A stretch of 64,000 bases of DNA from Eubacteriales bacterium. Lineage in GTDB: Bacteria; Bacillota; Clostridia; Oscillospirales; RGIG5299. This document shows positions 1 through 64,000 of the stretch, piece by piece. Where the stretch lies: the NCBI GenBank assembly GCA_045588575.1, contig JAZNEJ010000008.1, forward strand, positions 261,492 to 325,491. Direction: 5' to 3'. The translations under genes were made by a program, and so were the position numbers. Position 1 is the stretch's first letter. Each line of letters begins with the position of its first letter. Below the pieces are notes generated by a model. That model searched no databases, was not told where the DNA came from, and saw only the letters and a list, made by a program, of their open reading frames with translations.

Positions 1-566
1 CAACAATCGGCAAGCTTTCAAATCTTTTAAACAAAGAGGGAAAGAAAGTTATAGTCGGCGCGGCCGACACCTTTCGCGCGGCGGCTGTTGAGCAGCTTGG
101 CGTTTGGTGTGAAAGAGCGGGCGTTTCAATGATTTCCGAAAAAGAAGGAGCCGACCCCGCATCCGTTGTTTTTAATACGCTCTCGGCGGCAAAAAGCAAA
201 AATGCCGACGTAATTATAATAGATACCGCAGGCAGACTCCAAAATAAAAAGAATTTAATGGAAGAGCTTGCCAAAATAAGAAGAGTTATTGCAAGAGAGC
301 TTCCCGATGCTCCCGTTGAAACGCTTTTGGTAATCGACGGCACAACGGGGCAAAACGGCATCTCGCAGGCAAAGGAATTTACCAAGGCCGCCGAGGTTAC
401 CTCGGTTGCAATAACTAAATTAGACGGCACGGCAAAGGGCGGCGTAACGCTTTCGGTTAAAAAGGAGCTTGGGCTTCCCGTTAAGCTTATAGGCGTTGGC
501 GAGAAAATCGACGATATGAATTTCTTTAACGCGCTCGATTTTGCCCATGCTCTTATAGGAGAATGA
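1..566 (+). CDS. ftsY: Signal recognition particle receptor FtsY, C-terminal GTPase part (5' end lies outside the window)
   Basis: The frame is open from position 3. The translation TIGKL..GAADTFRAAAVEQL..IIIDTAGRLQNK..ITKLDGTAKGG carries SRP-GTPase motifs (DTAGR, TKLD). Stop at 564-566. Confidence 0.9.
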   Translation, partial: TIGKLSNLLNKEGKKVIVGAADTFRAAAVEQLGVWCERAGVSMISEKEGADPASVVFNTLSAAKSKNADVIIIDTAGRLQNKKNLMEELAKIRRVIARELPDAPVETLLVIDGTTGQNGISQAKEFTKAAEVTSVAITKLDGTAKGGVTLSVKKELGLPVKLIGVGEKIDDMNFFNALDFAHALIGE

Positions 567-1285
567 AAATGAGAGAAACGAGAAAAGCAAACGAGCTTCG
601 AAAAATTAAAGTAACGAAAAACTTCATTAAGCAAGATTGCGCTTCGGTTTTGCTCGAATGGGGTAACACCGTGGTTTTGTGTGCGGCAACGGTTGAAGAA
701 AACGTGCCGCCTCACGTTTTGGGTATGGGCAAAGGCTGGGTTACCGCAGAATATTCAATGCTTCCCGCAGCAACCGCAACCAGAAACAAAAGAGATATTT
801 CAAAATTAAAGCTTTCACCCCGAAGCACCGAAATTCAGCGCTTAATCGGACGTTCGCTTCGCGCGGCGGTTGATATGGAAAAGCTCGGAGAAAGAAGCAT
901 TATTATAGACTGCGACGTAATTTCTGCCGACGGCGGCACGAGATGCGCCTCAATTACCGGCGGATTCATTGCGCTTGCGCTTGCCTGCAATAAGCTCTTA
1001 AAAGAGGGCGTTATTTCGGAAAATCCCATAGTAAAGCAAGTTGCGGCGGTTTCCGTGGGCGTTTTGGAAGGCGAAATTCTTTGCGATTTGGAATATGTTG
1101 AGGATTCGCGCGCCGAGGTAGATATGAACGTGGTTATGACCTCCGAGGGCGACTTCGTTGAGCTTCAGGGCACGGGTGAGCACGGCACCTTTAAGGATGA
1201 AGAGCTTAAAAAGCTTATTTCCTCGGCAAAGGGCGGTCTTAAAAAGATTTTTGCAATTCAACAAAAGGTGATTTTAAATGATTGA
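563..1285 (+). CDS. rph: Ribonuclease PH
   Basis: 240-aa ORF. RNase PH family signature regions are recognisable (GWVTAEYSMLPAAT, IDCDVISADGGTR). 4-nt overlap with ftsY. Confidence 0.93.
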   Translation: MKMRETRKANELRKIKVTKNFIKQDCASVLLEWGNTVVLCAATVEENVPPHVLGMGKGWVTAEYSMLPAATATRNKRDISKLKLSPRSTEIQRLIGRSLRAAVDMEKLGERSIIIDCDVISADGGTRCASITGGFIALALACNKLLKEGVISENPIVKQVAAVSVGVLEGEILCDLEYVEDSRAEVDMNVVMTSEGDFVELQGTGEHGTFKDEELKKLISSAKGGLKKIFAIQQKVILND

Positions 1286-1883
1286 AATAGTTTTGGCATC
1301 CGATAATGCAAAAAAATTAAAGGAATTAAAGGAAATTTTAGCAGGTGAAGATTATAAGCTCACCACCAAAAGCGAAGAAGGCTTTACCGACGAGGTAGAG
1401 GAAACGGGCACGACCTTTGAGGAAAACTCTTTAATAAAAGCCATGGCAACGGCAAAGGCAACGGGCAAAATAGCGGTTGCCGACGATTCGGGCTTGGAGG
1501 TAGACTGTCTTGGCGGGGCGCCTGGCGTTTATTCAAGCCGCTACGGAACTCCCGGAATGACCGACGACCAAAAGGTTGATTTTCTTTTGGAAAACATTAA
1601 AAAGACGGGCGAAGAAAAGCCTAGGGCAAGATTCGTTTCGGTTATAACCTGCGTTTACCCCACGGGAGAATATTTTTCCGTGAGAGGCGTTGCCGAAGGA
1701 ACGATTATTTTCGAAAAGAAGGGCGAAGGCGGTTTTGGTTACGACCCCGTTTTCGTTGGAGAGGGAATGGATAAAACCTTCTCGGAAATCTCGGCGGAGG
1801 AGAAAAACGCACTCAGCCACAGAGGAAAAGCGTTAAGACTTTTTGCCGAAAAATTTAAGGAAAATCTTAAAAGCAATGGTTAA
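1278..1883 (+). CDS. rdgB: dITP/XTP pyrophosphatase (Ham1/RdgB family)
   Basis: 201-aa ORF with Ham1 motifs (ADDSGLEVD, GFGYDPVF, SHRGKA). The rph-rdgB pairing is classical. Confidence 0.9.
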   Translation: MIEIVLASDNAKKLKELKEILAGEDYKLTTKSEEGFTDEVEETGTTFEENSLIKAMATAKATGKIAVADDSGLEVDCLGGAPGVYSSRYGTPGMTDDQKVDFLLENIKKTGEEKPRARFVSVITCVYPTGEYFSVRGVAEGTIIFEKKGEGGFGYDPVFVGEGMDKTFSEISAEEKNALSHRGKALRLFAEKFKENLKSNG

Positions 1884-2457
1884 TTGGTTTTCACTTTTTG
1901 AAGAAGAATTAAAAAAAGCAAACGGTGAAAAGAGTCTGCTTTTGCATTCGTGTTGCGCTCCTTGCTCAAGCTCGGTTTTAAAAACGCTTGAAGCGGCTTT
2001 TAAAATAACGGTTTTTTATTCTAATTCAAACATCTTTCCTTTTGAAGAATTTGAAAAAAGAGAAGCCGAGCAGCAAAGGCTTTGCTCCCTTTGGAAATAT
2101 CCCGTTATTACCGATGCTTATAATCACTCCGATTTTTTAAAATCGGTTACGGGGCTTGAAAAGGAACAAGAGGGCGGCGAAAGATGCAGGGCGTGCATTG
2201 CATACCGAATGGAGCAAACGGCAAGGCTTGCCAAAGAAAAAGGGTTTGATTATTTTACAACGACCTTATCGGTTTCACCGCACAAAAATGCAAACCATAT
2301 AAACGAAACGGGCAAAGCGCTCGAAGAAAAATACGGTGTTAAATATCTTTACGCCGACTTCAAAAAGAAAGACGGCTATTTAAACAGTATTCGTCTTTCA
2401 AAGGAGCTTGAATTATACAGGCAAAGCTATTGCGGCTGTGAGTTTTCAATAAGATGA
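1876..2457 (+). CDS. queH: Epoxyqueuosine reductase QueH (DUF208)
   Basis: Motifs LLLHSCCAPCSS, CRACIAYR and SYCGC are typical of QueH. I prefer the ATG at 1876 (MVNWF), which overlaps the rdgB stop, over the track start at 1843. Confidence 0.8.
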   Translation: MVNWFSLFEEELKKANGEKSLLLHSCCAPCSSSVLKTLEAAFKITVFYSNSNIFPFEEFEKREAEQQRLCSLWKYPVITDAYNHSDFLKSVTGLEKEQEGGERCRACIAYRMEQTARLAKEKGFDYFTTTLSVSPHKNANHINETGKALEEKYGVKYLYADFKKKDGYLNSIRLSKELELYRQSYCGCEFSIR

Positions 2458-2470
2458 AAGGAAAAAAGCA

Positions 2471-3658
2471 ATGAAAATCGGCATATTCGGCGGCACCTTC
2501 GACCCCCCTCATAAAGGACACGAGCTTTTCTTAAAAAGCTTTATAACTGAATATCGGCCCGATAAAATGCTTGTTATTCCAACGAAAATTCCGCCGCATA
2601 AGGCGTGCGAAACAACGTCGGCAGAGCATAGGCTCAAAATGGCAAAGCTTGCCTTTAAGGGAATTGCCGAGATTGAAGATTGCGAGCTTAAACGGCACGG
2701 TCAAAGCTACACGGCAGATACGTTATCTTACTTAAAAAAGAAATATCCAAACGACGAGCTTTATTTCATAATCGGAAGCGATATGCTCTTTACCTTCAAA
2801 AACTGGTATAAGCCCGAGCTTATTTCTTCCTTGGCAACGGTTGTTGCCGCCCCCAGAATAAACGATGCCGCTCTTGTTTCGCAAATGGAGCAAACGGCAA
2901 AGGAATATGAAAAGAAATTCGGCGGCAAATTTGAAATTTTCAAAATGGCACCCCTTGAAATATCTTCAACGGGAGTGAGAGAGGGAAAAACTCTTGAAAT
3001 TTCGGAAAGCGTTTTGAGATATATTAAAGAAAACGGGCTTTACGAGGAAAGCGAAGAAATCAAAAGAATAAAAGAAATTTTATCTCGGAGGCTTTCGCCA
3101 AAAAGATATTATCATTCGCTCGGAGTTATGAACACGGCGGGCGAGCTTGCAAGAATTTACGGCGAAGACGTTGAGCGGGCGAAAATTGCAGGCCTCGTTC
3201 ACGATTGCACCAAGGAGCTCAAAATAAACGAGCATCTTGAAATTGTTGAAAAATACGGCATAAAAATTCCCGAAGCCGAAAAAAATATAGAAAAGCTTTA
3301 CCACTCCAAAACGGGTGCGGTAATGGCGAGAATTCTTTTCGGAATTGAGGACGAAGAAATTTTAAAGGCCATTGAATGCCACACGGCAGGCAAAGCGAAA
3401 ATGACTCGGTTTGAAAAGATTTTGTTTTTAGCCGATTTTATAGACCCGTCGAGAACCTACAAAGGCGTTTCGGCAATAAGAAAAAAGGCGTTTAAAAACC
3501 TCGAAGAAGCAATAATGGAATGCGTAAGCTTTACCGTTATAGACCTTGCCAAACGGGGAAAATCAATAGCGCCGAACACCTTCGAAACCTATAACGATAT
3601 TGTTTCGGAGCTTGAAAAACAAAAAACGAAAGGTGATTTTTATGGAAAAAATATTTGA
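2471..3658 (+). CDS. nadD: Fusion protein: nicotinate-nucleotide adenylyltransferase NadD (N-terminal) and HD-domain YqeK-like hydrolase (C-terminal)
   Basis: 395 aa. The N-terminal half has GIFGGTFDPPHKGH and SSTGVR (NadD). The C-terminal half has HSLGV..HDCTK..H..FLADFIDP (HD domain of the YqeK type). Confidence 0.85.
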   Translation: MKIGIFGGTFDPPHKGHELFLKSFITEYRPDKMLVIPTKIPPHKACETTSAEHRLKMAKLAFKGIAEIEDCELKRHGQSYTADTLSYLKKKYPNDELYFIIGSDMLFTFKNWYKPELISSLATVVAAPRINDAALVSQMEQTAKEYEKKFGGKFEIFKMAPLEISSTGVREGKTLEISESVLRYIKENGLYEESEEIKRIKEILSRRLSPKRYYHSLGVMNTAGELARIYGEDVERAKIAGLVHDCTKELKINEHLEIVEKYGIKIPEAEKNIEKLYHSKTGAVMARILFGIEDEEILKAIECHTAGKAKMTRFEKILFLADFIDPSRTYKGVSAIRKKAFKNLEEAIMECVSFTVIDLAKRGKSIAPNTFETYNDIVSELEKQKTKGDFYGKNI

Positions 3659-4013
3659 AGCGGTTAAGCTTGCGGTTAAAGCGCTTGACAGTAAAAAGGG
3701 CGAGGATATAAAGGTTATTAAAACCTCGGAAATAACCGGTCTTGCCGATTACGTTGTAATTTGCACAGGCTCGTCGTCCACCAAAATAAAAACCCTTGCC
3801 GATTACACCGAGGTTGCTCTTAAAGAGGCGGGCGAGCCCGTTTTGCACAGAGAAGGCTACATTGAAGGAAACTGGGTTTTACTCGATTACGGCTTTATGG
3901 TTGTAAACATCTTTAACAGTAAAACACGAGAATTCTACGCCCTCGAACAGCTTTGGCAAGCGGGCGAGCAAATAGATACCGATGAAATTTTAAAAGAGAA
4001 AGACGGAGAATAA
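3642..4013 (+). CDS. rsfS: Ribosome silencing factor RsfS (iojap-like)
   Basis: Iojap motifs are present ([38 protein letters not shown]). I chose the ATG at 3642 (MEKIFEAV). The track start at 3600 overlaps nadD. Confidence 0.88.
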
Positions 4014-4017
4014 GAAA

Positions 4018-6423
4018 ATGAAATACGAATACAGTGAAATAGAAAAGAAATGGCAAAAATATTGGGAGGAAAACAACAGCTTTGCGGCAAAAGACGATTA
4101 TACGCTTCCTAAATTCTACCCGCTCGTTGAATTCCCCTATCCGTCGGGCGCAGGTCTTCACGTAGGGCATCCCCGCTCATATACCGCGCTTGATATTATT
4201 GCAAGAAAGCGCCGCTTAAACGGCTATAACGTTTTATATCCTATGGGATGGGACGCTTTCGGCTTGCCCGCTGAAAACTACGCAATTAAAAATCACGTTC
4301 ACCCCAAGGATATAACCGAGCAAAACATTAACCGTTTCCGTTCTCAGCTTAAATCACTCGGTCTTTCTTTTGATTGGTCGAGAGAGGTAAACACCACCGA
4401 CCCCTCTTACTATAAGTGGTCGCAGTGGATTTTCTTAAAGCTCTTTGAAAAAGGCCTTGCCTACAAAAAAGAGATGGCGGTTAACTGGTGCACCTCCTGC
4501 AAATGCGTTTTGGCAAACGAAGAGGTTGTAGACGGCGTTTGCGAGCGTTGCGGAAGTCAGGTTGTCAGAAAGGTTAAAGAGCAGTGGATGCTTAAAATCA
4601 CCGCCTACGCCGAGCGTTTAATCAACGATTTAGACGAGGTTGACTATCTTCCCAGAGTTAAAACCCAGCAGAAAAACTGGATTGGACGTTCAACCGGCGC
4701 AGAGGTTGATTTCGTAACAACCGCAGGCGAAAAATTAAGAGTTTACACCACAAGGCCCGATACTCTCTTCGGCGCAACCTATATGGTTATTTCGCCCGAG
4801 CATCCCATAATCGAAAAGCACAAGGATAAAATTAAAAACTACGCCGACTGCGTGGCTTACAGAGAAGAAGCTGCCAAAAAGTCCGATTTCGAGCGCACCG
4901 AGCTCGTTAAGAGCAAAACCGGCGTTAAAATTGACGGCATTTCGGCATTTAATCCCGTTAACGATAGGGAAATTCCCATTTACATATCCGACTACGTTTT
5001 AATGAGCTACGGCACCGGCGCAATTATGGCCGTTCCCGCTCACGACGAGAGAGACTACGCCTTTGCAAAGGTATTTAATCTTCCCATTATTGAGGTTGTT
5101 AAGGGCGGCGATATTGAAAAAGAAGCATTCACCGATATTGAAAGCGGCGAAATGATAAACAGCGGCTTGTTAAACGGTCTTTCGGTTGCCGAGGCAAAGA
5201 AGAAAATCACCGAATGGCTCAAAGAAAACGGCAAGGGCGAGCCCAAGGTAAACTATAAGCTTCGCGACTGGGTTTTCTCACGTCAGCGTTATTGGGGCGA
5301 GCCTATTCCGCTCATCTACTGCGAAAAATGCGGCTGGGTACCCGTGCCCGAAAGCGAGCTTCCGTTAACTCTTCCCGACGTTGAGCATTACGAGCCCACC
5401 GATAACGGCGAATCACCCTTATCTAAAATTGATAGCTTCGTAAACACCACCTGCCCCAAATGCGGCGGCGCGGCAAAAAGAGAAACCGACATTATGCCCC
5501 AATGGGCAGGCTCCTCGTGGTATTTCCTCCGTTATTGCGACCCGCATAACGATAAAGAGCTCGCATCTAAGGAAGCTCTTAATTACTGGACTCCGGTTGA
5601 CTGGTATAACGGCGGTATGGAGCACACCACCCTCCACCTTCTCTATTCGAGATTCTGGCATAAATTCCTTTACGATATAGGCGTTGTTCCCACCGCAGAG
5701 CCTTATGCAAAAAGAACCAGCCACGGTATGATTTTGGGCGAAAACGGCGTTAAAATGTCGAAATCGCTCGGCAACGTAGTAAATCCCGACGATATAGTAA
5801 GAGATTACGGCGCCGACACAATGCGTCTTTACGAAATGTTTATAGGCGATTTTGAAAAAACTGCACCGTGGTCCACCTCTTCAATTAAGGGCTGCAAGAG
5901 ATTTTTGGAAAAAATCTTAAATCTTCTTGATATTACCTTTGCCGACAAAGCAGACGAAGAGGTTGAAAGAGAGCTTCATAAAACCATCAAGAAGGTAACC
6001 GAAGATATTGAAGCAATGAAGTTTAACACCGCAATAGCGGCAATGATGAGCTTTGCAAACGTCGTTTCGGAGAAAAACAGCTTAACCAAAGAGCAGTTAA
6101 AAACCTTCGTGCTTTTACTCAACCCCTTTGCACCGCACTTAACCGAAGAAATGTGGCAGCTTCTCGGCGAGGAAAAGCCCATTTGTGAGGGCGCAAAATG
6201 GCCCGAATATGAGGAAAGCAAATTGGTTGCCTCAACCTTAACGCTTCCCGTTCAGATAAACGGCAAATTAAAGGGTACAATTTCCGTTTCGCTTAACGCC
6301 GAGCAGGACGTTGTTTTGGAAACCGCAAAGGCCGATGGAAAAATTGCCGCCGCTCTTGAAGGCAAGCAAATTGTAAAAGTAATTTACGTAAAAAATAAAA
6401 TGTTAAACGTTGTAGTAAAGTGA
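4018..6423 (+). CDS. leuS: Leucine--tRNA ligase
   Basis: 801 aa. Class I HIGH-type motif ([10 protein letters not shown]) and KMSKS (VKMSKSLGN). Overall LeuS architecture. Confidence 0.97.
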
Positions 6424-6435
6424 GGAGAAAAGCAG

Positions 6436-9063
6436 ATGGAAAAAGTAACACCCATGGGTTTAAACGAAATCAGAGAGAAATATCTTGCTTTTTTCGAGAA
6501 AAAAGACCATTACAGAGAGAAAAGCGCATCGCTCGTTCCCGATGGCGACAAAGGCTTACTGCTCATAAATGCGGGTATGGCGCCGCTTAAAAAATATTTC
6601 ACGGGCGAGGCAACTCCTCCCGCACCCAGAATGACCACCTGCCAAAAGTGCATAAGAGTTTTAGATATTGAAAGAGTTGGCAAAACCAGCCGCCACGGCA
6701 CCTTTTTTGAGATGCTCGGAAACTTCTCGTTCGGCGACTATTTCAAAAGAGAGGTTTGCGCTTGGGCGTGGGAATTCCTTTTAACCGAATTAAAGCTTCC
6801 CAAGGAGCGTCTTTACGTTTCGGTTTATTTGGAGGACGACGAGGCCTATGATATCTGGACCAAGGAAATAGGCGTTGACCCCTCTCATATGGTTCGTTTG
6901 GGCAAGGCAGATAACTTCTGGGAAATAGGCGCGGGCCCTTGCGGCCCCTGCACCGAAATTTATTTCGACAGAGGCGAGGAATATTCCTGCGGCTCACCCG
7001 ACTGTAAGGTTGGCTGCGATTGCGACAGATACGTTGAATTCTGGAACCTCGTTTTCTCGCAGTTTAACAACGACGGCAACAATAACTACACCGAGCTTGC
7101 TCACAAAAATATCGATACCGGTATGGGCCTCGAAAGAATGGCTTGCATTATGCAGGGTAAAACCAGCATTTTCGAAATTGATACCGTTCAGAATATTATG
7201 AAAAAAATAAGCGAGGTAAGCGGTGTAAAATATAAGGAAAACGAAAAATCCGACCTTTCGCTTCGCATAATCACCGACCACATCAGAGGCTCCGTTTTCT
7301 TAATCGGCGACGGCGTTTTACCTTCAAACGAGGGCAGAGGCTACGTTTTGCGTAAGCTCATTCGCCGCGCGGCGCGCCACGGCAGACTTTTAAAGGTTGA
7401 AAAGCCCTTCCTTTATCAAATTGCCGAAACGGTTGCCGAGCTTAATAAGCAGGCATACCCCGAGCTCACCGAGCGTTTGGAATATATAAAAAGAGTTTTA
7501 AAGAGCGAGGAGGAGCAGTTTGCAAAAACAATAGGAAGCGGACTCGAGCTTCTTTCCGAGCTTATGAATAAGGGCGAAAAGGTAATTTCGGGCAAAGATG
7601 CTTTCCGTCTTTACGATACCTTCGGCTTCCCGCTTGACCTCACCAAAGAAATCGCCGAGGACGGCGGATTTACGGTAGATGAGGAAGGCTTTAACGCCGA
7701 AATGCAGGCTCAAAGAGAGTCTTCGAGAAAAGCAAGAGAAAAAATGGGCGATTTCGGTTGGGAAAAGCACATTTCGGTTAAAGACCTCGGCATAAAGGCC
7801 GAATTTACGGGTTATAATGAACTGGAAACCACGGCGGCGGTAAAGGCAATTTTCGTTGGCGCCGAAAGAGTTAACTCGGTTTCCGAGGGAGAGGTTGCAA
7901 CTCTCATCTTTGAAAAAACACCCTTCTACGCCGAAATGGGCGGTCAGCCCGGCGATAAGGGCAAAATTGAGGGCGAAAACTGCGCTTTAAAGGTTAAAAA
8001 CACCTTAAAGGGTGAAGATAATATAGCGCTTCATCTCGTTGAGGTTATTTCGGGCGAGGTTAAAGAAGGCGATGTTTTAACGCTTAAAGTTTGCAAAAAT
8101 AACAGAATGCGAGTTTCGAGAAATCACTCGGCAACCCACCTTCTCCAAAGAGCGTTAAAAGACGTTGCGGGCGACCATATTTCGCAGGCAGGCTCGGCGC
8201 TTTCACCCGAAAGCTTTACCTTCGATTACACCTGCTTTGAGCCGCTTTCAAACGAGGCTCTTTCAAAGGTTGAGGAGCTTGTTAATAAATTTATTTTCGA
8301 AGCAAGCCCCGTTGTAACCGAGGAAATGTCGATTGAAGATGCCAAAAAATCGGGCGCCGAGGCGCATTTTAGCGAGAAATACGGCAAAACCGTAAGAGTT
8401 GTTTCAATGGGCGCTTCAAAAGAACTTTGCGGCGGCACGCACGTTAAGAATACTGCTGAAATCGGTCTTTTCAAAATAATTTCCGATTCATCTGCGGCGG
8501 CAGGCGTAAGAAGAATTGAAGCGGTAACCGGCGATGGCGTTTTAAGAGTTTTAAACGAAAAGCAGGCACTCATTTCAAACGTAGTCGATGCCTTAAAGGG
8601 CAAGGGCGAAAAAGAGCTTTTAACCAGAGCCACCGTTGTAATGAGCGAGCTTAAAGATACCAAAACCAAGCTCGAAACAAGCGAAAGCCGCATTTCCGAA
8701 ATGCTTTACGAGGGCGTTGTTAACACCGCAACCGAGCAAAACGGAATTAAGGTTATAGTTTCTTACTTAAAGAATACCGATTTGTCAATTGCAAGAAGCA
8801 TTGGCGACAGAATTAAAGAAAGAATTTCAAACGCATCGGCAATTATTGCCTGTGAAAAAGACGGCAAGGCAAACTTCGTTTCGGTTAACGGTGTTGATGC
8901 CGTTAAGCTTGGCAGAAATGCAGGCAAAACCGTTTCCTTTGCGGCGAAGCTCACAAACGGCAAGGGCGGCGGAAAACCCGATATGGCAGTTGCGGGCGTT
9001 GGAAATATTAACGATATCGAAAAAGCGTTAGAGGAAACCAAAGCGAAATATTTCGAGATATAA
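6436..9063 (+). CDS. alaS: Alanine--tRNA ligase
   Basis: 875 aa. AlaRS motifs FFEMLGNFSFGDYF, the editing-domain HxxxH (HSATHLL) and CGGTH, and a C-terminal DHHA1-like end. Confidence 0.97.
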   Translation: MEKVTPMGLNEIREKYLAFFEKKDHYREKSASLVPDGDKGLLLINAGMAPLKKYFTGEATPPAPRMTTCQKCIRVLDIERVGKTSRHGTFFEMLGNFSFGDYFKREVCAWAWEFLLTELKLPKERLYVSVYLEDDEAYDIWTKEIGVDPSHMVRLGKADNFWEIGAGPCGPCTEIYFDRGEEYSCGSPDCKVGCDCDRYVEFWNLVFSQFNNDGNNNYTELAHKNIDTGMGLERMACIMQGKTSIFEIDTVQNIMKKISEVSGVKYKENEKSDLSLRIITDHIRGSVFLIGDGVLPSNEGRGYVLRKLIRRAARHGRLLKVEKPFLYQIAETVAELNKQAYPELTERLEYIKRVLKSEEEQFAKTIGSGLELLSELMNKGEKVISGKDAFRLYDTFGFPLDLTKEIAEDGGFTVDEEGFNAEMQAQRESSRKAREKMGDFGWEKHISVKDLGIKAEFTGYNELETTAAVKAIFVGAERVNSVSEGEVATLIFEKTPFYAEMGGQPGDKGKIEGENCALKVKNTLKGEDNIALHLVEVISGEVKEGDVLTLKVCKNNRMRVSRNHSATHLLQRALKDVAGDHISQAGSALSPESFTFDYTCFEPLSNEALSKVEELVNKFIFEASPVVTEEMSIEDAKKSGAEAHFSEKYGKTVRVVSMGASKELCGGTHVKNTAEIGLFKIISDSSAAAGVRRIEAVTGDGVLRVLNEKQALISNVVDALKGKGEKELLTRATVVMSELKDTKTKLETSESRISEMLYEGVVNTATEQNGIKVIVSYLKNTDLSIARSIGDRIKERISNASAIIACEKDGKANFVSVNGVDAVKLGRNAGKTVSFAAKLTNGKGGGKPDMAVAGVGNINDIEKALEETKAKYFEI

Positions 9064-9099
9064 TAAACCCTTCGGGAGAAATCCCGAGAAGGAGTTAAA

Positions 9100-10380
9100 A
9101 TGGAAAAATATATCATAAACGGCGGAAAAAGGCTTGAAGGAACTGTTAGGGTAAGCGGCGCAAAAAATGCGGCGTTACCTATTCTTGCGGCCACCGTGCT
9201 TTGCGACGGCGAATGCCGAATTGAGAATATTCCCGAAATAAGAGACGTTTCTCTTATGGTTGAAATTCTTTACAAAATGGGCGCCGAGGTTCGCACAATC
9301 GACAGAACCACTGTTGAAATAGACGCCTCTAAAATTTACACCACCGTTTCCCCCGGCGATATTTGCAGAAGGCTTCGCGGCTCTTATTATATGATGGGTG
9401 CGCTTTTGGGCAAATTCGGCGAATTTGAGGTTGAAATGCCCGGTGGATGCAACTTCGGAGTAAGACCTATTGACCTTCACATAAAGGGCTTGGAAGCGCT
9501 CGGCGCAAAAATAACGGTTGACGGCTGCAAAATAAAAGGCAGTGCCGCAAACGGCTTAAAGGGCGCAACCATACGTCTTTCAAAGGCGTCGGTGGGCGCA
9601 ACCATAAACATAATGCTTGCGGCAACCAGAGCCGAGGGCGTTACCGTAATTGAAAAGGCGGCAAGAGAACCGCATATAGTTGACCTTGCAAACTTCCTCA
9701 ACTCAATGGGAGCTTCAATAAGAGGTGCGGGTACCGAAATTATAAAAATAACGGGTAATCCCTCGCTTTACGGCGTTTTATATTCGATAATTCCCGACCA
9801 AATTGAAGCGGGAACCTTTATGATTGCGGCGGCTGCAACGGGCGGCAACGTTTTGGTTGAAAACCTTATTCCCAAGCATATGGAATCGCTTACCTCACAT
9901 CTTGTTGAGGCAGGCGCAAAAATTACCGAATACGATGAGGCAATAAGGGTTGAAGCCCCCGAAAGACTGAAAAATATTGACGTTATAACCGAATATTACC
10001 CCGGCTTTCCCACCGATTTACAACCTCAAATGACAACTCTTCTTGCCATTTCGGAGGGCAAGGGAAGTATGACCGAGGTTATTTGGGATAACCGCTTTAA
10101 ATATTTAGACGAGCTTCGCAAAATGGGAGCCGATATAATTAACGACGGTCAGAAGGCTTTCATAACTGGTGTTTCAAAGCTTCACGGTGCCGACGTAATT
10201 GCCTGCGATTTAAGAGCGGGTGCGGCGGTTATAATTGCGGGGCTTGCGGCCGAGGGCACAACCGAAATAGGCGAAATAGAGCGTATTGAGCGTGGCTATG
10301 AAGATATTGTCGGCAAGTTAAAATCACTTGGCGCCGATATAAACAAAACTAACATAAACGCGCCGGAAATAGCATTGTAA
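9100..10380 (+). CDS. murA: UDP-N-acetylglucosamine 1-carboxyvinyltransferase
   Basis: 426 aa. The N-terminus (INGGKRLEGTVRVSGAKNAALPILAA) and the catalytic-loop region (MPGGCNFGVRPIDLH) are typical of MurA. Confidence 0.95.
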   Translation: MEKYIINGGKRLEGTVRVSGAKNAALPILAATVLCDGECRIENIPEIRDVSLMVEILYKMGAEVRTIDRTTVEIDASKIYTTVSPGDICRRLRGSYYMMGALLGKFGEFEVEMPGGCNFGVRPIDLHIKGLEALGAKITVDGCKIKGSAANGLKGATIRLSKASVGATINIMLAATRAEGVTVIEKAAREPHIVDLANFLNSMGASIRGAGTEIIKITGNPSLYGVLYSIIPDQIEAGTFMIAAAATGGNVLVENLIPKHMESLTSHLVEAGAKITEYDEAIRVEAPERLKNIDVITEYYPGFPTDLQPQMTTLLAISEGKGSMTEVIWDNRFKYLDELRKMGADIINDGQKAFITGVSKLHGADVIACDLRAGAAVIIAGLAAEGTTEIGEIERIERGYEDIVGKLKSLGADINKTNINAPEIAL

Positions 10381-10392
10381 AGGAAACGGAAA

Positions 10393-11205
10393 ATGTCTTT
10401 CTTTTTTCAAACGCTTTACAGCGGAAGCGAGGGAAATTCTTGCCTCGTGGGCTGTAACGGAGATTACATTTTAATAGATGCGGGCAAAAACAGCAAAGCG
10501 GTTTTAAATGCGCTTTCCTCTCTTTCGCTTTCAATAAGAGATATTTCCGCAATTTTCGTAACTCACGAGCATTCCGACCATATTGGAGCAATTGAGGTGC
10601 TTGCAAGACGATATAAAATTCCTGTTTTTGCAAATCCCGAAACGGCATTTTTAATGGCTTCAAAGCAATTAAGCCTTCCCGAAACGTCAATTTACCGCTT
10701 GGAAAACTACGATACGGCAAAAAAAGGGGCTTTAAGCGTAACCCCGTTCCCCGTTCCTCACGATTCTGTGAGCTGTTCGGGCTACATAATAGAGGCGGAA
10801 GGGAAAAGGCTTGTTACCGCAACCGATATGGGACATCTTTGCGGCGATTTTGCCCAAGCGGCAAAGGATGCCGACGCCGTTTTAATAGAATCGAATTACG
10901 ATTTAAAAATGCTTGAAAACGGAAGCTATCCCGCTTATTTAAAAAAGCGAATAAGCTCGAAAAACGGGCATTTATCCAATGCCGATTGCGCCGAGGCGTG
11001 CTCCGTTTTGGCAATGCGAAAAACCAAAAAATTTGTGCTTGCCCACCTTTCGAAAGAAAACAATACGCCTGAATCGGCGTTTAATGCATCACACGGGGCG
11101 CTTACGAAAAAAGGTGCGAGTGTAACGAAAAGCGAGGAGGAAAAAGGCGACGTGCTGCTTTTAACCGCGCCACGATACCTCTGCTCGCCAAAAATAATTA
11201 TTTGA
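10393..11205 (+). CDS. MBL-fold metallo-hydrolase (YycJ/WalJ-like)
   Basis: 270 aa with the HxHxDH motif (THEHSDHIG) and later His/Asp ligands. Confidence 0.8.
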   Translation: MSFFFQTLYSGSEGNSCLVGCNGDYILIDAGKNSKAVLNALSSLSLSIRDISAIFVTHEHSDHIGAIEVLARRYKIPVFANPETAFLMASKQLSLPETSIYRLENYDTAKKGALSVTPFPVPHDSVSCSGYIIEAEGKRLVTATDMGHLCGDFAQAAKDADAVLIESNYDLKMLENGSYPAYLKKRISSKNGHLSNADCAEACSVLAMRKTKKFVLAHLSKENNTPESAFNASHGALTKKGASVTKSEEEKGDVLLLTAPRYLCSPKIII

Positions 11206-11214
11206 GGAAAAGCT

Positions 11215-11691
11215 ATGTTTAACGTCAGGCTTGTTTGCATAGGAAAGCTTAAAGAAAAATATTTAACCGATGCCGTTAAGGAATATGAAAAGCGGCTCAC
11301 GGCTTATGCAAAATTTGAAATAGTTGAGCTTAAAGAAAGCTTTTTGCCCGAAAATCCGAGCGAAAAGGAAATTAAAGCGGCGCTTTCAAAGGAAGCGGCG
11401 GATATTATAAAAGCTTGCGACGGAAGCAAGATAATTTTGCTTGCAATTGAGGGTAAAATAATTTCTTCCGAGGAATTATCCGAAAAAATTGCAAAGCTCG
11501 GCGAAACGGGATTTTCGTCAATTTCCTTCGTAATCGGCTCTTCTTTCGGAATAGACGAGGAATTAAAGAAAAAGCACGATAAAATTTCAATGTCGAAAAT
11601 GACTTTTCCGCATCAGCTTGCAAGAGTAATGGTTTGCGAGCAAATTTATAGAGCTTTTTCAATTTTAAATAACGGCAAATATCATAAATGA
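11215..11691 (+). CDS. rlmH: 23S rRNA (pseudouridine1915-N3)-methyltransferase RlmH
   Basis: 158 aa, SPOUT family. The C-terminus FVIGSSFG..SKMTFPHQLARVMVCEQIYRA is typical of RlmH. Confidence 0.9.
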   Translation: MFNVRLVCIGKLKEKYLTDAVKEYEKRLTAYAKFEIVELKESFLPENPSEKEIKAALSKEAADIIKACDGSKIILLAIEGKIISSEELSEKIAKLGETGFSSISFVIGSSFGIDEELKKKHDKISMSKMTFPHQLARVMVCEQIYRAFSILNNGKYHK

Positions 11692-11699
11692 GGTGCATT

Positions 11700-11954
11700 A
11701 TGGAACATATTTACCGCCCCAGAGGCGTTTGCACGAGAGAAATGCGAATAACGGTTTCCGACGGTGTTGTTAAAAGCGTTATAATGCTCGGCGGCTGCCA
11801 AGGAAACACAAAAGGAATTTCAAAGCTCGTTGAAGGAATGAAAGTTTCCGACGTAATTGAGCGTCTTTCGGGCATAACCTGCGGCTTTAAGCCCACATCG
11901 TGCCCAAATGAGCTTGCAAAAGCATTAAAAGAGATAACGGAGGCCGAAAAATGA
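11700..11954 (+). CDS. Small TSCPD-domain protein (TIGR03905-like, function unknown)
   Basis: GGCQGNTKGISKL..GITCGFKPTSCPNELAKAL matches the small Cys-containing TSCPD family as I recall it. The ATG at 11700 follows a GAGGTG Shine-Dalgarno (SD) sequence. Confidence 0.6.
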   Translation: MEHIYRPRGVCTREMRITVSDGVVKSVIMLGGCQGNTKGISKLVEGMKVSDVIERLSGITCGFKPTSCPNELAKALKEITEAEK

Positions 11955-13654
11955 ACTATCTTGAAAACTATAAAAAGTGGCTTGAATCAGATGCGGTAGA
12001 TGCCGCCACCAAAGAGGAGCTTTTGAAAATTAAAGATGACGAAAACGAGCTTATAATGCGCTTTTCCGACATAATGCCCTTCGGAACGGCAGGGCAAAGA
12101 GGCGTTATGGGTGCGGGCCTTAACCGTCTTAACCTTTACACCGTGCGCTACACCACCAAAGCGCTTGCAAACCTCATAATAAAAGAGGGAAAAGAAGCGA
12201 TGAAAAAGGGTGTTGTAATAGCTTTTGACTGTCGCATAAATTCCAAGGAATTCGGTTTTGCCGCCGCCGAAATTTTAGCATCAAACGGCATTAACGTAAT
12301 GATTTTTAACGAAATAACTCCCACTCCCGTTCTTTCCTACACCATAAGAAAAACGGGCGCAATAGCGGGTATTAACATAACGGCAAGCCATAATCCTCCT
12401 GAATATAACGGCTATAAGGTTTATTGGTCAAACGGCGCTCAAATGCCGCCCGACCACGCCGCTGAGGTTGCAAACGAGCTTAAAGTTTTAGATATTTTTG
12501 AAGATTGCAAGATAGAAAAAACCGAAAAAAGCGGCAAAATTAAAATTTTGAACACCAAATATGAAAAGCTTTTCTGTAAAGAGGTTTTAAAAAGAAGCAT
12601 AAATCATAAGGCGGCAAAGGAAACCTCCTTAGAGGTTTATTACTCTCCGCTTCACGGAACGGGACTTCGCGCAGTGCCTGCGGTTTTGAAAAAAATCGGC
12701 GTTAAGGTAAACTGTGTTGAGGAACAAATGGTGCCCGACGGCTATTTTACCACCGTTTCTTCGCCTAATCCCGAAAACGTTTCGGCATTTGAATTATCGG
12801 TTAAAAAGGCGGAGAAAAAGGGAAGTAAGGCAGACCTTTTAGTAGCAACCGACCCCGATGCCGACAGAATAGGCGTAATGGTAAAGCATAACGGCGAATA
12901 CGTTGCTTTAAACGGCAATCAAACCGGCGTTTTGCTTCTTTACTATATAATTTCGGCAAAAAAAGAAAAGGGAAAGCTTCCAAAAAATGCGGGAGCCGTT
13001 TCAACAATTGTTTCAACTCCTCTTGCCGAGCAAATTGCAATTAAAAACGGCGTAAAATTTGCATCAACCTTCACCGGATTTAAGTTTATTGCCGAGCAAA
13101 TCGACGAATGGCTCGGAAAAACGAAATTCATCTTCGGCTTCGAGGAAAGCTTCGGCTATATGGTGGGCGACTATGCGCGAGATAAAGACTCAATAGGCGC
13201 CGCAATGATGGTTTGCGAAGCCGCGGCGTATTATAAAAAGAGCGGCAAAACGTTAATTGATGTTTTAAACGGCATCTATGAAGAATACGGATATTACGGC
13301 GAAACCACCGATAATATAATGATGAAGGGCATAGACGGAGCCGAAAAAACCAAAAAGCTTATGGAAACTCTCCGAGGCGATATAACCGAAATCGGCGGCG
13401 AGAAGATAGTTAAAATTGCCGACTACAAGACGGGTGAGATTAAAGACGTCAAAACGGGCAAAACCGAGCCTACGGGAATGGAAAGCTCCGACGTTTTGAA
13501 GTTTTTCACCAAAAACGGCTCTGCAATTTGCGTGCGTCCTTCGGGCACCGAGCCCAAGGTTAAGGTTTATTATCTCATTAAGGGCAAGGACGAAAAAACC
13601 TGCAAAAAGCTCACTGAAAAGATGAAAAAAGATATAGATTCATTGGTAAAATAA
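11951..13654 (+). CDS. Phosphoglucomutase/phosphomannomutase family phospho-sugar mutase
   Basis: 567 aa. Active-site serine loop ITASHNPPEYNGYK, metal loop ATDPDADR, and GFEESFG. Confidence 0.9.
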   Translation: MNYLENYKKWLESDAVDAATKEELLKIKDDENELIMRFSDIMPFGTAGQRGVMGAGLNRLNLYTVRYTTKALANLIIKEGKEAMKKGVVIAFDCRINSKEFGFAAAEILASNGINVMIFNEITPTPVLSYTIRKTGAIAGINITASHNPPEYNGYKVYWSNGAQMPPDHAAEVANELKVLDIFEDCKIEKTEKSGKIKILNTKYEKLFCKEVLKRSINHKAAKETSLEVYYSPLHGTGLRAVPAVLKKIGVKVNCVEEQMVPDGYFTTVSSPNPENVSAFELSVKKAEKKGSKADLLVATDPDADRIGVMVKHNGEYVALNGNQTGVLLLYYIISAKKEKGKLPKNAGAVSTIVSTPLAEQIAIKNGVKFASTFTGFKFIAEQIDEWLGKTKFIFGFEESFGYMVGDYARDKDSIGAAMMVCEAAAYYKKSGKTLIDVLNGIYEEYGYYGETTDNIMMKGIDGAEKTKKLMETLRGDITEIGGEKIVKIADYKTGEIKDVKTGKTEPTGMESSDVLKFFTKNGSAICVRPSGTEPKVKVYYLIKGKDEKTCKKLTEKMKKDIDSLVK

Positions 13655-13662
13655 ATAAAAAT

Positions 13663-13687
13663 CCGTCCGTTTATAATAGACGGACGG
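13663..13687 (+). terminator. Hairpin after the mutase gene (weak terminator or processing structure just 5' of the tRNA)
   Basis: CCGTCCG (13663-13669) pairs with CGGACGG (13681-13687) around an 11-nt loop. Only a weak T-run follows. Confidence 0.4.
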
Positions 13688-13693
13688 CAATTT

Positions 13694-13770
13694 CCGCCGT
13701 TAGCTCAGTTGGATAGAGCGTTGGATTCCGATTCCAAAGGCCGGGGGTTCAACTCCTCTACGGCGGGCCA
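13694..13770 (+). tRNA. tRNA-Arg (anticodon CCG), CCA encoded
   Basis: Folded by hand: acceptor CCGCCGT/ACGGCGG; D-arm GCTC-AGTTGGATA-GAGC; anticodon arm TTGGA-TTCCGAT-TCCAA (CCG at positions 34-36); variable loop AGGCC; T-arm GGGGG-TTCAACT-CCTCT (two G.U pairs); discriminator G; CCA. Confidence 0.9.
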
Positions 13771-13806
13771 AAAAATAACCAAGCCCACGGGGTTTGGTTA
13801 TTTTTA
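13771..13806 (+). terminator. Rho-independent terminator T1 (bidirectional type) after tRNA-Arg(CCG)
   Basis: An A-run, then AATAACCAAGCCC-ACG-GGGTTTGGTTATT (13-bp stem with one G.U pair), then TTT. Confidence 0.8.
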
Positions 13807-13957
13807 ATTTAAGCAAAGCTTAAAAAGAGGAGTTGAACTGTGAATGGGAGCGAGGGTGAGAAAACGAAACCGAGCGACAGAGGAACAGTCCTGCGGACTG
13901 TTACGACATTCACCCAAAGGAGCTTGCGACTGCGATAGACTCCTCTACGGCGGGCCA

Positions 13958-13990
13958 AAAAAAGCAAGCCCGAAGCGGCTTGCTTTTTGT
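13958..13990 (+). terminator. Terminator T2 after module 1 (a different hairpin in the same position)
   Basis: An A-run, then AGCAAGCC-CGAAGC-GGCTTGCT, then TTTT. Confidence 0.75.
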
Positions 13991-14144
13991 TTGGTTTATG
14001 CCTGCTTAAAATGAGGAGTTGAACTGTGAATGGGAGCGAGGGTGAGAAAACGAGACCGAGCGACAGAGTAACAGTCCTGTGGACTGTTACGACATTCACC
14101 CAAAGGAGCGTTGCGACTGCGATAGACTCCTCTACGGCGGGCCA

Positions 14145-14180
14145 AAAAATAACCAAGCCCACGGGGTTTGGTTATTTTTA
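14145..14180 (+). terminator. Terminator T1 copy after module 2
   Basis: Identical to 13771-13806. Confidence 0.8.
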
Positions 14181-14331
14181 ATTTAAGCAAAGCTTAAAAA
14201 GAGGAGTTGAACTGTGAATGGGAGCGAGGGTGAGAAAACGAGACCGAGCGACAGAGAAACAGTCCTGTGGACTGTTACGACATTCACCCAAAGGAGCTTG
14301 CGACTGCGATAGACTCCTCTACGGCGGGCCA

Positions 14332-14366
14332 AAAAATAACCAAGCCCACGGGGTTTGGTTATTTTA
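14332..14366 (+). terminator. Terminator T1 copy after module 3
   Basis: Same hairpin as 13771-13806, with a T-run one nt shorter. Confidence 0.8.
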
Positions 14367-14465
14367 ATTTAAGAACGATTAAAAAGAGGAGTTGAAATTT
14401 ACTGTCATTTTTAATAAAAAAACACTGCATTTTTTGTAATAGGTTACAAAATAACCGCATAAATC

Positions 14466-14494
14466 TTGACATGTAATTTTAAACGATGTATTAT
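14466..14494 (+). promoter_or_regulatory. Sigma-A type promoter of the GntR-ABC operon
   Basis: TTGACA (14466-14471), a 17-nt spacer, then TATTAT (14489-14494). Confidence 0.6.
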
Positions 14495-14515
14495 TGTATT
14501 AATAAAACAATACAA
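14494..14515 (+). promoter_or_regulatory. Inverted repeat TTGTATT-N8-AATACAA, candidate GntR/YtrA-type operator
   Basis: Perfect 7-bp arms that overlap the -10 box and lie upstream of the regulator's own gene. The GT..AC core resembles GntR-family operators. Confidence 0.45.
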
Positions 14516-14534
14516 ACGAAAGGAGATAAAAGCA

Positions 14535-14900
14535 ATGTCGTGGCAATTTAACGGAACGCAGGCGGTATATATACAAATTGCCGATAAACTGCGTCGCGAC
14601 ATAGTAGGCGGAAAATACCCGCCCGACACTCAGGTTCCAACGGTAAGACAGCTCGCTTTTGATGCATCGGTAAACCCCAACACAATGCAAAGAGCGTTAT
14701 CGCTTCTTGAAGAAGAAGGGCTTTTGATTTCAAGAGGCGCAATGGGAAGATTCGTTGTATCGGAGCCTTGCATTCTTGAAAATGCAAGAAAAAAGATTTG
14801 CATTGAAACCGTAAACCGTTTTTGTTCCGAGGCAAAAGCGCTGGGTCTTTCACGCTCGGAGCTTATCGACTGTATTAAGGAGGCAGAAATTTATGGATGA
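14535..14900 (+). CDS. GntR-family transcriptional regulator, short YtrA-like subfamily
   Basis: 121 aa from the ATG at 14535, which follows AAAGGAG. Winged-HTH sequence VPTVRQLAFDASVNPNTMQRALSLLEEEGLL. The track start at 14466 lies inside the promoter. Confidence 0.85.
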   Translation: MSWQFNGTQAVYIQIADKLRRDIVGGKYPPDTQVPTVRQLAFDASVNPNTMQRALSLLEEEGLLISRGAMGRFVVSEPCILENARKKICIETVNRFCSEAKALGLSRSELIDCIKEAEIYG

Positions 14901-15606
14901 ATTTGTTTTAGTTTGTAAAGACCTTTGCAAAAGCTATAAAGAACCCGTTTTAAAAAATCTGAACGTAAAGTTGCCAAGCGGCAAAATAATCGGATTTTTA
15001 GGTCCTAACGGCTGCGGAAAATCAACCTTTATGAAGCTCGTTACGGGACTTTTGGTACCCGATAGCGGAGAAATATACGTTTGCGGCGAAGAAAGAAGCG
15101 AAAAAACCAACGCATATTTTTCATATCTTCCCGAGAGAACTTATTTCAGCGGCGGAATGAAGGTTTCTGAGCTTATAGAATATTTTTCAAATTTCTATTC
15201 CGATTTCGATAGCGATATCGCAAAAAATATGATGGCGGATCTCGGAATAGAGCTTTCGGCAAAGCTCAAAACACTTTCAAAAGGCACAAAAGAAAAAGTG
15301 CAGCTCATTATGGTAATGGCGCGCCGAGCAAAGATTTATCTTCTCGACGAACCCATCGCCGGAGTTGACCCTGCGGCAAGAGATTATATCCTTAAAACTA
15401 TTATAGGAAACTATAATCCCGAGGCGTCGGTTGTTATTACAACTCACTTGATTCATGATATTGAGCCCGTTTTGGATGAATTTGTCTTTATGGGTAATGG
15501 CGGCGAAATAATTATGTCGGGCAATGCCGACGAGGCCAGGGAAAAGCACGGAAAATCACTTGACGGTATCTTCAAGGAGGTGTTCGCATGTTCAAAAAAT
15601 TGCTGA
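14893..15606 (+). CDS. ABC transporter ATP-binding protein
   Basis: Walker A GPNGCGKST, signature LSKGTKEKV, Walker B IYLLDEP. Confidence 0.9.
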   Translation: MDEFVLVCKDLCKSYKEPVLKNLNVKLPSGKIIGFLGPNGCGKSTFMKLVTGLLVPDSGEIYVCGEERSEKTNAYFSYLPERTYFSGGMKVSELIEYFSNFYSDFDSDIAKNMMADLGIELSAKLKTLSKGTKEKVQLIMVMARRAKIYLLDEPIAGVDPAARDYILKTIIGNYNPEASVVITTHLIHDIEPVLDEFVFMGNGGEIIMSGNADEAREKHGKSLDGIFKEVFACSKNC

Positions 15607-16457
15607 AATACGATAAAAAAGCGGTCTCAAAGCTTTGGTGGATAGGCGCTTTAATTTCGTTTGGCTCAGCGTTAATTTCCGCCTTCCTTTTCAGATTTGT
15701 TCTACCCATTCTTGAATCAAACATCCAAGATGATTTTATTCAAACGATTTCAGGACTTGGAATAACAGCGGCGATTCTTAGCCTTGTAACCGTTTTTTCC
15801 GCTGGAATTTTCACCGAGGTTTTGCTTTTTATAAGATTTTATAAGCATTTTTTCACCGATGAAGGCTATTTAACCTTTACGTTGCCGGTAAAAAGAAGCA
15901 CTCTTTTGCTTTCGAAAACTGTAAATGCGGCAATATGGAATCTTGCTCATTTCGGGGTAATATTGGCTGCAATGGTTTTGTTTGCAATAATTGCAATTCC
16001 GCCTGAGCCGAACGGTCCGTTTTTCAATTTAATAGTATTTGAAACAATCGGAGCACTTTTGTCGTTTTCTTGGGAGACAATAGGCGGATGGCTTATAGTT
16101 TACATTGCCGAAGGCTTTCTTTTTCTTTTTGTTTCTTTGATATTTTCAATAATACTCATCCAATTTTGCATAACTTTCGGCTCGACTGTTGTAAAAAGAG
16201 CAAAGCTTATATTGTCAATAGGAATTTACTATGCAATTTCTTCAACTCTTGCATCAATAAGTCAGTTTATGATGTTTACTTTCGGCGGCGTTTTGTTCGG
16301 CGGCATAGTCGACTTTATGGAAGATGCAACTCAAAACCAAATTTGTGCGGCATATGCCTGCCTGTTTTTGTCAATAATCGCCGCTTTTGCCGTAATATCG
16401 GCGGTTTTATACGCCATAACGCAATATATGCTTGACCGCAAGCTTAATTTGGCATAA
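15588..16457 (+). CDS. Polytopic membrane protein, probable ABC-2-type permease partner
   Basis: 289 aa with about 6 hydrophobic helices. It overlaps the ATPase gene by 19 nt (translational coupling). Confidence 0.7.
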   Translation: MFKKLLKYDKKAVSKLWWIGALISFGSALISAFLFRFVLPILESNIQDDFIQTISGLGITAAILSLVTVFSAGIFTEVLLFIRFYKHFFTDEGYLTFTLPVKRSTLLLSKTVNAAIWNLAHFGVILAAMVLFAIIAIPPEPNGPFFNLIVFETIGALLSFSWETIGGWLIVYIAEGFLFLFVSLIFSIILIQFCITFGSTVVKRAKLILSIGIYYAISSTLASISQFMMFTFGGVLFGGIVDFMEDATQNQICAAYACLFLSIIAAFAVISAVLYAITQYMLDRKLNLA

Positions 16458-16469
16458 GGAGGAAGTATT

Positions 16470-17492
16470 ATGAAAAAACGTTATATTAAAATATTTTCAT
16501 TTATTCTTTGTCTTATTATGCTTTTGGGATTTTCCGCTCTTGCCGTAGCGGCAGCAGATTCATACACACCTGTTGTATGGCAAATGGACGATAACTTAGA
16601 GACCCTTTACGGTAACGGCAAAAGATACGATGCTTATTATACCGAAAAATCGTATTATACAGATCCAAAAACGGAATTTATTTTTATGAATGATCTTTAC
16701 TTCAAAAATACGAGATATTCATTTTTGGGTAATTCTGCCGAACCCAGCATTTTATTTGCTATCGATGGCGAGGGTTACGGTCATATTTTCGTGAATGCCG
16801 AAGGAAAAAAATCTTTAGATGCTTTTTTCGACAAAACGGATGTAATCTATTATCTTGAAAAAAATTTGGAACAGGTTGAAATTTCAGAAGAAACCGTGAA
16901 TTATTTGGATTCGGAATATAAAAACCCGAATGCAAACTTTGAAACGGTTAACGTAACCGAACTTAAAAACGGAAAAATTTATGATATAACAATGCGCGAT
17001 AGAACCGAAACGGTTGCCTGTGAGCACGGCGCAATTTACGTTATGCAAAACGGAAAATATTATTACGTTTGCTTTGAAAATCTCGATAACAGCTATTTCA
17101 GCGCTGACGGATTTTTTTCATACAGATCGGGAAGCGTTAAAGCATATATTCTTGACGACGAAACCTGCGCAATAATAAATACGGTTATAGATTCGCTTGA
17201 ATACAGATATACCACAACGACTTTCGAATGGGACGTTGTAAACGGTTTTTACGATATTTTCGGCGACCCCATTTACGGAAATTGGTTTACCGTGAATGAA
17301 GGCATGAGCTTATTTTTCTTCGTTATCAGTCTTTTCGGAATTGTTATTCCGTGCGTAACGCTTGTTTTGAGCCTGATATTTGCAAACGCCAAGAAAACGG
17401 GAAAAGCGAAATGCTGGATTGCCGTTTCGGCGTCTTCGGGCCTTTGCATAATCTCAACCGTCATTTTCTTGATTTTAGTTTTGGTTAAATAA
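16470..17492 (+). CDS. Exported protein with a C-terminal double TM anchor, unknown function
   Basis: 340 aa. Signal peptide ending ALAVAAA, a Tyr/Asp-rich extracellular part, and two C-terminal TM helices. No family recognised. Confidence 0.65.
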   Translation: MKKRYIKIFSFILCLIMLLGFSALAVAAADSYTPVVWQMDDNLETLYGNGKRYDAYYTEKSYYTDPKTEFIFMNDLYFKNTRYSFLGNSAEPSILFAIDGEGYGHIFVNAEGKKSLDAFFDKTDVIYYLEKNLEQVEISEETVNYLDSEYKNPNANFETVNVTELKNGKIYDITMRDRTETVACEHGAIYVMQNGKYYYVCFENLDNSYFSADGFFSYRSGSVKAYILDDETCAIINTVIDSLEYRYTTTTFEWDVVNGFYDIFGDPIYGNWFTVNEGMSLFFFVISLFGIVIPCVTLVLSLIFANAKKTGKAKCWIAVSASSGLCIISTVIFLILVLVK

Positions 17493-17513
17493 AAAATTTA
17501 TTATCAAAAAAAC

Positions 17514-17541
17514 AGAAAACCACCCAATCGGGTGGTTTTCT
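17514..17541. terminator. Bidirectional terminator hairpin
   Basis: AGAAAACCACCC-AATC-GGGTGGTTTTCT (12-bp stem), with A-runs upstream and a T-containing arm. It sits between the 16470 gene end and the outermost tRNA 3'-end copy. Confidence 0.75.
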
Positions 17542-17582
17542 TGGCGCACTTTAAGGGACTACTGCTCGCCTGCGGGCTCGGT
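17542..17582 (-). repeat. Outermost copy of the tRNA-Arg(ACG) 3' end (19 nt) plus about 22 nt of the module core arm (truncated module, att-like junction)
   Basis: TGGCGCACTTTAAGGGACT at 17542-17560 is identical to 19941-19959 and 20102-20120. The adjacent ACTGCTCGCCTGCGGGCTCGG resembles GCTGCTCGCCCCAAGGGCTCGG at 19960-19981. Confidence 0.85.
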
Positions 17583-17591
17583 TTGGCGCAA

Positions 17592-17768
17592 AGCGATGCC
17601 AGAACTGATATTTATGCCGTTGGCGTTTTGCTTAACGTAATGCTAACGGGAAAGCATCCGAGCGAAAAACTGGCAGATGGCAAAGCGGGTAAAATAGTGC
17701 GAAAATGCACCGCTATAAACCCCAATGAACGTTATCAATCGGCAAAAAATCTTGCAGCTGCATTATAG
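17592..17768 (+). pseudogene. 3' fragment of a Hanks-type Ser/Thr protein kinase gene (catalytic subdomains IX-XI only)
   Basis: The translation DARTDIYAVGVLLNVMLTGKHP...CTAINPNERYQSAKNLAAAL matches the kinase C-lobe. The N-terminal ~200 aa are absent and the frame runs into the repeat junction. Confidence 0.75.
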
Positions 17769-17774
17769 TAAAAA

Positions 17775-17808
17775 AGCCTTGCGTAAAAGCAAGGCTCTTT
17801 CTTTTTTC
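17775..17808 (+). terminator. Rho-independent terminator
   Basis: AGCCTTGC-GTAAAA-GCAAGGCT followed by CTTTCTTTTTT. Confidence 0.75.
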
Positions 17809-17843
17809 ATAAATTTACAAAAAGGCAAGAAAAGTGCTGTAAT

Positions 17844-17872
17844 TTGACATATATAGTTAAAAGTAGTATAAT
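17844..17872 (+). promoter_or_regulatory. Consensus sigma-A promoter
   Basis: TTGACA (17844-17849), a 17-nt spacer, then TATAAT (17867-17872). Confidence 0.65.
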
Positions 17873-17902
17873 ATTTAAAATTTTTAACGAGAAGGGTTTA
17901 TT

Positions 17903-18490
17903 ATGGGATTGTTAACTAGCCTCATTATAAAAGGAGTTACTACAGCAGCAGCCAAGTCAACGATTAAAACTGTAGGGAAAACTGCTATAGAGGTCATAGA
18001 CGCAAAATCGAAAAGCGAGGCACAAAAAGATAATTCGGTTGTAAAAAATGGTATATTACACATAAAACCACCTCATCCAAGCGAGGAATATCTTGATAAA
18101 AACGCTTTAGATGTTTCAATAGAGTTGTTAGGCGTTGGTTTTGAAAGTGTTGAATTAAAAGCCGTAAAAAAGCTTGGAGAGCGTGGAATAAATAAATACG
18201 GAAATGTTCGCTCAATTTCTATCAACGGAGACAAAGACTTTTTTGGAATAAGAAAAGTTCCTGCGTCATCTCATATTGTTATCGAGTTCCTTGATTTCAA
18301 GGATGGGTTAAATCCTGAAACTTATACTAAAGTTAAGCGATTAAAAACAGGTAAAATATGTAGCATTAATGATTTAGAAGATAAAAGCAACAATATTAGT
18401 AATGCTAAACGATATTGCATATATTGTGGAGAACCTATAACAAATGGAAACGCAAAATTTTGTTTTGCGTGCGGGAAAGCAATAAACTAA
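17903..18490 (+). CDS. Hypothetical protein with a C-terminal zinc-ribbon
   Basis: 195 aa. The C-terminus is CIYCGEPITNGNAKFCFACGKAI (CxxC-N11-CxxC). No family is recognised for the rest. Confidence 0.6.
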   Translation: MGLLTSLIIKGVTTAAAKSTIKTVGKTAIEVIDAKSKSEAQKDNSVVKNGILHIKPPHPSEEYLDKNALDVSIELLGVGFESVELKAVKKLGERGINKYGNVRSISINGDKDFFGIRKVPASSHIVIEFLDFKDGLNPETYTKVKRLKTGKICSINDLEDKSNNISNAKRYCIYCGEPITNGNAKFCFACGKAIN

Positions 18491-18545
18491 AAAGTCGCAA
18501 ACAATTTCTCGCAGTTGTGTTATAATTTTAAAAGAAGGTATTATA

Positions 18546-19655
18546 GTGAAAAGAGCATTACCCATTGTGTTAGCGGCAATAATATGTTTATTGTTGGTTG
18601 GCTACGCGGGTTTACATAAACCGGAACCAAGCATTCCTAACAGTTCTATCAATTCTAGTGAACCTAGCGGTTCAGCCGAGTCAAACAGTTCTACCGAGAC
18701 AAGCAGCTCTGCTGAGTCAAGCACACCAACAACATCGAGCGAGCCTGTGGATAATACCTCTTCGGAAAACTCATCCGAAGAACCAACCACTTCGAGCAAA
18801 CCCGTAGACAACAACTCTTCAAACAACTCGTCCGAAGCGTCCAATACTTCAAGCGGTCCTGAGGATAATACATCTTCGGAAGGTTCCTCCGAAGCACCAA
18901 CTACATCAAGCAGACCTTCGGATAATACGTCTTCAAACAGCTCATCGCAAACATCCTCCGAGGCACCAACAACGTCGAGTATTCCCTCGGAAAGTTCCAA
19001 TTCCCGCCCAGAGAGTTGGCTTGATATTTCCGGCCTAACCTACACTCAAGCTGATGTTGGTAAGGTTGTTGGGTATACCTCCGTGTTTGGCGAAGATATT
19101 ACGGTTGTTTCGGTTGAAGAAGGAACCACGGCGGATGGCAGAAAATTTATTGAAGTCAATTTTTCGTTCCATACATCATCACACGGTTCCTCTGTCGTAA
19201 AAATTGAGTGTGAGTATTGCCATGAATTTCCTTGTCCCAATGGCGGCGATGAGGACTGTCCCGAATACGATCCTCTAAAAGACGGTTCCGTCACCTGCCA
19301 ACAATGTGGTAGACCTTATGGCGATGGTTATAACGGCACTTGTCATAGTAAAATCGATTGGGAACATGGCGGTTTTACTTTCTGTAACCACCTCGACGAT
19401 CTTTCTGAAAGAATTGGGGTATATGAGCAGGAAAAAGTCGAAATCGGAGGCGGATATTATAATCGCCTAAAGGTATATACTTTGGAGAAAAGTGATGAGC
19501 AACAAGAGCTTTTTGTTCAAGCATTTGAAAACGCTTTCGGTTATACTCCTATCCACATCAATTGTATGTCAATTGGAAAACATTTAATTGGTAACAGCGA
19601 TACCCCTCAAGAAGTTTTTTGCTATTTTCGCTATTACGAAGAGACAGAACCTTAA
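18546..19655 (+). CDS. Membrane-anchored or exported protein with a Ser/Thr/Glu/Pro-rich repeat linker and a Cys/His-rich C-terminal domain
   Basis: 369 aa, GTG start. N-terminal hydrophobic helix, about 4.5 copies of a 19-aa repeat, then CEYCHEFPCPNGGDEDCPEYD..CQQCGRPYGDGYNGTCHSKIDWEHGGFTFCNH. Confidence 0.65.
   Translation: MKRALPIVLAAIICLLLVGYAGLHKPEPSIPNSSINSSEPSGSAESNSSTETSSSAESSTPTTSSEPVDNTSSENSSEEPTTSSKPVDNNSSNNSSEASNTSSGPEDNTSSEGSSEAPTTSSRPSDNTSSNSSSQTSSEAPTTSSIPSESSNSRPESWLDISGLTYTQADVGKVVGYTSVFGEDITVVSVEEGTTADGRKFIEVNFSFHTSSHGSSVVKIECEYCHEFPCPNGGDEDCPEYDPLKDGSVTCQQCGRPYGDGYNGTCHSKIDWEHGGFTFCNHLDDLSERIGVYEQEKVEIGGGYYNRLKVYTLEKSDEQQELFVQAFENAFGYTPIHINCMSIGKHLIGNSDTPQEVFCYFRYYEETEP
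18731..18990 (+). repeat. In-frame ~57-bp tandem coding repeats (TSSxPxDNxSSxxSSExxx)
   Basis: Repeats read from the translation: TSSEPVDNTSSENSSEEPT / TSSKPVDNNSSNNSSEASN / TSSGPEDNTSSEGSSEAPT / TSSRPSDNTSSNSSSQTSSEAPT / TSSIPSESS. Confidence 0.8.
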
Positions 19656-19778
19656 ATGGTCAGATTAACTGGCTCTTGTTCGGACGGAACAAAAGCCAAT
19701 CTTGCTGGCACATCGTTTTATGATAATATAACCTATTAATTTGCGCATTTTAGTCTTCTCTGGAGACGATAGAAAAAT

Positions 19779-19865
19779 CCTTGGCGATGGTTAAATAATG
19801 GCACTTGTCACGGACTTATTGACTGGGCTAACGGTGGAAAACTGATTTGCAATCACTACGATTAA
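19779..19865 (+). pseudogene. Decayed duplicate of the Cys-rich motif region of the preceding gene
   Basis: CCTTGGCGATGGTTAAATAATGGCACTTGTCAC...AATCACTACGATTAA parallels 19312-19398 (PYGDGYNGTCHSKIDWEHGGFTFCNH). It has a 2-nt deletion and reads ..NNGTCHGLIDWANGGKLICNHYD*. Confidence 0.6.
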
Positions 19866-19902
19866 TATAATATAGTCTTAAACAAATATTTCAGCCCCTT
19901 TG

Positions 19903-19940
19903 AGCCAATAACCTTAACTGGTTATTGGCTCTTTTTATTT
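19903..19940 (+). terminator. Rho-independent terminator (plus-strand sense)
   Basis: AGCCAATAACC-TTAACT-GGTTATTGGCT followed by CTTTTTATTT. Confidence 0.75.
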
Positions 19941-20101
19941 TGGCGCACTTTAAGGGACTGCTGCTCGCCCCAAGGGCTCGGCCACTCGCGGCTCTGACCG
20001 TTCCCCGAACGGTCATTCACTACCGCTCGCCTTCGAGTCCCTTAATTTAAAATTGACGAACAAAAAAATAAGCAGCCACCCCAAAGGGTAACTGCTTATT
20101 T
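19941..20101 (-). repeat. tRNA-Arg(ACG)-linked module. In tRNA sense it reads terminator, linker, antisense T-arm, 72-nt core, 19-nt tRNA 3'-end copy.
   Basis: On the plus strand, TTCGAGTCCCTTAA at 20032-20045 is an inverted copy of the tRNA T-loop, T-stem and acceptor start. The 19-mer is at 19941-19959. The terminator hairpin is at 20068-20099. Confidence 0.9.
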
Positions 20102-20178
20102 TGGCGCACTTTAAGGGACTCGAACCCCTGACCTTCTGGTTCGTAGCCAGACACTCTATCCAGCTGAGCTAAAAGTGC
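20102..20178 (-). tRNA. tRNA-Arg (anticodon ACG), CCA encoded
   Basis: The reverse complement folds as acceptor GCACTTT/AAAGTGC; D-arm GCTC-AGCTGGATA-GAGT; anticodon arm TCTGG-CTACGAA-CCAGA (ACG at positions 34-36); variable loop AGGTC; T-arm AGGGG-TTCGAGT-CCCTT; discriminator G; CCA. Confidence 0.92.
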
Positions 20179-20208
20179 AATTTCGCTCTGCGGGCGTTCC
20201 GCCGTATT

Positions 20209-20237
20209 ATGATAGCACAAAGACAAACAAAAAGCAA
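20209..20237 (-). promoter_or_regulatory. Candidate extended -10 promoter for tRNA-Arg(ACG)
   Basis: On the minus strand: TTGCTT, a 17-nt spacer ending in TGC, then TATCAT. It lies about 30 nt upstream of the tRNA 5' end. Confidence 0.45.
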
Positions 20238-20297
20238 GCATTTTAAGCTAATTTTGAAAAAATATTTTTTATTGACGTATAAAAATAGCCCGTTTGT

Positions 20298-20326
20298 TTG
20301 ACAAAGCGTGTGGCTTGTTATATAAT
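20298..20326 (+). promoter_or_regulatory. Consensus sigma-A promoter of mnmE-mnmG
   Basis: TTGACA (20298-20303), a 17-nt spacer, then TATAAT (20321-20326). Confidence 0.65.
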
Positions 20327-20382
20327 AATATAATATCTACATCTAACGAAAGGCGGCGGTTTAAACGGAAAGGAACGATACC

Positions 20383-21750
20383 ATTGCGGCAGTTGCAACG
20401 GCAAGAGGCACGGGCGGCGTTGCGGTTATAAGAATAAGTGGCGAAGATGCCTTGAAAATCACTCAAAAGGTTTTTAAAACCGCCAAAAAAAGCTTTTCTC
20501 CCGAGCCGAGATACGTTTATTTCGGAAAAATTGAGCAAGACGGAAGAGTAATTGATACCGCTCTTTTAACCTATTTCAAGGCTCCGGCATCCTATACCGG
20601 CGAGGACGTTTGCGAAATAAGCTGCCATGGCGGAATAAAAGTAACCGAACAGGTTTTAATTACAATTCTTTCGGCGGGAGCTCGAATGGCGCTTCCCGGT
20701 GAATTTACCAAAAGAGCGTTTATAAACGGCAAGCTTCTTTTAGATGAAGCCGAAGCGGTTGGCGAAATAATAAATGCCGACAGCGACGCCTGCTTAAAAG
20801 CGGCGGCAAGCAACTTGGTAAGCGGCGCAGGCAAGGCGCTTTCGGAAGAAAAAGAAACCTTAAAAGATATTTTGGCAAGATTTTTTGCAGTTATAGACTG
20901 GCCGGACGAAGAAATTGAGGAAGACGATTTTAATTCGTTAAGCGCCAAGCTTTTAAAAGTAAAAGAAAGCTTTACCGAGCTTCTTTCAACGGCAAAAAGC
21001 GGCAGAATAATTAAAAACGGCGTGAAAACCGCAATAATAGGAAAGCCAAACGCAGGAAAATCCACCCTTATGAACGCTTTGGCAGATTACGAGCGAAGCA
21101 TAGTAACCTCAATTCCCGGAACAACGAGAGACGTTGTTAACGAAACCGTTTCCATAGGCGGCATAAAGCTTGAAATATCCGATACTGCGGGTATCAGAAG
21201 CTCCGATGACGAAATTGAAAAAATAGGCATAGAAAAAGCTTTTTCGGAGCTTGAAAAAGCCGAACTCGTAATTTACACCGTCGACACCACCTCGAAAATC
21301 GACGAAGAAGAAATTAAGCTTGCCGCCAAAATAAAGGCGGAAAAGAAACCCACTGTGGCGGTGTTTACAAAACAGGATTTAAGTGAAATAACCTTAACCG
21401 AGGCAAAGGAAATTTTAAAAGAGCTCGGTCTTAACTGTAAATATGCCGTAATTTCGGCAAAAAACCGCAAAGGACTTGAAGCGCTCTCGAAGGAAATTGA
21501 AAAAATAACGGGAGTAAACGAGATAACCGAAGGCAAGCCGGTTTTGTTAAACGAAAGGCAAATAGGCTGTTTAATTAAAGCAAACGAAGCGGTAGACGCC
21601 GCAATAGAGCTTATAAAAGAAAGAGAAATGCCCGATAAAATTGCCGAGGAATTAACAGCGGCGATAGAGGCGGTTTCGTCGCTTGACGGAACCAAGGCAG
21701 ATGAAGAAATTTTAAAAACCATTTTCTCAAAATTCTGCGTGGGCAAATAA
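20383..21750 (+). CDS. mnmE: tRNA modification GTPase MnmE (TrmE); start codon uncertain and non-canonical
   Basis: G-domain motifs GKPNAGKST, DTAG and TKQD, and the C-terminal FCVGK. Conserved N-terminal residues DTIAAVATARGTGGVAVIRISG are encoded upstream of the track's TTG at 20452. An in-frame stop lies at 20362-20364. Confidence 0.9.
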   Translation: MAAVATARGTGGVAVIRISGEDALKITQKVFKTAKKSFSPEPRYVYFGKIEQDGRVIDTALLTYFKAPASYTGEDVCEISCHGGIKVTEQVLITILSAGARMALPGEFTKRAFINGKLLLDEAEAVGEIINADSDACLKAAASNLVSGAGKALSEEKETLKDILARFFAVIDWPDEEIEEDDFNSLSAKLLKVKESFTELLSTAKSGRIIKNGVKTAIIGKPNAGKSTLMNALADYERSIVTSIPGTTRDVVNETVSIGGIKLEISDTAGIRSSDDEIEKIGIEKAFSELEKAELVIYTVDTTSKIDEEEIKLAAKIKAEKKPTVAVFTKQDLSEITLTEAKEILKELGLNCKYAVISAKNRKGLEALSKEIEKITGVNEITEGKPVLLNERQIGCLIKANEAVDAAIELIKEREMPDKIAEELTAAIEAVSSLDGTKADEEILKTIFSKFCVGK

Positions 21751-21764
21751 AGGAGTAAAACGTT

Positions 21765-23681
21765 TTGCAAGGATATATTGCTGAAAGCTATGATATTGCA
21801 GTCATCGGCGCAGGCCACGCGGGCATTGAAGCGGCGCTTGCGGCGGCAAGGCTCGGTCTTAAAACCATAATATTTTCAATAAATTTGGATTCGGTTGGCA
21901 ATATGCCCTGTAATCCCTCAATCGGCGGCACCGCAAAGGGCCATTTAGTAAGAGAAATAGATGCGCTCGGCGGCGAGATGGGAAAAGCGGCCGATAAATG
22001 CGCAATTCAAATAAAAATGTTAAACCGCGGCAAAGGTCCCGCAGTTTACAGTTTAAGAGCGCAAATAGACCGCAAACGCTATTCCGAATATATGAAGCAG
22101 GTAATTGAGCGCACCGAAAATCTCGACTTAAAGCAAGCGGAAATAACCGAAATCCGCTTTAAAGAGGGAGCAGACGGCAAAAAAGAGGTTGAAAGCGTTG
22201 TAACGCATCTCGGCGCGGTTTATCCCGTTAAGGCGGCAATAGTTGCAACGGGAACCTATTTAAAGGGCAGAGTTTTAATAGGCGAGGTTAATTTTCCCTC
22301 GGGACCCGACGGTCTTTTCCCCTCAATAAATCTTTCAAAAAGCTTAAAAAGCGCGGGAATAAAGCTCGTCAGATTTAAAACGGGAACCCCTGCGAGAATT
22401 AAAAAATCTTCAATAGATTACAGCAAAACCGAGCTTCAGGAGGGCGAAACCGACCTTTGTCCTTTTTCGTTTACCTCAAAAGCGCCGCCCAAAAACAAGG
22501 CGGTTTGCCACTTAACCTACACGAACGACGAAACCAAAAGGGTAATAATGGAGAATTTAGACCGTTCTCCGCTTTACACGGGCGTAATTGAGGGCGTTGG
22601 TCCGAGATATTGTCCCTCGATTGAAGATAAGGTAGTGCGCTTTGCCGATAAAAAAAGGCATCAGCTCTTTTTAGAGCCGATGGGCCTTTCGACCGACGAA
22701 ATTTACGTTCAGGGCATTTCGTCATCGCTTCCCGAGGACGTTCAGCTTTCACTTATGAAAACCATTCCCGGCCTTGAAAACGTTAAGATAATGAGAACGG
22801 CATACGCCATTGAATACGATTGCATTGAGCCCACCGAGTTAAAGCCGAGCTTGGAATTCAAAAAGATTAACGGCCTTTTCGGCGCAGGGCAGTTTAACGG
22901 AACGTCGGGCTACGAGGAGGCGGCGGCGCAAGGTCTTATTGCAGGCATTAACGCCGTTAAAAAGATAAAAGGGGAGGAGCCTTTAATACTTCTTCGCTCA
23001 AGCTCATATATCGGCACTCTTATTGACGATTTGGTAACCAAGGGCACAAACGAGCCTTACAGAATGATGACCTCCCGCTCGGAATACCGCCTTATTTTAA
23101 GGCAGGATAACGCCGACGTAAGACTCACTCCCATAGGCTATGAAATAGGGCTTATAGACCAAAAAAGATATAACGGATTTTTGAGAAAGCAAAAAAAGGT
23201 TTCAAAAGAGCTTGAAAGAGTAAAAAAGGTAACGGTAAAGCCCTCGAAGGCGGTTAACGACGCTTTGATTTCGGTTGAAAGCGAGCCTTTAAAAACGGGA
23301 GTAAGACTTTCGGAGCTTATTAAGCGTCCGAGAGTTACCTACGAGCTTCTTTCGGTTGGCGATTTTGAAAGACCGAAGCTTTCGAAGGATATAACCGAAG
23401 AGGTTGAAATATTATTAAAGTACGACGGATATATTAAACGTGAGGAAAGAGAAGCGGAGAAATTCGTTAAAGAAGAATCGAAGCTTTTGCCTCAAAATAC
23501 CGATTACACCAAAATAACGGGACTTCGCTTGGAAGCACGGCAAAAGCTTCAGAAAATGCGTCCCGTAAGCATTGGTCAGGCATCGAGAATATCGGGCGTA
23601 TCTCCCGCCGATATTGCGGTTTTGGTGCTGTGGCTTCAAAATAAGGGTATTCCCAAAAACGAAAAAAAGAGCGGTGATTAA
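21765..23681 (+). CDS. mnmG: tRNA uridine 5-carboxymethylaminomethyl modification enzyme MnmG (GidA)
   Basis: 638 aa. FAD-binding motif [16 protein letters not shown], GidA signature regions ([11 protein letters not shown]), and a TTG start 9 nt after AAAGGAG. Confidence 0.95.
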
Positions 23682-23682
23682 A

Positions 23683-25494
23683 ATGAAAAGCAATAAAGCA
23701 ATATTTAAAAGCTTTAAAAAAGGCTTTGCTTTAGCCTTGTGCTTTTGCTTGGTTGCTTTATGCTTTTTAACTATCACCTATGCGAGTGCCAACGAGCTTT
23801 CGCTTGCCTCGGGTGAAAGCCACGTTTTAACCGACGGAGATTATAACCTTACCGTTAACGCAACCAAGGAAAATCCTGCGGTTATAAGCGGCGGAAGCTA
23901 TAAAGGGAACTTAACGGTTAACGGTGAAAATTTCATTATTAAAAACGTATTTTTCGAGGGCGGAAGCCTTACCGTTAACGGAAAAAACGTGAAAATAGAA
24001 TTCTGCTCGTTTACCTCCTTTGGAGCGGTTTCGTTAAGCGGCGAGGAAATAACCCTTTCGGAGCTTGATTTCTTTAAATCAAGCGGAGTTAAATTAAAAA
24101 ACGTAAACGGAGCGGCTGTTAAAAACTGCTTTTTCACTCTTTGCGAGACGGGAATAGTTGCCGAAAACGTTGATTTTTCATATATTTCAAGCGGCGGTAA
24201 ATTCGGAAACGTTAAAAACACCGATTTTTACGGCTGTAAAACCGCAATAAGCCTTTTATCTTGCGAGGACGTTTATTTGGAGGAAGGCACAATAACGGGA
24301 AGCGAAACCGGAATAAGCCTTAACTTCGTAGATGCGTTTAAAATTTTAAACTGTTCGGTTTTCAAAAACCAAACGGGAATAAACCTTTCAAAAACAAACT
24401 GCATTATAGAAACGGTTTTGTTTTACAATAACGTCTTGAACGTTAAAAATTCGGGTGAAAACACCGTTAAAGCGTTAAATTCGGCATCGGTTGGCAATCT
24501 TTTTGACGTTAGCGCAGGCATAACCGAAGAAAACTGCAAGGTATTGCAAGAAAACGAATTTAAAAACCGCTTTTCCTTTAATAAAGCCGAAGATTATGAA
24601 GACTTTTTGCTCACTATGGGCGTTAGAGTAGAGGTAAGCGGCGGAAGCCTTAATTTCGAGCCCGATAATAACTATCTTTATATTGAAAACTCAAATTTAT
24701 TTTTAAATAACCGTCTTTTTTCCAAGGCGGAGCTTAAATTTAAAGAGGCAGGCGATATCTACGGCGAATTAAGCGTTAAAACCTTTAACAATGCGCCGTG
24801 GATTTCGGGAAGCGCAAACAAAATTATTTTTGAAAAAACCAAAGACCGCAAAAGCTATATAACCGAGCCGTTTAGATTAACGGCAATGACAAGCGAAATA
24901 AGCTTAAAGCTTTCGCTCGTGGGCAGATTTGAGCTTGATTATATTGCCTTTTTGCCCGATATTGATTTTACTGCCGAATATTTAAACGAAAACACCGTTA
25001 AAATAACCTTAACGGGTAACTCGTCTCCCGTTTTTTCGGGGGAAAACGGCTTTGAGGTAAGCGGAATAAACGCTAGCTTTACTCCCGTTTTCAAGGGCGG
25101 AAAAACCGTTTTGCTCGTTTTCGATAAAAACGTTGAAAACGAGATGAAGCGTGCCGAAATAACGATAAAGCCTGAGGCGTTATATGAAACCTTTGCCTCG
25201 CTTCTTTCGGGTAAAGACGTTTTGGGAAGAAGTCCTTCGGAAGAAAAAGAAGCTCTTTTGCTTGAAACCGAGCAGGACTACTTAATTGAAAAAATTTCGG
25301 GGAAAATAGCCGTTCCCGCAAAGGATTTAATGGAGCTTGCAATTGAGCTCGGCATTGCCGTTTTAATAATAGGAGTTATCTCGGCTGCGGTGGCTTTTGC
25401 CTTCATTTTCTTCAAAAAGCGAAATCAGTTAAATAAATTTGCAAAAAAAGGACGAAGAGCTTTAAGAAACCGCAGAAAAGCCAAAAAGTTTTAA
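23683..25494 (+). CDS. Exported parallel beta-helix repeat protein with a C-terminal TM anchor and basic tail
   Basis: The ATG at 23683 gives a signal peptide (MKSNKAIF..TITYASA). About 22-aa periodic N/G/V-rich repeats (NVKNxxF, GIxLxxxxN) are typical of right-handed beta-helices. The C-terminus has a TM helix then KKRNQLNKFAKKGRRALRNRRKAKKF. The track start at 23572 overlaps mnmG. Confidence 0.75.
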   Translation: MKSNKAIFKSFKKGFALALCFCLVALCFLTITYASANELSLASGESHVLTDGDYNLTVNATKENPAVISGGSYKGNLTVNGENFIIKNVFFEGGSLTVNGKNVKIEFCSFTSFGAVSLSGEEITLSELDFFKSSGVKLKNVNGAAVKNCFFTLCETGIVAENVDFSYISSGGKFGNVKNTDFYGCKTAISLLSCEDVYLEEGTITGSETGISLNFVDAFKILNCSVFKNQTGINLSKTNCIIETVLFYNNVLNVKNSGENTVKALNSASVGNLFDVSAGITEENCKVLQENEFKNRFSFNKAEDYEDFLLTMGVRVEVSGGSLNFEPDNNYLYIENSNLFLNNRLFSKAELKFKEAGDIYGELSVKTFNNAPWISGSANKIIFEKTKDRKSYITEPFRLTAMTSEISLKLSLVGRFELDYIAFLPDIDFTAEYLNENTVKITLTGNSSPVFSGENGFEVSGINASFTPVFKGGKTVLLVFDKNVENEMKRAEITIKPEALYETFASLLSGKDVLGRSPSEEKEALLLETEQDYLIEKISGKIAVPAKDLMELAIELGIAVLIIGVISAAVAFAFIFFKKRNQLNKFAKKGRRALRNRRKAKKF

Positions 25495-25510
25495 TGAAAG
25501 GTGAGAAAAA

Positions 25511-26419
25511 ATGAAAAAGACGCTTTTATTCACAACCGTTTTAATATGCTTTGCAGCTGTTTTGGCCTGTTGTGCGCCGCCTGATAATTCTTCCTTGCCA
25601 AGCGGCGAGCCTTCATCTGAAACGGGCGCTTCAAGCGAAACAACGTCAAGTGAAACGGCTTCAAGCGAAATAACTTCAAGCCTGCCCGACTCAAAATACG
25701 CTTTAACAGAAGGCTTTAAGGAAGAAAATCTTTCGCGTTACGAGGCTTACGCCGAAAAACATAAAAACCTCACCGATGAAGAAACGGTAAGGCTTGTAAA
25801 TTATAATTTCGATATAAAATTCTACACTGAAATAAAGACGTCTCCCAATTTACACAGCAAATACGTGCTTGTAAATAAGTGGTATGCGCTCCCCGCCGAT
25901 TACGTTCCGCAAAATCTCGTTAAGCTTACTGCCGAATACGGAAATACGAGAATGAGTCTTGTAAAAGAGGCGTATGACGCCTTTATTGAGCTTGTTGATG
26001 CGGCAAAAGCCGACGGCTACGGTCTTTACGGACAGTCGGCATACAGAGATTACGCCATGCAGGAGGCTCTTTACAATAAATATTTAAAAAATGAGGGCGG
26101 AAACGTTGCCGCCGTTGACCTTTACAGCGCAAGACCGGGGCATTCCGAGCATCAAACGGGCTACGCTATCGACGTTTTGAACAAAAAAGGCGGCTCAATG
26201 GGCGGTTTCGGCAAAACCGAAAGCTACCTCTGGCTTAAAGAGCATTGCCACGAATACGGCTGGGTTATCCATTACACTAAGGAAAATAAATTCATAACGG
26301 GCTACGACACGGAGGAGTGGCATATAAGATACGTTGGCGTTACTGCCGCCACCGAAATAAAAGAAAGAGGTATTACCATAGACGAATATCTCATGGAATA
26401 TACCTCTCGTAATTCTTAA
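25511..26419 (+). CDS. D-alanyl-D-alanine carboxypeptidase, M15B (VanY-like), probable lipoprotein
   Basis: Signal peptide with Cys (LACC), a Ser/Thr/Glu linker, and M15 zinc ligands SAYRDY..GHSEHQTGYAIDV..EEWHIRYVG. Confidence 0.85.
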   Translation: MKKTLLFTTVLICFAAVLACCAPPDNSSLPSGEPSSETGASSETTSSETASSEITSSLPDSKYALTEGFKEENLSRYEAYAEKHKNLTDEETVRLVNYNFDIKFYTEIKTSPNLHSKYVLVNKWYALPADYVPQNLVKLTAEYGNTRMSLVKEAYDAFIELVDAAKADGYGLYGQSAYRDYAMQEALYNKYLKNEGGNVAAVDLYSARPGHSEHQTGYAIDVLNKKGGSMGGFGKTESYLWLKEHCHEYGWVIHYTKENKFITGYDTEEWHIRYVGVTAATEIKERGITIDEYLMEYTSRNS

Positions 26420-27081
26420 AGCTTTTTACCCGATAAATTTTCGGTTATAACCTTGGGCGCATTTTTGAAATCGCCCCACTCGGCATCGGCGTTTCGGTAA
26501 TCGAACATTGCGGTATAATCGGCAATGTCTTTCGAAAGATGCGCCCAATGCGCCTTTTGAATTTCGTTTATATACGAACAGAAAAGCTTATAATCGTTTT
26601 TCTTTAATTTGGTTTTTGCACGCTTAATAAGCTCAGCGTAGTGAGGAAGACAAAACTGCGTTTGAGATTTAATCTTTTCTTTAAAAGCTTCGTCGTTTGC
26701 AAAAAGCCAGAAAAGATTTTCATACATATTTTCAAGATAACCGTTAATTCTTTGGCAAACGTAACAGCTTTCGTTAACCGATTCGAAGAATTTTGCCTGA
26801 GAATCGTAATTTTTATCGAGCGCTTCGTTAAGCTCCTGCAAATGACTTTGAAGCAAAAGCGCAAGCGGAAGCGACTTTTTGGCGCCGTGCATTTTTTGAA
26901 GATGCTCATGGCAAAAGCCCAAACGGTTGGTTGCAATTCTAACGTCGGGCTCCATCATTGAGGCGCCTAAAATAAGGTCGAGCTCGTTTTTTTCGAGAGT
27001 TTCGAAAAGTCGGCACATAGGACATCCGTCGTTGTGCTCAAAGGCTTCGTTAATGGGAATGGTGTAAATTTTTTCAGGCAT
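26416..27081 (-). CDS. Cys/His-rich hypothetical protein
   Basis: 221 aa from the ATG at 27081, which follows AAAAGGTGA. Motifs CPMC, FCHEH, CYVC and CLPH suggest metal binding. Family not confidently recognised. Confidence 0.6.
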   Translation of the reverse strand: MPEKIYTIPINEAFEHNDGCPMCRLFETLEKNELDLILGASMMEPDVRIATNRLGFCHEHLQKMHGAKKSLPLALLLQSHLQELNEALDKNYDSQAKFFESVNESCYVCQRINGYLENMYENLFWLFANDEAFKEKIKSQTQFCLPHYAELIKRAKTKLKKNDYKLFCSYINEIQKAHWAHLSKDIADYTAMFDYRNADAEWGDFKNAPKVITENLSGKKL

Positions 27082-27140
27082 AAAAATCACCTTTTCAGAA
27101 TAGATACTATAATTATACAACAAAAAAGAGGAATAAACAA

Positions 27141-27950
27141 GTGAGGTTAGAGCTTAAAGAGAGCTTTAATTTAATAATTTCGGCAGATTGCGGTCAGGCA
27201 TTCCGTTTCAGAACCGATGAAAAGGGAAACACGGTGGGCGTTGCGGGCAATAAAGCGTTTAAAGGACGTGTTGAAAACGGCTTTTTAATAACCGAAACAC
27301 CCGAAACCGACGATGAGTTTTGGAAAAACTATTTCGACCTTAATTCAAGCTATCTGAAAATGAACGAAAGCATTTTAAAAAGAGGCGACGAAACGGTTAA
27401 AAAAGCCATAACCTTGGCTGAGGGATTGCATATTTTTAACCAAGAGCCGTTTGAAACGCTTATTTCGTTTATAATTTCGCAAAACAACAATATTCCGAGA
27501 ATAAGAGGAATTATAGAACGGCTTTGCGAGATTTACGGCGAAGAAATAGGAAAAGGACTCCACTCATTTCCCACTCCCGAAGCATTAAAAGGCATAACCG
27601 CCGAGGAGCTTTCTCCGCTTAAAGCAGGTTTTAGGGCAAAATATATTGCCGATGCGGTGAGATGCGTAAACGAAGGAAAAATAAATTTAGAAGGTCTTAA
27701 AACCAAAAGCTTCGAGGAAGCAAAAGAGGAGCTTAAAACGGTTAAAGGCATTGGCGATAAGGTTGCTTCTTGCGTTTTGCTTTTCGGATTTCACAAGCTT
27801 GAGGCGTTCCCCGTTGACGTTTGGATTAAAAGGACTATGGAAAGTCTTTACGGCGACTTGGATTACAGCCGTTTCGGTGAATATCCGGGGCTTGCTCAGC
27901 AATATTTGTTTTATTATTCAAGATATTTAAAGTCAATTAAGGAAAATTAA
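27141..27950 (+). CDS. HhH-GPD DNA glycosylase, 8-oxoguanine glycosylase (Ogg)-like
   Basis: 269 aa. HhH-GPD region LKTVKGIGDKVASCVLLFGF..AFPVDVWIKR with the catalytic Lys/Asp context typical of clostridial-type Ogg. Confidence 0.8.
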   Translation: MRLELKESFNLIISADCGQAFRFRTDEKGNTVGVAGNKAFKGRVENGFLITETPETDDEFWKNYFDLNSSYLKMNESILKRGDETVKKAITLAEGLHIFNQEPFETLISFIISQNNNIPRIRGIIERLCEIYGEEIGKGLHSFPTPEALKGITAEELSPLKAGFRAKYIADAVRCVNEGKINLEGLKTKSFEEAKEELKTVKGIGDKVASCVLLFGFHKLEAFPVDVWIKRTMESLYGDLDYSRFGEYPGLAQQYLFYYSRYLKSIKEN

Positions 27951-28015
27951 AATAAAAGAAATAAAAAAGTAAAGGGCGGGGAATATATTTAATAGTCTTC
28001 GCTTAAAGGATAAAG

Positions 28016-29017
28016 GTGAAAAAAATGGCAGTTGTAAAAAAGGCAGTTTATTGGGTTATTTTAGTTCCGTTTTTGGCCACGGCAATTCTTTTGGGTGCTT
28101 GGGCGCTTGAAAGATTTATAATTCCGCAGGAGGAGGACCCCGTTGGCGGTGTAACAAGCAGCGACGTTATTCCGGTCATACCGCCCGAAAAAGAACCCGT
28201 TCCAACCGTTTTAGAGGAAAATTCCGAAGAGGGAAGATGGTTTTATCAAAGCGAGGAATGCACGATAACCATAACCAGAAGCCGCCGAGAATTTATTGGT
28301 AAAAGCTCGGGCAAAAAGGTTTATTCAAACGTTTATATAGCTGACATCACCATTAACGAAGGTTGGGAATCCTGCCTTAAACGCCTTAAAACCGAAGGCT
28401 TCGGTACCGGCACGAAATACCGCGACGACGCTCTTGAAATTGCTCAAAAGGGCAATGCAATTTTGGCAATGACGGGCGACCAATACGGCTTTGTTAAAAC
28501 CGGCATGGAAATTATAGATTCAACCGTTTACCGCCACCAAGAGAGAAGCCCTTATTTCGTTTCGGTAACGCGTGATAACGTTATGAGCATTTTAAAGGCA
28601 TCTGAATACGCAAGTAAGGAAAAAGCTTTGTCGCTCGTTGAAAACGGCACTAAATTCACGCTCGATTTCGGTCCCGCAGTTTTAATCGACGGCGTTTTGG
28701 TTACCGATTTTTCGGGTTACAGCAATATCGGCAACTGGAATCCCCGCTCGGGCATCGGCTTTGCCGCTCAAAACCATTTCTATTTCGTTGTAATAGACGG
28801 AAGCAGAAGCGGCGCAGAGGTTGTGGGCGGCGAAAGCGGCGGCGCAGGTCTTGCGCATTTGGGCGAGATTTTCAAGGAGCTCGGTTGCACCCAAGGCTTT
28901 AATTTAGACGGCGGCGCAAGCGTTACCATGATTTTTAACGGCAAAAAAATAAACAATATTTACGGAAGAACCGACCTTTCAGACCTTGTTGCAATAGTTG
29001 AAATTGACAACAAATAA
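28016..29017 (+). CDS. Membrane-anchored phosphodiester glycosidase family protein (DUF2233-like)
   Basis: N-terminal TM helix. The C-terminal motifs PRSGIGF, FVVIDG and FNLDGGASVTM are typical of this family. Confidence 0.75.
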   Translation: MKKMAVVKKAVYWVILVPFLATAILLGAWALERFIIPQEEDPVGGVTSSDVIPVIPPEKEPVPTVLEENSEEGRWFYQSEECTITITRSRREFIGKSSGKKVYSNVYIADITINEGWESCLKRLKTEGFGTGTKYRDDALEIAQKGNAILAMTGDQYGFVKTGMEIIDSTVYRHQERSPYFVSVTRDNVMSILKASEYASKEKALSLVENGTKFTLDFGPAVLIDGVLVTDFSGYSNIGNWNPRSGIGFAAQNHFYFVVIDGSRSGAEVVGGESGGAGLAHLGEIFKELGCTQGFNLDGGASVTMIFNGKKINNIYGRTDLSDLVAIVEIDNK

Positions 29018-29028
29018 GGGAGATTTTT

Positions 29029-30081
29029 ATGATAGTTTTAATACCGGCATATAAGCCCGACGAAAAATTTCTGAAATTTTTAGATGAGTTAAATTCCAAC
29101 ACCGATTTTAAAATAATCTCGGTGGATGACGGCGGCGGCCCAAAATACGATGAAATTTTCAAAAAAGCCGAAGAAAAGGGCGTTACGCTCATTCGCTACG
29201 AGAAAAATCGCGGCAAGGGCGGCGCCTTAAAAGAAGGCTTTAAATATATAATGGAAAACGAACCCATGGAATCGGTTATAACCGCCGATTGCGACGGTCA
29301 GCATACCGTTGCCGATATTTTGTCGGTTGCCGAAAAGCTTAAAGACAAGAAAAACACTCTCGTTTTGGGTTGCAGAGACATTAAAAAAATGCCGCTTCGT
29401 TCAAAGGCGGGCAATACCTTAACGAAATTTTTCTTTTTTCTTCTTTCGGGCAAAATGCTAACCGAAACCCAAACGGGCGTAAGAGGCATTACCCCCGACC
29501 TTTTCGCAGCATTTTCCGAAATTAAGGGCGATAGATTCGAATATGAAATAAATATGCTTTTTTACGCCGTTGATAACGACGTTTTAATTGATGAAGCGCC
29601 CATTTCCACTACTTATATCGACGATAACAAATCCACTCATTTTAACGCTTTAAGAGACGGATATAAAATATATTCACTTATGTTCGGCAAGAAAATTGCC
29701 GAAATAGTCAGCTTTTTCTTAAGCGCCTTTTTGGCTTATTTCCTTTTGAACTTTTACCCGCCCGAGATGGTTGGATTTTCTCAAATTATACTCGTTGTAT
29801 TATCGGCATCTGCCCTTCGCGTCGTTATAATGAGTATAATCAAGATGGTTCAAAACGGCGGAAAAATTATAAAACCCGATATTTTTGAGGTGCTTTTCGG
29901 CATAGTAATTTTCGGCATTTTCATAGCTCTTTTCCACCTCTTTTTCACGGTTTTGGCATTCACCGCAGCTCAAACCGTTACGGCGGTTTATGCAATAATG
30001 TGGATTGTAAGACTCGTTTTAAGAGGAGTTAAAATGGCAATAAGAAAAAGAATAAACCAAAAATCCGCTTATAAAAAATAA
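29029..30081 (+). CDS. Family 2 glycosyltransferase with a C-terminal multi-TM domain
   Basis: LIPAYKPDE..VDDGGG..NRGKGGALK..DCDGQH (GT2 DxD context), then about 4 TM helices. Confidence 0.85.
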   Translation: MIVLIPAYKPDEKFLKFLDELNSNTDFKIISVDDGGGPKYDEIFKKAEEKGVTLIRYEKNRGKGGALKEGFKYIMENEPMESVITADCDGQHTVADILSVAEKLKDKKNTLVLGCRDIKKMPLRSKAGNTLTKFFFFLLSGKMLTETQTGVRGITPDLFAAFSEIKGDRFEYEINMLFYAVDNDVLIDEAPISTTYIDDNKSTHFNALRDGYKIYSLMFGKKIAEIVSFFLSAFLAYFLLNFYPPEMVGFSQIILVVLSASALRVVIMSIIKMVQNGGKIIKPDIFEVLFGIVIFGIFIALFHLFFTVLAFTAAQTVTAVYAIMWIVRLVLRGVKMAIRKRINQKSAYKK

Positions 30082-30096
30082 GGAGGAAACTTCTTT

Positions 30097-30846
30097 ATGA
30101 AGCAATATCACGTTGATTTTTCGGCAGGCGAAATAGGCAAATACGTTATTTTAACGGGCGACCCCGATAGAGTTGAAAAAATTGCATTAAAGCTCGAAAA
30201 TGCGGAAAAAGTAGCCGCAAAACGTGAGTTTGTGAGCTTTAACGGTTATATTTCGGGTGAAAAGGTAACGGTTTTGTCAACGGGAATAGGCGGACCTTCT
30301 GCGGCAATTGCAGTTGAAGAAGCAATAAAATGCGGGGCTCATACCTTTATAAGAGTGGGAACGGCGGGCGGAATGAAGCTCGACGTTAAGGGCGGCGACG
30401 TGGTTATAGCAATGTCGGCAGTTCGCCAAGAGGGAACCTCCGACCATTATGCTCCCAAGGAATATCCCGCCACGGCGGACTACGGCGTTGTAAGTGCTTT
30501 GGTTGAGGCCGCCAAAGAAAAAAACTACGAGTATCACGTTGGAGTAATTCAAAGCAAAGATAGCTTTTACGGTCAGCACGAGCCCGAAAAAAGTCCCGTT
30601 TGCTACGAGCTTTTAAATAAGTGGGATGCATATATGGAGCTTGGCGTTTTGGCGTCTGAAATGGAGTGCGCTTCAATTTTCACCGTTGCGGCGTCAAAGG
30701 GTGTTCGAGCGGGTGCGGTTTTGAGCATAATGTGGAATAAAGACCGCCGCAAGCTTGATATGGAAGACCGAGATAATTTTGAAACCGACGATGCAATCGA
30801 CTGTGCAATAAAGGCAATGGAGATTTTAATCGACGAAGATAAATAA
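30097..30846 (+). CDS. Nucleoside phosphorylase, PNP/UDP family 1 (uridine phosphorylase-like)
   Basis: 249 aa. Motifs TGIGGPSAAIAVEE, RVGTAGG and SEMECASIF. Confidence 0.85.
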   Translation: MKQYHVDFSAGEIGKYVILTGDPDRVEKIALKLENAEKVAAKREFVSFNGYISGEKVTVLSTGIGGPSAAIAVEEAIKCGAHTFIRVGTAGGMKLDVKGGDVVIAMSAVRQEGTSDHYAPKEYPATADYGVVSALVEAAKEKNYEYHVGVIQSKDSFYGQHEPEKSPVCYELLNKWDAYMELGVLASEMECASIFTVAASKGVRAGAVLSIMWNKDRRKLDMEDRDNFETDDAIDCAIKAMEILIDEDK

Positions 30847-30855
30847 AACAAGTTA

Positions 30856-30890
30856 AGACACTTCGCAAAATTGCGAAGTGTCTTTTTTTA
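30856..30890 (+). terminator. Rho-independent terminator
   Basis: AGACACTTCGCAA/TTGCGAAGTGTCT is a near-perfect palindrome, followed by TTTTTTT. Confidence 0.85.
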
Positions 30891-30947
30891 TCTTTTCGGC
30901 ATAGTATAAAAAGACGGACAACGTCAATCTGAAAAAGGAGAAGCAAA

Positions 30948-31298
30948 ATGGATTACAAATCGTTTTTCGACAGTGATGACTATATGATGGCAAAGCCCGC
31001 AATTAAGCAAGATTGCGACGTAAGACCGGCAATGCCGAGCGAAATGCACGGATGCGGCTGTAACTCGGCAAGAAGCTTTAACGAGCCCACCTGTGAGCCG
31101 TGCGGCGAGCAAAACTCCCCTGCAACGAACGTTAAGCTAACGCTCGATATGCCGTTTGACAAAGAGGGACTTCCTCTTGCAATGTCTTACGTTCCCATGC
31201 AGGCTTGGAGAGAAATTTACGAAACCGACAAAGCTCTTTCGAGAGCCACAATTTTCAAGGAGCTCGATAAGCCGTTCTTTAAAGGAGGAGCAAGATAA
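30948..31298 (+). CDS. cotJA: Spore coat-associated protein CotJA
   Basis: 116 aa. The C-terminal LAMSYVPMQAWREIYETDKALSRATIFKELDKPF is the CotJA signature. It is followed by cotJB and cotJC. Confidence 0.85.
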   Translation: MDYKSFFDSDDYMMAKPAIKQDCDVRPAMPSEMHGCGCNSARSFNEPTCEPCGEQNSPATNVKLTLDMPFDKEGLPLAMSYVPMQAWREIYETDKALSRATIFKELDKPFFKGGAR

Positions 31299-31540
31299 TG
31301 TGTGAAAAAACACTTCTCACGAGAAAAATAATGGCGTGCGAGCTCGGTGTGCAGGACGCCCGCCTTTTCTTAGACACACATCCCAAATGCAAAGACGCCC
31401 TTTCTTACTATAACGCCGCAGTTGAGGCAAGAAACCGTTTGGTTAAAGAATATGAAAGCCGCTACGGAGTTATAACCTATTATTCAACGAGTGAAAACGG
31501 CTATTCCCGTCTTAACACTCCGTGGCCTTGGCAAGAATAA
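31298..31540 (+). CDS. cotJB: Spore coat protein CotJB
   Basis: 80 aa. Sequence FLDTHPKCKDALSYYN..YESRYG is typical of CotJB. Its start overlaps the cotJA stop. Confidence 0.85.
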   Translation: MCEKTLLTRKIMACELGVQDARLFLDTHPKCKDALSYYNAAVEARNRLVKEYESRYGVITYYSTSENGYSRLNTPWPWQE

Positions 31541-31616
31541 TTATACAACGAGTATAATTTTAAGAGCAAAAAACTATATTTTAATAAAAAACAGAGAATC
31601 GGAGGAACCGTAACTA

Positions 31617-32213
31617 ATGTTTTGTTATGAGAAACGTTTACAATATCCCGTGAACATAAAAACACCGAACGCAGCCGCCGCAAAAATTATAATAACGGCA
31701 TTCGGCGGTCCCGACGGAGAATTGGGCGCATCAATGCGATATCTTTCGCAGCGTTTTTCCGCCGGCATAAGCGAGGTAATCGGCGCAATGACCGATATTG
31801 GCACCGAGGAGCTCGGCCATATTGAAATGGTAAGCACGATAGTATATCAGTTAACGAGAGGCCTTAGCGCCGAAGAAATCAAGAGAAGCGGCTTCGATGC
31901 CTATTTCGTTGACCACACCACAGGAATTTATCCCGTTGCGGCATCGGGCGAGCCGTTTACGGCAGCCACCTTCCAATCAACCGGCGACGTAATTGCCGAC
32001 TTAAACGAAGATATGGCGGCAGAGCAAAAGGCAAGAAAAACCTACGACAACCTTTTAAGACTTATCGACGACCCCGACGTAAAAGACCCGCTTCGTTATT
32101 TAAGAGAGCGTGAGGTTGTTCACTTCCAGCGCTTCGGTGAGGCGTTGAGAATAACCCAAGAAAGATTAGATTCCAAAAACTTCTACGCCTTTAACCCGAG
32201 CTTTGATAAATAA
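31617..32213 (+). CDS. cotJC: Spore coat protein CotJC (manganese catalase family)
   Basis: 198 aa. Motifs GELGASMRYLSQRF, EELGHIEMV and EQKARKTYD are dimetal ferritin-like catalase motifs. Confidence 0.9.
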   Translation: MFCYEKRLQYPVNIKTPNAAAAKIIITAFGGPDGELGASMRYLSQRFSAGISEVIGAMTDIGTEELGHIEMVSTIVYQLTRGLSAEEIKRSGFDAYFVDHTTGIYPVAASGEPFTAATFQSTGDVIADLNEDMAAEQKARKTYDNLLRLIDDPDVKDPLRYLREREVVHFQRFGEALRITQERLDSKNFYAFNPSFDK

Positions 32214-32250
32214 CAAAAAAGAGCAGATGATTTTCATCTGCTCTTTAATT
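32214..32250. terminator. Bidirectional terminator between convergent genes
   Basis: An A-run, then GAGCAGATGA-TTT-TCATCTGCTC, then a T-rich run. Confidence 0.85.
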
Positions 32251-34041
32251 TTAAACTATTGCTTCAAAATCGGAAGCGCCGTGCTTACATAACGGACAAA
32301 CGTAATCTTCGGGAAGATTATCGCCCTCGTAAACGAAGCCGCAAATTTTGCAAACGAAGCCTTTTTTGCCCTCGGTTTCGGGTTTGGGCTTAACGTTATC
32401 CTGATAATAGGAGTAGGTCATCGTGTTGCGGTCGGAAATAACTCTTGCTTCGGTTACCGAACAGATGAACATTCCGTGAGTATCAAGGTCTAAATACTGC
32501 TCCACCTTTAAAGACATAAAGGAATTTATATGGCGGGGAAGGAAAACAAGACCGTTATCGGAGCGAAGCGGCTCGCACTCGGCAAATTTATCAACGCTTC
32601 TTCCGCTTTGGAATCCGAATTTTTCAAAAACCGAGAAGGGAGCATCCTCCGTAAGACAGTTAACGTTCATTATGCCGGTTTGTTTTATAACGTGGTGAGA
32701 ATAGTTTTGCTTGTTTATTGTAACGGCAATGCGGTTGGGAGTGCTCGTTACCTGTGAAACGGTGTTAACGATAAGACCGTTATCCTTTTTGCCGTCGTTA
32801 GAGGTAACAACGTAAAGGCCGTAGCCTATTTTGAAAATTGCGGTTAAGTCGTTTTTGTTTGCGGTTTCACTGCGGCGCGCAAGATATTCCTTGCTTAACT
32901 CCGAAGAAAGACTGTTTAACTGTTCCTTGCTTTCTTCGTTTAAAGCGGAAATGATTTTAACGGTTGGCTCAAGGTAGGTTAAGCCAATACTTTTTTCAAG
33001 CATTCCTTTCATAACCTTTACGGCCTGAGGCGCCCAGCTTCCGTTTTCAATGAAGGCGACCGTTCTGTTTTTAAAGCCGCGTTCGGTTAAATACTGAATA
33101 AAATCACGCATATAGGGGAAGATTTCGGCATTATAGGTTGTGGTTGCCAAAACGATTTTGCTGAAACGGAAAGCGTCTGACACCGCTTTTGACATATCGC
33201 AACGGGCGAGGTCGTAAACGGTAACGTTGGGACATCCGTTTGCGCGAAGCTTATCGGCAAGACGTAAAACTGCTTTTTTGGTATTTCCGTAAACGGAGGT
33301 GTAGGCAATAACTATGCCGTCCTCCTCGGGCTGATAAGACGACCAAATATTATATAAATTCAAATAATAACCGAGATTTTCTTTTAAAACGGGGCCGTGA
33401 AGCGGACAAATCATTGAAATATCGAGCGCAGCGGCTTTTTTCAAAAGAGCCTGAACCTGCGCGCCGTATTTTCCCACAATTCCAATGTAATAGCGTCTTG
33501 CTTCGTCTGCCCAAGGCTCTTCCTTATCAAGCGCGCCGAATTTTCCGAAGCCGTCTGCCGAGAAAAGAATTTTTTCGGTTGAGTCGTAGGTTACCGTAAC
33601 CTCGGGCCAATGAACCATGGGAGCGCTTACGAAGGTGAGATTGTGATAACCGAGCGAAAGGGTATCGTTTTCTTTAATTACAATTCGGCGTTTTTCAAAA
33701 TCGGTGCCGAAGAAATTTTTCATCATATTAAACGCCTTTGCCGAGGAAACTATCGTGGCATCGGGATACGCCTTCGCAAAGGTGTGAATGTTCGCGGCGT
33801 GGTCGGGCTCCATGTGCGAAATTATGAGATAATCGGGCTTTCTCTCGCCGAGCGTTACCTGAATGTTATCGAGCCATTCGTGAGTAAAGGCGGCATCTAC
33901 CGTGTCCATAATGGCAATTTTTTCGTCTATAATCGCATAGGAATTATAAGAAATGCCGTTGGGAACGTTGTAATGGCCTTCAAAAAGGTCTATTTTATGG
34001 TCGTTTACACCAATATATTTAACTGTTTCGGTTATAAACAT
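32251..34041 (-). CDS. Multidomain flavodiiron protein: MBL-like diiron, flavodoxin, flavin-reductase-like and rubredoxin domains
   Basis: 596 aa. Diiron motif HMEPDHA, flavodoxin region YTSVYGNTKK, an FMN-reductase-like segment, and the C-terminal rubredoxin CKICGFVYEG..CPLCKHG. Confidence 0.88.
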   Translation of the reverse strand: MFITETVKYIGVNDHKIDLFEGHYNVPNGISYNSYAIIDEKIAIMDTVDAAFTHEWLDNIQVTLGERKPDYLIISHMEPDHAANIHTFAKAYPDATIVSSAKAFNMMKNFFGTDFEKRRIVIKENDTLSLGYHNLTFVSAPMVHWPEVTVTYDSTEKILFSADGFGKFGALDKEEPWADEARRYYIGIVGKYGAQVQALLKKAAALDISMICPLHGPVLKENLGYYLNLYNIWSSYQPEEDGIVIAYTSVYGNTKKAVLRLADKLRANGCPNVTVYDLARCDMSKAVSDAFRFSKIVLATTTYNAEIFPYMRDFIQYLTERGFKNRTVAFIENGSWAPQAVKVMKGMLEKSIGLTYLEPTVKIISALNEESKEQLNSLSSELSKEYLARRSETANKNDLTAIFKIGYGLYVVTSNDGKKDNGLIVNTVSQVTSTPNRIAVTINKQNYSHHVIKQTGIMNVNCLTEDAPFSVFEKFGFQSGRSVDKFAECEPLRSDNGLVFLPRHINSFMSLKVEQYLDLDTHGMFICSVTEARVISDRNTMTYSYYQDNVKPKPETEGKKGFVCKICGFVYEGDNLPEDYVCPLCKHGASDFEAIV

Positions 34042-34052
34042 AAAAAATCTCC

Positions 34053-34499
34053 TTATTTGCTTTTTAAATATTCGTCTAAAATATCGGCGGCGCTTTCAAC
34101 AAGCTCGGCGCACGGCCTTTTTTTGTAATATTCCGCCGTTCTTGCCTCGGGTGCTGCTCCCTCGGACGTTTTAACTCCCGAAAGAAGCTCGCGGCAAACA
34201 ATCGAACCGTTTTCTTCTTTGAATTTATTCAAAAGAGCCTGCGTTTTTTTATAAAGCTCCGCTTTTTCGGCGTTTGCGGTGGGGGAGGAATAACCGTCGG
34301 TTGAGCTTAAAACGTAAACGATGCCGCTAACGGCTCCGCAAACCTCGCGCATTCTGCCCATTCCGCCGCCAAAGGCGGAAACTGCTTTGGAAATAACCTC
34401 CTCGGGAAGACCAAGCTCCTCCGAAAAGGCAAGACAAACCGCCTGCGAGCAGTTATAGCCCTCTTTGAAATATTCTTTTGCTTTTTCGCCTCTTGTCAT
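34053..34499 (-). CDS. C_GCAxxG_C_C family protein
   Basis: Family motifs YNCSQAV, GGGMG, VCGAVSG and CRELL. Confidence 0.8.
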   Translation of the reverse strand: MTRGEKAKEYFKEGYNCSQAVCLAFSEELGLPEEVISKAVSAFGGGMGRMREVCGAVSGIVYVLSSTDGYSSPTANAEKAELYKKTQALLNKFKEENGSIVCRELLSGVKTSEGAAPEARTAEYYKKRPCAELVESAADILDEYLKSK

Positions 34500-35065
34500 T
34501 TTGCTTCTTCCTCTTTTTCGTTTTCGGCAAGAAAATCTATAAGCTTTAAATAAAGCTTTTCGGGATTTTTCTTAAAGCTTTTGCAAAGAGCCTCCGCCTG
34601 ACGTAAGCTCGGCATATAGAAATTCATTTCGAAAATCTTCATGGTTTCGTCGTTTAATTCAAGTCTTACCATGTAACCCATGGGAATTTCTTTAATTTCG
34701 GTTACAACCGATTCTTTTCTCAAAATTGCGGCAAGAGTTTGCGCGGCAGAAAGGTCTGCCTTATCTCTTATGGATTTGGGAATGAAGGTTTCAAGCTCGG
34801 AAAGAGCCGAAAAGCCTTTAACGGTGGGACTGTAATAAAAATCGCCGTCTATTTCATTTTTGTCCATAAGACCGTCTTTAACGAGCGATGAGAGGCAGGA
34901 AGCCATATCAAAATAGTTACAAAGCTCCTCATATCTCACCGTATCGGTTATTTCGGAAAGAGTCATGGGACGCTTAACGGTTATGAAAATGTAAAGGAGC
35001 AAAAGCTTTATTTGTTCAGTGTCGTTAAGGGCACCCGCGCTTTCTTCGAAAAAAATATTTTTCAT
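34496..35065 (-). CDS. Hypothetical cytoplasmic protein (possibly DUF4364-like)
   Basis: 189-aa ORF whose stop overlaps the downstream gene start. The family call is from memory only. Confidence 0.5.
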   Translation of the reverse strand: MKNIFFEESAGALNDTEQIKLLLLYIFITVKRPMTLSEITDTVRYEELCNYFDMASCLSSLVKDGLMDKNEIDGDFYYSPTVKGFSALSELETFIPKSIRDKADLSAAQTLAAILRKESVVTEIKEIPMGYMVRLELNDETMKIFEMNFYMPSLRQAEALCKSFKKNPEKLYLKLIDFLAENEKEEEAK

Positions 35066-35185
35066 AAAATGCCTCCGAAATATTGAAATTCAACAAGAAA
35101 TTTGATATAATTATCAAATAAGAATTTACATAATAATAATACATTATTTTCACAAAGTTGTAAATAGCAAAAAGAGGAAAATTTT

Positions 35186-35806
35186 ATGGGAACAAGAGAA
35201 CAAACATTAAAGCTTAAAAAATTCGTTACGGCGGCGGTTCTTTTCGGAGTTATGATTGCCATGTGGCTTATGCCTTTTATCGGATATATAACCTTGCCGT
35301 TTACAACAATTTCAATAACGCTAATGCCTATTCCGGTTATTATAGGAGCCATTGTTTTGGGCCCCTCATACGGCGCTTTTTTGGGCGGAGTTTTCGGTGT
35401 AACAAGCTTTTTAACTTGCTTTGGACTCCCTGCGCCCGACCCGCTCGGAGTAGTTCTTTTAAACACTAATCCTATCTATACGGCAATCCTTTGCATAGTG
35501 CCCAGATTGCTTATGGGCTTGCTCGTAGGCCTCGTTTTCAAGCTTTTTACAAAGTTCAGAATTACGAGAAATTGGTTCTCCTATTTCACCGCTTCGCTCG
35601 CAGGTCCCGTGCTTAATACGGTGCTTTTCGTAACCGCTTTAATAGCGCTTTTCTTCAACACCGGAGCGCTTAGCTCGCTCGGCGAAAGCGTGCCTGCAAT
35701 AATAGCCGTTTTGGTAACAACCAACGCCGCAATCGAGGCAATTGTTTGCACTGCTTTGGCATTTATAATATCCAAAGTGGTTGCTAAATTCGCTATTAAA
35801 ATGTAA
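35186..35806 (+). CDS. ECF-transporter S-component-like membrane protein
   Basis: 206 aa with about 6 TM helices. The N-terminal KKFVTAAVLFGVMIA...LPFTTISITLMPIPVIIGAIVLGP resembles ECF substrate-capture subunits. No riboswitch-like leader is seen. Confidence 0.6.
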   Translation: MGTREQTLKLKKFVTAAVLFGVMIAMWLMPFIGYITLPFTTISITLMPIPVIIGAIVLGPSYGAFLGGVFGVTSFLTCFGLPAPDPLGVVLLNTNPIYTAILCIVPRLLMGLLVGLVFKLFTKFRITRNWFSYFTASLAGPVLNTVLFVTALIALFFNTGALSSLGESVPAIIAVLVTTNAAIEAIVCTALAFIISKVVAKFAIKM

Positions 35807-35840
35807 ATTTTTTCGGGTAAATTAATCAAAAAAATCAAGA

Positions 35841-35874
35841 AAAAAAGAGGCTTCCGAGGGAGGCCTCTTTTTTG
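35841..35874 (+). terminator. Rho-independent terminator
   Basis: AGAGGCTTCC-GAG-GGAGGCCTCT followed by TTTTT. Confidence 0.85.
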
Positions 35875-36140
35875 CGCAAAAAAACACTCTTAAAATATGT
35901 TTAACAACGTTTAACACCTTTAAAAACAGCAAAAAGATGCCAAAAAGGAAAATAAGGGAAAAAATAGAAATGCTAAAATTGTTTGAAATATCGAAATTTT
36001 TGTTGATAATGCCGAAAGCAAAAACTTAAAATAGGTTAAAAGTTAATTAAAAAAATATTTAAAAAGTTAAACTTTTAACTTTAAAATGCCAAAAAAAGCC
36101 AAAAACCGCCAAAAAATAAAAAAACGGAAAGGTAAAACCG

Positions 36141-36168
36141 TTGACAAATCCGATATTTATATTATAAT
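36141..36168 (+). promoter_or_regulatory. Consensus sigma-A promoter of the ABC locus, preceded by a ~250-bp A-tract-rich region
   Basis: TTGACA (36141-36146), a 16-nt spacer, then TATAAT (36163-36168). Confidence 0.65.
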
Positions 36169-36175
36169 TATAGTA

Positions 36176-36194
36176 CTGAAATTCGCAATTTCAG
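36176..36194 (+). promoter_or_regulatory. Perfect palindrome CTGAAATT-CGC-AATTTCAG at or just after the predicted transcription start site (TSS); candidate operator
   Basis: 8-bp perfect arms, 8 nt downstream of the -10 box. Confidence 0.4.
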
Positions 36195-36226
36195 AGCTAT
36201 ACTATTGTCAGAAAGGATTGGAGCAA

Positions 36227-39200
36227 ATGCAAATCAAGAAAAAGCTTGTTGGTTTCGTTTCGGTAATTTTAGCGCTTCTTATTGTTTTGCCGCTTGTGTT
36301 CGGAATGTTCGCAAGTGCAGCAGACGTAGAGCACTACGGCGCAAAAAACCCCTACACCGGTGAAATCGTAAACGAGCTTATGGACTATCCCTTCTATTCT
36401 ATTTTGCGTAAAGAATACGAAGAAAAGGGATACACCGCACCTCAGGGCGATAAGGCGGCAAACACAATTATCGTTACCCCCGGTGAAATCAAAAACAGCA
36501 AAGGAGAAACGGTAACTCTTACTCAGGCAGGAGAATCGGGCAACGTTAAGGACGCTTTTAAGTGGACCTACGATAACGCCGTTCTCACCTGGACCTTTGA
36601 AATCAAAGAGGCGGGACTTTATCAGTTCTCACTCGAGTATTTCCTTGAAAAAGATAAGGGTGCCGACCCCATAAGAAAACTCTTAATCGACGGTGAAAAG
36701 CGTTATTACGAAGCTGATAACCATATGTTCTACCGTTATTTCGTTGATGAAAACGGAGCGGAAAGAGTTTTCAATACCGACGGAGACGAAATGCGTCCCC
36801 GCGCCAAAGAAATTGAAAAGTGGAGAGAATCTTATATCTCCGACTATTACGGCTTTGAGGCTATGCCTTTCGCATTCTATTTTGAAGCAGGCACTCACAC
36901 CGTAACCATGGAGTATTATTCGGGTGATATGTTCATCGGTGATTTCACCGTTGAACCCAAAGAAGAGCTTAAGAGCTACGAGCAGTATAAAAACGACATT
37001 ACCGCAAACGGCCTTAATTCTCAGCCCGAGCTTATTAATCCCATAATGATAGACGCCGAATTCCCTTATGAGAGAAACGGCAGCGCAATCAGAAGAGAAG
37101 CAGATTCCGACCCTGAGTGCAATCCTTATCAGTGGGATAAAAAATGGCTTAACACAATAGGCGGTCAAACGTGGAGCAAGGCTCAAAAGGCTATTTCTTG
37201 GAGCTTTAATGTTGAAAACGCCGGCGTTTACAAAATTGCGGTCAGAGAATTCAGCGCATATAACGATAACCTTTCTACTTACAGAAAGATAGAAATCGAC
37301 GGCAAGGTTCCTTTTGCCGAGTTTGCGGAATATGAATTCCCCTACAACAAAGATAAAACTTGGGAAAACCACGCTCTTAATGTCGGCGGCGAAGAGGTTT
37401 ACCTTTATCTTGAAGAGGGCGAGCACGTTATTACCATGACGGTTGTTATGGGTGAGCTTTCAGAGGTTATTCAGTCTATTTACTACGACCTTCAGCTCAT
37501 GACGAGCTTCATGAACGACATTCGTGTTATAACCGGCGCAAAGCCCGACTATAACTACGACTACGGCTTCTACGACGGCGACGATAAGAGAGAATTTAAA
37601 AAGAGATTCCAAATAATGAGCGACAGTATGGCTTGGAAATACGATACCCTCGTTGAGCTTTCGTCAACCGGAGTCGTTCCTTCCATGGCAAACAGCTTTA
37701 AATTCCTCAAAACGTCGTTTGACGATGCAATAAAATATGAATATAAGATAGCAAAGCTTTACGACACCGACTTTTTAAGTGCTCAAACCAGCTTGTCTAC
37801 CTACTATTCAACGTTGCAGGCTCAAAACCTTTTAATCGACGATTTCACAGTCTATAACGATAGCTACGAGCTTCCCAAGAGAGTTTCTACTTTCGGCCAG
37901 AAGTTCTCGGCATCCTTCAAAAACTTCTTCCTTTCATTCGTAAAGGATTACGACAGCATTAAGGGTGTTCAGGGCGCAGAGATTCCCGAAACCATATTAA
38001 ATGTTTGGATTGCAAGAGGTATCGACTGGGCTGAACTCTTCAAAGAGCTTGCAGATACCACCTTTACCCCCAACTCCGGCGTTGGCGTAAAGCTTTCAAT
38101 TATGCCCGCAGGTCAGCTTTCGGCAGGTGCAACCAATGCTTTGATGCTTGCCATAGCATCGGGCAAAAACGTTCCCGACCTTTGTATAGGTGCAGACGTT
38201 AACTCTCCTGCAGAATTTGCGGTTAGAGATGCAACTTTGAGACTCGACGGATATGAAGACTACGAAGAAGTAAGCGAATGGTTCCTTGACGCAGCTATCA
38301 ATCCTTTAACATACAACGGCGGAGTTTACGCGCTCCCCGAAACAATGACTTTCAAAGCATTTTTCTATCGTACCGACATATTTGAGGAGCTTGGAATAAC
38401 CAAAATCCCCGAATCACGTCAGGATATTTACGACCACGTATTGCCTGTTCTTTACAGAAAGAATATGACAATCGGTCTTGGAAGAGATGAGGTTACCTTC
38501 CTTCTCCAATACGGCGCAAGCCTTTACAGCGAGGATTACCTCTATTCCGGCTTGGGAAGCCCCGAGGCTTACCTTGCAATGAAGGAACAGACCGACCTCT
38601 TTACACAGTATGCAATCCCGATTCAGCAGGATGCATTCAACAGATTCAGAACGGGTGAAACTCCCTGCTTCATAGGCTCGTTTGAAAACTACGTTCAGCT
38701 TAAAGCAGCGGCGCCCGAACTTAACGGACGTTGGGCAATTGCTTTAATTCCCGGTCTTGAAAAAACCGATGAAAACGGCAACACCTACGTTGACAGAACT
38801 CACAGCGGTTCAATCACCACATCTTCCTATGCGATGAACGCAACACAGTATCCCGATGAGTGCTGGGAGCTTCTCAAATGGTGGATGTGTGAAGAAACCC
38901 AAACCGAATACGGCGTTTCAATTGAAGGCATCATCGGCGAAGTTGGCAGATGGAACTCCGCAAACTTGATTTCCTTCGATAAGATGAATTGGAGCGTTGA
39001 AGACTTAGCGATAATTCAGGAAACCAGAAATTACGTTTATGAATATCCCTACGTTTTGGGCGGCTACTTCACAGGCAGACACATCACAAACGCATGGACT
39101 AAGGTTGTTATGAACAACGGAAATTTAAGAGATGCTCTTGAAGAAGCGGTTAGAGATATTAACCGTGAGCTTAAGATGAAGAACGAAGAATACGGCTTCG

Positions 39201-39229
39201 GATATCTCTACGAAAAGGAGGGAGCATAA
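36227..39229 (+). CDS. Giant extracellular solute-binding protein: signal peptide, two tandem CBM-like beta-sandwich modules, and a family-1 (LipO/LplA-like) SBP domain
   Basis: The ATG at 36227 gives the signal peptide MQIKKKLVGF..MFASA. There is an internal duplication (WTFEIKEAGLYQFSLEY..IDGEKRY..FEAGTHTVTMEY versus WSFNVENAGVYKIAVRE..IDGKVPF..LEEGEHVITMTV). The C-terminal ~550 aa resembles sugar SBPs. The track start at 36086 translates the A-rich promoter. Confidence 0.8.
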   Translation: MQIKKKLVGFVSVILALLIVLPLVFGMFASAADVEHYGAKNPYTGEIVNELMDYPFYSILRKEYEEKGYTAPQGDKAANTIIVTPGEIKNSKGETVTLTQAGESGNVKDAFKWTYDNAVLTWTFEIKEAGLYQFSLEYFLEKDKGADPIRKLLIDGEKRYYEADNHMFYRYFVDENGAERVFNTDGDEMRPRAKEIEKWRESYISDYYGFEAMPFAFYFEAGTHTVTMEYYSGDMFIGDFTVEPKEELKSYEQYKNDITANGLNSQPELINPIMIDAEFPYERNGSAIRREADSDPECNPYQWDKKWLNTIGGQTWSKAQKAISWSFNVENAGVYKIAVREFSAYNDNLSTYRKIEIDGKVPFAEFAEYEFPYNKDKTWENHALNVGGEEVYLYLEEGEHVITMTVVMGELSEVIQSIYYDLQLMTSFMNDIRVITGAKPDYNYDYGFYDGDDKREFKKRFQIMSDSMAWKYDTLVELSSTGVVPSMANSFKFLKTSFDDAIKYEYKIAKLYDTDFLSAQTSLSTYYSTLQAQNLLIDDFTVYNDSYELPKRVSTFGQKFSASFKNFFLSFVKDYDSIKGVQGAEIPETILNVWIARGIDWAELFKELADTTFTPNSGVGVKLSIMPAGQLSAGATNALMLAIASGKNVPDLCIGADVNSPAEFAVRDATLRLDGYEDYEEVSEWFLDAAINPLTYNGGVYALPETMTFKAFFYRTDIFEELGITKIPESRQDIYDHVLPVLYRKNMTIGLGRDEVTFLLQYGASLYSEDYLYSGLGSPEAYLAMKEQTDLFTQYAIPIQQDAFNRFRTGETPCFIGSFENYVQLKAAAPELNGRWAIALIPGLEKTDENGNTYVDRTHSGSITTSSYAMNATQYPDECWELLKWWMCEETQTEYGVSIEGIIGEVGRWNSANLISFDKMNWSVEDLAIIQETRNYVYEYPYVLGGYFTGRHITNAWTKVVMNNGNLRDALEEAVRDINRELKMKNEEYGFGYLYEKEGA

Positions 39230-39230
39230 G

Positions 39231-40169
39231 ATGGCAGCTAAAACTGCAACCTCACCGCTTGTAAAAGCTAAAAAGCAGAAAATAAGATACGGAAACAAGC
39301 TTGAGAAAAACTGGGTTGGCTTGCTTTTCTTCCTTCCGTTCTTCCTTCTCTTCATTTGCTTTACAATTTTACCGGTTTTGGTTGCTATGGGCCTTTCATT
39401 TACCAATTATAATATGATTCAAGACCCCACCTTCACCGGCATAACAAACTATAAGCTTCTTTTCTTGGATGACGATATTTTCATCCTCTCACTTAAAAAC
39501 ACATTCACTTTTGCAATTCTCACAGGCCCCACCGGTTATTTGCTTTCATTCATAAGTGCTTGGGTTATAAATAACCTTAAACTTAAAACCGGATTTGCGC
39601 TTGCATTCTACATCCCTTCAATTACTTCGGGTGTTGCAATGTCTGCAATTTGGATGGTTTTCTTCTCAAACGATAAATACGGCTATTTCAACAATTTCTT
39701 AATGAATATCGGCTTGGTTTCGGAGCCTATTGCGTGGCTTGCAAACCCCGAATACATTATGACCGTTATAGTAATCATTCAAATTTGGATGAGTATGGGC
39801 GGCGGCTTCCTCGTATTCTTGGCAGGTATTCAAAACCTTAATAAAGAGCTTTTGGAATCGGGTAAAATCGACGGTATTAAAACCAAATTCCAAGAACTTC
39901 AATACATTATATTACCTTCAATGAAGCCCCAGCTTCTTTACGGCGCAATCACCTCGGTAACCGGCGCATTGGCAGTTTTCGATATCGCGGTTGCCGTTGC
40001 GGGCTTCCCCTCGCCGAACTATGCGGCGCACACAATAGTTGCTCATCTTTACGACTACGCTTTCGTAAGATTCCAGATGGGTTATGCATCTGCAATAGCA
40101 ATGGTTCTCTTCTTGATGACCTTCGTAATCGGTAAAATCATCATGAGAGTTCTCCGCAGCAACGATTAA
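39231..40169 (+). CDS. Carbohydrate ABC transporter permease (MalF/LplB-like)
   Basis: 312 aa, 6 TM helices. EAA-type loop ESGKIDGIKTKFQELQYIILPSMKP. Confidence 0.88.
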   Translation: MAAKTATSPLVKAKKQKIRYGNKLEKNWVGLLFFLPFFLLFICFTILPVLVAMGLSFTNYNMIQDPTFTGITNYKLLFLDDDIFILSLKNTFTFAILTGPTGYLLSFISAWVINNLKLKTGFALAFYIPSITSGVAMSAIWMVFFSNDKYGYFNNFLMNIGLVSEPIAWLANPEYIMTVIVIIQIWMSMGGGFLVFLAGIQNLNKELLESGKIDGIKTKFQELQYIILPSMKPQLLYGAITSVTGALAVFDIAVAVAGFPSPNYAAHTIVAHLYDYAFVRFQMGYASAIAMVLFLMTFVIGKIIMRVLRSND

Positions 40170-40185
40170 GGAAGGAGGAGAAAAG

Positions 40186-41121
40186 ATGAACTATGAATCA
40201 ACAAAAGTAATCGTAAAGGTTCCTTTTAAGAAAAAAGTAACCGAAAAGCTTAAAGATATCAGAAGAGGTTTCCACCACATCACAACCGGCTGGGTTCTTC
40301 TCTACATATTTATGCTTGCTCTCTCTCTTTTCTGCTTGCTCCCTATCGTATATATGATATCGAGCTCCTTAAAGCCTTACGACGAACTTTTCTACTTCCC
40401 TCCGAGATTCTTCGCGGAGAAGCCCACGTTAGATAACTTTACAAACCTTTTCGCATCGCTTTCAAACTCAACCGTTCCCTTCACGAGATATCTCTTTAAC
40501 AGTATCGTTTTAACGGTTGGAACCGTTGCGGGAACCTGTATGGTTTGCTCAATGGGTGCTTACGGTCTTTCTAAATTTAAGATTCCCGGAAGAGACCTTA
40601 TCTTTAACATTATAATAGCAACCTTAATGTTCTCGGCTTACGTTACCAGAATTCCCTCATTCTTGGTTATTTCGAATATGGGACTTTTAGACTCCTATTG
40701 GGGTATTATCATAACCTCGGTTGGCGCATCGGGTAACTTCTTCCTTATGAAGCAGTTTATCGACCAGTTCCCCTACGAGCTTATGGAAGCTGCGAGAATA
40801 GACGGTGCAGGTGAAATGAGAATTTTCTTAAAGATAGTAATGCCCGCTCAAAAGCCGGCGTTATCGGCTCTTATAGTTTTCTCCTTCGTTTCCTCTTGGA
40901 ACGACTATTTCACTCCCCTCATATTCCTCACCAGCCAGTCGATGAGAACGCTTCCCTTGGCGCTTCAGAGCTTGGCGGGCGGTGCAGGCGCAGCATCTCT
41001 TGCAACGGCAGGCATTATGTCGGCGGCAAGCTTGCTCATGACCTTGCCCGTTGTTGTAATCTTCGTATTTATGCAGCGTAAGGTTATTGAAACCATGACC
41101 TATGCGGGCATTAAGGGTTAA
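40186..41121 (+). CDS. Carbohydrate ABC transporter permease (MalG/LplC-like)
   Basis: 311 aa. EAA loop EAARIDGAGEMRIFLKIVMPAQKPA. Confidence 0.88.
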   Translation: MNYESTKVIVKVPFKKKVTEKLKDIRRGFHHITTGWVLLYIFMLALSLFCLLPIVYMISSSLKPYDELFYFPPRFFAEKPTLDNFTNLFASLSNSTVPFTRYLFNSIVLTVGTVAGTCMVCSMGAYGLSKFKIPGRDLIFNIIIATLMFSAYVTRIPSFLVISNMGLLDSYWGIIITSVGASGNFFLMKQFIDQFPYELMEAARIDGAGEMRIFLKIVMPAQKPALSALIVFSFVSSWNDYFTPLIFLTSQSMRTLPLALQSLAGGAGAASLATAGIMSAASLLMTLPVVVIFVFMQRKVIETMTYAGIKG

Positions 41122-41133
41122 GGAGGACTGAAA

Positions 41134-43551
41134 ATGAAAATTTCAAAGAAAATAATCAGCGTTCTCCTTGCCGTAATCGTGCTCGTTTCGGCTTTTGCGG
41201 TTTTTGCAAACGCAGAATCCGGCGACTACGTAACCAGAGGTGTTTCGGGCAGAACCCCCATCCCCACAACCTATAAGGTTGAAAACGTTATAATGGAAAT
41301 CGAAGCCAAGCAGGAATTCACCTATTGGCGCGAAACCGGCAAAACGATAACGGTAACCGATGAAGAAGGTTACACCTATCAAACCAAAGAGTATGAAGAG
41401 GTTAAGGTTGATATCGGCGACATGATAGAAATGACCGCTCCCGAAGACCTTTTCATCGACTCGAACGACGTTATGTACGTTGCCGACACCAAAAACAGCA
41501 GAGTACTTAAATTTAACAGCGACCTTGAGCTTTTGGGCATTTGGTCGGGCTTCTTCGGTGAAGTAACCAAAACCGCCGAAAAAGTTGAAACCTATACCGA
41601 AATCGTAAACGGCGTTGAGGTTCAGAAAGAACGCAAGGTAACCAAAGAAATAACCGTTAGCGAATTTTCGGGCTTTAAAGGTCCCAGAGGCGTTTTCGTT
41701 GCCGACTTCGAGGATTTCAATATCTACGTAGCCGACACCGAAAACAAAAGAATAATCTGCTTAGCTCAAAACGGCGGCTTGGTAAGAAACTACGGTGTTC
41801 CCACCTCAGACCTTATTACCGACAGCGAAATAAGCAACAACTATTCTCCCGCTAAAATAATAAAAACCAAAACAGGCTATCTTTACGTTGTTGTTAAAGA
41901 GTCGGTTATGACCTTAGACGATAATAACGTTTTCCAAGGCTATTACGGTCAGGCATCCGTTGCTTTCGACGTTAAGCTTTCGCTTTACAGAGCCTTCGGA
42001 TTAGAGGCCTACATTGAAAATACCGCAAAAACCTATGCAAGCTTCTATTTGAATATCACCCTCGGAAGCGATAACCTCGTTTACGCCGTAACACAAGATA
42101 CTTTAACCGGCGAAATTAAGAAGTTAAACGCCGTTGGTGAAAACATTTACAGAAATTACGGCGGCGGCGGTGGCGGCGGCGGAAGCATTTACGACCAGCT
42201 CGTTGCAAGCTTCTTCTCCAATTCCACCAACCCCTTGGCGTTACTCTTTGCAAAAACCAGCCTTTTGGGTGAATCCTTCTGGTTCGGCGAAAGAATAGAC
42301 GATAAGGGTATGTACCGTTTCCCCATCTTCGCAGACGTTTGCGTTGATTCCACCGGCATTCTCACCGTTTTGGAAAGAAACACCGGTAAGCTTTATCAGT
42401 ACGACCAGGAAGGCAACTGCCTCACCGTTTTCGGCGGATTAAACGAGGTTAAAGGCACCTTCGAAAATCCCGAATCAATCGCGGTTGACTCTGTTGGTAA
42501 CATATACGTTCTCGATAAAAGCTTAAACTCCATTCAAATATTCAAGCCCACCGTATTCATAAAGAAGGTACACGAAGCGGTTAACCTCTACGGCGCAGGT
42601 GAATACGACGCAGCTTCAAAAACGTGGAAAGAGGTTTTACAAATGACCTCCACCTACGATATGGCTCACGTCGGCCTTGCAAAAACCGAGTTTAAAGAGG
42701 GTAAATACGAAAGCGCAATGAACCTCTATTACCTCGCTCAAGACAGAGCAGGCTATTCTCAGGCGTTTTCCGAATGGAGACGAGTAATCTTCAGAGAATA
42801 TTTTGCAGTTATAGTTATTGCAATAGTAATAATTTTCGTAGCGGTTTACTGGTTGGTAACCGCAATGTCGAAAACGGCAGACAAAGCTCTTTCGTTCTCA
42901 TCTGAAGAGGGAAGAGAAAAATGGTCGCCGAAGAAGAACCTGCAAATATTTATAGGCACCATAATTTCGCCCTTTAAGCTGTTTGACAGAATTAAAGGCT
43001 CCGAAAAGAAGCTTATGTGGTGGCCGCCCATCGTGGTATTCGCCTTGGTTGTTATAACCAGACTTTGCTACATTTTCCTCGTTCACTATCCGCTTGCGGA
43101 TATGGAGCCCAGAAATGCAAACATCATTCTCGAAATAGGAAAAATGCTCTTGCCTCCGCTCACTTGGTCGCTTGCAAGCATAGCAATCACTTCTATTTGG
43201 GACGGCGAATCCAAATTCAAAGAAATTTTCTACGCAACCGCCATGGCTCAGGTACCTTATATATTAATGACGTGGATATTAATTCCGTTAAGCCATGCGC
43301 TTTGCCAGACTGAGTTTGATATCTTCAGCTCTCTCATTCAGATTGCATCTGTTTGGGTGCTCTTCCTCACCATAGGCTCGTTGAAGACATTAAACGATTA
43401 CAGCGTTGGCAAAACAATAAAAGTCGGCATAGTTATCGGCTTGGCAATGCTCTTAATTTGGGGTATATGCATCTTGGCAATCACCTTAATCGGTCAGGTG
43501 CTTAACTTCGCAGAGAGCATAATGCTTGAAATAAGAATGATATTACTGTAA
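41134..43551 (+). CDS. Exported NHL-repeat beta-propeller protein fused to a TPR-like segment and a C-terminal Yip1-type polytopic membrane domain
   Basis: 805 aa. Signal peptide; NHL-like repeats (YVADTKNSRVLKF, YVADTENKRIICL, IYVLDKSLNSIQIF); a G8 linker; then 1+5 TM helices resembling Yip1. Confidence 0.7.
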   Translation: MKISKKIISVLLAVIVLVSAFAVFANAESGDYVTRGVSGRTPIPTTYKVENVIMEIEAKQEFTYWRETGKTITVTDEEGYTYQTKEYEEVKVDIGDMIEMTAPEDLFIDSNDVMYVADTKNSRVLKFNSDLELLGIWSGFFGEVTKTAEKVETYTEIVNGVEVQKERKVTKEITVSEFSGFKGPRGVFVADFEDFNIYVADTENKRIICLAQNGGLVRNYGVPTSDLITDSEISNNYSPAKIIKTKTGYLYVVVKESVMTLDDNNVFQGYYGQASVAFDVKLSLYRAFGLEAYIENTAKTYASFYLNITLGSDNLVYAVTQDTLTGEIKKLNAVGENIYRNYGGGGGGGGSIYDQLVASFFSNSTNPLALLFAKTSLLGESFWFGERIDDKGMYRFPIFADVCVDSTGILTVLERNTGKLYQYDQEGNCLTVFGGLNEVKGTFENPESIAVDSVGNIYVLDKSLNSIQIFKPTVFIKKVHEAVNLYGAGEYDAASKTWKEVLQMTSTYDMAHVGLAKTEFKEGKYESAMNLYYLAQDRAGYSQAFSEWRRVIFREYFAVIVIAIVIIFVAVYWLVTAMSKTADKALSFSSEEGREKWSPKKNLQIFIGTIISPFKLFDRIKGSEKKLMWWPPIVVFALVVITRLCYIFLVHYPLADMEPRNANIILEIGKMLLPPLTWSLASIAITSIWDGESKFKEIFYATAMAQVPYILMTWILIPLSHALCQTEFDIFSSLIQIASVWVLFLTIGSLKTLNDYSVGKTIKVGIVIGLAMLLIWGICILAITLIGQVLNFAESIMLEIRMILL

Positions 43552-43567
43552 AAGGAGGCAATGAGAA

Positions 43568-46500
43568 ATGAAAACTAAAAGAATAATAGCAGCATTATTG
43601 GCAGTTATCTTGGTTCTTCCCTTATTTTCCTTTGCCGCCTTTGCAGATACCAAGGTAAATTCGGTTAAATACGATAATTTGCCTTTAAAAAGTCTTGCGG
43701 AAATGGAAATAGATTTCACTAAGCCCGTAGCTTCAAGTGGAAATTTAGACCTTTTCTTTATAAGATACAGCAAATGCGCTGAGGAAACAATTACAACAAC
43801 CGGTAAGGTTGTAGTAGACGCTTTAACCGGCATGAAGGATGCGGTTTTTGCAGAAGAAATTGCAGAACTTCGTCCCTCGGGCTTGTTCGTAGGTGAGTTT
43901 ATAACTCCCGTTAACGGCGCAATTCCCGATTTAAGCCAAAAAGGACTTACTGCCGGAAGCATTCTCACCGAAATCGACGGTCAGGCGATAAACTCGGTTG
44001 AGGACTACGTTAACATAATGAACAGCAAAGACGTTGGCGAAGAAATAGAAGCAACCTACGTTAGACTTTCAAGCTCCAAAAAGAAGAGCGCGGTTCACAC
44101 CATTAAAGACGGCGCATTAAACGCCGAAAAAGCGCTCTTTATGATAGATTTCCTTAAAAATAATCTTAAAGATTCCGAGCTCGGCATTTATCTCGGCGAA
44201 TATCAAACCCCCGCAGGAATGACCGACAGCGAATTCAAAAAGCTTATGGAAATCGACAAAAAATCGCTCGCAACAAAATACACCTACACCATCGAGCTTA
44301 AAAAAGGTAAAGGCGCCGCATTGCCCACAGATATTGAGAAAAAGTGGACCGGCACCGTTACCGAAAATATGACTGTTGCTGAATTCGCAGCATTCGCAGA
44401 TGAATTTAAAGCAAAATACGACTATTATACCGGCTTGAGAAAATCGGGCAATGAAGTAACCGTAAGATTTGAATATTTATATCAAACCTTTGAAGAAAAA
44501 ACCGTTAACTTCACCACCGGTCTTGTTTGCGATGCGCTTTTCGTTTTAGATAAGCAAAATCCCGAAAAGCCGTTCCTTTGGAGAGCAACCGTTGACGAAA
44601 CCGAATACGACATCATAAATTCGGGCACCGTTAAAAGATGGAACGACCTTATGAGGTCTTTAATAGTTGTTTATGCCGACCAGCTCCGTTCCGACGTTGC
44701 AACCGGAAGTAAGGTTACATACGCCTCCGGCGACGTTTCCGCTTGCAAAACAAGCTACAGAATTGAAAACGGCAAAATAATCTACACCGCAGACTTCTCT
44801 GCAATTAAGGTTTTTGTTGAAGCTGAATTCGGTCTTAAAGACGGAAGCTTCTATGCAAAAATTCTTAACGAAAGCATAAAAGAAGAAGGCACGGGCGAAA
44901 GCGCAAGAAGAATAACCGATATTTCAATTCTTCCTTTCTTCGGCGCAACCAACAGCTCAAAAGACGGCTACATTATAGTTCCCGACGGCTCGGGTATGAT
45001 GATTAACTTTGCTGCTAACGTAAACAGCATTTATGCAAAGGAATACGTATTCTCGGTTGGCGGCTCCGACGTTTTAGATATCGATAAGTTCTTAAAGAAC
45101 GAAAACATTCTCGAAAACGTTAATCTTCCGGTATTCGGAATTGCAAACGAAACTGCAAACGTAGGCTTCGTTGCATATTCTAAAACCGCAAACGCAGAGG
45201 CATCGGTTATTGCGGCTCCCGCAGGCTTTGCGGTTGACCTTTACCGCGCATCTCTCCGTTTCCGTTACCGCTATTCAACCGATATTATCGGAACCAATAT
45301 TGCGGTTGGCGAGGGTAACACCATTGCATCAAGCGCAAGTAAGAAAGTAGTTGGTAAGAAATACAGTGAAGAAAGAATTACCAATGAATCGCATGAAGTA
45401 ATCTACACCTTCCTTTCGGGTGAAAACGCCAATTACAGCGGAATGGCAAATGCATACAGAGATTACCTCGTTAAAAACGGCGACCTTAAAGATAACGTAG
45501 CAAACGAAGAAAAGCTTCCCATAGTTATTGATTTCTTTATGGCAACCAGAGAAAGCCAGATTATTTTCACAAAAATAGTTAAAATGACTTCCTTTGAAGA
45601 CGCCAAAGAAATTGCTGAGGACCTTAAAGCAAACGGCGTAGCAAATATGATTACCAAGTTTGTCGGAAGCGAGCAGGGCGGCTACGGAAATTATCCGAAA
45701 ATATGGCCTCTTGAAGGCGCGCTCGGCGGCGAAGGCGGAGCAAAAGCTTTTGCCGAGTTTGCAAAAGCAAACGGAATTAAATCGCTTTTGGAAATTGAAA
45801 CCATAAAAGCTAACAGCGACGTTGGCGGGTTCTCCACCAAAAACGATATAGTAAGCTTCGGTAACTCCATTGCGGTTTCCAACTCAATGCAGAATATCTA
45901 CTATTTGAACGCTCCCGCTGTTCAGAAAAAGATGCAAGACTTTATGGGTAAGGTAAAAGGCATAGGCTTCAGCGGAGTTTCAATCAACACCATAGGTAAT
46001 ATAATTTACCAGAACTATAAAGGTAAAGAAATGCTCCAAAACAGACAAGATACCTTAAACACTTGGGATTCTGTAATGAATAATATAGCTCAGAATAATG
46101 AGTTCGTATCGGCAGAAGGCGCATCGCTTTACACCATTAAGTATTCTAATCTTTTAACCGAAATTCCCACAAAATCATCGGAATATCACATAAGCTATAA
46201 GTCGGTTCCCTTTGTTCAGATGATTTTACACGGCTACGTAAACTACACCGATGAGCCCATTAACCTCTTCTACGACCAAAACGTTCAGAAGTTAAAGCTC
46301 GTTGAATACGGCTGCTTACCTTATTATAAAATAACCAAGGAAGCAACCGAAAACTTAAAGCTTTCGGAATACAATCTCCTCTTCTCCTCCGAATATTCGC
46401 AGTGGAAAGACGATATAATCAATTTCTACGCAAAATGCAGCGAGAAGCTTAACGACGTTTGGAACGTTCCCATGGTATATCACGAAAGCGATGACAATAT

Positions 46501-46609
46501 CGCAACGGTCAGATACGAAAACGGTAAAACCCTTTACGTAAACTATAACGACCATGCAGTTGAAATCAACGGCGTATCAGTCGGCGCTTATGATTTCGAA
46601 GTAAGATGA
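43568..46609 (+). CDS. Large exported protein with an N-terminal PDZ-like segment and a large C-terminal domain (DUF5696-like as I recall it)
   Basis: 1013 aa. Signal peptide MKTKRIIAALLAVILVLPLFSFAAFA. PDZ-like segment GSILTEIDGQAINSVEDYVNIM..EATYVR. The family assignment of the rest is from memory and tentative. Confidence 0.65.
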   Translation: MKTKRIIAALLAVILVLPLFSFAAFADTKVNSVKYDNLPLKSLAEMEIDFTKPVASSGNLDLFFIRYSKCAEETITTTGKVVVDALTGMKDAVFAEEIAELRPSGLFVGEFITPVNGAIPDLSQKGLTAGSILTEIDGQAINSVEDYVNIMNSKDVGEEIEATYVRLSSSKKKSAVHTIKDGALNAEKALFMIDFLKNNLKDSELGIYLGEYQTPAGMTDSEFKKLMEIDKKSLATKYTYTIELKKGKGAALPTDIEKKWTGTVTENMTVAEFAAFADEFKAKYDYYTGLRKSGNEVTVRFEYLYQTFEEKTVNFTTGLVCDALFVLDKQNPEKPFLWRATVDETEYDIINSGTVKRWNDLMRSLIVVYADQLRSDVATGSKVTYASGDVSACKTSYRIENGKIIYTADFSAIKVFVEAEFGLKDGSFYAKILNESIKEEGTGESARRITDISILPFFGATNSSKDGYIIVPDGSGMMINFAANVNSIYAKEYVFSVGGSDVLDIDKFLKNENILENVNLPVFGIANETANVGFVAYSKTANAEASVIAAPAGFAVDLYRASLRFRYRYSTDIIGTNIAVGEGNTIASSASKKVVGKKYSEERITNESHEVIYTFLSGENANYSGMANAYRDYLVKNGDLKDNVANEEKLPIVIDFFMATRESQIIFTKIVKMTSFEDAKEIAEDLKANGVANMITKFVGSEQGGYGNYPKIWPLEGALGGEGGAKAFAEFAKANGIKSLLEIETIKANSDVGGFSTKNDIVSFGNSIAVSNSMQNIYYLNAPAVQKKMQDFMGKVKGIGFSGVSINTIGNIIYQNYKGKEMLQNRQDTLNTWDSVMNNIAQNNEFVSAEGASLYTIKYSNLLTEIPTKSSEYHISYKSVPFVQMILHGYVNYTDEPINLFYDQNVQKLKLVEYGCLPYYKITKEATENLKLSEYNLLFSSEYSQWKDDIINFYAKCSEKLNDVWNVPMVYHESDDNIATVRYENGKTLYVNYNDHAVEINGVSVGAYDFEVR

Positions 46610-46625
46610 AACGGGGTGGATTGAA

Positions 46626-47675
46626 TTGAAAAAAGATAAAGTTAATATTTCAACAGAAGAAATTGCGCCCGTTTCGGAAAAAATCAAAAAGGAACCCAGA
46701 AGAAAACAACCCAGAGGTCAAAGAGACCCCTCCAAATTCACCGTTTGGCTCAAAAGAAAAATAGACCTTGAAAAGAGATTTGCTCTCGAAGGCTATTTCT
46801 TCACTCTTCCTTTAACAATCGGTTTGTTGCTCTTCTTTGCTTTCCCGTTGATTCTTTCAATAGTATTAAGCTTCTCCGACCTTATAAAAATGAGAGGCTT
46901 CGAAATGACCTTCGTCGGTTTCCAAAACTATATCGATACCGTTATAAACGATGTTCGATTCACCGAGGCTTTGGGCCAGATAATGTCGGGAACCTTCGTA
47001 AAAATCCCCTTAATTATTGTTTTCTCGCTTTTACTTGCAATTATAATAAGCAGAAACATAAAATTCAAAGGCTTTTTCCGAGTAGTTTTCTTCCTTCCCT
47101 TCATTTTGGGAACAGGCTACGTTTTGGAACAGCTTTACTCACTCGGCGTTGTATCTCAGGCGCTTTCACTTGATAGCTCCTCACTTATACCGCCATCGGT
47201 AATATCGTATCTCGGCGGCGACTTTACGAAAATGGTTAACGAATTCCTTTCAATAATCGTTTCGGTTTTGTGGTCGTGCAGCGTTCAGATACTTATGTTC
47301 CTTTCAGGCTTGCAGGCAATATCTCCCTCGCTTTACGAGTCCGCAGGTGTTGACGGCGCAACCGAATGGGAAAAATTCTGGAAAATTACCTTGCCTATGA
47401 TAATGCCCATGATGGTTGTTAACATCATTTATTCTATAACCGACTCCTTCGTATCGGTAGATAACGACGTTATACAGCTCATTAAGGATATGACCTTCGG
47501 CGCAGAAAACGCACCCGATAAGGCATCGGCAGTATCGTGGATTTACACTTTAATTGTTCTTATCTTCGTAGGAATAGTATTCCTCTTCCTCGGAAGAAGC
47601 TACGGAAACGACACGACGAAAGGAGTTGATGAACGTGCAATTAGAAAAGCTAAAAAGAAACGCTATAATTGGTAA
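46626..47675 (+). CDS. Carbohydrate ABC transporter permease (second pair, MalF-like) with a basic N-terminal extension
   Basis: 349 aa, TTG start. EAA loop ESAGVDGATEWEKFWKITLPMIMP. Confidence 0.85.
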   Translation: MKKDKVNISTEEIAPVSEKIKKEPRRKQPRGQRDPSKFTVWLKRKIDLEKRFALEGYFFTLPLTIGLLLFFAFPLILSIVLSFSDLIKMRGFEMTFVGFQNYIDTVINDVRFTEALGQIMSGTFVKIPLIIVFSLLLAIIISRNIKFKGFFRVVFFLPFILGTGYVLEQLYSLGVVSQALSLDSSSLIPPSVISYLGGDFTKMVNEFLSIIVSVLWSCSVQILMFLSGLQAISPSLYESAGVDGATEWEKFWKITLPMIMPMMVVNIIYSITDSFVSVDNDVIQLIKDMTFGAENAPDKASAVSWIYTLIVLIFVGIVFLFLGRSYGNDTTKGVDERAIRKAKKKRYNW

Positions 47676-48660
47676 GCTCTTTAAAAGAGAGCCCAAGCAG
47701 AAAAAACCGCGTATGACTTGGGCAGAATTCGTAGCAATGATGAAGCGCAAAGTAAAGCTTCCTCGTTTCTGGGCATCGGTTGCATTGAATGCAGGTATGT
47801 ATATTCTCTTAATCGGCATTGCGTTCATCTTCCTTTATCCCTTCATTTTCATGATTGTAACCTCGCTTAAAACCAATGCAGACCTTTTAGACCCCACTGT
47901 CGGTTGGATTCCGAGAAATTTAAGATTCTCGAACTATTCAATGGCGTTTTCACTTATGAAATTTAAGTCTTATATTTGGAACTCGCTTTTAATCACCGGC
48001 GTCTGCACAATCGGCCACTTAATTTCCTGCACAATGGTCGGCTACGGCCTTGCAAGATATAAGTTCAAATTAAGGGGCCCGCTCTTCTTCTTGGTAATTT
48101 TAAGCATTGTTATCCCGCTTCAAACAATTATGATTCCCAGCTACGTTATGTATATTAACATTGGCTGGTTCGAAACCTTCCTTCCCGTTTTCGTTCCCAC
48201 CTTCCTCGGCCTCGGTTTAAAGGGCGGCCTCTTCATCTTCTTGGCAAGACAGTCGTTCCTCTCACTCCCGAAGGAAATGGAAGAAGCGGCAAGAATCGAC
48301 GGTTGCGGATTCTTGGGAATATTCCTCAGAATAGTAGTGCCTATTGCAAGACCTCTTATCTTGGTTATATTGGTTCTTTCAATCGTATGGCACTGGAACG
48401 ATTTCTACGAGCCCTCGATTTACTTCAAACAATCAATGCAGCCTCTCTCATCGGGCATTAAAACCCTCATAACCCTTTCTTCGAGAACAAGAGAACAGTT
48501 AGAGCTTGAACTCGGAAGACCGGTTACCGACGACGATATAGTAAACACCGCAACTATAATGGCGGGCAGTGCCATGACCTTGGCGCCCCTTATGGTTATG
48601 TTTATGTTCTTGCAAAAGAAATTCGTTCAGGGTATTGAACGCTCGGGTCTTGTTGAATAA
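47635..48660 (+). CDS. Carbohydrate ABC transporter permease (second pair, MalG-like)
   Basis: EAA loop EAARIDGCGFLGIFLRIVVPIARP. The GTG at 47635 lies 9 nt after AAAGGAG. The track start at 47626 and the ATG at 47629 are alternatives. Confidence 0.85.
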   Translation: MQLEKLKRNAIIGKLFKREPKQKKPRMTWAEFVAMMKRKVKLPRFWASVALNAGMYILLIGIAFIFLYPFIFMIVTSLKTNADLLDPTVGWIPRNLRFSNYSMAFSLMKFKSYIWNSLLITGVCTIGHLISCTMVGYGLARYKFKLRGPLFFLVILSIVIPLQTIMIPSYVMYINIGWFETFLPVFVPTFLGLGLKGGLFIFLARQSFLSLPKEMEEAARIDGCGFLGIFLRIVVPIARPLILVILVLSIVWHWNDFYEPSIYFKQSMQPLSSGIKTLITLSSRTREQLELELGRPVTDDDIVNTATIMAGSAMTLAPLMVMFMFLQKKFVQGIERSGLVE

Positions 48661-48720
48661 TATCATTGCTTTACAGTGCCGATTTTTCGGCACTGTAAAG
48701 AGCATATAGGAGAGATTAAA

Positions 48721-49494
48721 ATGATTATTGATATGCATACTCACTTATGCGAAAGCAACGGCTTTTTGTGCTTCGATTTAGACCATTTGAATTTCTTGAA
48801 GAGAATGGACGAGCTTAATATAAATGCCGTTATTCATTCCGACGGCGGATTGGAACGTCCCGAATTTGAGAAAAACGTTAAAGACGGCATTGAGCTTTAC
48901 GAAAAAATGAATCACAGAGTATATACTTATTTCGTTTACGACCCCAGATATCACGAAAGAGGTATGAAATGTATTGAGGAAAATGCAAACCATCCCGCAT
49001 TCGTGGGAATTAAAATTCATCCCAGCTGTCATAACGTTTTTGCAGACGATGAAGCTTACCGTCCCGTTTGGGAAGCGGCAAAGAAATATAATTTCCCCAT
49101 TCTTGCGCACACTTGGGTTAATTCCTCATATAATCCCAACCAAAAGTTTGCAGTTCCCGAGCGCTTTGAAAAATTCATTAAGGAATATCCCGAGGTAAAA
49201 TTTATTTTCGGACATTCCGGCGGAAGAACAGCCGCAATAAGAACCGCCGCTGAGCTTGCAGCCAAATATGAAAACGCATATCTCGATATTGCGGGCGACG
49301 TATTTGAAGCAAGAGCTGTTGAATATCTTGCAAAAACAGCAGGCGCAAAAAAGGTTCTTTTCGGAAGCGACGTTTATTGGTTCGACCCCTCAACTCAGAT
49401 AGGGCTTGTTTTGGGCGCAAATCTTTCCGATGAAGAAAAAGCCGATATTCTTAAAGGCAACACCTTGAGAATTTTCAAAAAAATAAAGCTTTAA
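48721..49494 (+). CDS. TIM-barrel metal-dependent amidohydrolase family protein
   Basis: MIIDMHTHL (HxH metal motif) at the N-terminus, with later His residues (IHPSCH, GHSGG) and Asp (GSDVYW). The ATG at 48721 follows AGGAGAG. Confidence 0.8.
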   Translation: MIIDMHTHLCESNGFLCFDLDHLNFLKRMDELNINAVIHSDGGLERPEFEKNVKDGIELYEKMNHRVYTYFVYDPRYHERGMKCIEENANHPAFVGIKIHPSCHNVFADDEAYRPVWEAAKKYNFPILAHTWVNSSYNPNQKFAVPERFEKFIKEYPEVKFIFGHSGGRTAAIRTAAELAAKYENAYLDIAGDVFEARAVEYLAKTAGAKKVLFGSDVYWFDPSTQIGLVLGANLSDEEKADILKGNTLRIFKKIKL

Positions 49495-49506
49495 TGAAAT
49501 AAACTT

Positions 49507-49548
49507 ATATCCTCGAGCGCATTTGCCGCTTGGGGATATTTTTTGTTT
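49507..49548 (+). terminator. Rho-independent terminator of the ABC locus
   Basis: Long hairpin ATATCC..CGAGCG-loop-CGCTTG..GGATAT followed by TTTTTTGTTTT. Confidence 0.7.
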
Positions 49549-49604
49549 TAAAGGAATTTTTTTAAAAAAATACGAAAAAATTTAAAAAAATAATAAAAAA
49601 ACAC

Positions 49605-49633
49605 TTGCAATTTATATTTTTTTATTGTATAAT
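49605..49633 (+). promoter_or_regulatory. Promoter of the S10 operon with an upstream A/T-rich UP-like region
   Basis: TTGCAA (49605-49610), a 17-nt spacer, then TATAAT (49628-49633), preceded by long A-tracts at 49556-49600. Confidence 0.65.
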
Positions 49634-49639
49634 ACTACG

Positions 49640-49945
49640 GCATGACTGAATAATGCGATGATGCGGGAGGTTGCCGCAAAGGGTTACTGCACCTTTTCGG
49701 GTTTTTCCGCGGAGTATGTCCGATGCATGACGTCGGGCGGCAGGCAATTTGTACACAGATTAAAAACGGGCCATCTTTGAGCCTTGTCTTTTAATTGATG
49801 TGGTGTGTTATTCCGATTTTTTTCATAATGTAAAAAAGTCGGATTTATTGTGTAAACACAAAAAACGCACGGAGCGATGTGTAGCGTAAGCGCTTGCGAA
49901 TAGGTCAATAAAAAATCTCAAAAGAGAATTTTAGGAGGCGTAAAA
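49640..49945 (+). promoter_or_regulatory. ~300-nt structured leader of the S10 operon with two terminator-like hairpins
   Basis: Hairpin 1: CCGCAAAGG-N9-CCTTTTCGG then GTTTTT (49674-49706). Hairpin 2: TCCGATTTTTTT-N8-AAAAAAGTCGGA then TTTATT (49812-49849). Confidence 0.5.
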
Positions 49946-50257
49946 ATGGCAGTAAAAGAAAAGATTCGTATCAGACTCAAATCCTACGACCACACTCTCA
50001 TCGACCAAGCTGCAGAGAAAATCGTAGAAACGGCAAAGAGAACGGGTGCAAAGGTTTCCGGACCTATTCCGCTCCCCACTAAAAAAGAAGTCATAACAAT
50101 CTTAAGAGCAGTTCACAAGTATAAGGACAGCAGAGAGCAGTTCGAATGCAGAACTCACAAGAGACTTATCGACATCGTTAAGCCGTCGGCAAAAACCGTT
50201 GAGGCACTCACAAATCTTGAATTGCCCGCCGGTGTTGAAATCGAGTTAAAGCTCTGA
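49946..50257 (+). CDS. rpsJ: 30S ribosomal protein S10 (uS10)
   Basis: 103 aa. [19 protein letters not shown] is canonical S10. It is the first gene of the cluster. Confidence 0.97.
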
Positions 50258-50364
50258 TTTCTTTTATATAATAAAAACATTATATTACACCGAGGCAGAA
50301 AATCCCACAGCAATGTGGTCACGTTGGCGAAGGCCAACCAATAACTACAAGGAGGAAACAAAAA

Positions 50365-50985
50365 ATGGTCAAAGCAATCATCGGAAGAAAAATCGGTATG
50401 ACTCAGATTTTCACCGAAGAAGGCAACGTAGTTCCTGTAACTCTCATTGAAGCAGGTCCTTGCGTTGTAGCGGGAAAGAAAACCGCAGAAAAAGACGGTT
50501 ATGACGCCGTTATTCTCGGCTACAAAGATTTAAGCGAGAAGAAAGTCATAAAACCCGCAAAGGGAGCCTTCGATAAAATGAAGGTTGCATACAAAAAGTA
50601 TCTTAAAGAGTTCAAGCTCGCAAACGGCGCAGAAATGAACGTAGGCGACGTTGTTGAAGCAGGAATCTTCGCCGCAGGCGACGTTATCGACGTAACCGGC
50701 ACCTCAAAGGGTAAGGGTTACAGCGGCACGATAAAGAGATGGGGCACTCACAGAGGTCCCAGCGCTCACGGTTCCGGTTATCACAGAGGTCAGGGCTCTA
50801 TGGGCGCTAACTCCGACCCTTCAAGAGTATTCAAAGGCAAGGTTATGCCCGGTCAGCTCGGTAACGAGAAGGTAACCGTTAAGAACTTGAAAATCGTTAA
50901 AATCGACACTCAGGCAAACATCATAGCCGTTAAAGGTGCAGTTCCCGGCGCAAGAAACAGCATCGTAACGGTTAAGATGAACTAA
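50365..50985 (+). CDS. rplC: 50S ribosomal protein L3 (uL3)
   Basis: 206 aa. The GRKIGMTQIF.. N-terminus and cluster order. Confidence 0.97.
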   Translation: MVKAIIGRKIGMTQIFTEEGNVVPVTLIEAGPCVVAGKKTAEKDGYDAVILGYKDLSEKKVIKPAKGAFDKMKVAYKKYLKEFKLANGAEMNVGDVVEAGIFAAGDVIDVTGTSKGKGYSGTIKRWGTHRGPSAHGSGYHRGQGSMGANSDPSRVFKGKVMPGQLGNEKVTVKNLKIVKIDTQANIIAVKGAVPGARNSIVTVKMN

Positions 50986-51004
50986 GCGGAAGGAGGACCA
51001 GATT

Positions 51005-51628
51005 ATGCCTAACACAAAATTATTAAACATGAAAGGCGAAGTTGTTGGCGAGATTGCTCTTTCCGATAACCTTTTCGCAGCCGAAGTTAACAAATCGGCA
51101 CTCCACAGCGTTGTAACTTGCTATCTTGCAAATCAGCGTCAGGGCACACAGTCGGCTCTCACCAGAAGCGAGGTTTCCGGCGGTGGCAGAAAGCCTTGGA
51201 GACAAAAGGGCACAGGCCGTGCAAGACAGGGCTCTATCAGATCGCCCCAGTGGACACACGGTGGAATCGTATTCGCTCCCAAGCCCAGAGATTACGGTTT
51301 CAAAATTAACAGAAAAGTAAAGGTTGCGGCACTCAAATCCGCATTAACCGAAAAAGTAACAGGCAACAGCATCTACGTTATCGACAGCATCGCAGTAGCC
51401 GAATACAAAACCAAGACCATCGTTGAGATGCTCAAAAATCTCGGCATCGAAGGCAAGGCTTTAATCGTAACTGCAGCAGCTGACGAAAAGGTAGTAGGCA
51501 GTGCAAGAAACATCGAAGGCGTAAAAACCAGCACCGCAACTTCAATCAACACCTACGAAGTTATGAACCACACCGCACTCGTCATCTCCAAAGATGCAGT
51601 AGCCAAACTCGAGGAGGTATACGCATAA
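51005..51628 (+). CDS. rplD: 50S ribosomal protein L4 (uL4)
   Basis: 207 aa. Motif [25 protein letters not shown]. Confidence 0.97.
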
Positions 51629-51918
51629 TGGAAGCGAGAGATATAATCATCCGTCCTATAATCACTGAAAAGAGCATGGGAATTATTGCGGATAAGAAAT
51701 ATACCTTTGAAGTAAACAAAAACGCAGACAAAACCATGATTAAAAGCGCAGTTGAAGAAATCTTCGACGTAAAGGTTAAAAAGGTCAATACCTTAAATAA
51801 GCGCGGCAAGAACAAAAGACAGGGTATGAACGTCGGCAGAACCAAGAGCTGGAAGAAAGCCGTTGTTACTCTTACCGCCGATTCAAAGACCATTGCGTTC
51901 TTTGACAGCTTGATGTAA
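51628..51918 (+). CDS. rplW: 50S ribosomal protein L23 (uL23)
   Basis: 96 aa. [10 protein letters not shown].. and cluster order. Confidence 0.96.
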
Positions 51919-51932
51919 AGGAGTGCACGAAA

Positions 51933-52766
51933 ATGCCTATTAAAGCATATAAACCCACTACTCCGGGCAGAAGAATAATGCAGTCCCTCACTTACGAGGA
52001 GATTACCACAAACAAGCCCGAAAAAAGCCTTTTGGCTGTTAAGAAAAAGCATTCGGGAAGAAACAGCTACGGCAGAATAACCGTTCGTCATAAGGGCGGC
52101 GGCAACAGACAGAAATACAGAATTATCGACTTCAAGAGAAGAAAGCTCGATATGTTCGCAACCGTACTCACCATTGAATACGACCCCAACAGAAGCGCAA
52201 ACATTTGTCTTATTCAGTATGAAGACGGCGAAAAAGCATACATTCTTTGTCCCTCCGGCTTAAAGGTTGGCGACAAGGTTATAAGCAGCGAAAATGCAGA
52301 CATTAAGCCCGGCAACTGCTTGCCCATCTCTGCAATCCCGCTCGGTACTCTCATTCACAACATCGAATTAAATCCCGGCGCAGGCGCAATCCTCGTTCGC
52401 TCGGCAGGTATGTCTGCTCAGCTTATGGCTAAGGAAGGCAAATACGCTCAGGTAAGACTTCCCTCCGGTGAAGTAAGACTTGTTAGAATGGAATGCAAAG
52501 CAACAATCGGCGTAGTTGGAAACGAAGACCACGAAAACGTTGCTTTCGGTAAAGCAGGTAAAGTTCGTCACATGGGCATTCGTCCCACCGTCAGAGGTTC
52601 CGTTATGAACCCGAACGACCACCCGCACGGTGGTGGTGAAGGTAAATCACCCATCGGTAGACCCGGACCTGTTACACCTTGGGGCAAACCCGCTCTTGGT
52701 TACAAGACTCGTTCCAAGAAAGCAAAGTCCAACAAGTTCATCGTTAAGAGAAGAAACGGCAGATAA
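51933..52766 (+). CDS. rplB: 50S ribosomal protein L2 (uL2)
   Basis: 277 aa. Motifs [15 protein letters not shown] and [13 protein letters not shown]. Confidence 0.98.
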
Positions 52767-52786
52767 GCTGAGAAGGAGGAATACAG

Positions 52787-53068
52787 ATGAGCAGAAGCAT
52801 AAAAAAAGGCCCTTTTGTTGCAGAGTCGCTTTTCAAGAAAGTAGACGAAATGAACAAGAACGGCGAAAAAAGAGTTATCAAAACCTGGTCAAGAGCATCA
52901 ACGATATTCCCCGACTTTGTCGGCCATACCTTTGCTGTTCATGATGGCAGAAAACATGTTCCGGTATATGTAACCGAAGACATGGTTGGTCATAAGTTAG
53001 GCGAATTCGCACCCACTCGCACCTTCAAAGGTCATGCGGGCAATAAAGCAACCACCGGCAAGAAATAA
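52787..53068 (+). CDS. rpsS: 30S ribosomal protein S19 (uS19)
   Basis: 93 aa. [27 protein letters not shown]. Confidence 0.97.
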
Positions 53069-53080
53069 GGAGGAAGCGAA

Positions 53081-53413
53081 ATGGAAGCAATAGCTATACT
53101 CAGATATGCACGAATTTCTCCCCGCAAGGTTAAAATCGTGATGGATCTGATAAGAGGAAAAAATATAAATGAAGCAATCGCAATCGTAAAGAACGTTTCA
53201 AAAGCAGCTTGTCCTCTTCTTGAGAAACTTCTCAAATCTGCAGCAGCAAACGCAGCAGTTAAAGAAATGGACGGCACTAAGCTTTACGTTGCAGAATGCA
53301 GCGTCTGCCCCGGCCCCACTCTTAAGAGAATTATGCCGAGAGCAAAAGGCAGCGCCAACAGAATCCTTAAGAGAACTTCTCACTTAACCGTAGTTCTCAA
53401 GGAAAGAGATTAA
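53081..53413 (+). CDS. rplV: 50S ribosomal protein L22 (uL22)
   Basis: 110 aa. [33 protein letters not shown]. Confidence 0.97.
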
Positions 53414-53429
53414 GGGTAGGAGGCACAAT

Positions 53430-54110
53430 ATGGGACATAAAGTTAATCCTCACGGTCTTCGTGTCGGCGTTATCAAAGACTGGAATTCAAGATGGTTCGT
53501 TGAGAACAAAGATTTCGCAGCAAACATCGGCGAAGACTATAAAATAAGAAAATATCTCAAATCTGCCCTTTATGCAGCAGGTGTTCCGAAGATTGATATC
53601 GAAAGAAGCAACACCAAGATTAAAATCACGGTTTTCTGCGCAAAGCCCGGTATTTTAATCGGCAAAGGCGGCACAGAGATTGAAAAAACCAGAAAAGCAG
53701 TTGAAGAGTTAATCGGCAAGCCCGTATTACTCAACTGCGTTGAAATCAAGCAAAATCAGGTAGACCTTTCTGCACAGCTCGTTGCAGAAAACATAGCTGC
53801 TCAGCTTGAAAAGAGAGTTTCTTTCAGAAGAGCACTCAAACAGTCAATTCAGAGAACAATGAGAGCCGGCGCAAAGGGTATTAAAACTCAGGTAAGCGGC
53901 AGACTCGGCGGTGCTGAAATTGCAAGAACCGAGCGCTACTACGAAGGAACCGTACCGTTACAGACTTTAAGAGCAGATATCGACTACGGCTTTGCCGAAG
54001 CAGCAACCACCTACGGCAGAATCGGTGTTAAAATCTGGATTTATAAAGGTGAAGTTTTACCCGCAAGCAAGAAATCTCCCAAGCTTGCAAAGGAAGGAGC
54101 TGTTCGCTGA
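53430..54110 (+). CDS. rpsC: 30S ribosomal protein S3 (uS3)
   Basis: 226 aa. [22 protein letters not shown]. Confidence 0.98.
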
Positions 54111-54538
54111 TGTTAATGCCCAAAAGAGTTAAACACAGAAAAGTGCAGAGAGGCCGTTTAACCGGTACTGCACAGCGCGGAAACACCATTTCACAGGGCG
54201 AATTCGGTCTTGTAGCTCTTGAAGGTTCATGGATAACCGCAAATCAGATAGAAGCAGCCCGTATAGCACTTACGAGATACATTAAAAGAGGAGGCCGTAT
54301 TTGGATAAAGGTATTCCCCGATAAACCCGTAACCAAGAAGCCCGCTGAAACTCGAATGGGTTCAGGTAAAGGCTCACCCGAATACTGGGTAGCAGTAGTT
54401 AAGCCCAACAGAGTTCTCTTCGAGATGGCAGACGTAACCGAAGAGCAGGCAAGAGAAGCATTCCGCCTTGCATCTTACAAATTGCCCATCAAATGTAAGT
54501 TCGTCAAGAGAGAAGACATTGACGGAGGTAAAGCATAA
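54110..54538 (+). CDS. rplP: 50S ribosomal protein L16 (uL16)
   Basis: 142 aa. [27 protein letters not shown]. Confidence 0.98.
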
Positions 54539-54738
54539 TGAAAGCCAATGAATTCAGAGAAATGAGCGTTGCCGATCTTCAGAAGAAGATTGCAGCACTT
54601 AAAGAAGAGCTGTTCAACCTTCGCTTCCAGCACGCAACAAACCAGCTTGAGAATGCGAATAAGCTTGTAAGCGTGAGAAGAGATATCGCACGTGCCAAGA
54701 CGATTCTTCAGGAAAAGGAGACTTCCGAGAAGGCATAA
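54538..54738 (+). CDS. rpmC: 50S ribosomal protein L29 (uL29)
   Basis: 66 aa. [16 protein letters not shown]. Confidence 0.95.
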
Positions 54739-54766
54739 GCCCTATCCGGAAGAAAGGAGAACAGTT

Positions 54767-55024
54767 ATGGAAAGAACATCATTAAGAAGAACCCTTATCG
54801 GCAAAGTTGTTAGCGATAAGATGGATAAAACCATTGTTGTTGCAGTTGAGGACGTTACCAGACATCCTCTCTTCAAGAAAACAATGAAAACAACATATAA
54901 ATTAAAAGCACACGACGAAAACAACGAATGCAAAATCGGCGACAAGGTAGAGGTTATGGAAACCCGTCCCCTCTCCAAAGACAAGAGATGGCGCTTAGTT
55001 CGCATCGTCGAGAGTGCAAAATAA
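54767..55024 (+). CDS. rpsQ: 30S ribosomal protein S17 (uS17)
   Basis: 85 aa from the ATG at 54767 ([25 protein letters not shown]), which follows AAAGGAGA. The track start at 54692 overlaps rpmC. Confidence 0.95.
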
Positions 55025-55051
55025 GCCAACGAGGAACAGGAGGAAATAACC

Positions 55052-55420
55052 GTGGTACAGCAGCAGACATTACTTAAAGTTGCAGATAACACCGGCGCTA
55101 AGGAGCTCATGTGCATTAAAGTCCTCGGTGGCACCCGTAGGAGATATGCAGGCATCGGCGACATCATCGTCGCTTCGGTAAAGAAGGCAGCTCCCGGCGG
55201 CACCGTCAAAAAAGGCGACGTTGTTAAAGCAGTTGTGGTACGTACCGTCCACACAATAAAAAGAGCCGACGGCTCACACATCAGATTTGACGATAACGCA
55301 GCAGTTATCATCAAAGAAGACAAAAACCCCAGAGGTACCCGTATCTTTGGTCCGGTAGCAAGAGAACTCCGTGAGCATGAATTCACCAAAATCATGTCTC
55401 TCGCACCGGAAGTTATATAA
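55052..55420 (+). CDS. rplN: 50S ribosomal protein L14 (uL14)
   Basis: 122 aa, GTG start. [26 protein letters not shown]. Confidence 0.98.
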
Positions 55421-55434
55421 GGAGGTCGTGAGAA

Positions 55435-55803
55435 ATGAATATTAAAAAAGGCGATACAGTTGTCGTTATCTCCGGCTCACAGGTGGCTTTGGATAAAAAA
55501 GACGCCAAGAAAACAGCAGAAGGCAAGAGAAGCGTTGTTGAAACCGTTCTCAAGAAGAGAAAGGTTTTAGAAGTTTCACCCTCTGAGGGCAAGCTCATCA
55601 TCGAGGGCGCAAACATCAAAACAAAGCACGTTAAGCCTCGCAAGCAGGGCGAAGCAGGCGGCATTCTCAAAACCGAGGGTGCAATTTACGCATCTAAAGT
55701 TATGTTGGTTTGCCCCAAATGCAACCAGCCCACAAGAGTAGGCAATGCAACAGTAGACAATAAGACTGTCAGAGTCTGCAAGAAATGTAAGGCAACTTTC
55801 TAA
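55435..55803 (+). CDS. rplX: 50S ribosomal protein L24 (uL24), long form with an insertion and a Cys4 C-terminus
   Basis: 122 aa. KOW start IKKGDTVVVISG. C-terminus CPKCNQ..VCKKCK. Confidence 0.93.
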   Translation: MNIKKGDTVVVISGSQVALDKKDAKKTAEGKRSVVETVLKKRKVLEVSPSEGKLIIEGANIKTKHVKPRKQGEAGGILKTEGAIYASKVMLVCPKCNQPTRVGNATVDNKTVRVCKKCKATF

Positions 55804-55815
55804 GGAGGAAGCAAG

Positions 55816-56355
55816 ATGTCAAGACTTAAAGAATTATATACGTCGGAAGTTGCTCCCGCTTTAATGAAGAAATTCTCTTACAAAAGCGTAATGCAGATTC
55901 CGAAAATCGAAAAAGTAGTTATTAACGTTGGATGCGGCGAAGCAAGAGAAAACGAAAAAATTCTCGAAAACGTCAGAACCGACTTAAAAACAATCACCGG
56001 TCAGTATCCCGTAATCACCAAAGCAAGAAAGTCCGTTGCGAACTTCAAACTTCGTCAGGGCATGAACATTGGTGTTAAAGTAACCTTACGCGGCGAGAAC
56101 ATGTATGAGTTCTTAAACAAACTCTTCTCAGTTTCCTTACCCCGTGTAAGAGACTTTAAGGGTATTAACCCCAACGCATTTGACGGCAGAGGCAACTATG
56201 CACTCGGCATCAAAGAACAGTTAATATTCCCCGAAATTGAATTCGATAAAATTGATAAAATTCGCGGAATGGACATTGTCATTACCACAACAGCAAAAAA
56301 TGACGAAGAGGCAAGAGAGCTTTTAACCCTTATGGGCGCTCCCTTTGCAAAGTAA
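55816..56355 (+). CDS. rplE: 50S ribosomal protein L5 (uL5)
   Basis: 179 aa. [24 protein letters not shown]. Confidence 0.98.
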
Positions 56356-56367
56356 GGAGGAATTTGA

Positions 56368-56553
56368 ATGGCTAAAACAGCACTTAAAAACAAACAGCAA
56401 GCAGCCCAGAAATTCTCCACCAGGGAATATAACAGATGCCAGATTTGCGGCAGACCGCACGCATATCTCAGAAAATACGGTATTTGTCGTATTTGCTTCC
56501 GTAATCTTGCATACAAAGGCGAGATTCCGGGCGTCAAAAAGGCAAGCTGGTAA
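56368..56553 (+). CDS. rpsN: 30S ribosomal protein S14 type Z (zinc-binding short form)
   Basis: 61 aa. [22 protein letters not shown]. Confidence 0.96.
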
Positions 56554-56568
56554 CGGAAAGGTAGGTAT

Positions 56569-56973
56569 GTGAATATGTACTGCACAGATCCCATAGCCGA
56601 TATGCTTACAAGAATCAGAAATGCAAACGCAGCAAAGCATGAGAAGGTTGAAGTTCCGGCCTCTAACATGAAAAAAGCCATTGCAGAGATTTTAAAGAAC
56701 GAAGGCTATATTAAAAACTACACAGTAACAGAAGACAATAAGCAGGGTGTTATCACCATAGAACTCAAATACGGCGCAAACAAAGAGAGAGCCATCACCG
56801 GCCTCAAAAGAGTTTCCAAACCCGGTTTGAGAATCTACGCAAACTGCGAAAATATGCCCAAAGTTATGAGAGGCCTCGGCGTTGCCCTCGTCTCCACCTC
56901 TAAGGGTATTATGACAGACAAAGCGGCAAGAAAAGAAAATGTCGGCGGCGAAGTGCTGGCATTCATTTGGTAA
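56569..56973 (+). CDS. rpsH: 30S ribosomal protein S8 (uS8)
   Basis: [14 protein letters not shown].. The start is either the GTG at 56569 or the ATG at 56575. Confidence 0.95.
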
Positions 56974-56988
56974 CGGAGGTAAGTTAAG

Positions 56989-57537
56989 ATGTCACGAATC
57001 GGAAGAATGCCCATAGCGATTCCGGCAGGCGTAGAGGTAACTCTTAACGGCTCCAACATTGCCGTAAAAGGTCCTAAAGGAACGTTGAACAGAGAAGTTT
57101 CCAACCTTGTTTCTGTTAAGGTTGAAAACGGACAAATCCTCGTCACAAGAGATGGCGACGAAAAAGAAAAAAGAGCAATCCACGGTCTCACCAGAACCCT
57201 TATCAAAAATATGGTAGTCGGCGTAACCGAAGGTTACAGTATAACCCTCGAAATCGTCGGTGTTGGTTACAGAGCTGAGAAAACCGGCAAGAAAGTAACA
57301 ATTTCAATCGGCTTCTCTCATCCCGTAATCATGGAAGATACCGATAAGGTAACTCTCACAGTACCGCAGCCCAACCAAATCGTTGTAACCGGTATTGATA
57401 AGCAGGCCGTTGGCGAATACGCAGCAGTCATCCGCAAGGTTAGAGCACCCGAGCCCTATCACGGCAAAGGCATCAGATATGCCGGCGAAGTTGTTCACCT
57501 TAAAGAAGGCAAGGCCGGTAAGAGCTCTAAGAAGTAA
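56989..57537 (+). CDS. rplF: 50S ribosomal protein L6 (uL6)
   Basis: 182 aa. MSRIGRMPIAIPAGVEV. Confidence 0.97.
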   Translation: MSRIGRMPIAIPAGVEVTLNGSNIAVKGPKGTLNREVSNLVSVKVENGQILVTRDGDEKEKRAIHGLTRTLIKNMVVGVTEGYSITLEIVGVGYRAEKTGKKVTISIGFSHPVIMEDTDKVTLTVPQPNQIVVTGIDKQAVGEYAAVIRKVRAPEPYHGKGIRYAGEVVHLKEGKAGKSSKK

Positions 57538-57552
57538 GGAGGAGAAGACGAA

Positions 57553-57909
57553 ATGGTTAAAAAGATTAACAGAAAAGCCGATAGAATCAAAAGACATACC
57601 CGTGTTCGCGGAAAAATCAGCGGCACCGCAGAATGTCCTCGTCTTAATGTCTTCCGTTCTGAAAAGCATATCTATGCTCAGATTATCGACGATGTCAAGG
57701 GTGTAACCTTAGTTTCAGCATCCACCTTAAAGGATGTAAACGGTTACGGCGGCAACACAAAAGCTGCTCGTGAGCTTGGCATTGTAATCGCAAAGAAAGC
57801 ATTGGAAGCAAAGATTGAAAACGTGGTTTTTGACCGCGGCGGATATCTCTATCACGGCAGAGTCAAGGAATTAGCAGAGGGTGCCCGCGAGGGTGGACTC
57901 AAATTCTGA
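57553..57909 (+). CDS. rplR: 50S ribosomal protein L18 (uL18)
   Basis: 118 aa. [38 protein letters not shown]. Confidence 0.97.
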
Positions 57910-57920
57910 GGAGGAAGAAC

Positions 57921-58427
57921 ATGTCACAGATTATAGATGCATCCACTCTCGACCTCAAGGAAAAGCTCGTTGTTATAAACAGAGTATCCAAGACCGTTAA
58001 GGGCGGAAGAATTTTTAAATTTGCAGCGCTCGTAGTTGTTGGTAACGAAGACGGAATCGTTGGTTTCGGTCTCGGCAAATCTTCGGAAGTTCCCGAGGCA
58101 ATCAAAAAGGGAATTGAAGATGCAAAGAAGAACTTAATTAAAGTTCCCATGAGAGGCACCACCATTCCTCACGAAGTAATCGGCAAATTCGGCGCATCAA
58201 TGGTTATTATGAAGCCCGCTGCTCCCGGTACCGGTATCATCGCCGGCGGCGCAGTAAGAGCTGTTCTTGAAATGGCAGGCATTAAAGACATCAGAACAAA
58301 GGCTCTCAAATCGAGAAATCCCAAGAACGTTGTCACTGCCGTTATGAACGGACTTCAGAGCCTTCGCAGCATTGAACAGGTTGCAGCAACAAGAGGTATT
58401 TCTGTTGATGCAGTAACCCGTGCATAA
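57921..58427 (+). CDS. rpsE: 30S ribosomal protein S5 (uS5)
   Basis: 168 aa. [24 protein letters not shown]. Confidence 0.97.
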
Positions 58428-58446
58428 GAAGTAGGAGGACTGAAAA

Positions 58447-58956
58447 ATGGCAAATATGATTACTATAGAGCTTGTTAAAAGCCTTATCGGCAGAAAACAG
58501 GACCAAATTGCAACCGCAAAGTCTTTAGGTCTTAAAAGACCGGGCGACTTCACCGTTCAGCCCGACAATGCTTGCACTCAGGGCAAAATAAAGAAAATCG
58601 GATTTATGCTCAAAGTAACCGAGGGAGAAGTTATTCCTTCCAAAACCGATTACGTTGGTAGCGTAACCGTTGTTAAAGCAAAGGCAGCAAAGAAAGCTCC
58701 CGCAAAGAAAGCTGCACCCAAAGCAGAAGCAGCAGTTGAAGCTCCCGTAGCAGAGGCTGCCCCGGCTCCCGCAGCAGAAGCAGTTGTAGCAGAAGCTCCC
58801 AAAAAAGCTCCCGCAAAGAAAGCTGCTCCCAAGGCAGAGGGCGAAGCTCCCGCTAAAAAGGCTCCCGCTAAAAAAGCGGCTCCCAAAGCAGAGGGCGAAG
58901 CTGCTCCTAAAAAAACCACCGCTAAAAAAGCGGCAGCAAAGACTGAATCTAAGTAA
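58447..58956 (+). CDS. rpmD: 50S ribosomal protein L30 (uL30) with a ~110-aa Ala/Lys/Pro/Glu-rich C-terminal extension
   Basis: The first ~60 aa (ITIELVKSLIGRKQDQIATAKSLGLKR..) form the L30 fold. A single uninterrupted ORF continues through AKKAPAKKAAPKAE-type repeats to 58956. Confidence 0.9.
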   Translation: MANMITIELVKSLIGRKQDQIATAKSLGLKRPGDFTVQPDNACTQGKIKKIGFMLKVTEGEVIPSKTDYVGSVTVVKAKAAKKAPAKKAAPKAEAAVEAPVAEAAPAPAAEAVVAEAPKKAPAKKAAPKAEGEAPAKKAPAKKAAPKAEGEAAPKKTTAKKAAAKTESK

Positions 58957-58984
58957 CTGTCAACACTTAGGAGGTGTCATATAA

Positions 58985-59422
58985 ATGAAACTCAATGAGT
59001 TAGCACCGGCAGCAGGCTCCAAAACCGAAGCCAAGAGAAAAGGCAGAGGTCCTGGAAGCGGCAACGGAAAAACCGGCGGCAAAGGCCATAAGGGCCAGAA
59101 CGCTCGTTCGGGCGGCGGCGTAAGAAGAGGCTTCGAAGGCGGACAGATGCCCATCTCGAGAAGACTTCCCAAGCGCGGCTTTAAAAACCATTTTGCTAAA
59201 GAATATGCAGTTATCAACTTGTCTGATTTAGCAAAATTCCAGGGAACCGAAGCAACCGCAGAAACCTTGCTTGAAGCAGGCATCATTAACTGCATCGGCG
59301 ACGGTTTAAAGGTTCTCGCAAGAGGCGAAATCAATAAAGCAATCACTGTTAAGGCCGCAAAATTCAGCGGTTCTGCAAAAGAAAAAATAGAGGCAATAGG
59401 CGGCAAGGCGGAGGTGGTATAA
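58985..59422 (+). CDS. rplO: 50S ribosomal protein L15 (uL15)
   Basis: 145 aa. [33 protein letters not shown]. Confidence 0.97.
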
Positions 59423-59423
59423 G

Positions 59424-60707
59424 GTGATACTCGATCCCGTAAAAAACGCATTTAAGATTCCTGACCTCAGAAAAAAGATATTATTCACCTTGTTCATAAT
59501 CTTCCTTTTTGAAGTTGGTTCTGTTATCACAGTTCCTTTTATGAACAAAGACGCATTGGCAAGCTTGTTCTCGCTTACATCAGCAGATTCACTTGCAAAC
59601 TCAATGTTCGGATATTTAAATCTTTTGTCGGGCGGCGGCCTTGAAAAAGCGTCCCTCTTTGCGATGTCCGTGTCTCCTTATATTAACGCGTCGATCATCA
59701 TTCAGCTTCTCACCTATGCCATTCCCGCTCTTGAAAGACTTCAAAAAGAAGGCGAAGAGGGCAGAAAGAAAATAGGCATGATTACAAGATACGTAAGCGT
59801 TGCCTTAGGCTTAATAGAAGCAATCGGCTACTTCTTCATTTTGAAGAACAACAATGCACTCGTAACGGGTTATAACGAATTCTTCATGGCGGCTGTAATC
59901 GTAGCTTCCTTCACGGCAGGCTCTGCAATCGTTATGTGGTTGGGCGAAAGAATCAACCAAAAGGGAATAGGAAACGGAATTTCAATAATACTTTTCGTAT
60001 CAATTGCAACTCAGTTCCCCACCTTTGTAATGCAGATTTTCGCTGCAGCTGAACAAAAACTCGCATGGGGCATAATCATACTCATAATTTTTGCAGCTAT
60101 GATTGTGTTGATAGTAGCAATGAACGACGGCGAAAGAAGAATACCCGTTCAATATGCCAAAAAAGTAGTGGGCAGAAAGATGTATGGAGGCCAGTCGACC
60201 TTCTTACCCTTAAAGGTAACTATGTCGGGCGTTTTACCCATAATCTTTGCATCGGCATTCGTATCAATGCCCAGCCTTATCGCAAGCTTCTTCCCGCAAA
60301 GCGGCTTTGCGCTCTGGCTTAACGCAAACTTCGGCTACACGTCTTGGGCATATGCGTTGGTATATTTCCTTCTCATAATCGCATTTAACTTTTTCTACGT
60401 TTCAGTGCAATATAATCCCGTTGAAATGGCGAACAACATTCAGAAAAACGGCGGATTCGTATTCGGACTCCGTCCCGGCGCACCGACAGCCGATTACATT
60501 AAGAAGGTTCTTAATAAAATCACAATCGTTGGCGCAATCTGCTTGGCGTTAATCGCAATCGTCCCCATCTTCTATCAGATGGGCACCGGAATTCAGGTTG
60601 CATTGGGCGGTACTTCCATCATAATCGTCGTCGGCGTTATCTTAGAAACAATGAAGTCTTTGGAATCACAGATGCTTATGCGTCATTACAAAGGTTTCTT
60701 GGACTAA
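59424..60707 (+). CDS. secY: Preprotein translocase subunit SecY
   Basis: 427 aa, GTG start, 10 TM helices. GISPYINASIIIQLL-type motif (SVSPYINASIIIQLL). Confidence 0.97.
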   Translation: MILDPVKNAFKIPDLRKKILFTLFIIFLFEVGSVITVPFMNKDALASLFSLTSADSLANSMFGYLNLLSGGGLEKASLFAMSVSPYINASIIIQLLTYAIPALERLQKEGEEGRKKIGMITRYVSVALGLIEAIGYFFILKNNNALVTGYNEFFMAAVIVASFTAGSAIVMWLGERINQKGIGNGISIILFVSIATQFPTFVMQIFAAAEQKLAWGIIILIIFAAMIVLIVAMNDGERRIPVQYAKKVVGRKMYGGQSTFLPLKVTMSGVLPIIFASAFVSMPSLIASFFPQSGFALWLNANFGYTSWAYALVYFLLIIAFNFFYVSVQYNPVEMANNIQKNGGFVFGLRPGAPTADYIKKVLNKITIVGAICLALIAIVPIFYQMGTGIQVALGGTSIIIVVGVILETMKSLESQMLMRHYKGFLD

Positions 60708-60799
60708 TAAAACGTCACGGAAGGAAAAAAGAGGTTCTTTGGATAACATCGCGTGATTGCGGTGTTGTCCGAGGACTTAAAGAAATGGAGGTTTACTGA

Positions 60800-61432
60800 A
60801 TGAAAATGATATTACTTGGTGCGCCCGGTGCAGGCAAAGGCACGCAGGCAACCTTTATATCGGAAAAATTTCAAGTTCCTGTAATATCAACAGGGGATAT
60901 AATAAGACGCGAAATTGCAAACGGCACAGAACGCGGCGAGGAAGCAAAGATGTATCTTAACGAAGGTAATCTTCTTCCCGACAGTTTAGTAAACGACATA
61001 ATATTAAACAGACTTAAAGAGGAAGACTGTGCAAACGGCTTTATCCTCGACGGGTTCCCCAGAAAGATAAGTCAGGCAAAATTTCTCGAAGATGAAAATA
61101 TCGAAATCGAGAAAGTATTAAGCATAGAAGTATCTGATGAAGATATTTTAGACAGAATCACAGGCAGACGGGTTTGCAAAAACTGCGGTAAGAGCTATCA
61201 TATCGAGTATAACGCACCCGCCGTCGAAGGAATATGCGATAATTGCGGCGAAACGCTGTCAATTCGTCCCGACGACAAGCCGGAAACAGTCAAAAATCGT
61301 TTAGAGGTATATCACAGCGAAACCGAACCTCTTAAAGACTACTATGTCAAAAAAGGCATACTCAGCATAGTCTTTGGTTGCGAAAAGCTTGAAGATACCT
61401 GCAAAGCGGTTTCCAAAGTATTAGAGGCGTAA
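60800..61432 (+). CDS. adk: Adenylate kinase (zinc-lid type)
   Basis: GAPGAGKGTQ P-loop. Lid CKNCGKSYH..CDNCG. Confidence 0.97.
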   Translation: MKMILLGAPGAGKGTQATFISEKFQVPVISTGDIIRREIANGTERGEEAKMYLNEGNLLPDSLVNDIILNRLKEEDCANGFILDGFPRKISQAKFLEDENIEIEKVLSIEVSDEDILDRITGRRVCKNCGKSYHIEYNAPAVEGICDNCGETLSIRPDDKPETVKNRLEVYHSETEPLKDYYVKKGILSIVFGCEKLEDTCKAVSKVLEA

Positions 61433-61433
61433 A

Positions 61434-62180
61434 ATGATCGTAATAAAAACCGAGAGGGATATAGAGCTTATGCGTCAAAGCGGTAAAATAACCGCAGGAG
61501 CAATGGAAGCAGCCCGCAAAGCAATGCGAGAGGGCATAACCACAGCCGAGCTTGATGCAATAATTAAGGATTATATCCTTTCACACGGTGCGAAGCCGTC
61601 TTTTCTCGGATATGCCGGATTTCCCGGCGGCGCCTGTATCTCTGTGAATGAAGAGCTTATCCACGGAATTCCGGGAAGCAGAAAAATAAAAAAAGGTGAC
61701 ATCGTAACGATTGATGTGGGAAGCTGTTATAAAGGCATGCATACCGATATGGCAGACACCTTTGTCACAGAGGAAAGCTCCGAAGTTGCAAAAAGATTAT
61801 ACCGCATAACGAAGGAAAGCTTTTTCAAAGGTCTTTCGTTTATGAAAAGCGGCAATCGCTTGGGCGACGTATCGTCAGCCATACAGGAGCATATAGAGAG
61901 CGCGGGATTTTTCGTTGTTAAAAAATACGTCGGTCACGGAGTTGGCTATGAACTTCACGAGGACCCGAGCGTTCCCAACTACGGAACGGCGGGCAGAGGA
62001 ATAAGACTTATGAAGGGCATGACTCTTGCCGTTGAGCCGATGGTTAACGAAAAATGCGAGGACGTTAAGATATTATCGGATAAATGGACCGTAGTTCCCG
62101 CCGTAGGAGGACTTTCCGCTCACTACGAGAATACTGTTTTAATAACAGACGGAGAGCCTGAATTGCTTACAGTACTGTGA
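61434..62180 (+). CDS. map: Type I methionine aminopeptidase
   Basis: 248 aa. Metal ligands in DIVTIDV, DMADT, GHGVG, LAVEPM and HYENTV. Confidence 0.96.
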   Translation: MIVIKTERDIELMRQSGKITAGAMEAARKAMREGITTAELDAIIKDYILSHGAKPSFLGYAGFPGGACISVNEELIHGIPGSRKIKKGDIVTIDVGSCYKGMHTDMADTFVTEESSEVAKRLYRITKESFFKGLSFMKSGNRLGDVSSAIQEHIESAGFFVVKKYVGHGVGYELHEDPSVPNYGTAGRGIRLMKGMTLAVEPMVNEKCEDVKILSDKWTVVPAVGGLSAHYENTVLITDGEPELLTVL

Positions 62181-62190
62181 AGAGGTAAAA

Positions 62191-62490
62191 ATGGAAATAA
62201 AAACAGGGGATATAGTCCGAAGTAAAAACGGACGCGATAAAAACCGCTATTTTTATGTAATATCCGTCGATGAAGCAAACGTCTTCATAGCAGACGGAAT
62301 AATGAGAAAGATCGACGAACCGAAGAAGAAAAAAATAAAGCACGTTTCCTACGCTGCAACTCCTAAAACGAGAATTGGCGAAAAGCTTGTTTCGGGCGAA
62401 AGAGTTTTCGATGCCGAAATAAGAAAATCGTTAAGACAGCTCGGGTTCTGCGAAGACTTTAACGGTTACGTCAAAGCCGAAGATAACTGA
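62191..62490 (+). CDS. Small KOW-domain protein (conserved map-infA spacer gene of Clostridia)
   Basis: 99 aa. [22 protein letters not shown] is a KOW-like motif. Confidence 0.7.
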
Positions 62491-62515
62491 CTGCGAAAGG
62501 ATGAATCGCAACATT

Positions 62516-62734
62516 ATGTCAAAAGAAGATGTAATAGAATTTGAAGGCACGGTAGTTGAATCGTTGCCGAACGCAATGTTTATAGTAGAGCTCCCGAATA
62601 AGCACAAAATAACGGCGCATATCTCGGGAAAATTAAGAATGAACTATATACGCATACTGCCAGGCGATAAGGTAACCGTAGAGATGTCTCCCTACGACCT
62701 CACCAAAGGCAGAATAACTTGGCGCTCAAAGTAA
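62516..62734 (+). CDS. infA: Translation initiation factor IF-1
   Basis: 72 aa from the ATG at 62516 ([22 protein letters not shown]..), the canonical IF-1 length and N-terminus. The track start at 62501 abuts the SD sequence. Confidence 0.95.
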
Positions 62735-62757
62735 GCGCATTGAAAGGATGAATCACA

Positions 62758-62871
62758 ATGAAGGTACGTTCCTCGGTAAAACCGATATGTGAGAAATGCA
62801 AGGTTATCAGACGCAAAGGTTCATTGATGGTAATCTGCGAAAACAAAAAACACAAGCAGAAGCAAGGCTGA
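62758..62871 (+). CDS. rpmJ: 50S ribosomal protein L36 (bL36, zinc-binding form)
   Basis: Not in the ORF track because it is 37 aa. My translation is [37 protein letters not shown]. Confidence 0.93.
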
Positions 62872-62886
62872 ACGGAGGTGTGTTAA

Positions 62887-63255
62887 ATGGCAAGAATAGC
62901 AGGTATAGATCTCCCCAAGGAGAAAAGAATTGAAATCGGACTCACCTATATCTACGGTATAGGCATCAACAAGTCCAAAGAACTTCTTGCAGCAACGGGC
63001 ATTAATCCTAACACCAGAGTTAAGGATTTAACCGAAGAAGAAAACAACTTAATCAGAGACTATATTGATAAAAACTTTATAGTTGAAGGCGATTTAAGAA
63101 GAGACGTTTCTCTTGATATCAAAAGACTCGTAGAAATCGGATGCTATAGAGGCTTAAGACACAGAAAAGGTCTTCCGGTTAGAGGTCAGAGAAGCAAGAC
63201 TAACGCAAGAACAAGAAAAGGTCCCAAAAAGACCATTGCTAACAAGAAGAAGTAA
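62887..63255 (+). CDS. rpsM: 30S ribosomal protein S13 (uS13)
   Basis: 122 aa. [26 protein letters not shown]. Confidence 0.97.
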
Positions 63256-63271
63256 TAGGAGGATAGGATAA

Positions 63272-63670
63272 ATGGCTACACAGACCAAGAAGGCGGTAAC
63301 CAGAAAGAGAAGAGAGCGCAAGAATATTGAAAGAGGCGCTGCTCATATCCGTTCCACCTTCAACAACACAATTGTAACAATCACAGACGTTGACGGCAAC
63401 GCTATATCGTGGGCATCAGCCGGCGGACTCGGCTTCAAAGGTTCAAGAAAATCCACTCCCTTTGCTGCTCAAATGGCAGCTGAAACTGCGGCAAAAGCAG
63501 CTATGGAGCACGGTTTGAAAACTGTTGAAGTTTATGTTTGCGGCCCCGGTCAAGGAAGAGAAGCAGCCATCAGAGCACTTCAAACCGCAGGACTCGAGAT
63601 TAATATGATTAAAGACGTAACCCCGATTCCTCACAACGGTTGCAGACCGCCCAAAAGAAGAAGAGTATAA
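63272..63670 (+). CDS. rpsK: 30S ribosomal protein S11 (uS11)
   Basis: 132 aa. [28 protein letters not shown]. Confidence 0.97.
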
Positions 63671-63687
63671 TGGAGGTGCAAGAGTAA

Positions 63688-64000
63688 ATGGCTAGATATA
63701 CAGAATCCGTTTGCCGTATGTGCAGACGTGAAAATCAGAAGTTATTCTTAAAAGGCGAAAGATGCTATTCTGAAAAGTGCGCTATGAACAAAAGAGCTTA
63801 TGCTCCCGGTCAGCACGGTCAGGGCAGAAAGAAGATTTCTGAATACGGAACTCAGTTAAGAGAGAAGCAGAAGGCAAGAAGATTTTACGGCGTGCTCGAA
63901 AGCCAGTTCGCAAAATACTACGAAATGGCTGTTAAGCAGAGCGGCATCACCGGTGAGAACCTTCTCCAAATTCTCGAAAGCAGATTAGATAACGTTGTTT
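63688..64000 (+). CDS. rpsD: 30S ribosomal protein S4 (uS4), N-terminal part (3' end lies outside the window)
   Basis: The ATG at 63688 gives [31 protein letters not shown].., a zinc-finger type S4 N-terminus. The frame stays open to the window edge. Confidence 0.93.

Follow-up and report, generated by a model that had tools for sequence, protein, structure and literature searches.

The tandem repeats behind the tyrT gene of Escherichia coli (RtT repeats) have been known since the 1970s and are regarded as an enterobacterial curiosity. To our knowledge, their function has never been assigned. The rtT RNA is reported to be processed from the tyrT transcript (PMC3318445, citing Bosl and Kersten 1991; bioRxiv 10.1101/2024.07.17.603846). 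RtT RNAs were also detected in Klebsiella by RNA-seq (PMC4147364). The E. coli units (RtT RNA, RF00391; rttR, tpr ORF) directly follow a tRNA gene in the same orientation and are arranged in tandem (178 bp, 3.1 copies). The 3′ end of the unit is identical to the last 19 nt of the tRNA (A58 to CCA76). Units are also found between tRNA genes, and their copy number is variable.

The window (the whole stretch of DNA that was analysed, 64,000 nucleotides) carries an array that is likewise tandem and located directly 3′ of a tRNA gene, on its strand: period 187, 3.5 copies, 13752-14396 (TRF). Here too, the 3′-terminal 19 nt of the tRNA, in this case tRNA-Arg(CCG), form the end of each unit. On balance, the best explanation is that every module of this array represents a small, RtT-type element of structured RNA. 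The original prediction, made from the letters alone, recognised no described repeat class in these modules; it was wrong on this point, the E. coli repeats having the same architecture. The features of the array, and of a second locus at tRNA-Arg(ACG), are given in Table 1.

Table 1. Modules, tRNA genes and hairpins of the two tRNA-Arg loci and of the orphan 3′ end. Positions are those of the window. T1 and T2: the two kinds of hairpin found in the array. R1, R2: covariance models of the two module types.
Feature	Position	Strand	Evidence
tRNA-Arg(CCG)	13694..13770	+	ARAGORN; Rfam tRNA, 62 bits
T1: A-tract, 16-bp hairpin and T-tract behind tRNA-Arg(CCG)	13771..13805	+	fold -20.2 kcal/mol, z -5.2
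Module 1	13826..13957	+	R1, 157 bits (own sequence in R1 training)
T2: terminator-like hairpin without relation to T1	13958..13990	+	terminator scan; fold -19.7 kcal/mol, z -3.8
Module 2	14012..14144	+	motif search, core alignment, R1 model
T1 copy behind module 2	14145..14179	+	sequence; TRF
Module 3	14200..14331	+	motif searches, core alignment, R1 model
T1 copy behind module 3, with one T fewer	14332..14365	+	sequence
Array end: AGAGGAGTTGAA, start of a fourth module, broken off past the T-loop complement	14385..14396	+	sequence
tRNA-Arg(ACG)	20102..20178	-	ARAGORN; Rfam
Terminator hairpin behind tRNA-Arg(ACG)	20065..20101	-	fold -24.9 kcal/mol, z -7.0
Second-type module	19941..20043	-	R1, 28 bits, E 8e-5; R2, 70 bits (own sequence in R2 training)
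Hairpin 3′ of the second-type module	19902..19931	-	fold -20.6 kcal/mol, z -6.6
Orphan end (3′ part of a second-type module): AAACCGAGCCCGCAGGCGAGCAGT followed by the exact Arg(ACG) 19-mer	17542..17584	-	19-mer search; repeat family D2
Terminator hairpin and T-tract behind the orphan end	17506..17541	-	sequence

The 19-mer ACTCCTCTACGGCGGGCCA, whose first copy (13752-13770) is A58-A76 of tRNA-Arg(CCG), has four exact occurrences (13752, 13939, 14126, 14313; chance expectation 0). Exact search and TRF thus bear out the four copies and the 187-bp period of the original prediction. The antisense T-arm pieces that it described are also present: AGAGGAGTTGAAC, which reverse-complements tRNA positions 53-65, is exact at 13826 and 14200 and has one mismatch at 14012 and 14385. 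Module 1 consists of the antisense piece with the 5′ strand of P1, the closing helix (13826-13838), the core (13839-13938) and the sense 19-mer (13939-13957). The P1 5′ strand of module 2 begins with TGAGGAGT (1 mismatch), and its core is 1 nt longer. A core 28-mer occurs three times in the array; the three cores, described beforehand as differing at only 4 positions, are 3 substitutions and 1 indel apart in the alignment. The DNA 3′ of the array end is unrelated and corresponds to the promoter and gene of a GntR protein.

The hairpins T1 and T2 fold strongly, as expected from the original prediction; a simple terminator scan picked up T2 only, not T1. Each module is flanked by hairpins. No sigma-70-like promoter was found inside the CCG array by a promoter scan, so that the 'terminator-bounded unit' that had been proposed need not be an independent transcription unit. 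ARAGORN found no tRNA or tmRNA in the modules. The statement that integrase, transposase, reverse transcriptase and cas genes are missing holds for the 39 ORFs checked with Pfam (0.5-49.5 kb of the window).

The ends of the second-type module, antisense AAGGGACTCGAA (20043-20032) and sense 19-mer AGTCCCTTAAAGTGCGCCA (19959-19941), mirror tRNA-Arg(ACG). Its core (consecutively GUGAAUGA, an 8-bp hairpin and CCC-UUG-GGGCGAG) differs from that of the CCG modules, the design being the same. R1, a covariance model built from the CCG modules as the original prediction had proposed, also found this module. In the R2 ranking, the ACG module itself comes first, and the next six matches are the six CCG modules searched. 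R1 and R2 represent two candidate RNA families that are absent from Rfam 15. The orphan 3′ end adjoins a weak protein-kinase C-terminal fragment (17586-17768, + strand). Copies in the window are limited to the two tRNA loci and this orphan; this distribution, and 8-bp inverted ends that vary with the host tRNA, led to the rejection of a MITE-like repeat. Synteny anchored on mnmE revealed no Arg(ACG) module in relatives, which have no tRNA at that place.

One or two modules are found behind the same tRNA in the MAG lineages L002, L007 and L023 (PGM 67-69% identical), so that the modules are conserved beyond this strain. The copy number across the four lineages is 1, 1, 2 and 3; with at least one module in each, none of the four lineages with the CCG locus has an empty site. 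The antisense and sense ends follow the tRNA of each lineage (AGAGGAGTTGAAC, GTAAGGGATTTGAACC, GAAGGGAGTCGAACC). The module is located just 3′ of the tRNA, on the same strand, in the window (both tRNAs), L002, L007, L023 and L036. The tRNA copy begins at A58 for both tRNAs of the window, in L002, in module 1 of L023, in E. coli and, with a mismatch at 59, in L007; the first copied position is C56 for L036 and T55 for a phage copy. Module 2 of L023 ends in the 3′ end of another tRNA, CGCCTCCACCA. A scan of genome contigs for the module pattern yielded two MAGs only, both already known by synteny. Exact look-ups of the PGM and GntR proteins of the window gave no record; one further protein, P0121, is identical to this PGM. 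A scan of metagenome contigs, with a pattern that is probably too narrow and in a JGI collection without this gut lineage, yielded nine loci, all chance matches in coding DNA without a tRNA. A reading of GTTGAAC/GTTCAAC as integron attC-like was dropped: it fits the T-loop sequence of the window only.

Evidence for an RNA comes from covariation. The alignment of the CCG type (A1: seven sequences, from four lineages only) has 97.4% of its cells paired and 7 pairs with double changes, against 33-49% of paired cells in slid controls. Its four helices stay paired through compensatory changes, and their G.U pairs correspond to the + strand. The covariation of P1 is confounded, both strands of this helix being derived from the tRNA. 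Conserved parts of the core are the motif GUGAAUG, a perfect hairpin of 8-10 bp, a mini-hairpin of the form CCC-loop-GGG(A/C)GCG, and GCGA...GA, a strand rich in purines. The alignment of the second type (A2: 18 viral loci) has 92.8% of its cells paired and 9 pairs with double changes (slid controls: 23-45%). Its invariant internal loop, UAGUGAAU/AGAG, matches the k-turn consensus, in which a C-stem and a 3-nt bulge are followed by tandem sheared G.A/A.G pairs, only if one extra U is allowed. A tandem GA motif has been reported in RtT (PMC7657543). Compensatory changes and the strand bias of the G.U pairs point to an RNA rather than to a protein-binding DNA. Of the options in the original prediction, the one nearest to the evidence is an RNA whose 3′ end resembles that of a tRNA (compensatory helices, G.U pairs of the + strand, strong covariation of the second-type, or sister, core).

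The second-type core was found at 18 loci of gut viral contigs (a 19th match is due to chance). It is closed there by tRNA-derived ends or by unrelated stems, and the same core is found two or three times per phage contig with non-tRNA closing stems. The L002 module and viral copies share an identical 17-mer hairpin, ACAGTCCGGTGGACTGT. Most viral copies (14/18) are directly 3′ of co-oriented genes, and two have consensus promoters upstream. The complete phage PV036458 encodes no tRNA, yet carries a module that ends in a tRNA 3′ end with CCA (tRNA-like segment of 22 nt, TCGAGCCCGGTCACCGGCACCA) and is preceded by a near-consensus promoter. The recombinases of this phage are three large serine recombinases, 6-15 kb from the module; no integrase is found beside it. 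The L036 module has a tRNA on one side and prophage tail genes on the other. The CCG-type module gave no BLAST match in phages and plasmids, and neither the CCG core specific to the window nor the general CCG-type pattern was found in viral contigs.

The modules are also targets of recombination. Two gene blocks, of 2.4 kb (window) and 3.6 kb (L023), are bracketed by orphan module 3′ ends; the called genes of the L023 block encode beta-helix proteins, and neither block includes an integrase. The repeat units and the bracketed blocks have the tRNA 3′ end as a direct repeat on either side. Such bracketing indicates that modules are recombination targets, as tRNA genes are. The bracketing repeats reach into the module core, which designates the module rather than the tRNA as the target.

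These data bear on an explanation at the DNA level, in which integrative elements or phages that target the tRNA 3′ end left the modules behind as remnants or cassettes. Every integration would add one attP-derived unit with a copy of the tRNA 3′ end; the array would be an accretion scar, and the core an attP arm to which recombination proteins bind. This explanation, close to the first option of the original prediction (accretion by an integrase), is considered unlikely. It would fit the direct repeats of the tRNA 3′ end, the synteny breakpoint observed at the CCG locus in 4/4 lineages, the two blocks (window, L023) between repeats made of a module 3′ part and a tRNA end, and the 3′ end of a different tRNA on module 2 of L023. 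It would also fit the module of the tRNA-less phage and the position of the L036 module next to prophage genes. However, no integrase is encoded in the window, in the gene blocks or next to the phage module; the units of the array are whole and not 3′ fragments; and 0/4 lineages have an empty site. The compensatory changes and the G.U strand bias favour an RNA, and the two or three cores per phage contig with non-tRNA stems cannot all be attP. From general knowledge of DNA stiffness, a 187-bp circle is implausible as an integration substrate. Integrase accretion is thus not retained for the array itself; what stands is that modules are recombination sites.

A second alternative is a trans-acting anti-tRNA RNA or decoy. 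Its 5′ stretch would pair with the T-arm of the mature or precursor tRNA-Arg, or its 3′ tail would titrate enzymes or toxins that act on the acceptor end; phages would thereby manipulate host tRNA or blunt tRNA-targeting defences. The complementarity to the host tRNA extends over 13-16 nt, whereas P1 requires 8 nt, and it tracks an A57/G57 difference between lineages; moreover, the module of the tRNA-less phage, with its near-consensus promoter, mirrors what must be a host tRNA. On the other hand, 8 of the 13-16 nt are tied up in P1, and the extra YGAA(C/G) coincides with the junction motif GCGAAG, which viral copies lacking any tRNA-derived ends also carry. The covariation at position 57 may go back to one evolutionary event, E. 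coli RtT has a degenerate T-loop complement, and the T-arm is buried in the folded, modified tRNA (established structure). This alternative is held to be improbable. The anti-T-arm part of the original prediction is weakened accordingly: the antisense stretch is mostly the 5′ strand of P1, and its YGAA coincides with the GCGAAG motif.

A small basic peptide per module, comparable to tpr, a 'protamine-like' ORF in the annotation of the E. coli unit, is effectively refuted by frame shifts. An AGGAG-like sequence and GTG/ATG are found at the core start (AGAGGAG, 7-11 nt 5′ of GTG/ATG) and a gene caller predicts a 55-aa ORF in L003; however, a 1-nt indel between the modules of the window and a 2-nt indel between lineages break the frame, leaving agreement over ~14 codons only, the frame of a second-type phage copy closes after 4 codons, and the helix substitutions are compensatory, not synonymous. 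An assembly artefact (over-expanded repeat) is hardly credible: short-read contigs of relatives (L001, L010, L011) do end at or just before this tRNA, but the units are distinct by substitutions, an indel and T1 vs T2, the window is part of a 336-kb contig, and L023 independently has two diverged modules.

The element comprises ~135 nt, on the tRNA strand, just 3′ of the tRNA. Its 5′ stretch, complementary to the T-arm, pairs as P1 with the 3′ tRNA copy from T-loop A58 on. Since P1 closes with this copy, the RNA would end in the single-stranded acceptor strand of the tRNA and CCA. Under the structured-RNA explanation, transcription would come from the tRNA side, by read-through of a leaky tRNA hairpin, or from an own promoter in some phage copies. 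As the array has no promoter and a strong hairpin with T-tract precedes each module, putative transcription hinges on this read-through. The enzymes of tRNA 3′ maturation could trim the tRNA-identical end to CCA and thus yield a stable RNA with a tRNA-like tail; the 11-nt 3′ tail of the module being unpaired, trimming might run past CCA. The 3.5-copy array could have arisen by unequal homologous recombination between the '19-mer, terminator and linker' repeats. As at tRNA and tmRNA genes, recombination or integration would be directed to the conserved 3′ ends of the modules, giving rise to orphan 3′ fragments and to the synteny breakpoint. These tRNA loci would thereby be explained as rearrangement hot spots and as sites where short-read assemblies break.

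The most plausible role for such an RNA is to mimic the T-arm/acceptor 3′ half of its tRNA, or to compete with it, for a tRNA-binding factor. More speculatively, and with a low probability, the modules could belong to a large, hitherto undescribed RtT-like superfamily of portable 'tRNA 3′-half' mimics of gut Clostridia and their phages. In these, the closing helix and tail would be refitted to each tRNA, and the RNA, matured like a tRNA, would compete for an acceptor/T-arm-binding factor; the module would also serve as a decoy for integration, so that the tRNA gene is spared. Candidates for the factor are a 3′-processing or CCA-adding enzyme, a stringent-response sensor and a tRNA-targeting defence nuclease. 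If true, this superfamily would at last give E. coli RtT a function. The sequences gathered here provide comparative material for seeking the partner of the RNA.

Three groups of known systems can be compared with the modules. Islands and prophages of tRNA and tmRNA genes likewise show direct repeats of the tRNA 3′ end that begin inside the T-loop, a synteny breakpoint, and gene blocks between a restored element and a displaced 3′ fragment. They differ in that the present array has no integrase, its units are complete 187-bp modules without cargo, and the module core shows RNA-type covariation. T-box leaders, tmRNA and YrlA/Y-RNA-like RNAs likewise include tRNA-related sequence, and the 3′ strand of the module ends in CCA; unlike them, the module has no 5′ acceptor strand, specifier or antiterminator. 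The Rfam models of T-box, tmRNA and YrlA gave only a chance-level match, which overlaps the tRNA itself; hammerhead, HEARO and other Rfam families gave none.

RtT is the closest system by architecture and is not retrieved by covariance models. RF00391 gave no match at E<=10 on 13300-14800 or 19700-20300, and none at its gathering threshold (45 bits) on the window, L002 and L007. On E. coli, the best match of R1 is misaligned (7.7 bits) and R2 has none. The sole match of RtT in phages is a mislabelled Salmonella chromosome. Its 'plasmid' matches are, among the 28 listed, all non-mobilizable, and some are chromosome-sized, e.g. Klebsiella CP125156.1 (5.37 Mb). RtT units belong to tRNA-Tyr and Enterobacteria, the modules to tRNA-Arg and Firmicutes. 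An intrinsic-terminator hairpin lies behind the tRNA and every module here, and behind none of the E. coli units; the T-loop complement is intact in the modules and degenerate in E. coli. The sister core in phages without tRNA-derived ends also sets the modules apart from RtT. In both systems, an antisense piece of the T-arm pairs with the tRNA copy at the 3′ end to form the closing helix, around a hairpin-bearing core (Rfam consensus structure vs A1). The inner parts also come in the same order: GCGAG blocks rich in purines, then a perfect hairpin, CCC-loop-GGG-CGA, the strand GCGA..GA.A and finally a tail that is unpaired and ends in CCA. RtT units with the part order of the modules are found at the tyrT loci of E. 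coli and Klebsiella. The occurrence of the RtT design in another phylum, at other tRNAs and in phages, with tRNA-mirroring ends and a covarying core, argues that this architecture is selected and not accidental. The modules could thus be an RtT-type design of gut Clostridia and their phages, the tie with the enterobacterial repeats being architectural and possibly due to convergence.

TRF reports in the window a period of 187 bp with 3.5 copies (13752-14396) at tRNA-Arg(CCG). The 19-mer ACTCCTCTACGGCGGGCCA, corresponding to tRNA A58 to A76, is present in four exact copies spaced by 187 bp (chance expectation, 0). AGAGGAGTTGAAC, the reverse complement of tRNA positions 53-65, is found again at 13826 and 14200 and, with one mismatch, at 14012 and 14385. 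TRF and exact-match counts thus bear out the array as originally read (period, four 19-mers, antisense T-arm pieces). A core 28-mer occurs in three copies. T1 and T2, the terminator-like hairpins between units, are predicted to be strong by folding, each being followed by a T-tract. No sigma-70-like promoter was found inside the array, and no clear promoter for the tRNA between it and the PGM stop codon; this interval carries a hairpin (13663-13689), TCCGTCCG...CGGACGG, whose loop contains TATAAT. AGAGGAGTTGAAC also recurs with one mismatch inside the PGM gene (13011-13023, minus strand), probably by chance. Rfam 15 recognises the tRNA alone at this locus, even at E<=10.

The organism belongs to a gut Clostridia lineage with sparse sampling: its PGM has one 99% match, the next best being 66-69% identical. 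In three related MAG lineages (L002, L007 and L023), tRNA-Arg(CCG) lies after PGM and is followed by one, one and two modules, respectively; conservation beyond the window strain is therefore observed. Synteny is kept upstream (alaS-aroA-MBL-SPOUT-TSCPD-PGM). On the 3' side of the modules each of the four lineages has different genes, which makes the locus a synteny breakpoint. Between these lineages and the window, the tRNA differs in T-arm and acceptor stem, and both tRNA-derived module ends track the differences. The antisense segment is GTAAGGGATTTGAACC in L002, GAAGGGAGTCGAACC in L007 and AAGGGATTCGAAC in L023; the 3' copy is AATCCCTTACGGCAGGCCA, A-T-TCCCTTCAGGCGGGCCA and AATCCCTTCAGGCGGGCCA (L023 module 1), respectively. 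Conservation is higher in the core than in the spacers that flank it. Across A1, the alignment of the seven CCG-type modules with their tRNA-derived ends and short flanks, columns average 82% identity. Three short-read contigs of relatives (L001, L010, L011) stop at or just before the tRNA start, which suggests that the tRNA/repeat region routinely breaks short-read assemblies. An Rfam Gut-1 RNA (RF01706, 51.5 bits) is found just downstream of the L002 module (7036-7109); L023 has at the equivalent place (~7220-7320) an element resembling it, with several hairpins separated by GTGAAAT spacers.

The topology tested on A1 comprises four helices: the closing helix P1, GUGAAU/AUUCAC, a 10-bp hairpin and a small 3' hairpin. 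Standard pairs occupy 97.4% of cells, versus 33-49% with partners slid (7 sequences, 4 lineages). Seven pairs are changed on both sides, for example AACAGTCC/GGACTGTT to AACAGTTC/GAACTGTT in L007 and GTGAAT/ATTCAC to GCGAAT/ATTCGC in L023 module 1; covariation in P1 is confounded, both strands being tRNA-derived. The G.U pairs sit on the plus strand; the opposite strand would give A.C mismatches.

R1, the covariance model built on the same seven modules, has a weaker match in the window (19938-20048, minus strand; 28 bits, E 8e-5), at tRNA-Arg(ACG). The order on the minus strand is tRNA, terminator hairpin, AAGGGACTCGAA (the reverse complement of TTCGAGTCCCTT of this tRNA), a 72-nt core, AGTCCCTTAAAGTGCGCCA (exactly A58-A76, as in the CCG array) and a further hairpin. 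The core, unlike the CCG core in sequence, reads ...GGUAGUGAAUGA, hairpin GACCGUUC-GGG-GAACGGUC, UCAGAGCCGCG, CCC-UUG-GGGCGAGCAGC. Since these ends match tRNA-Arg(ACG), both window tRNAs bear a module mirroring their own sequence. In the relatives, mnmE has no adjoining tRNA-Arg(ACG); the two convergent tRNA-plus-module loci are therefore specific to the window lineage. Many tRNA-related housekeeping genes (RNase PH, QueH, LeuRS, AlaRS, MnmE/MnmG) lie at 563-9063 and 20452-23681, a richness that is probably coincidental. An S10-Clostridia ribosomal-protein leader (RF03136, 43 bits) precedes the ribosomal protein operon (49650-49747, plus strand).

Coordinates of tRNA genes, modules and related features
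Feature	Sequence	Coordinates	Strand	Description
tRNA-Arg(CCG)	window	13694-13770		
Orphan module 3' end	window	17542-17584	-	exact Arg(ACG) 19-mer and own terminator
Second-type module	window	19941-20043	-	immediately downstream of tRNA-Arg(ACG)
tRNA-Arg(ACG)	window	20102-20178	-	only other tRNA in the window
Bracketed block	L023	7176-10790 (3.6 kb)		RNA-like element with several hairpins; two beta-helix/pectate-lyase-like genes
Element closed by non-tRNA stems	IMG/VR L032-L035, L037, L039-L043, L045-L047, L049			2-3 copies per contig

BLAST with the ACG module gives a match in the Oscillospirales phage PV036458 (75 kb), in which no tRNA gene was found and none of three large serine recombinases adjoins the module. 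The latter stands alone (L027 2909-3150; phage 62.3-62.6 kb) with a terminator hairpin on either side. It has CGGGCTCGAA as antisense segment, TCGAGCCCGGTCACCGGCACCA as 3' end and two compensatory changes in the core hairpin; the acceptor strand GCCGGTG is presumably Thr-like. A TTGCAA-17-TAAAAT promoter lies upstream on the same strand, and promoter, hairpin, module and terminator form one cassette. A pattern scan of IMG/VR yielded 24 matches at 19 loci; one of these loci, L044, matches by chance, and the other 18 hold true copies. Some copies are linked to a tRNA: L036 shows a tRNA 3' end, terminator, TGGATTCGA, core, AATCCACCCTCCTCCACCA and terminator, then prophage tail genes; L031 has two modules in tandem. 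Most copies are closed by GC-rich stems unlike any tRNA. The parts of the viral element are a P2 stem, a UAGUGAAU/AGAG internal loop, an 8-bp hairpin and GACCGAGCCCGCAGGCGAGAC; CUGAUGAG-like strings follow some copies. Among 13 distinct second-type cores, 92.8% of cells are paired versus 23-45% in slid controls, with nine double-change pairs. The asymmetric loop is invariant across these cores and may be a k-turn. Fourteen of 18 viral copies lie just 3' of co-oriented genes. No Rfam family was found for this element. Altogether, the analysis brings out two RNA-like families that covary and that Rfam lacks, one of them common in gut phages.

The two core types are linked by three observations. 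In both, GUGAAUG precedes the hairpin and CCC-loop-GGG(A/C)GCG follows it. Viral copies and the CCG-type module of L002 have the 17-mer ACAGTCCGGTGGACTGT without any difference. With R2, the model of the second type, the ACG module (partly its own source) is followed by the CCG modules searched, 6/6, as the next six matches, each at 12-15 bits and E 0.2-1.2 and individually not significant.

Modules also carry recombination scars. Module 2 of L023 finishes with AATCCCTT-CGCCTCCACCA, which is the 3' end of another tRNA. An orphan module 3' end, with the tail of Arg(CCG) and a terminator of its own, follows 3.6 kb downstream; it has 38 nt in common with module 2. The Arg(ACG) 19-mer has a third exact copy in the window (17542-17560, minus strand), 2.4 kb beyond the complete ACG module; AAACCGAGCCCGCAGGCGAGCAGT, from the module 3' part, precedes this copy and a terminator comes after it. 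The orphan end abuts a weak Pkinase C-terminal fragment (17586-17768, plus strand; E 0.003). The intervening block holds unannotated ORFs; one of 369 aa without Pfam match (18546-19655) contains 57-nt tandem repeats (18724-18979, about 3-4 copies). Given these orphan ends, each block is bracketed, with a complete module on one side and a displaced 3' fragment on the other, the signature of tyrosine-integrase islands at tRNA/tmRNA genes, the target here being the module.

We favour, with moderate confidence, the reading of the modules as structured trailer RNA of RtT type (RF00391, E. coli tyrT repeats). They would be transcribed on the tRNA strand by read-through, and the tRNA-identical 3' end would be matured to CCA. 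The array may have grown by unequal crossing-over between repeated '19-mer + T1 + linker' segments (copy number 1, 1, 2, 3). Purely DNA-level accretion of att cassettes, which the bracketing recalls, is rather unlikely; no integrase was found in either block or among 39 window ORFs tested, as first reported for the window. A specific anti-T-arm or decoy mechanism is also doubtful. The stretch is complementary to the tRNA, as claimed, but its YGAA portion aligns with the GCGAAG junction in copies without tRNA-derived ends, so that the 'antisense T-arm' is partly a family motif. A peptide gene is very improbable: a 1-nt insertion in window module 2 and a 2-nt core indel between lineages leave no conserved frame, which excludes the module as coding sequence. 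The chance of an assembly artefact is slimmer still.

The E. coli tyrT operon contains a 178-bp unit repeated 3.14 times, and each unit includes the 3'-terminal 19 nt of tRNA-Tyr. TRF gives 178 bp x3.1 in K-12, and RF00391 detects four units (133-137 bits), of which one separates tyrT from tyrV and the other three follow tyrV; the Klebsiella locus has the same layout. One tyrT repeat unit is rttR (PMC3318445). The rtT RNA has been linked to tyrT transcript processing and possibly to the stringent response (bioRxiv 10.1101/2024.07.17.603846); RtT RNAs are expressed and multi-copy in Klebsiella (PMC4147364), and covariation supports a tandem GA motif in RtT (PMC7657543). The literature search found no description of RtT-like elements outside Enterobacteria. 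Homology between RtT and the window modules is not detectable: RF00391 has no match at E<=10 on the window tRNA loci, and R1 and R2 find nothing meaningful in E. coli. In RtT, the closing helix pairs GGGGAAGGAU (antisense to tRNA-Tyr positions 59-68) with the 3' copy AAUCCUUCCCCCACCACCA (A58-A76). Inside it, the consensus has purine-rich GCGAG blocks, a perfect hairpin, CCCGAAGGGCGA and a GCGA..GA.UA strand, in this order, and it ends in an unpaired CCA tail. The order of parts is identical in the window modules. The likeness is one of shared architecture, either very old or convergent, and not of family membership. The original view that no described repeat class applies does not hold as regards architecture: the array is real, yet has a precedent, being an RtT-type tRNA-linked repeat in new form.

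Follow-up and report, generated by a model that had tools for sequence, protein, structure and literature searches.

A conserved structured element behind two tRNA-Arg genes of a Clostridia bacterium tracks its host tRNA and resembles the enterobacterial RtT repeats in design

Directly behind each of the two tRNA-Arg genes of the window (the whole 64,000-nucleotide stretch of DNA analysed here, in which ARAGORN and Rfam call only tRNA-Arg(CCG) and tRNA-Arg(ACG)) lies a non-coding module of about 105-135 nt, on the strand of the tRNA and just behind the tRNA terminator, whose ends are copied from that tRNA. The element is neither a product of chance nor a phage scar; it is real, conserved and structured. 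Based on the sequence comparisons described below, we read the module as an RtT-like, tRNA-linked structured element, a tRNA-trailer RNA that would evolve in concert with its tRNA, and we give this reading a probability of roughly 0.55.

The module behind tRNA-Arg(ACG) has the following parts, together with those of a truncated second unit 2.4 kb away.

20102-20178, minus strand: tRNA-Arg(ACG) with encoded CCA, host of the module (ARAGORN; Rfam tRNA model, 65.4 bits)
20065-20102, minus strand: A-tract, GC hairpin and U-tract (17 pairs), terminator-like, immediately 3' of tRNA-Arg(ACG)
20046-20064, minus strand: AT-rich linker
20032-20045, minus strand: antisense segment TTAAGGGACTCGAA, 14 nt, matching the reverse complement of tRNA positions 54-67 exactly; makes up the 5' side of the predicted outer stem P1
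19960-20031, minus strand: core of 72 nt, GC/purine-rich, with the CCCTTGGGGCGAG motif; aligns over its full length to the CCG-type model
about 19996-20014, minus strand: perfect hairpin GACCGTTC GGG GAACGGTC within the core
19941-19959, minus strand: 19-mer AGTCCCTTAAAGTGCGCCA, exact copy of tRNA-Arg(ACG) positions 58-76
19902-19931, no strand assigned: hairpin past the module, with its U-tract on the plus strand; scores as a plus-strand terminator
17561-17582, minus strand: remnant of a second ACG-type core, CCGAGCCCGCAGGCGAGCAGT, about 22 nt, ending at a kinase-gene fragment
17542-17560, minus strand: third exact copy of the ACG 19-mer
17514-17541, minus strand: terminator-like hairpin 3' of the third 19-mer (terminator scan)

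The order and coordinates of these parts in the original prediction proved correct throughout, as did the truncated copy at 17582->17542, so that the locus consists of one full and one truncated unit. The hairpin at 19902-19931 had to be reassigned: since its U-tract is on the plus strand, it looks like the terminator of the convergent gene at 18546-19655 and not of the module. The 19-mer occurs at exactly three sites in the window (20120-20102, 19959-19941 and 17560-17542, all on the minus strand), where shuffled sequences lead us to expect 0.02 matches with up to 3 mismatches, and in the module it provides the 3' strand of P1 followed by an unpaired tail made of the acceptor 3' strand and GCCA. 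No cloverleaf is recognised in the modules by ARAGORN or the Rfam tRNA model, either as a tRNA gene or as a pseudogene.

The same design had been claimed for the CCG locus, and we find it there as a tandem array of 3.4 units (three full 187-bp units and a partial fourth), on the strand of its own tRNA as at the ACG locus.

13694-13770, plus strand: tRNA-Arg(CCG), host of the sister array (ARAGORN; Rfam)
13771-13957, plus strand: unit 1, with hairpin and linker, antisense segment at 13826-13838, core, and 19-mer at 13939-13957 (sequence; covariance model)
13958-14144, plus strand: unit 2, with a different terminator at 13959-13988, antisense segment at 14012-14024 and 19-mer at 14126-14144 (sequence; covariance model)
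14145-14331, plus strand: unit 3, with antisense segment at 14200-14212 and 19-mer at 14313-14331 (sequence; covariance model)
14332-14397, plus strand: partial unit 4, with hairpin, linker and antisense segment AGAGGAGTTGAAa, after which the similarity stops

The CCG 19-mer, ACTCCTCTACGGCGGGCCA, and the CCG antisense segment, AGAGGAGTTGAAC, each occur four times, the former at the locus as a whole and the latter downstream of the tRNA. Every unit has a terminator-like hairpin, and promoter scans detected no promoter-like site in the module linkers.

Homologues of the phosphoglucomutase (PGM) gene that precedes tRNA-Arg(CCG) pointed to two other uncultured Clostridia species, L082 and L087, whose PGM proteins are 67% and 69% identical to that of the window. 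Each has one CCG-type module at the orthologous PGM-tRNA-Arg(CCG) site, where the order behind the tRNA is terminator, antisense segment, core, 3' copy and terminator; the orthologous modules obtained from relatives are all of the CCG type. The tRNA-Arg(CCG) genes of the three species differ from each other in the T arm and the acceptor stem, and in each species the module ends match its own tRNA, so the claim that the flanks track the host tRNA holds between species as well as between loci. The antisense segment is the reverse complement of tRNA positions 53-65 in the window CCG modules, 52-67 in L082 and 52-66 in L087, and the direct copy consists of 19 nt from position 58 at both window loci and in L082, while in L087 it comprises A58 and 17 exact nt with a single mismatch, at position 59. 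Between species the core is 74-82% identical, the tRNA 75-88% and the spacer between tRNA and module 46-57%; neutral DNA at such a distance would lose its alignability, and we therefore consider the core to be under constraint. The original prediction had argued for one architecture over a chance local duplication, and the orthologous modules in two species, with a core as conserved as the tRNA, bear this out.

The gene order LeuRS, AlaRS, EPSP synthase, metallo-beta-lactamase fold protein, SPOUT methylase, TSCPD protein, PGM, tRNA-Arg(CCG) and module is common to the three species, and this synteny (window 4018-13770 against L082 and L087) stops right past the module, with all downstream genes being different. 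The window MnmE has a best match of 61% identity, and at the mnmE loci of related genomes none of 80 has a tRNA there. An S10-Clostridia ribosomal protein leader at 49650-49747 (plus strand, 43.3 bits), ahead of a ribosomal protein operon, supports a placement in the Clostridia. Scans of viral, genome and metagenome collections with the exact patterns of both module types returned either nothing or two chance matches inside a coding gene. Four short-read metagenome contigs of relatives (L085, L086, L088 and L089) stop inside or just past the tRNA or the module, which suggests that assemblies tend to break at the repeats and that public contigs contain too few of them.

The comparison between species also bears on whether the modules encode a small basic peptide, like the Tpr annotated in E. 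coli RtT. ATG-initiated ORFs of 40-56 codons do cross the modules and are called as proteins in public data, with "proteins" of 49-56 amino acids at 13844-14014 and in the 14218-14367 region of the window and at 11874-12041 of L083 (P0121-P0123). The frame, however, does not survive the comparison of species: indels of 2, 1 and 3-5 nt disrupt it, and no more than the first 3 residues and a short patch near the C-terminus can be aligned. In addition, the ACG module has no equivalent ORF, and it is the stems and not the codons that are conserved. A search of the protein collection with the module ORFs found matches in this genome and the L082 species only. We regard these ORFs as spurious, since genes whose frame is broken in this way are not credible, and a coding function as highly improbable.

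Integrative elements typically show direct repeats of a tRNA 3' end beginning in the T loop, and the modules might accordingly be att-site scars left by elements or prophages attaching at the tRNA 3' end. Two of the ACG 19-mers do bracket 2.4 kb (17561-19940), and the synteny with the relatives ends just past the module. Against this, neither the bracketed stretch nor the surrounding 20 kb or so contains an integrase, excisionase or phage gene; L082 and L087 have the module, and not an empty attB, at the orthologous site; one end of the 2.4-kb stretch is located inside a module core and a kinase gene and is not a site-specific junction; and an attL/attR origin would not account for the terminator duplications seen in L087 and the window. 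Searches of the ORFs from 11.9 to 35 kb against Pfam, PHROGs and NCBIfam revealed no integrase, reverse transcriptase or other mobility gene, and the modules matched nothing in phage, plasmid and viral collections, BLAST included. Where the original prediction had conceded that relatives might lack modules and that the two loci might be relics of unrelated integrative elements, we find modules in the relatives and an integrative-scar origin that is very unlikely and largely refuted.

Encoded between the second and third ACG 19-mers are part of a kinase, a protein with a zinc ribbon and a Ser-rich protein that looks secreted. The kinase fragment (17560-17768, plus strand; weak Pfam match) is the C-terminal part of a Ser/Thr protein kinase domain, and its 5' part is absent exactly where the truncated third copy starts, which points to a junction, left by a deletion or an insertion, within an ACG-type module. 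The 369-aa protein encoded at 18546-19655 (plus strand) has an N-terminal hydrophobic segment, long Ser/Thr/Pro-rich repeats and a Cys-rich C-terminal half, and matches no family in Pfam, PHROGs or NCBIfam.

Joint folding of the modules, as the original prediction had proposed, was performed with RNAalifold on five CCG-type sequences from three independent lineages and gave a consensus structure in which 96% of the cells are paired, compared with 33-43% in slid controls. Its outer stem, P1, in which the antisense segment pairs with the beginning of the 3' copy, has 93% of its cells paired; inside it are an invariant stem GUGAAU/AUUCAC around a small branch and a 10-bp hairpin, and a small 3' hairpin. 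Seven pairs show compensatory changes (three in P1, two in the main hairpin, one in the small branch and one in the 3' hairpin), G-U pairs are present in the stems, and the covariation score was reached by none of 500 shuffles. The covariation is supportive of a structured RNA and, coming from three lineages, stops short of being conclusive; that in P1 would in part also arise from templated copying or gene conversion off the tRNA gene, with no RNA function involved. An alternative T-arm-like helix inside the CCG module has one compensatory pair and was matched by 39 of 500 shuffles. In folds of single sequences, P1 is recovered in the three CCG units and is absent from the MFE fold of the ACG module.

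To relate the two module types, a covariance model built on the CCG type (R1) was run over the window with filters off, and its best non-self match was the ACG module (24.9 bits, E 4.9e-4), in an alignment that runs end to end, at exactly the boundaries of the original prediction (20045->19941), with the module ends paired. The tRNA ends alone score 7-12 bits with R1, and the ACG module aligns as a CCG module minus its 5' side branch. R1 identified no other copy in the window, and in 1.5 Mb of related genomes only the two orthologues. Taken as plain sequence similarity, the core features that had been proposed as shared are not significant: the ACG and CCG cores align no better than shuffled sequence. 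We accept that the ACG and CCG modules are related forms of one element, a relation that is seen only with a sequence-plus-structure model.

RtT repeats, known in E. coli ever since its first tRNA operons were sequenced, are the closest known kind of element. In the tyrT-tyrV region the 178-bp repeats correspond to the Rfam family RtT (RF00391; gene rttR), with four units scoring 133-137 bits. The 3' end of a unit is the last 19 nt of tRNA-Tyr, from position 58, and its start, GGGGAAGGAT, is the reverse complement of positions 59-68 and forms the outer stem of the Rfam structure. Searches for diverged cores added two more settings of RtT: E. coli, Salmonella and two species of Klebsiella have it near eptB, where its host is tRNA-Pro(CGG), and Providencia has it behind tRNA-Lys(UUU). 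In the Tyr, Pro and Lys units the local tRNA is matched at both ends, by the antisense segment and by the 3' copy, the direct copy being 19 nt from position 58 for Tyr and Pro and 18 nt from position 59 for the Providencia Lys unit. The proK locus is laid out as tRNA, terminator, unit, terminator and truncated unit, just like the window. Flank tracking, terminators and a truncated last unit therefore belong to a known kind of element and are not tied to tRNA-Arg, and the suggested restriction to arginine tRNAs falls with the Enterobacterales units behind tRNA-Tyr, tRNA-Pro(CGG) and tRNA-Lys(UUU). The wider idea of a family that targets tRNA T arms survives as one architecture tracking its tRNA; nothing shows the mechanistic targeting.

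The enterobacterial units (L081 867-1295, L095 659-792 and L096 679-807) contain further tRNA-derived pieces beyond the outer stem that is annotated. The entire T arm (48-68) is present as an antisense copy with the T-loop complement altered to TGAGAA, and the other piece is a sense copy of positions 49/50-58, which also tracks the host: AAGGTTCGA for Tyr, GGAGGTTCGA for Pro and CAGGTTCGA for Lys. In E. coli a REP-type element, scored by Rfam as naRNA4, truncates the second unit at proK (L095 886-967, minus strand). In Providencia a degenerate tRNA-Lys-like copy, GGGTCGTTAGCTCAGTTGGTAGAAT...GGTTCAACCC..., lies between two tRNA-Lys genes (L096 420-500) and is not called by ARAGORN; the sequence behind it, GGGTGAGACCGAAGGTCGAAG, looks like the beginning of an RtT unit.

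The Clostridia modules are called RtT-like and not members of RF00391, since neither Rfam's model nor our own detects them. Against positive controls of 97-137 bits, the RF00391 model gave no match in the window at its gathering threshold (45 bits), and at E<=10 it gave none either, both over 7 kb and on stretches of 190 nt taken from the window and L082. Our model of the Tyr, Pro and Lys RtT units (R2, filters off) gave 22 window matches at E<=10, among which neither module type is found. In the reverse direction, R1 placed one E. coli RtT unit at 8.8 bits (E 2.5), a match with corresponding boundaries that is not significant, and alignments of the RtT and Clostridia cores alone were no better than shuffles. 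We had also considered sequence homology through shared motifs (CGAGCG, CCCnnnGGGCGAG and the perfect hairpin), a proposal that was dropped in the face of the shuffle test and two covariance-model tests. On these sequence comparisons, the resemblance to RtT is one of design, without demonstrable sequence descent.

The closely related cores that the Enterobacterales have behind unrelated tRNAs (Tyr, Pro and Lys), with their ends re-matched, indicate that the core moved between tRNA loci at some time. This raises the question of a non-autonomous, MITE-like element that inserts behind tRNA genes and rebuilds its ends from the target tRNA, for example by recombination in the conserved T-loop bases with an enzyme encoded elsewhere and acting in trans. 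The left edge of the direct copy, which is position 58 in all cases except Lys (59), and the RtT copy number of 1 to 10 per E. coli genome would agree with such insertion. However, dispersed copies are absent from the window and from 1.5 Mb of relatives, the CCG module is at the same orthologous site in three species and has diverged like the tRNA, and there are no phage, plasmid or viral matches and no candidate enzyme nearby. Such an element may have given rise to the kind; nothing shows recent mobility here, and we consider this explanation unlikely.

The modules could instead be a repeat at the DNA level with no role as RNA, in which an inverted and a direct duplication of the tRNA 3' end are homogenised by gene conversion or unequal crossing-over, and which may supply additional terminators or a barrier downstream of a gene with strong transcription. 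The block duplicated in L087 and the window takes in the terminator besides the 19-mer, which indicates a recent duplication or conversion, and the hairpin in every unit would suit such a role; moreover, the antisense segment tracks tRNA positions (57, and in L087 also 59) that are not shared by the 3' copy of the module itself. Conversion from the tRNA gene, however, cannot conserve a core of 72-105 nt that has no tRNA counterpart and is 74-82% identical between species, nor does the reading account for the compensatory changes in the inner hairpin. In addition, a discrete RNA accumulates from the E. coli counterpart, as reported by papers that cite Bösl and Kersten (1991). We consider a purely DNA-level origin unlikely.

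If the modules are RtT-like trailer RNAs, as we prefer to read them, the module RNA would fold into a long hairpin in which the antisense T-loop/T-stem copy pairs with the first 8-10 nt of the 3' copy to form P1, enclosing the conserved stems and one perfect hairpin of 7-10 bp, and the acceptor 3' strand with NCCA would be left as a tRNA-like single-stranded tail. With no promoter-like site in the linkers, we infer that the module RNA is made by read-through of the tRNA terminator; given that this terminator is strong and stands between tRNA and module, the RNA may be rare. Owing to its tRNA-like tail, its 3' end could be set by the tRNA 3'-trimming enzymes, which stop at the tRNA CCA. Unequal recombination between the repeated blocks of 19-mer plus terminator would allow the arrays to grow and shrink and would also keep the 3' copy identical to the tRNA, while selection for pairing would keep the antisense segment matched.

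P1 alone is not the full explanation, since the match between antisense segment and tRNA extends to positions 52-57, outside the part used by P1. It is complementary to 13-16 nt of the tRNA (within positions 52-67) compared with 8-10 nt of the module's own 3' copy, with predicted duplex energies of −21 to −30 kcal/mol and −14 to −15 kcal/mol, respectively, and in L087 it agrees with the tRNA at two positions, 57 and 59, that the module's own copy is unable to match or does not match. MFE folds of tRNA plus module gave a "swapped acceptor" in all seven read-through constructs, E. coli and Providencia included, in which the tRNA 5' acceptor strand pairs with the module 3' copy and the tRNA T arm with the antisense segment. 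Most of this preference, and at the ACG locus all of it, is kept when the antisense segment is shuffled, and we therefore treat the fold as weak evidence. It may be that the working unit is the tRNA-plus-module read-through transcript itself: the antisense segment would capture the T arm and the module copy of positions 58-76 would pair with the 5' acceptor strand, yielding an alternative tRNA-shaped RNA with a substitute 3' end, an old cross-phylum design for sensing or disposing of terminator read-through or for presenting a free tRNA-type CCA end. This model, built on predicted folds, we hold to be improbable.

Among known systems, 3'ETS-leuZ of E. coli is a 3' external transcribed spacer of a tRNA that has its own function, and the modules are like it in being a candidate functional RNA in the trailer of a tRNA transcription unit, but the Clostridia module is separated from its tRNA by a terminator, and spacers of this type are not known to have a copy of the tRNA end, an antisense T arm or tandem repetition. 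The attL/attR repeats of integrative elements share with the modules the duplicated tRNA 3' end from the T loop and the variable DNA downstream, whereas the Clostridia unit of 140-190 bp is free of recombinase and mobile-element genes, is conserved across species and has a conserved structured core and an antisense segment inside.

The likeness to RtT extends much further. Both elements are directly downstream of a tRNA and on its strand, start with a T-arm antisense segment that forms the outer stem, end with a copy of the last nucleotides of the host tRNA from the T loop, and have ends that track the host; both have a core of about 70-105 nt that is rich in GC and purines and contains one perfect hairpin, occur in tandem arrays with a truncated last unit, and are kept at orthologous sites, RtT across genera, and the terminators before and after the unit at proK are found in the window as well. 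The kind itself is not new, its core design having been described for E. coli tyrT decades ago. In the literature the rtT RNA is said to originate from the tyrT transcript and its function is stated as unknown, the sole proposal there being an effect on the amino-acid starvation response. What the modules add is this very specific design in a distant phylum, behind other tRNAs, conserved between species and missed by the current Rfam model, which suggests that selection acts on the design itself or that a common mechanism produces it. Annotation pipelines overlook RtT-like elements and make spurious small proteins of them. Together with their other hosts and their other phylum, the Clostridia modules differ from the enterobacterial units, which add the sense copy of tRNA positions 49/50-58, in having no such copy, and they offer an independent set of sequences for sorting out which features of RtT matter.
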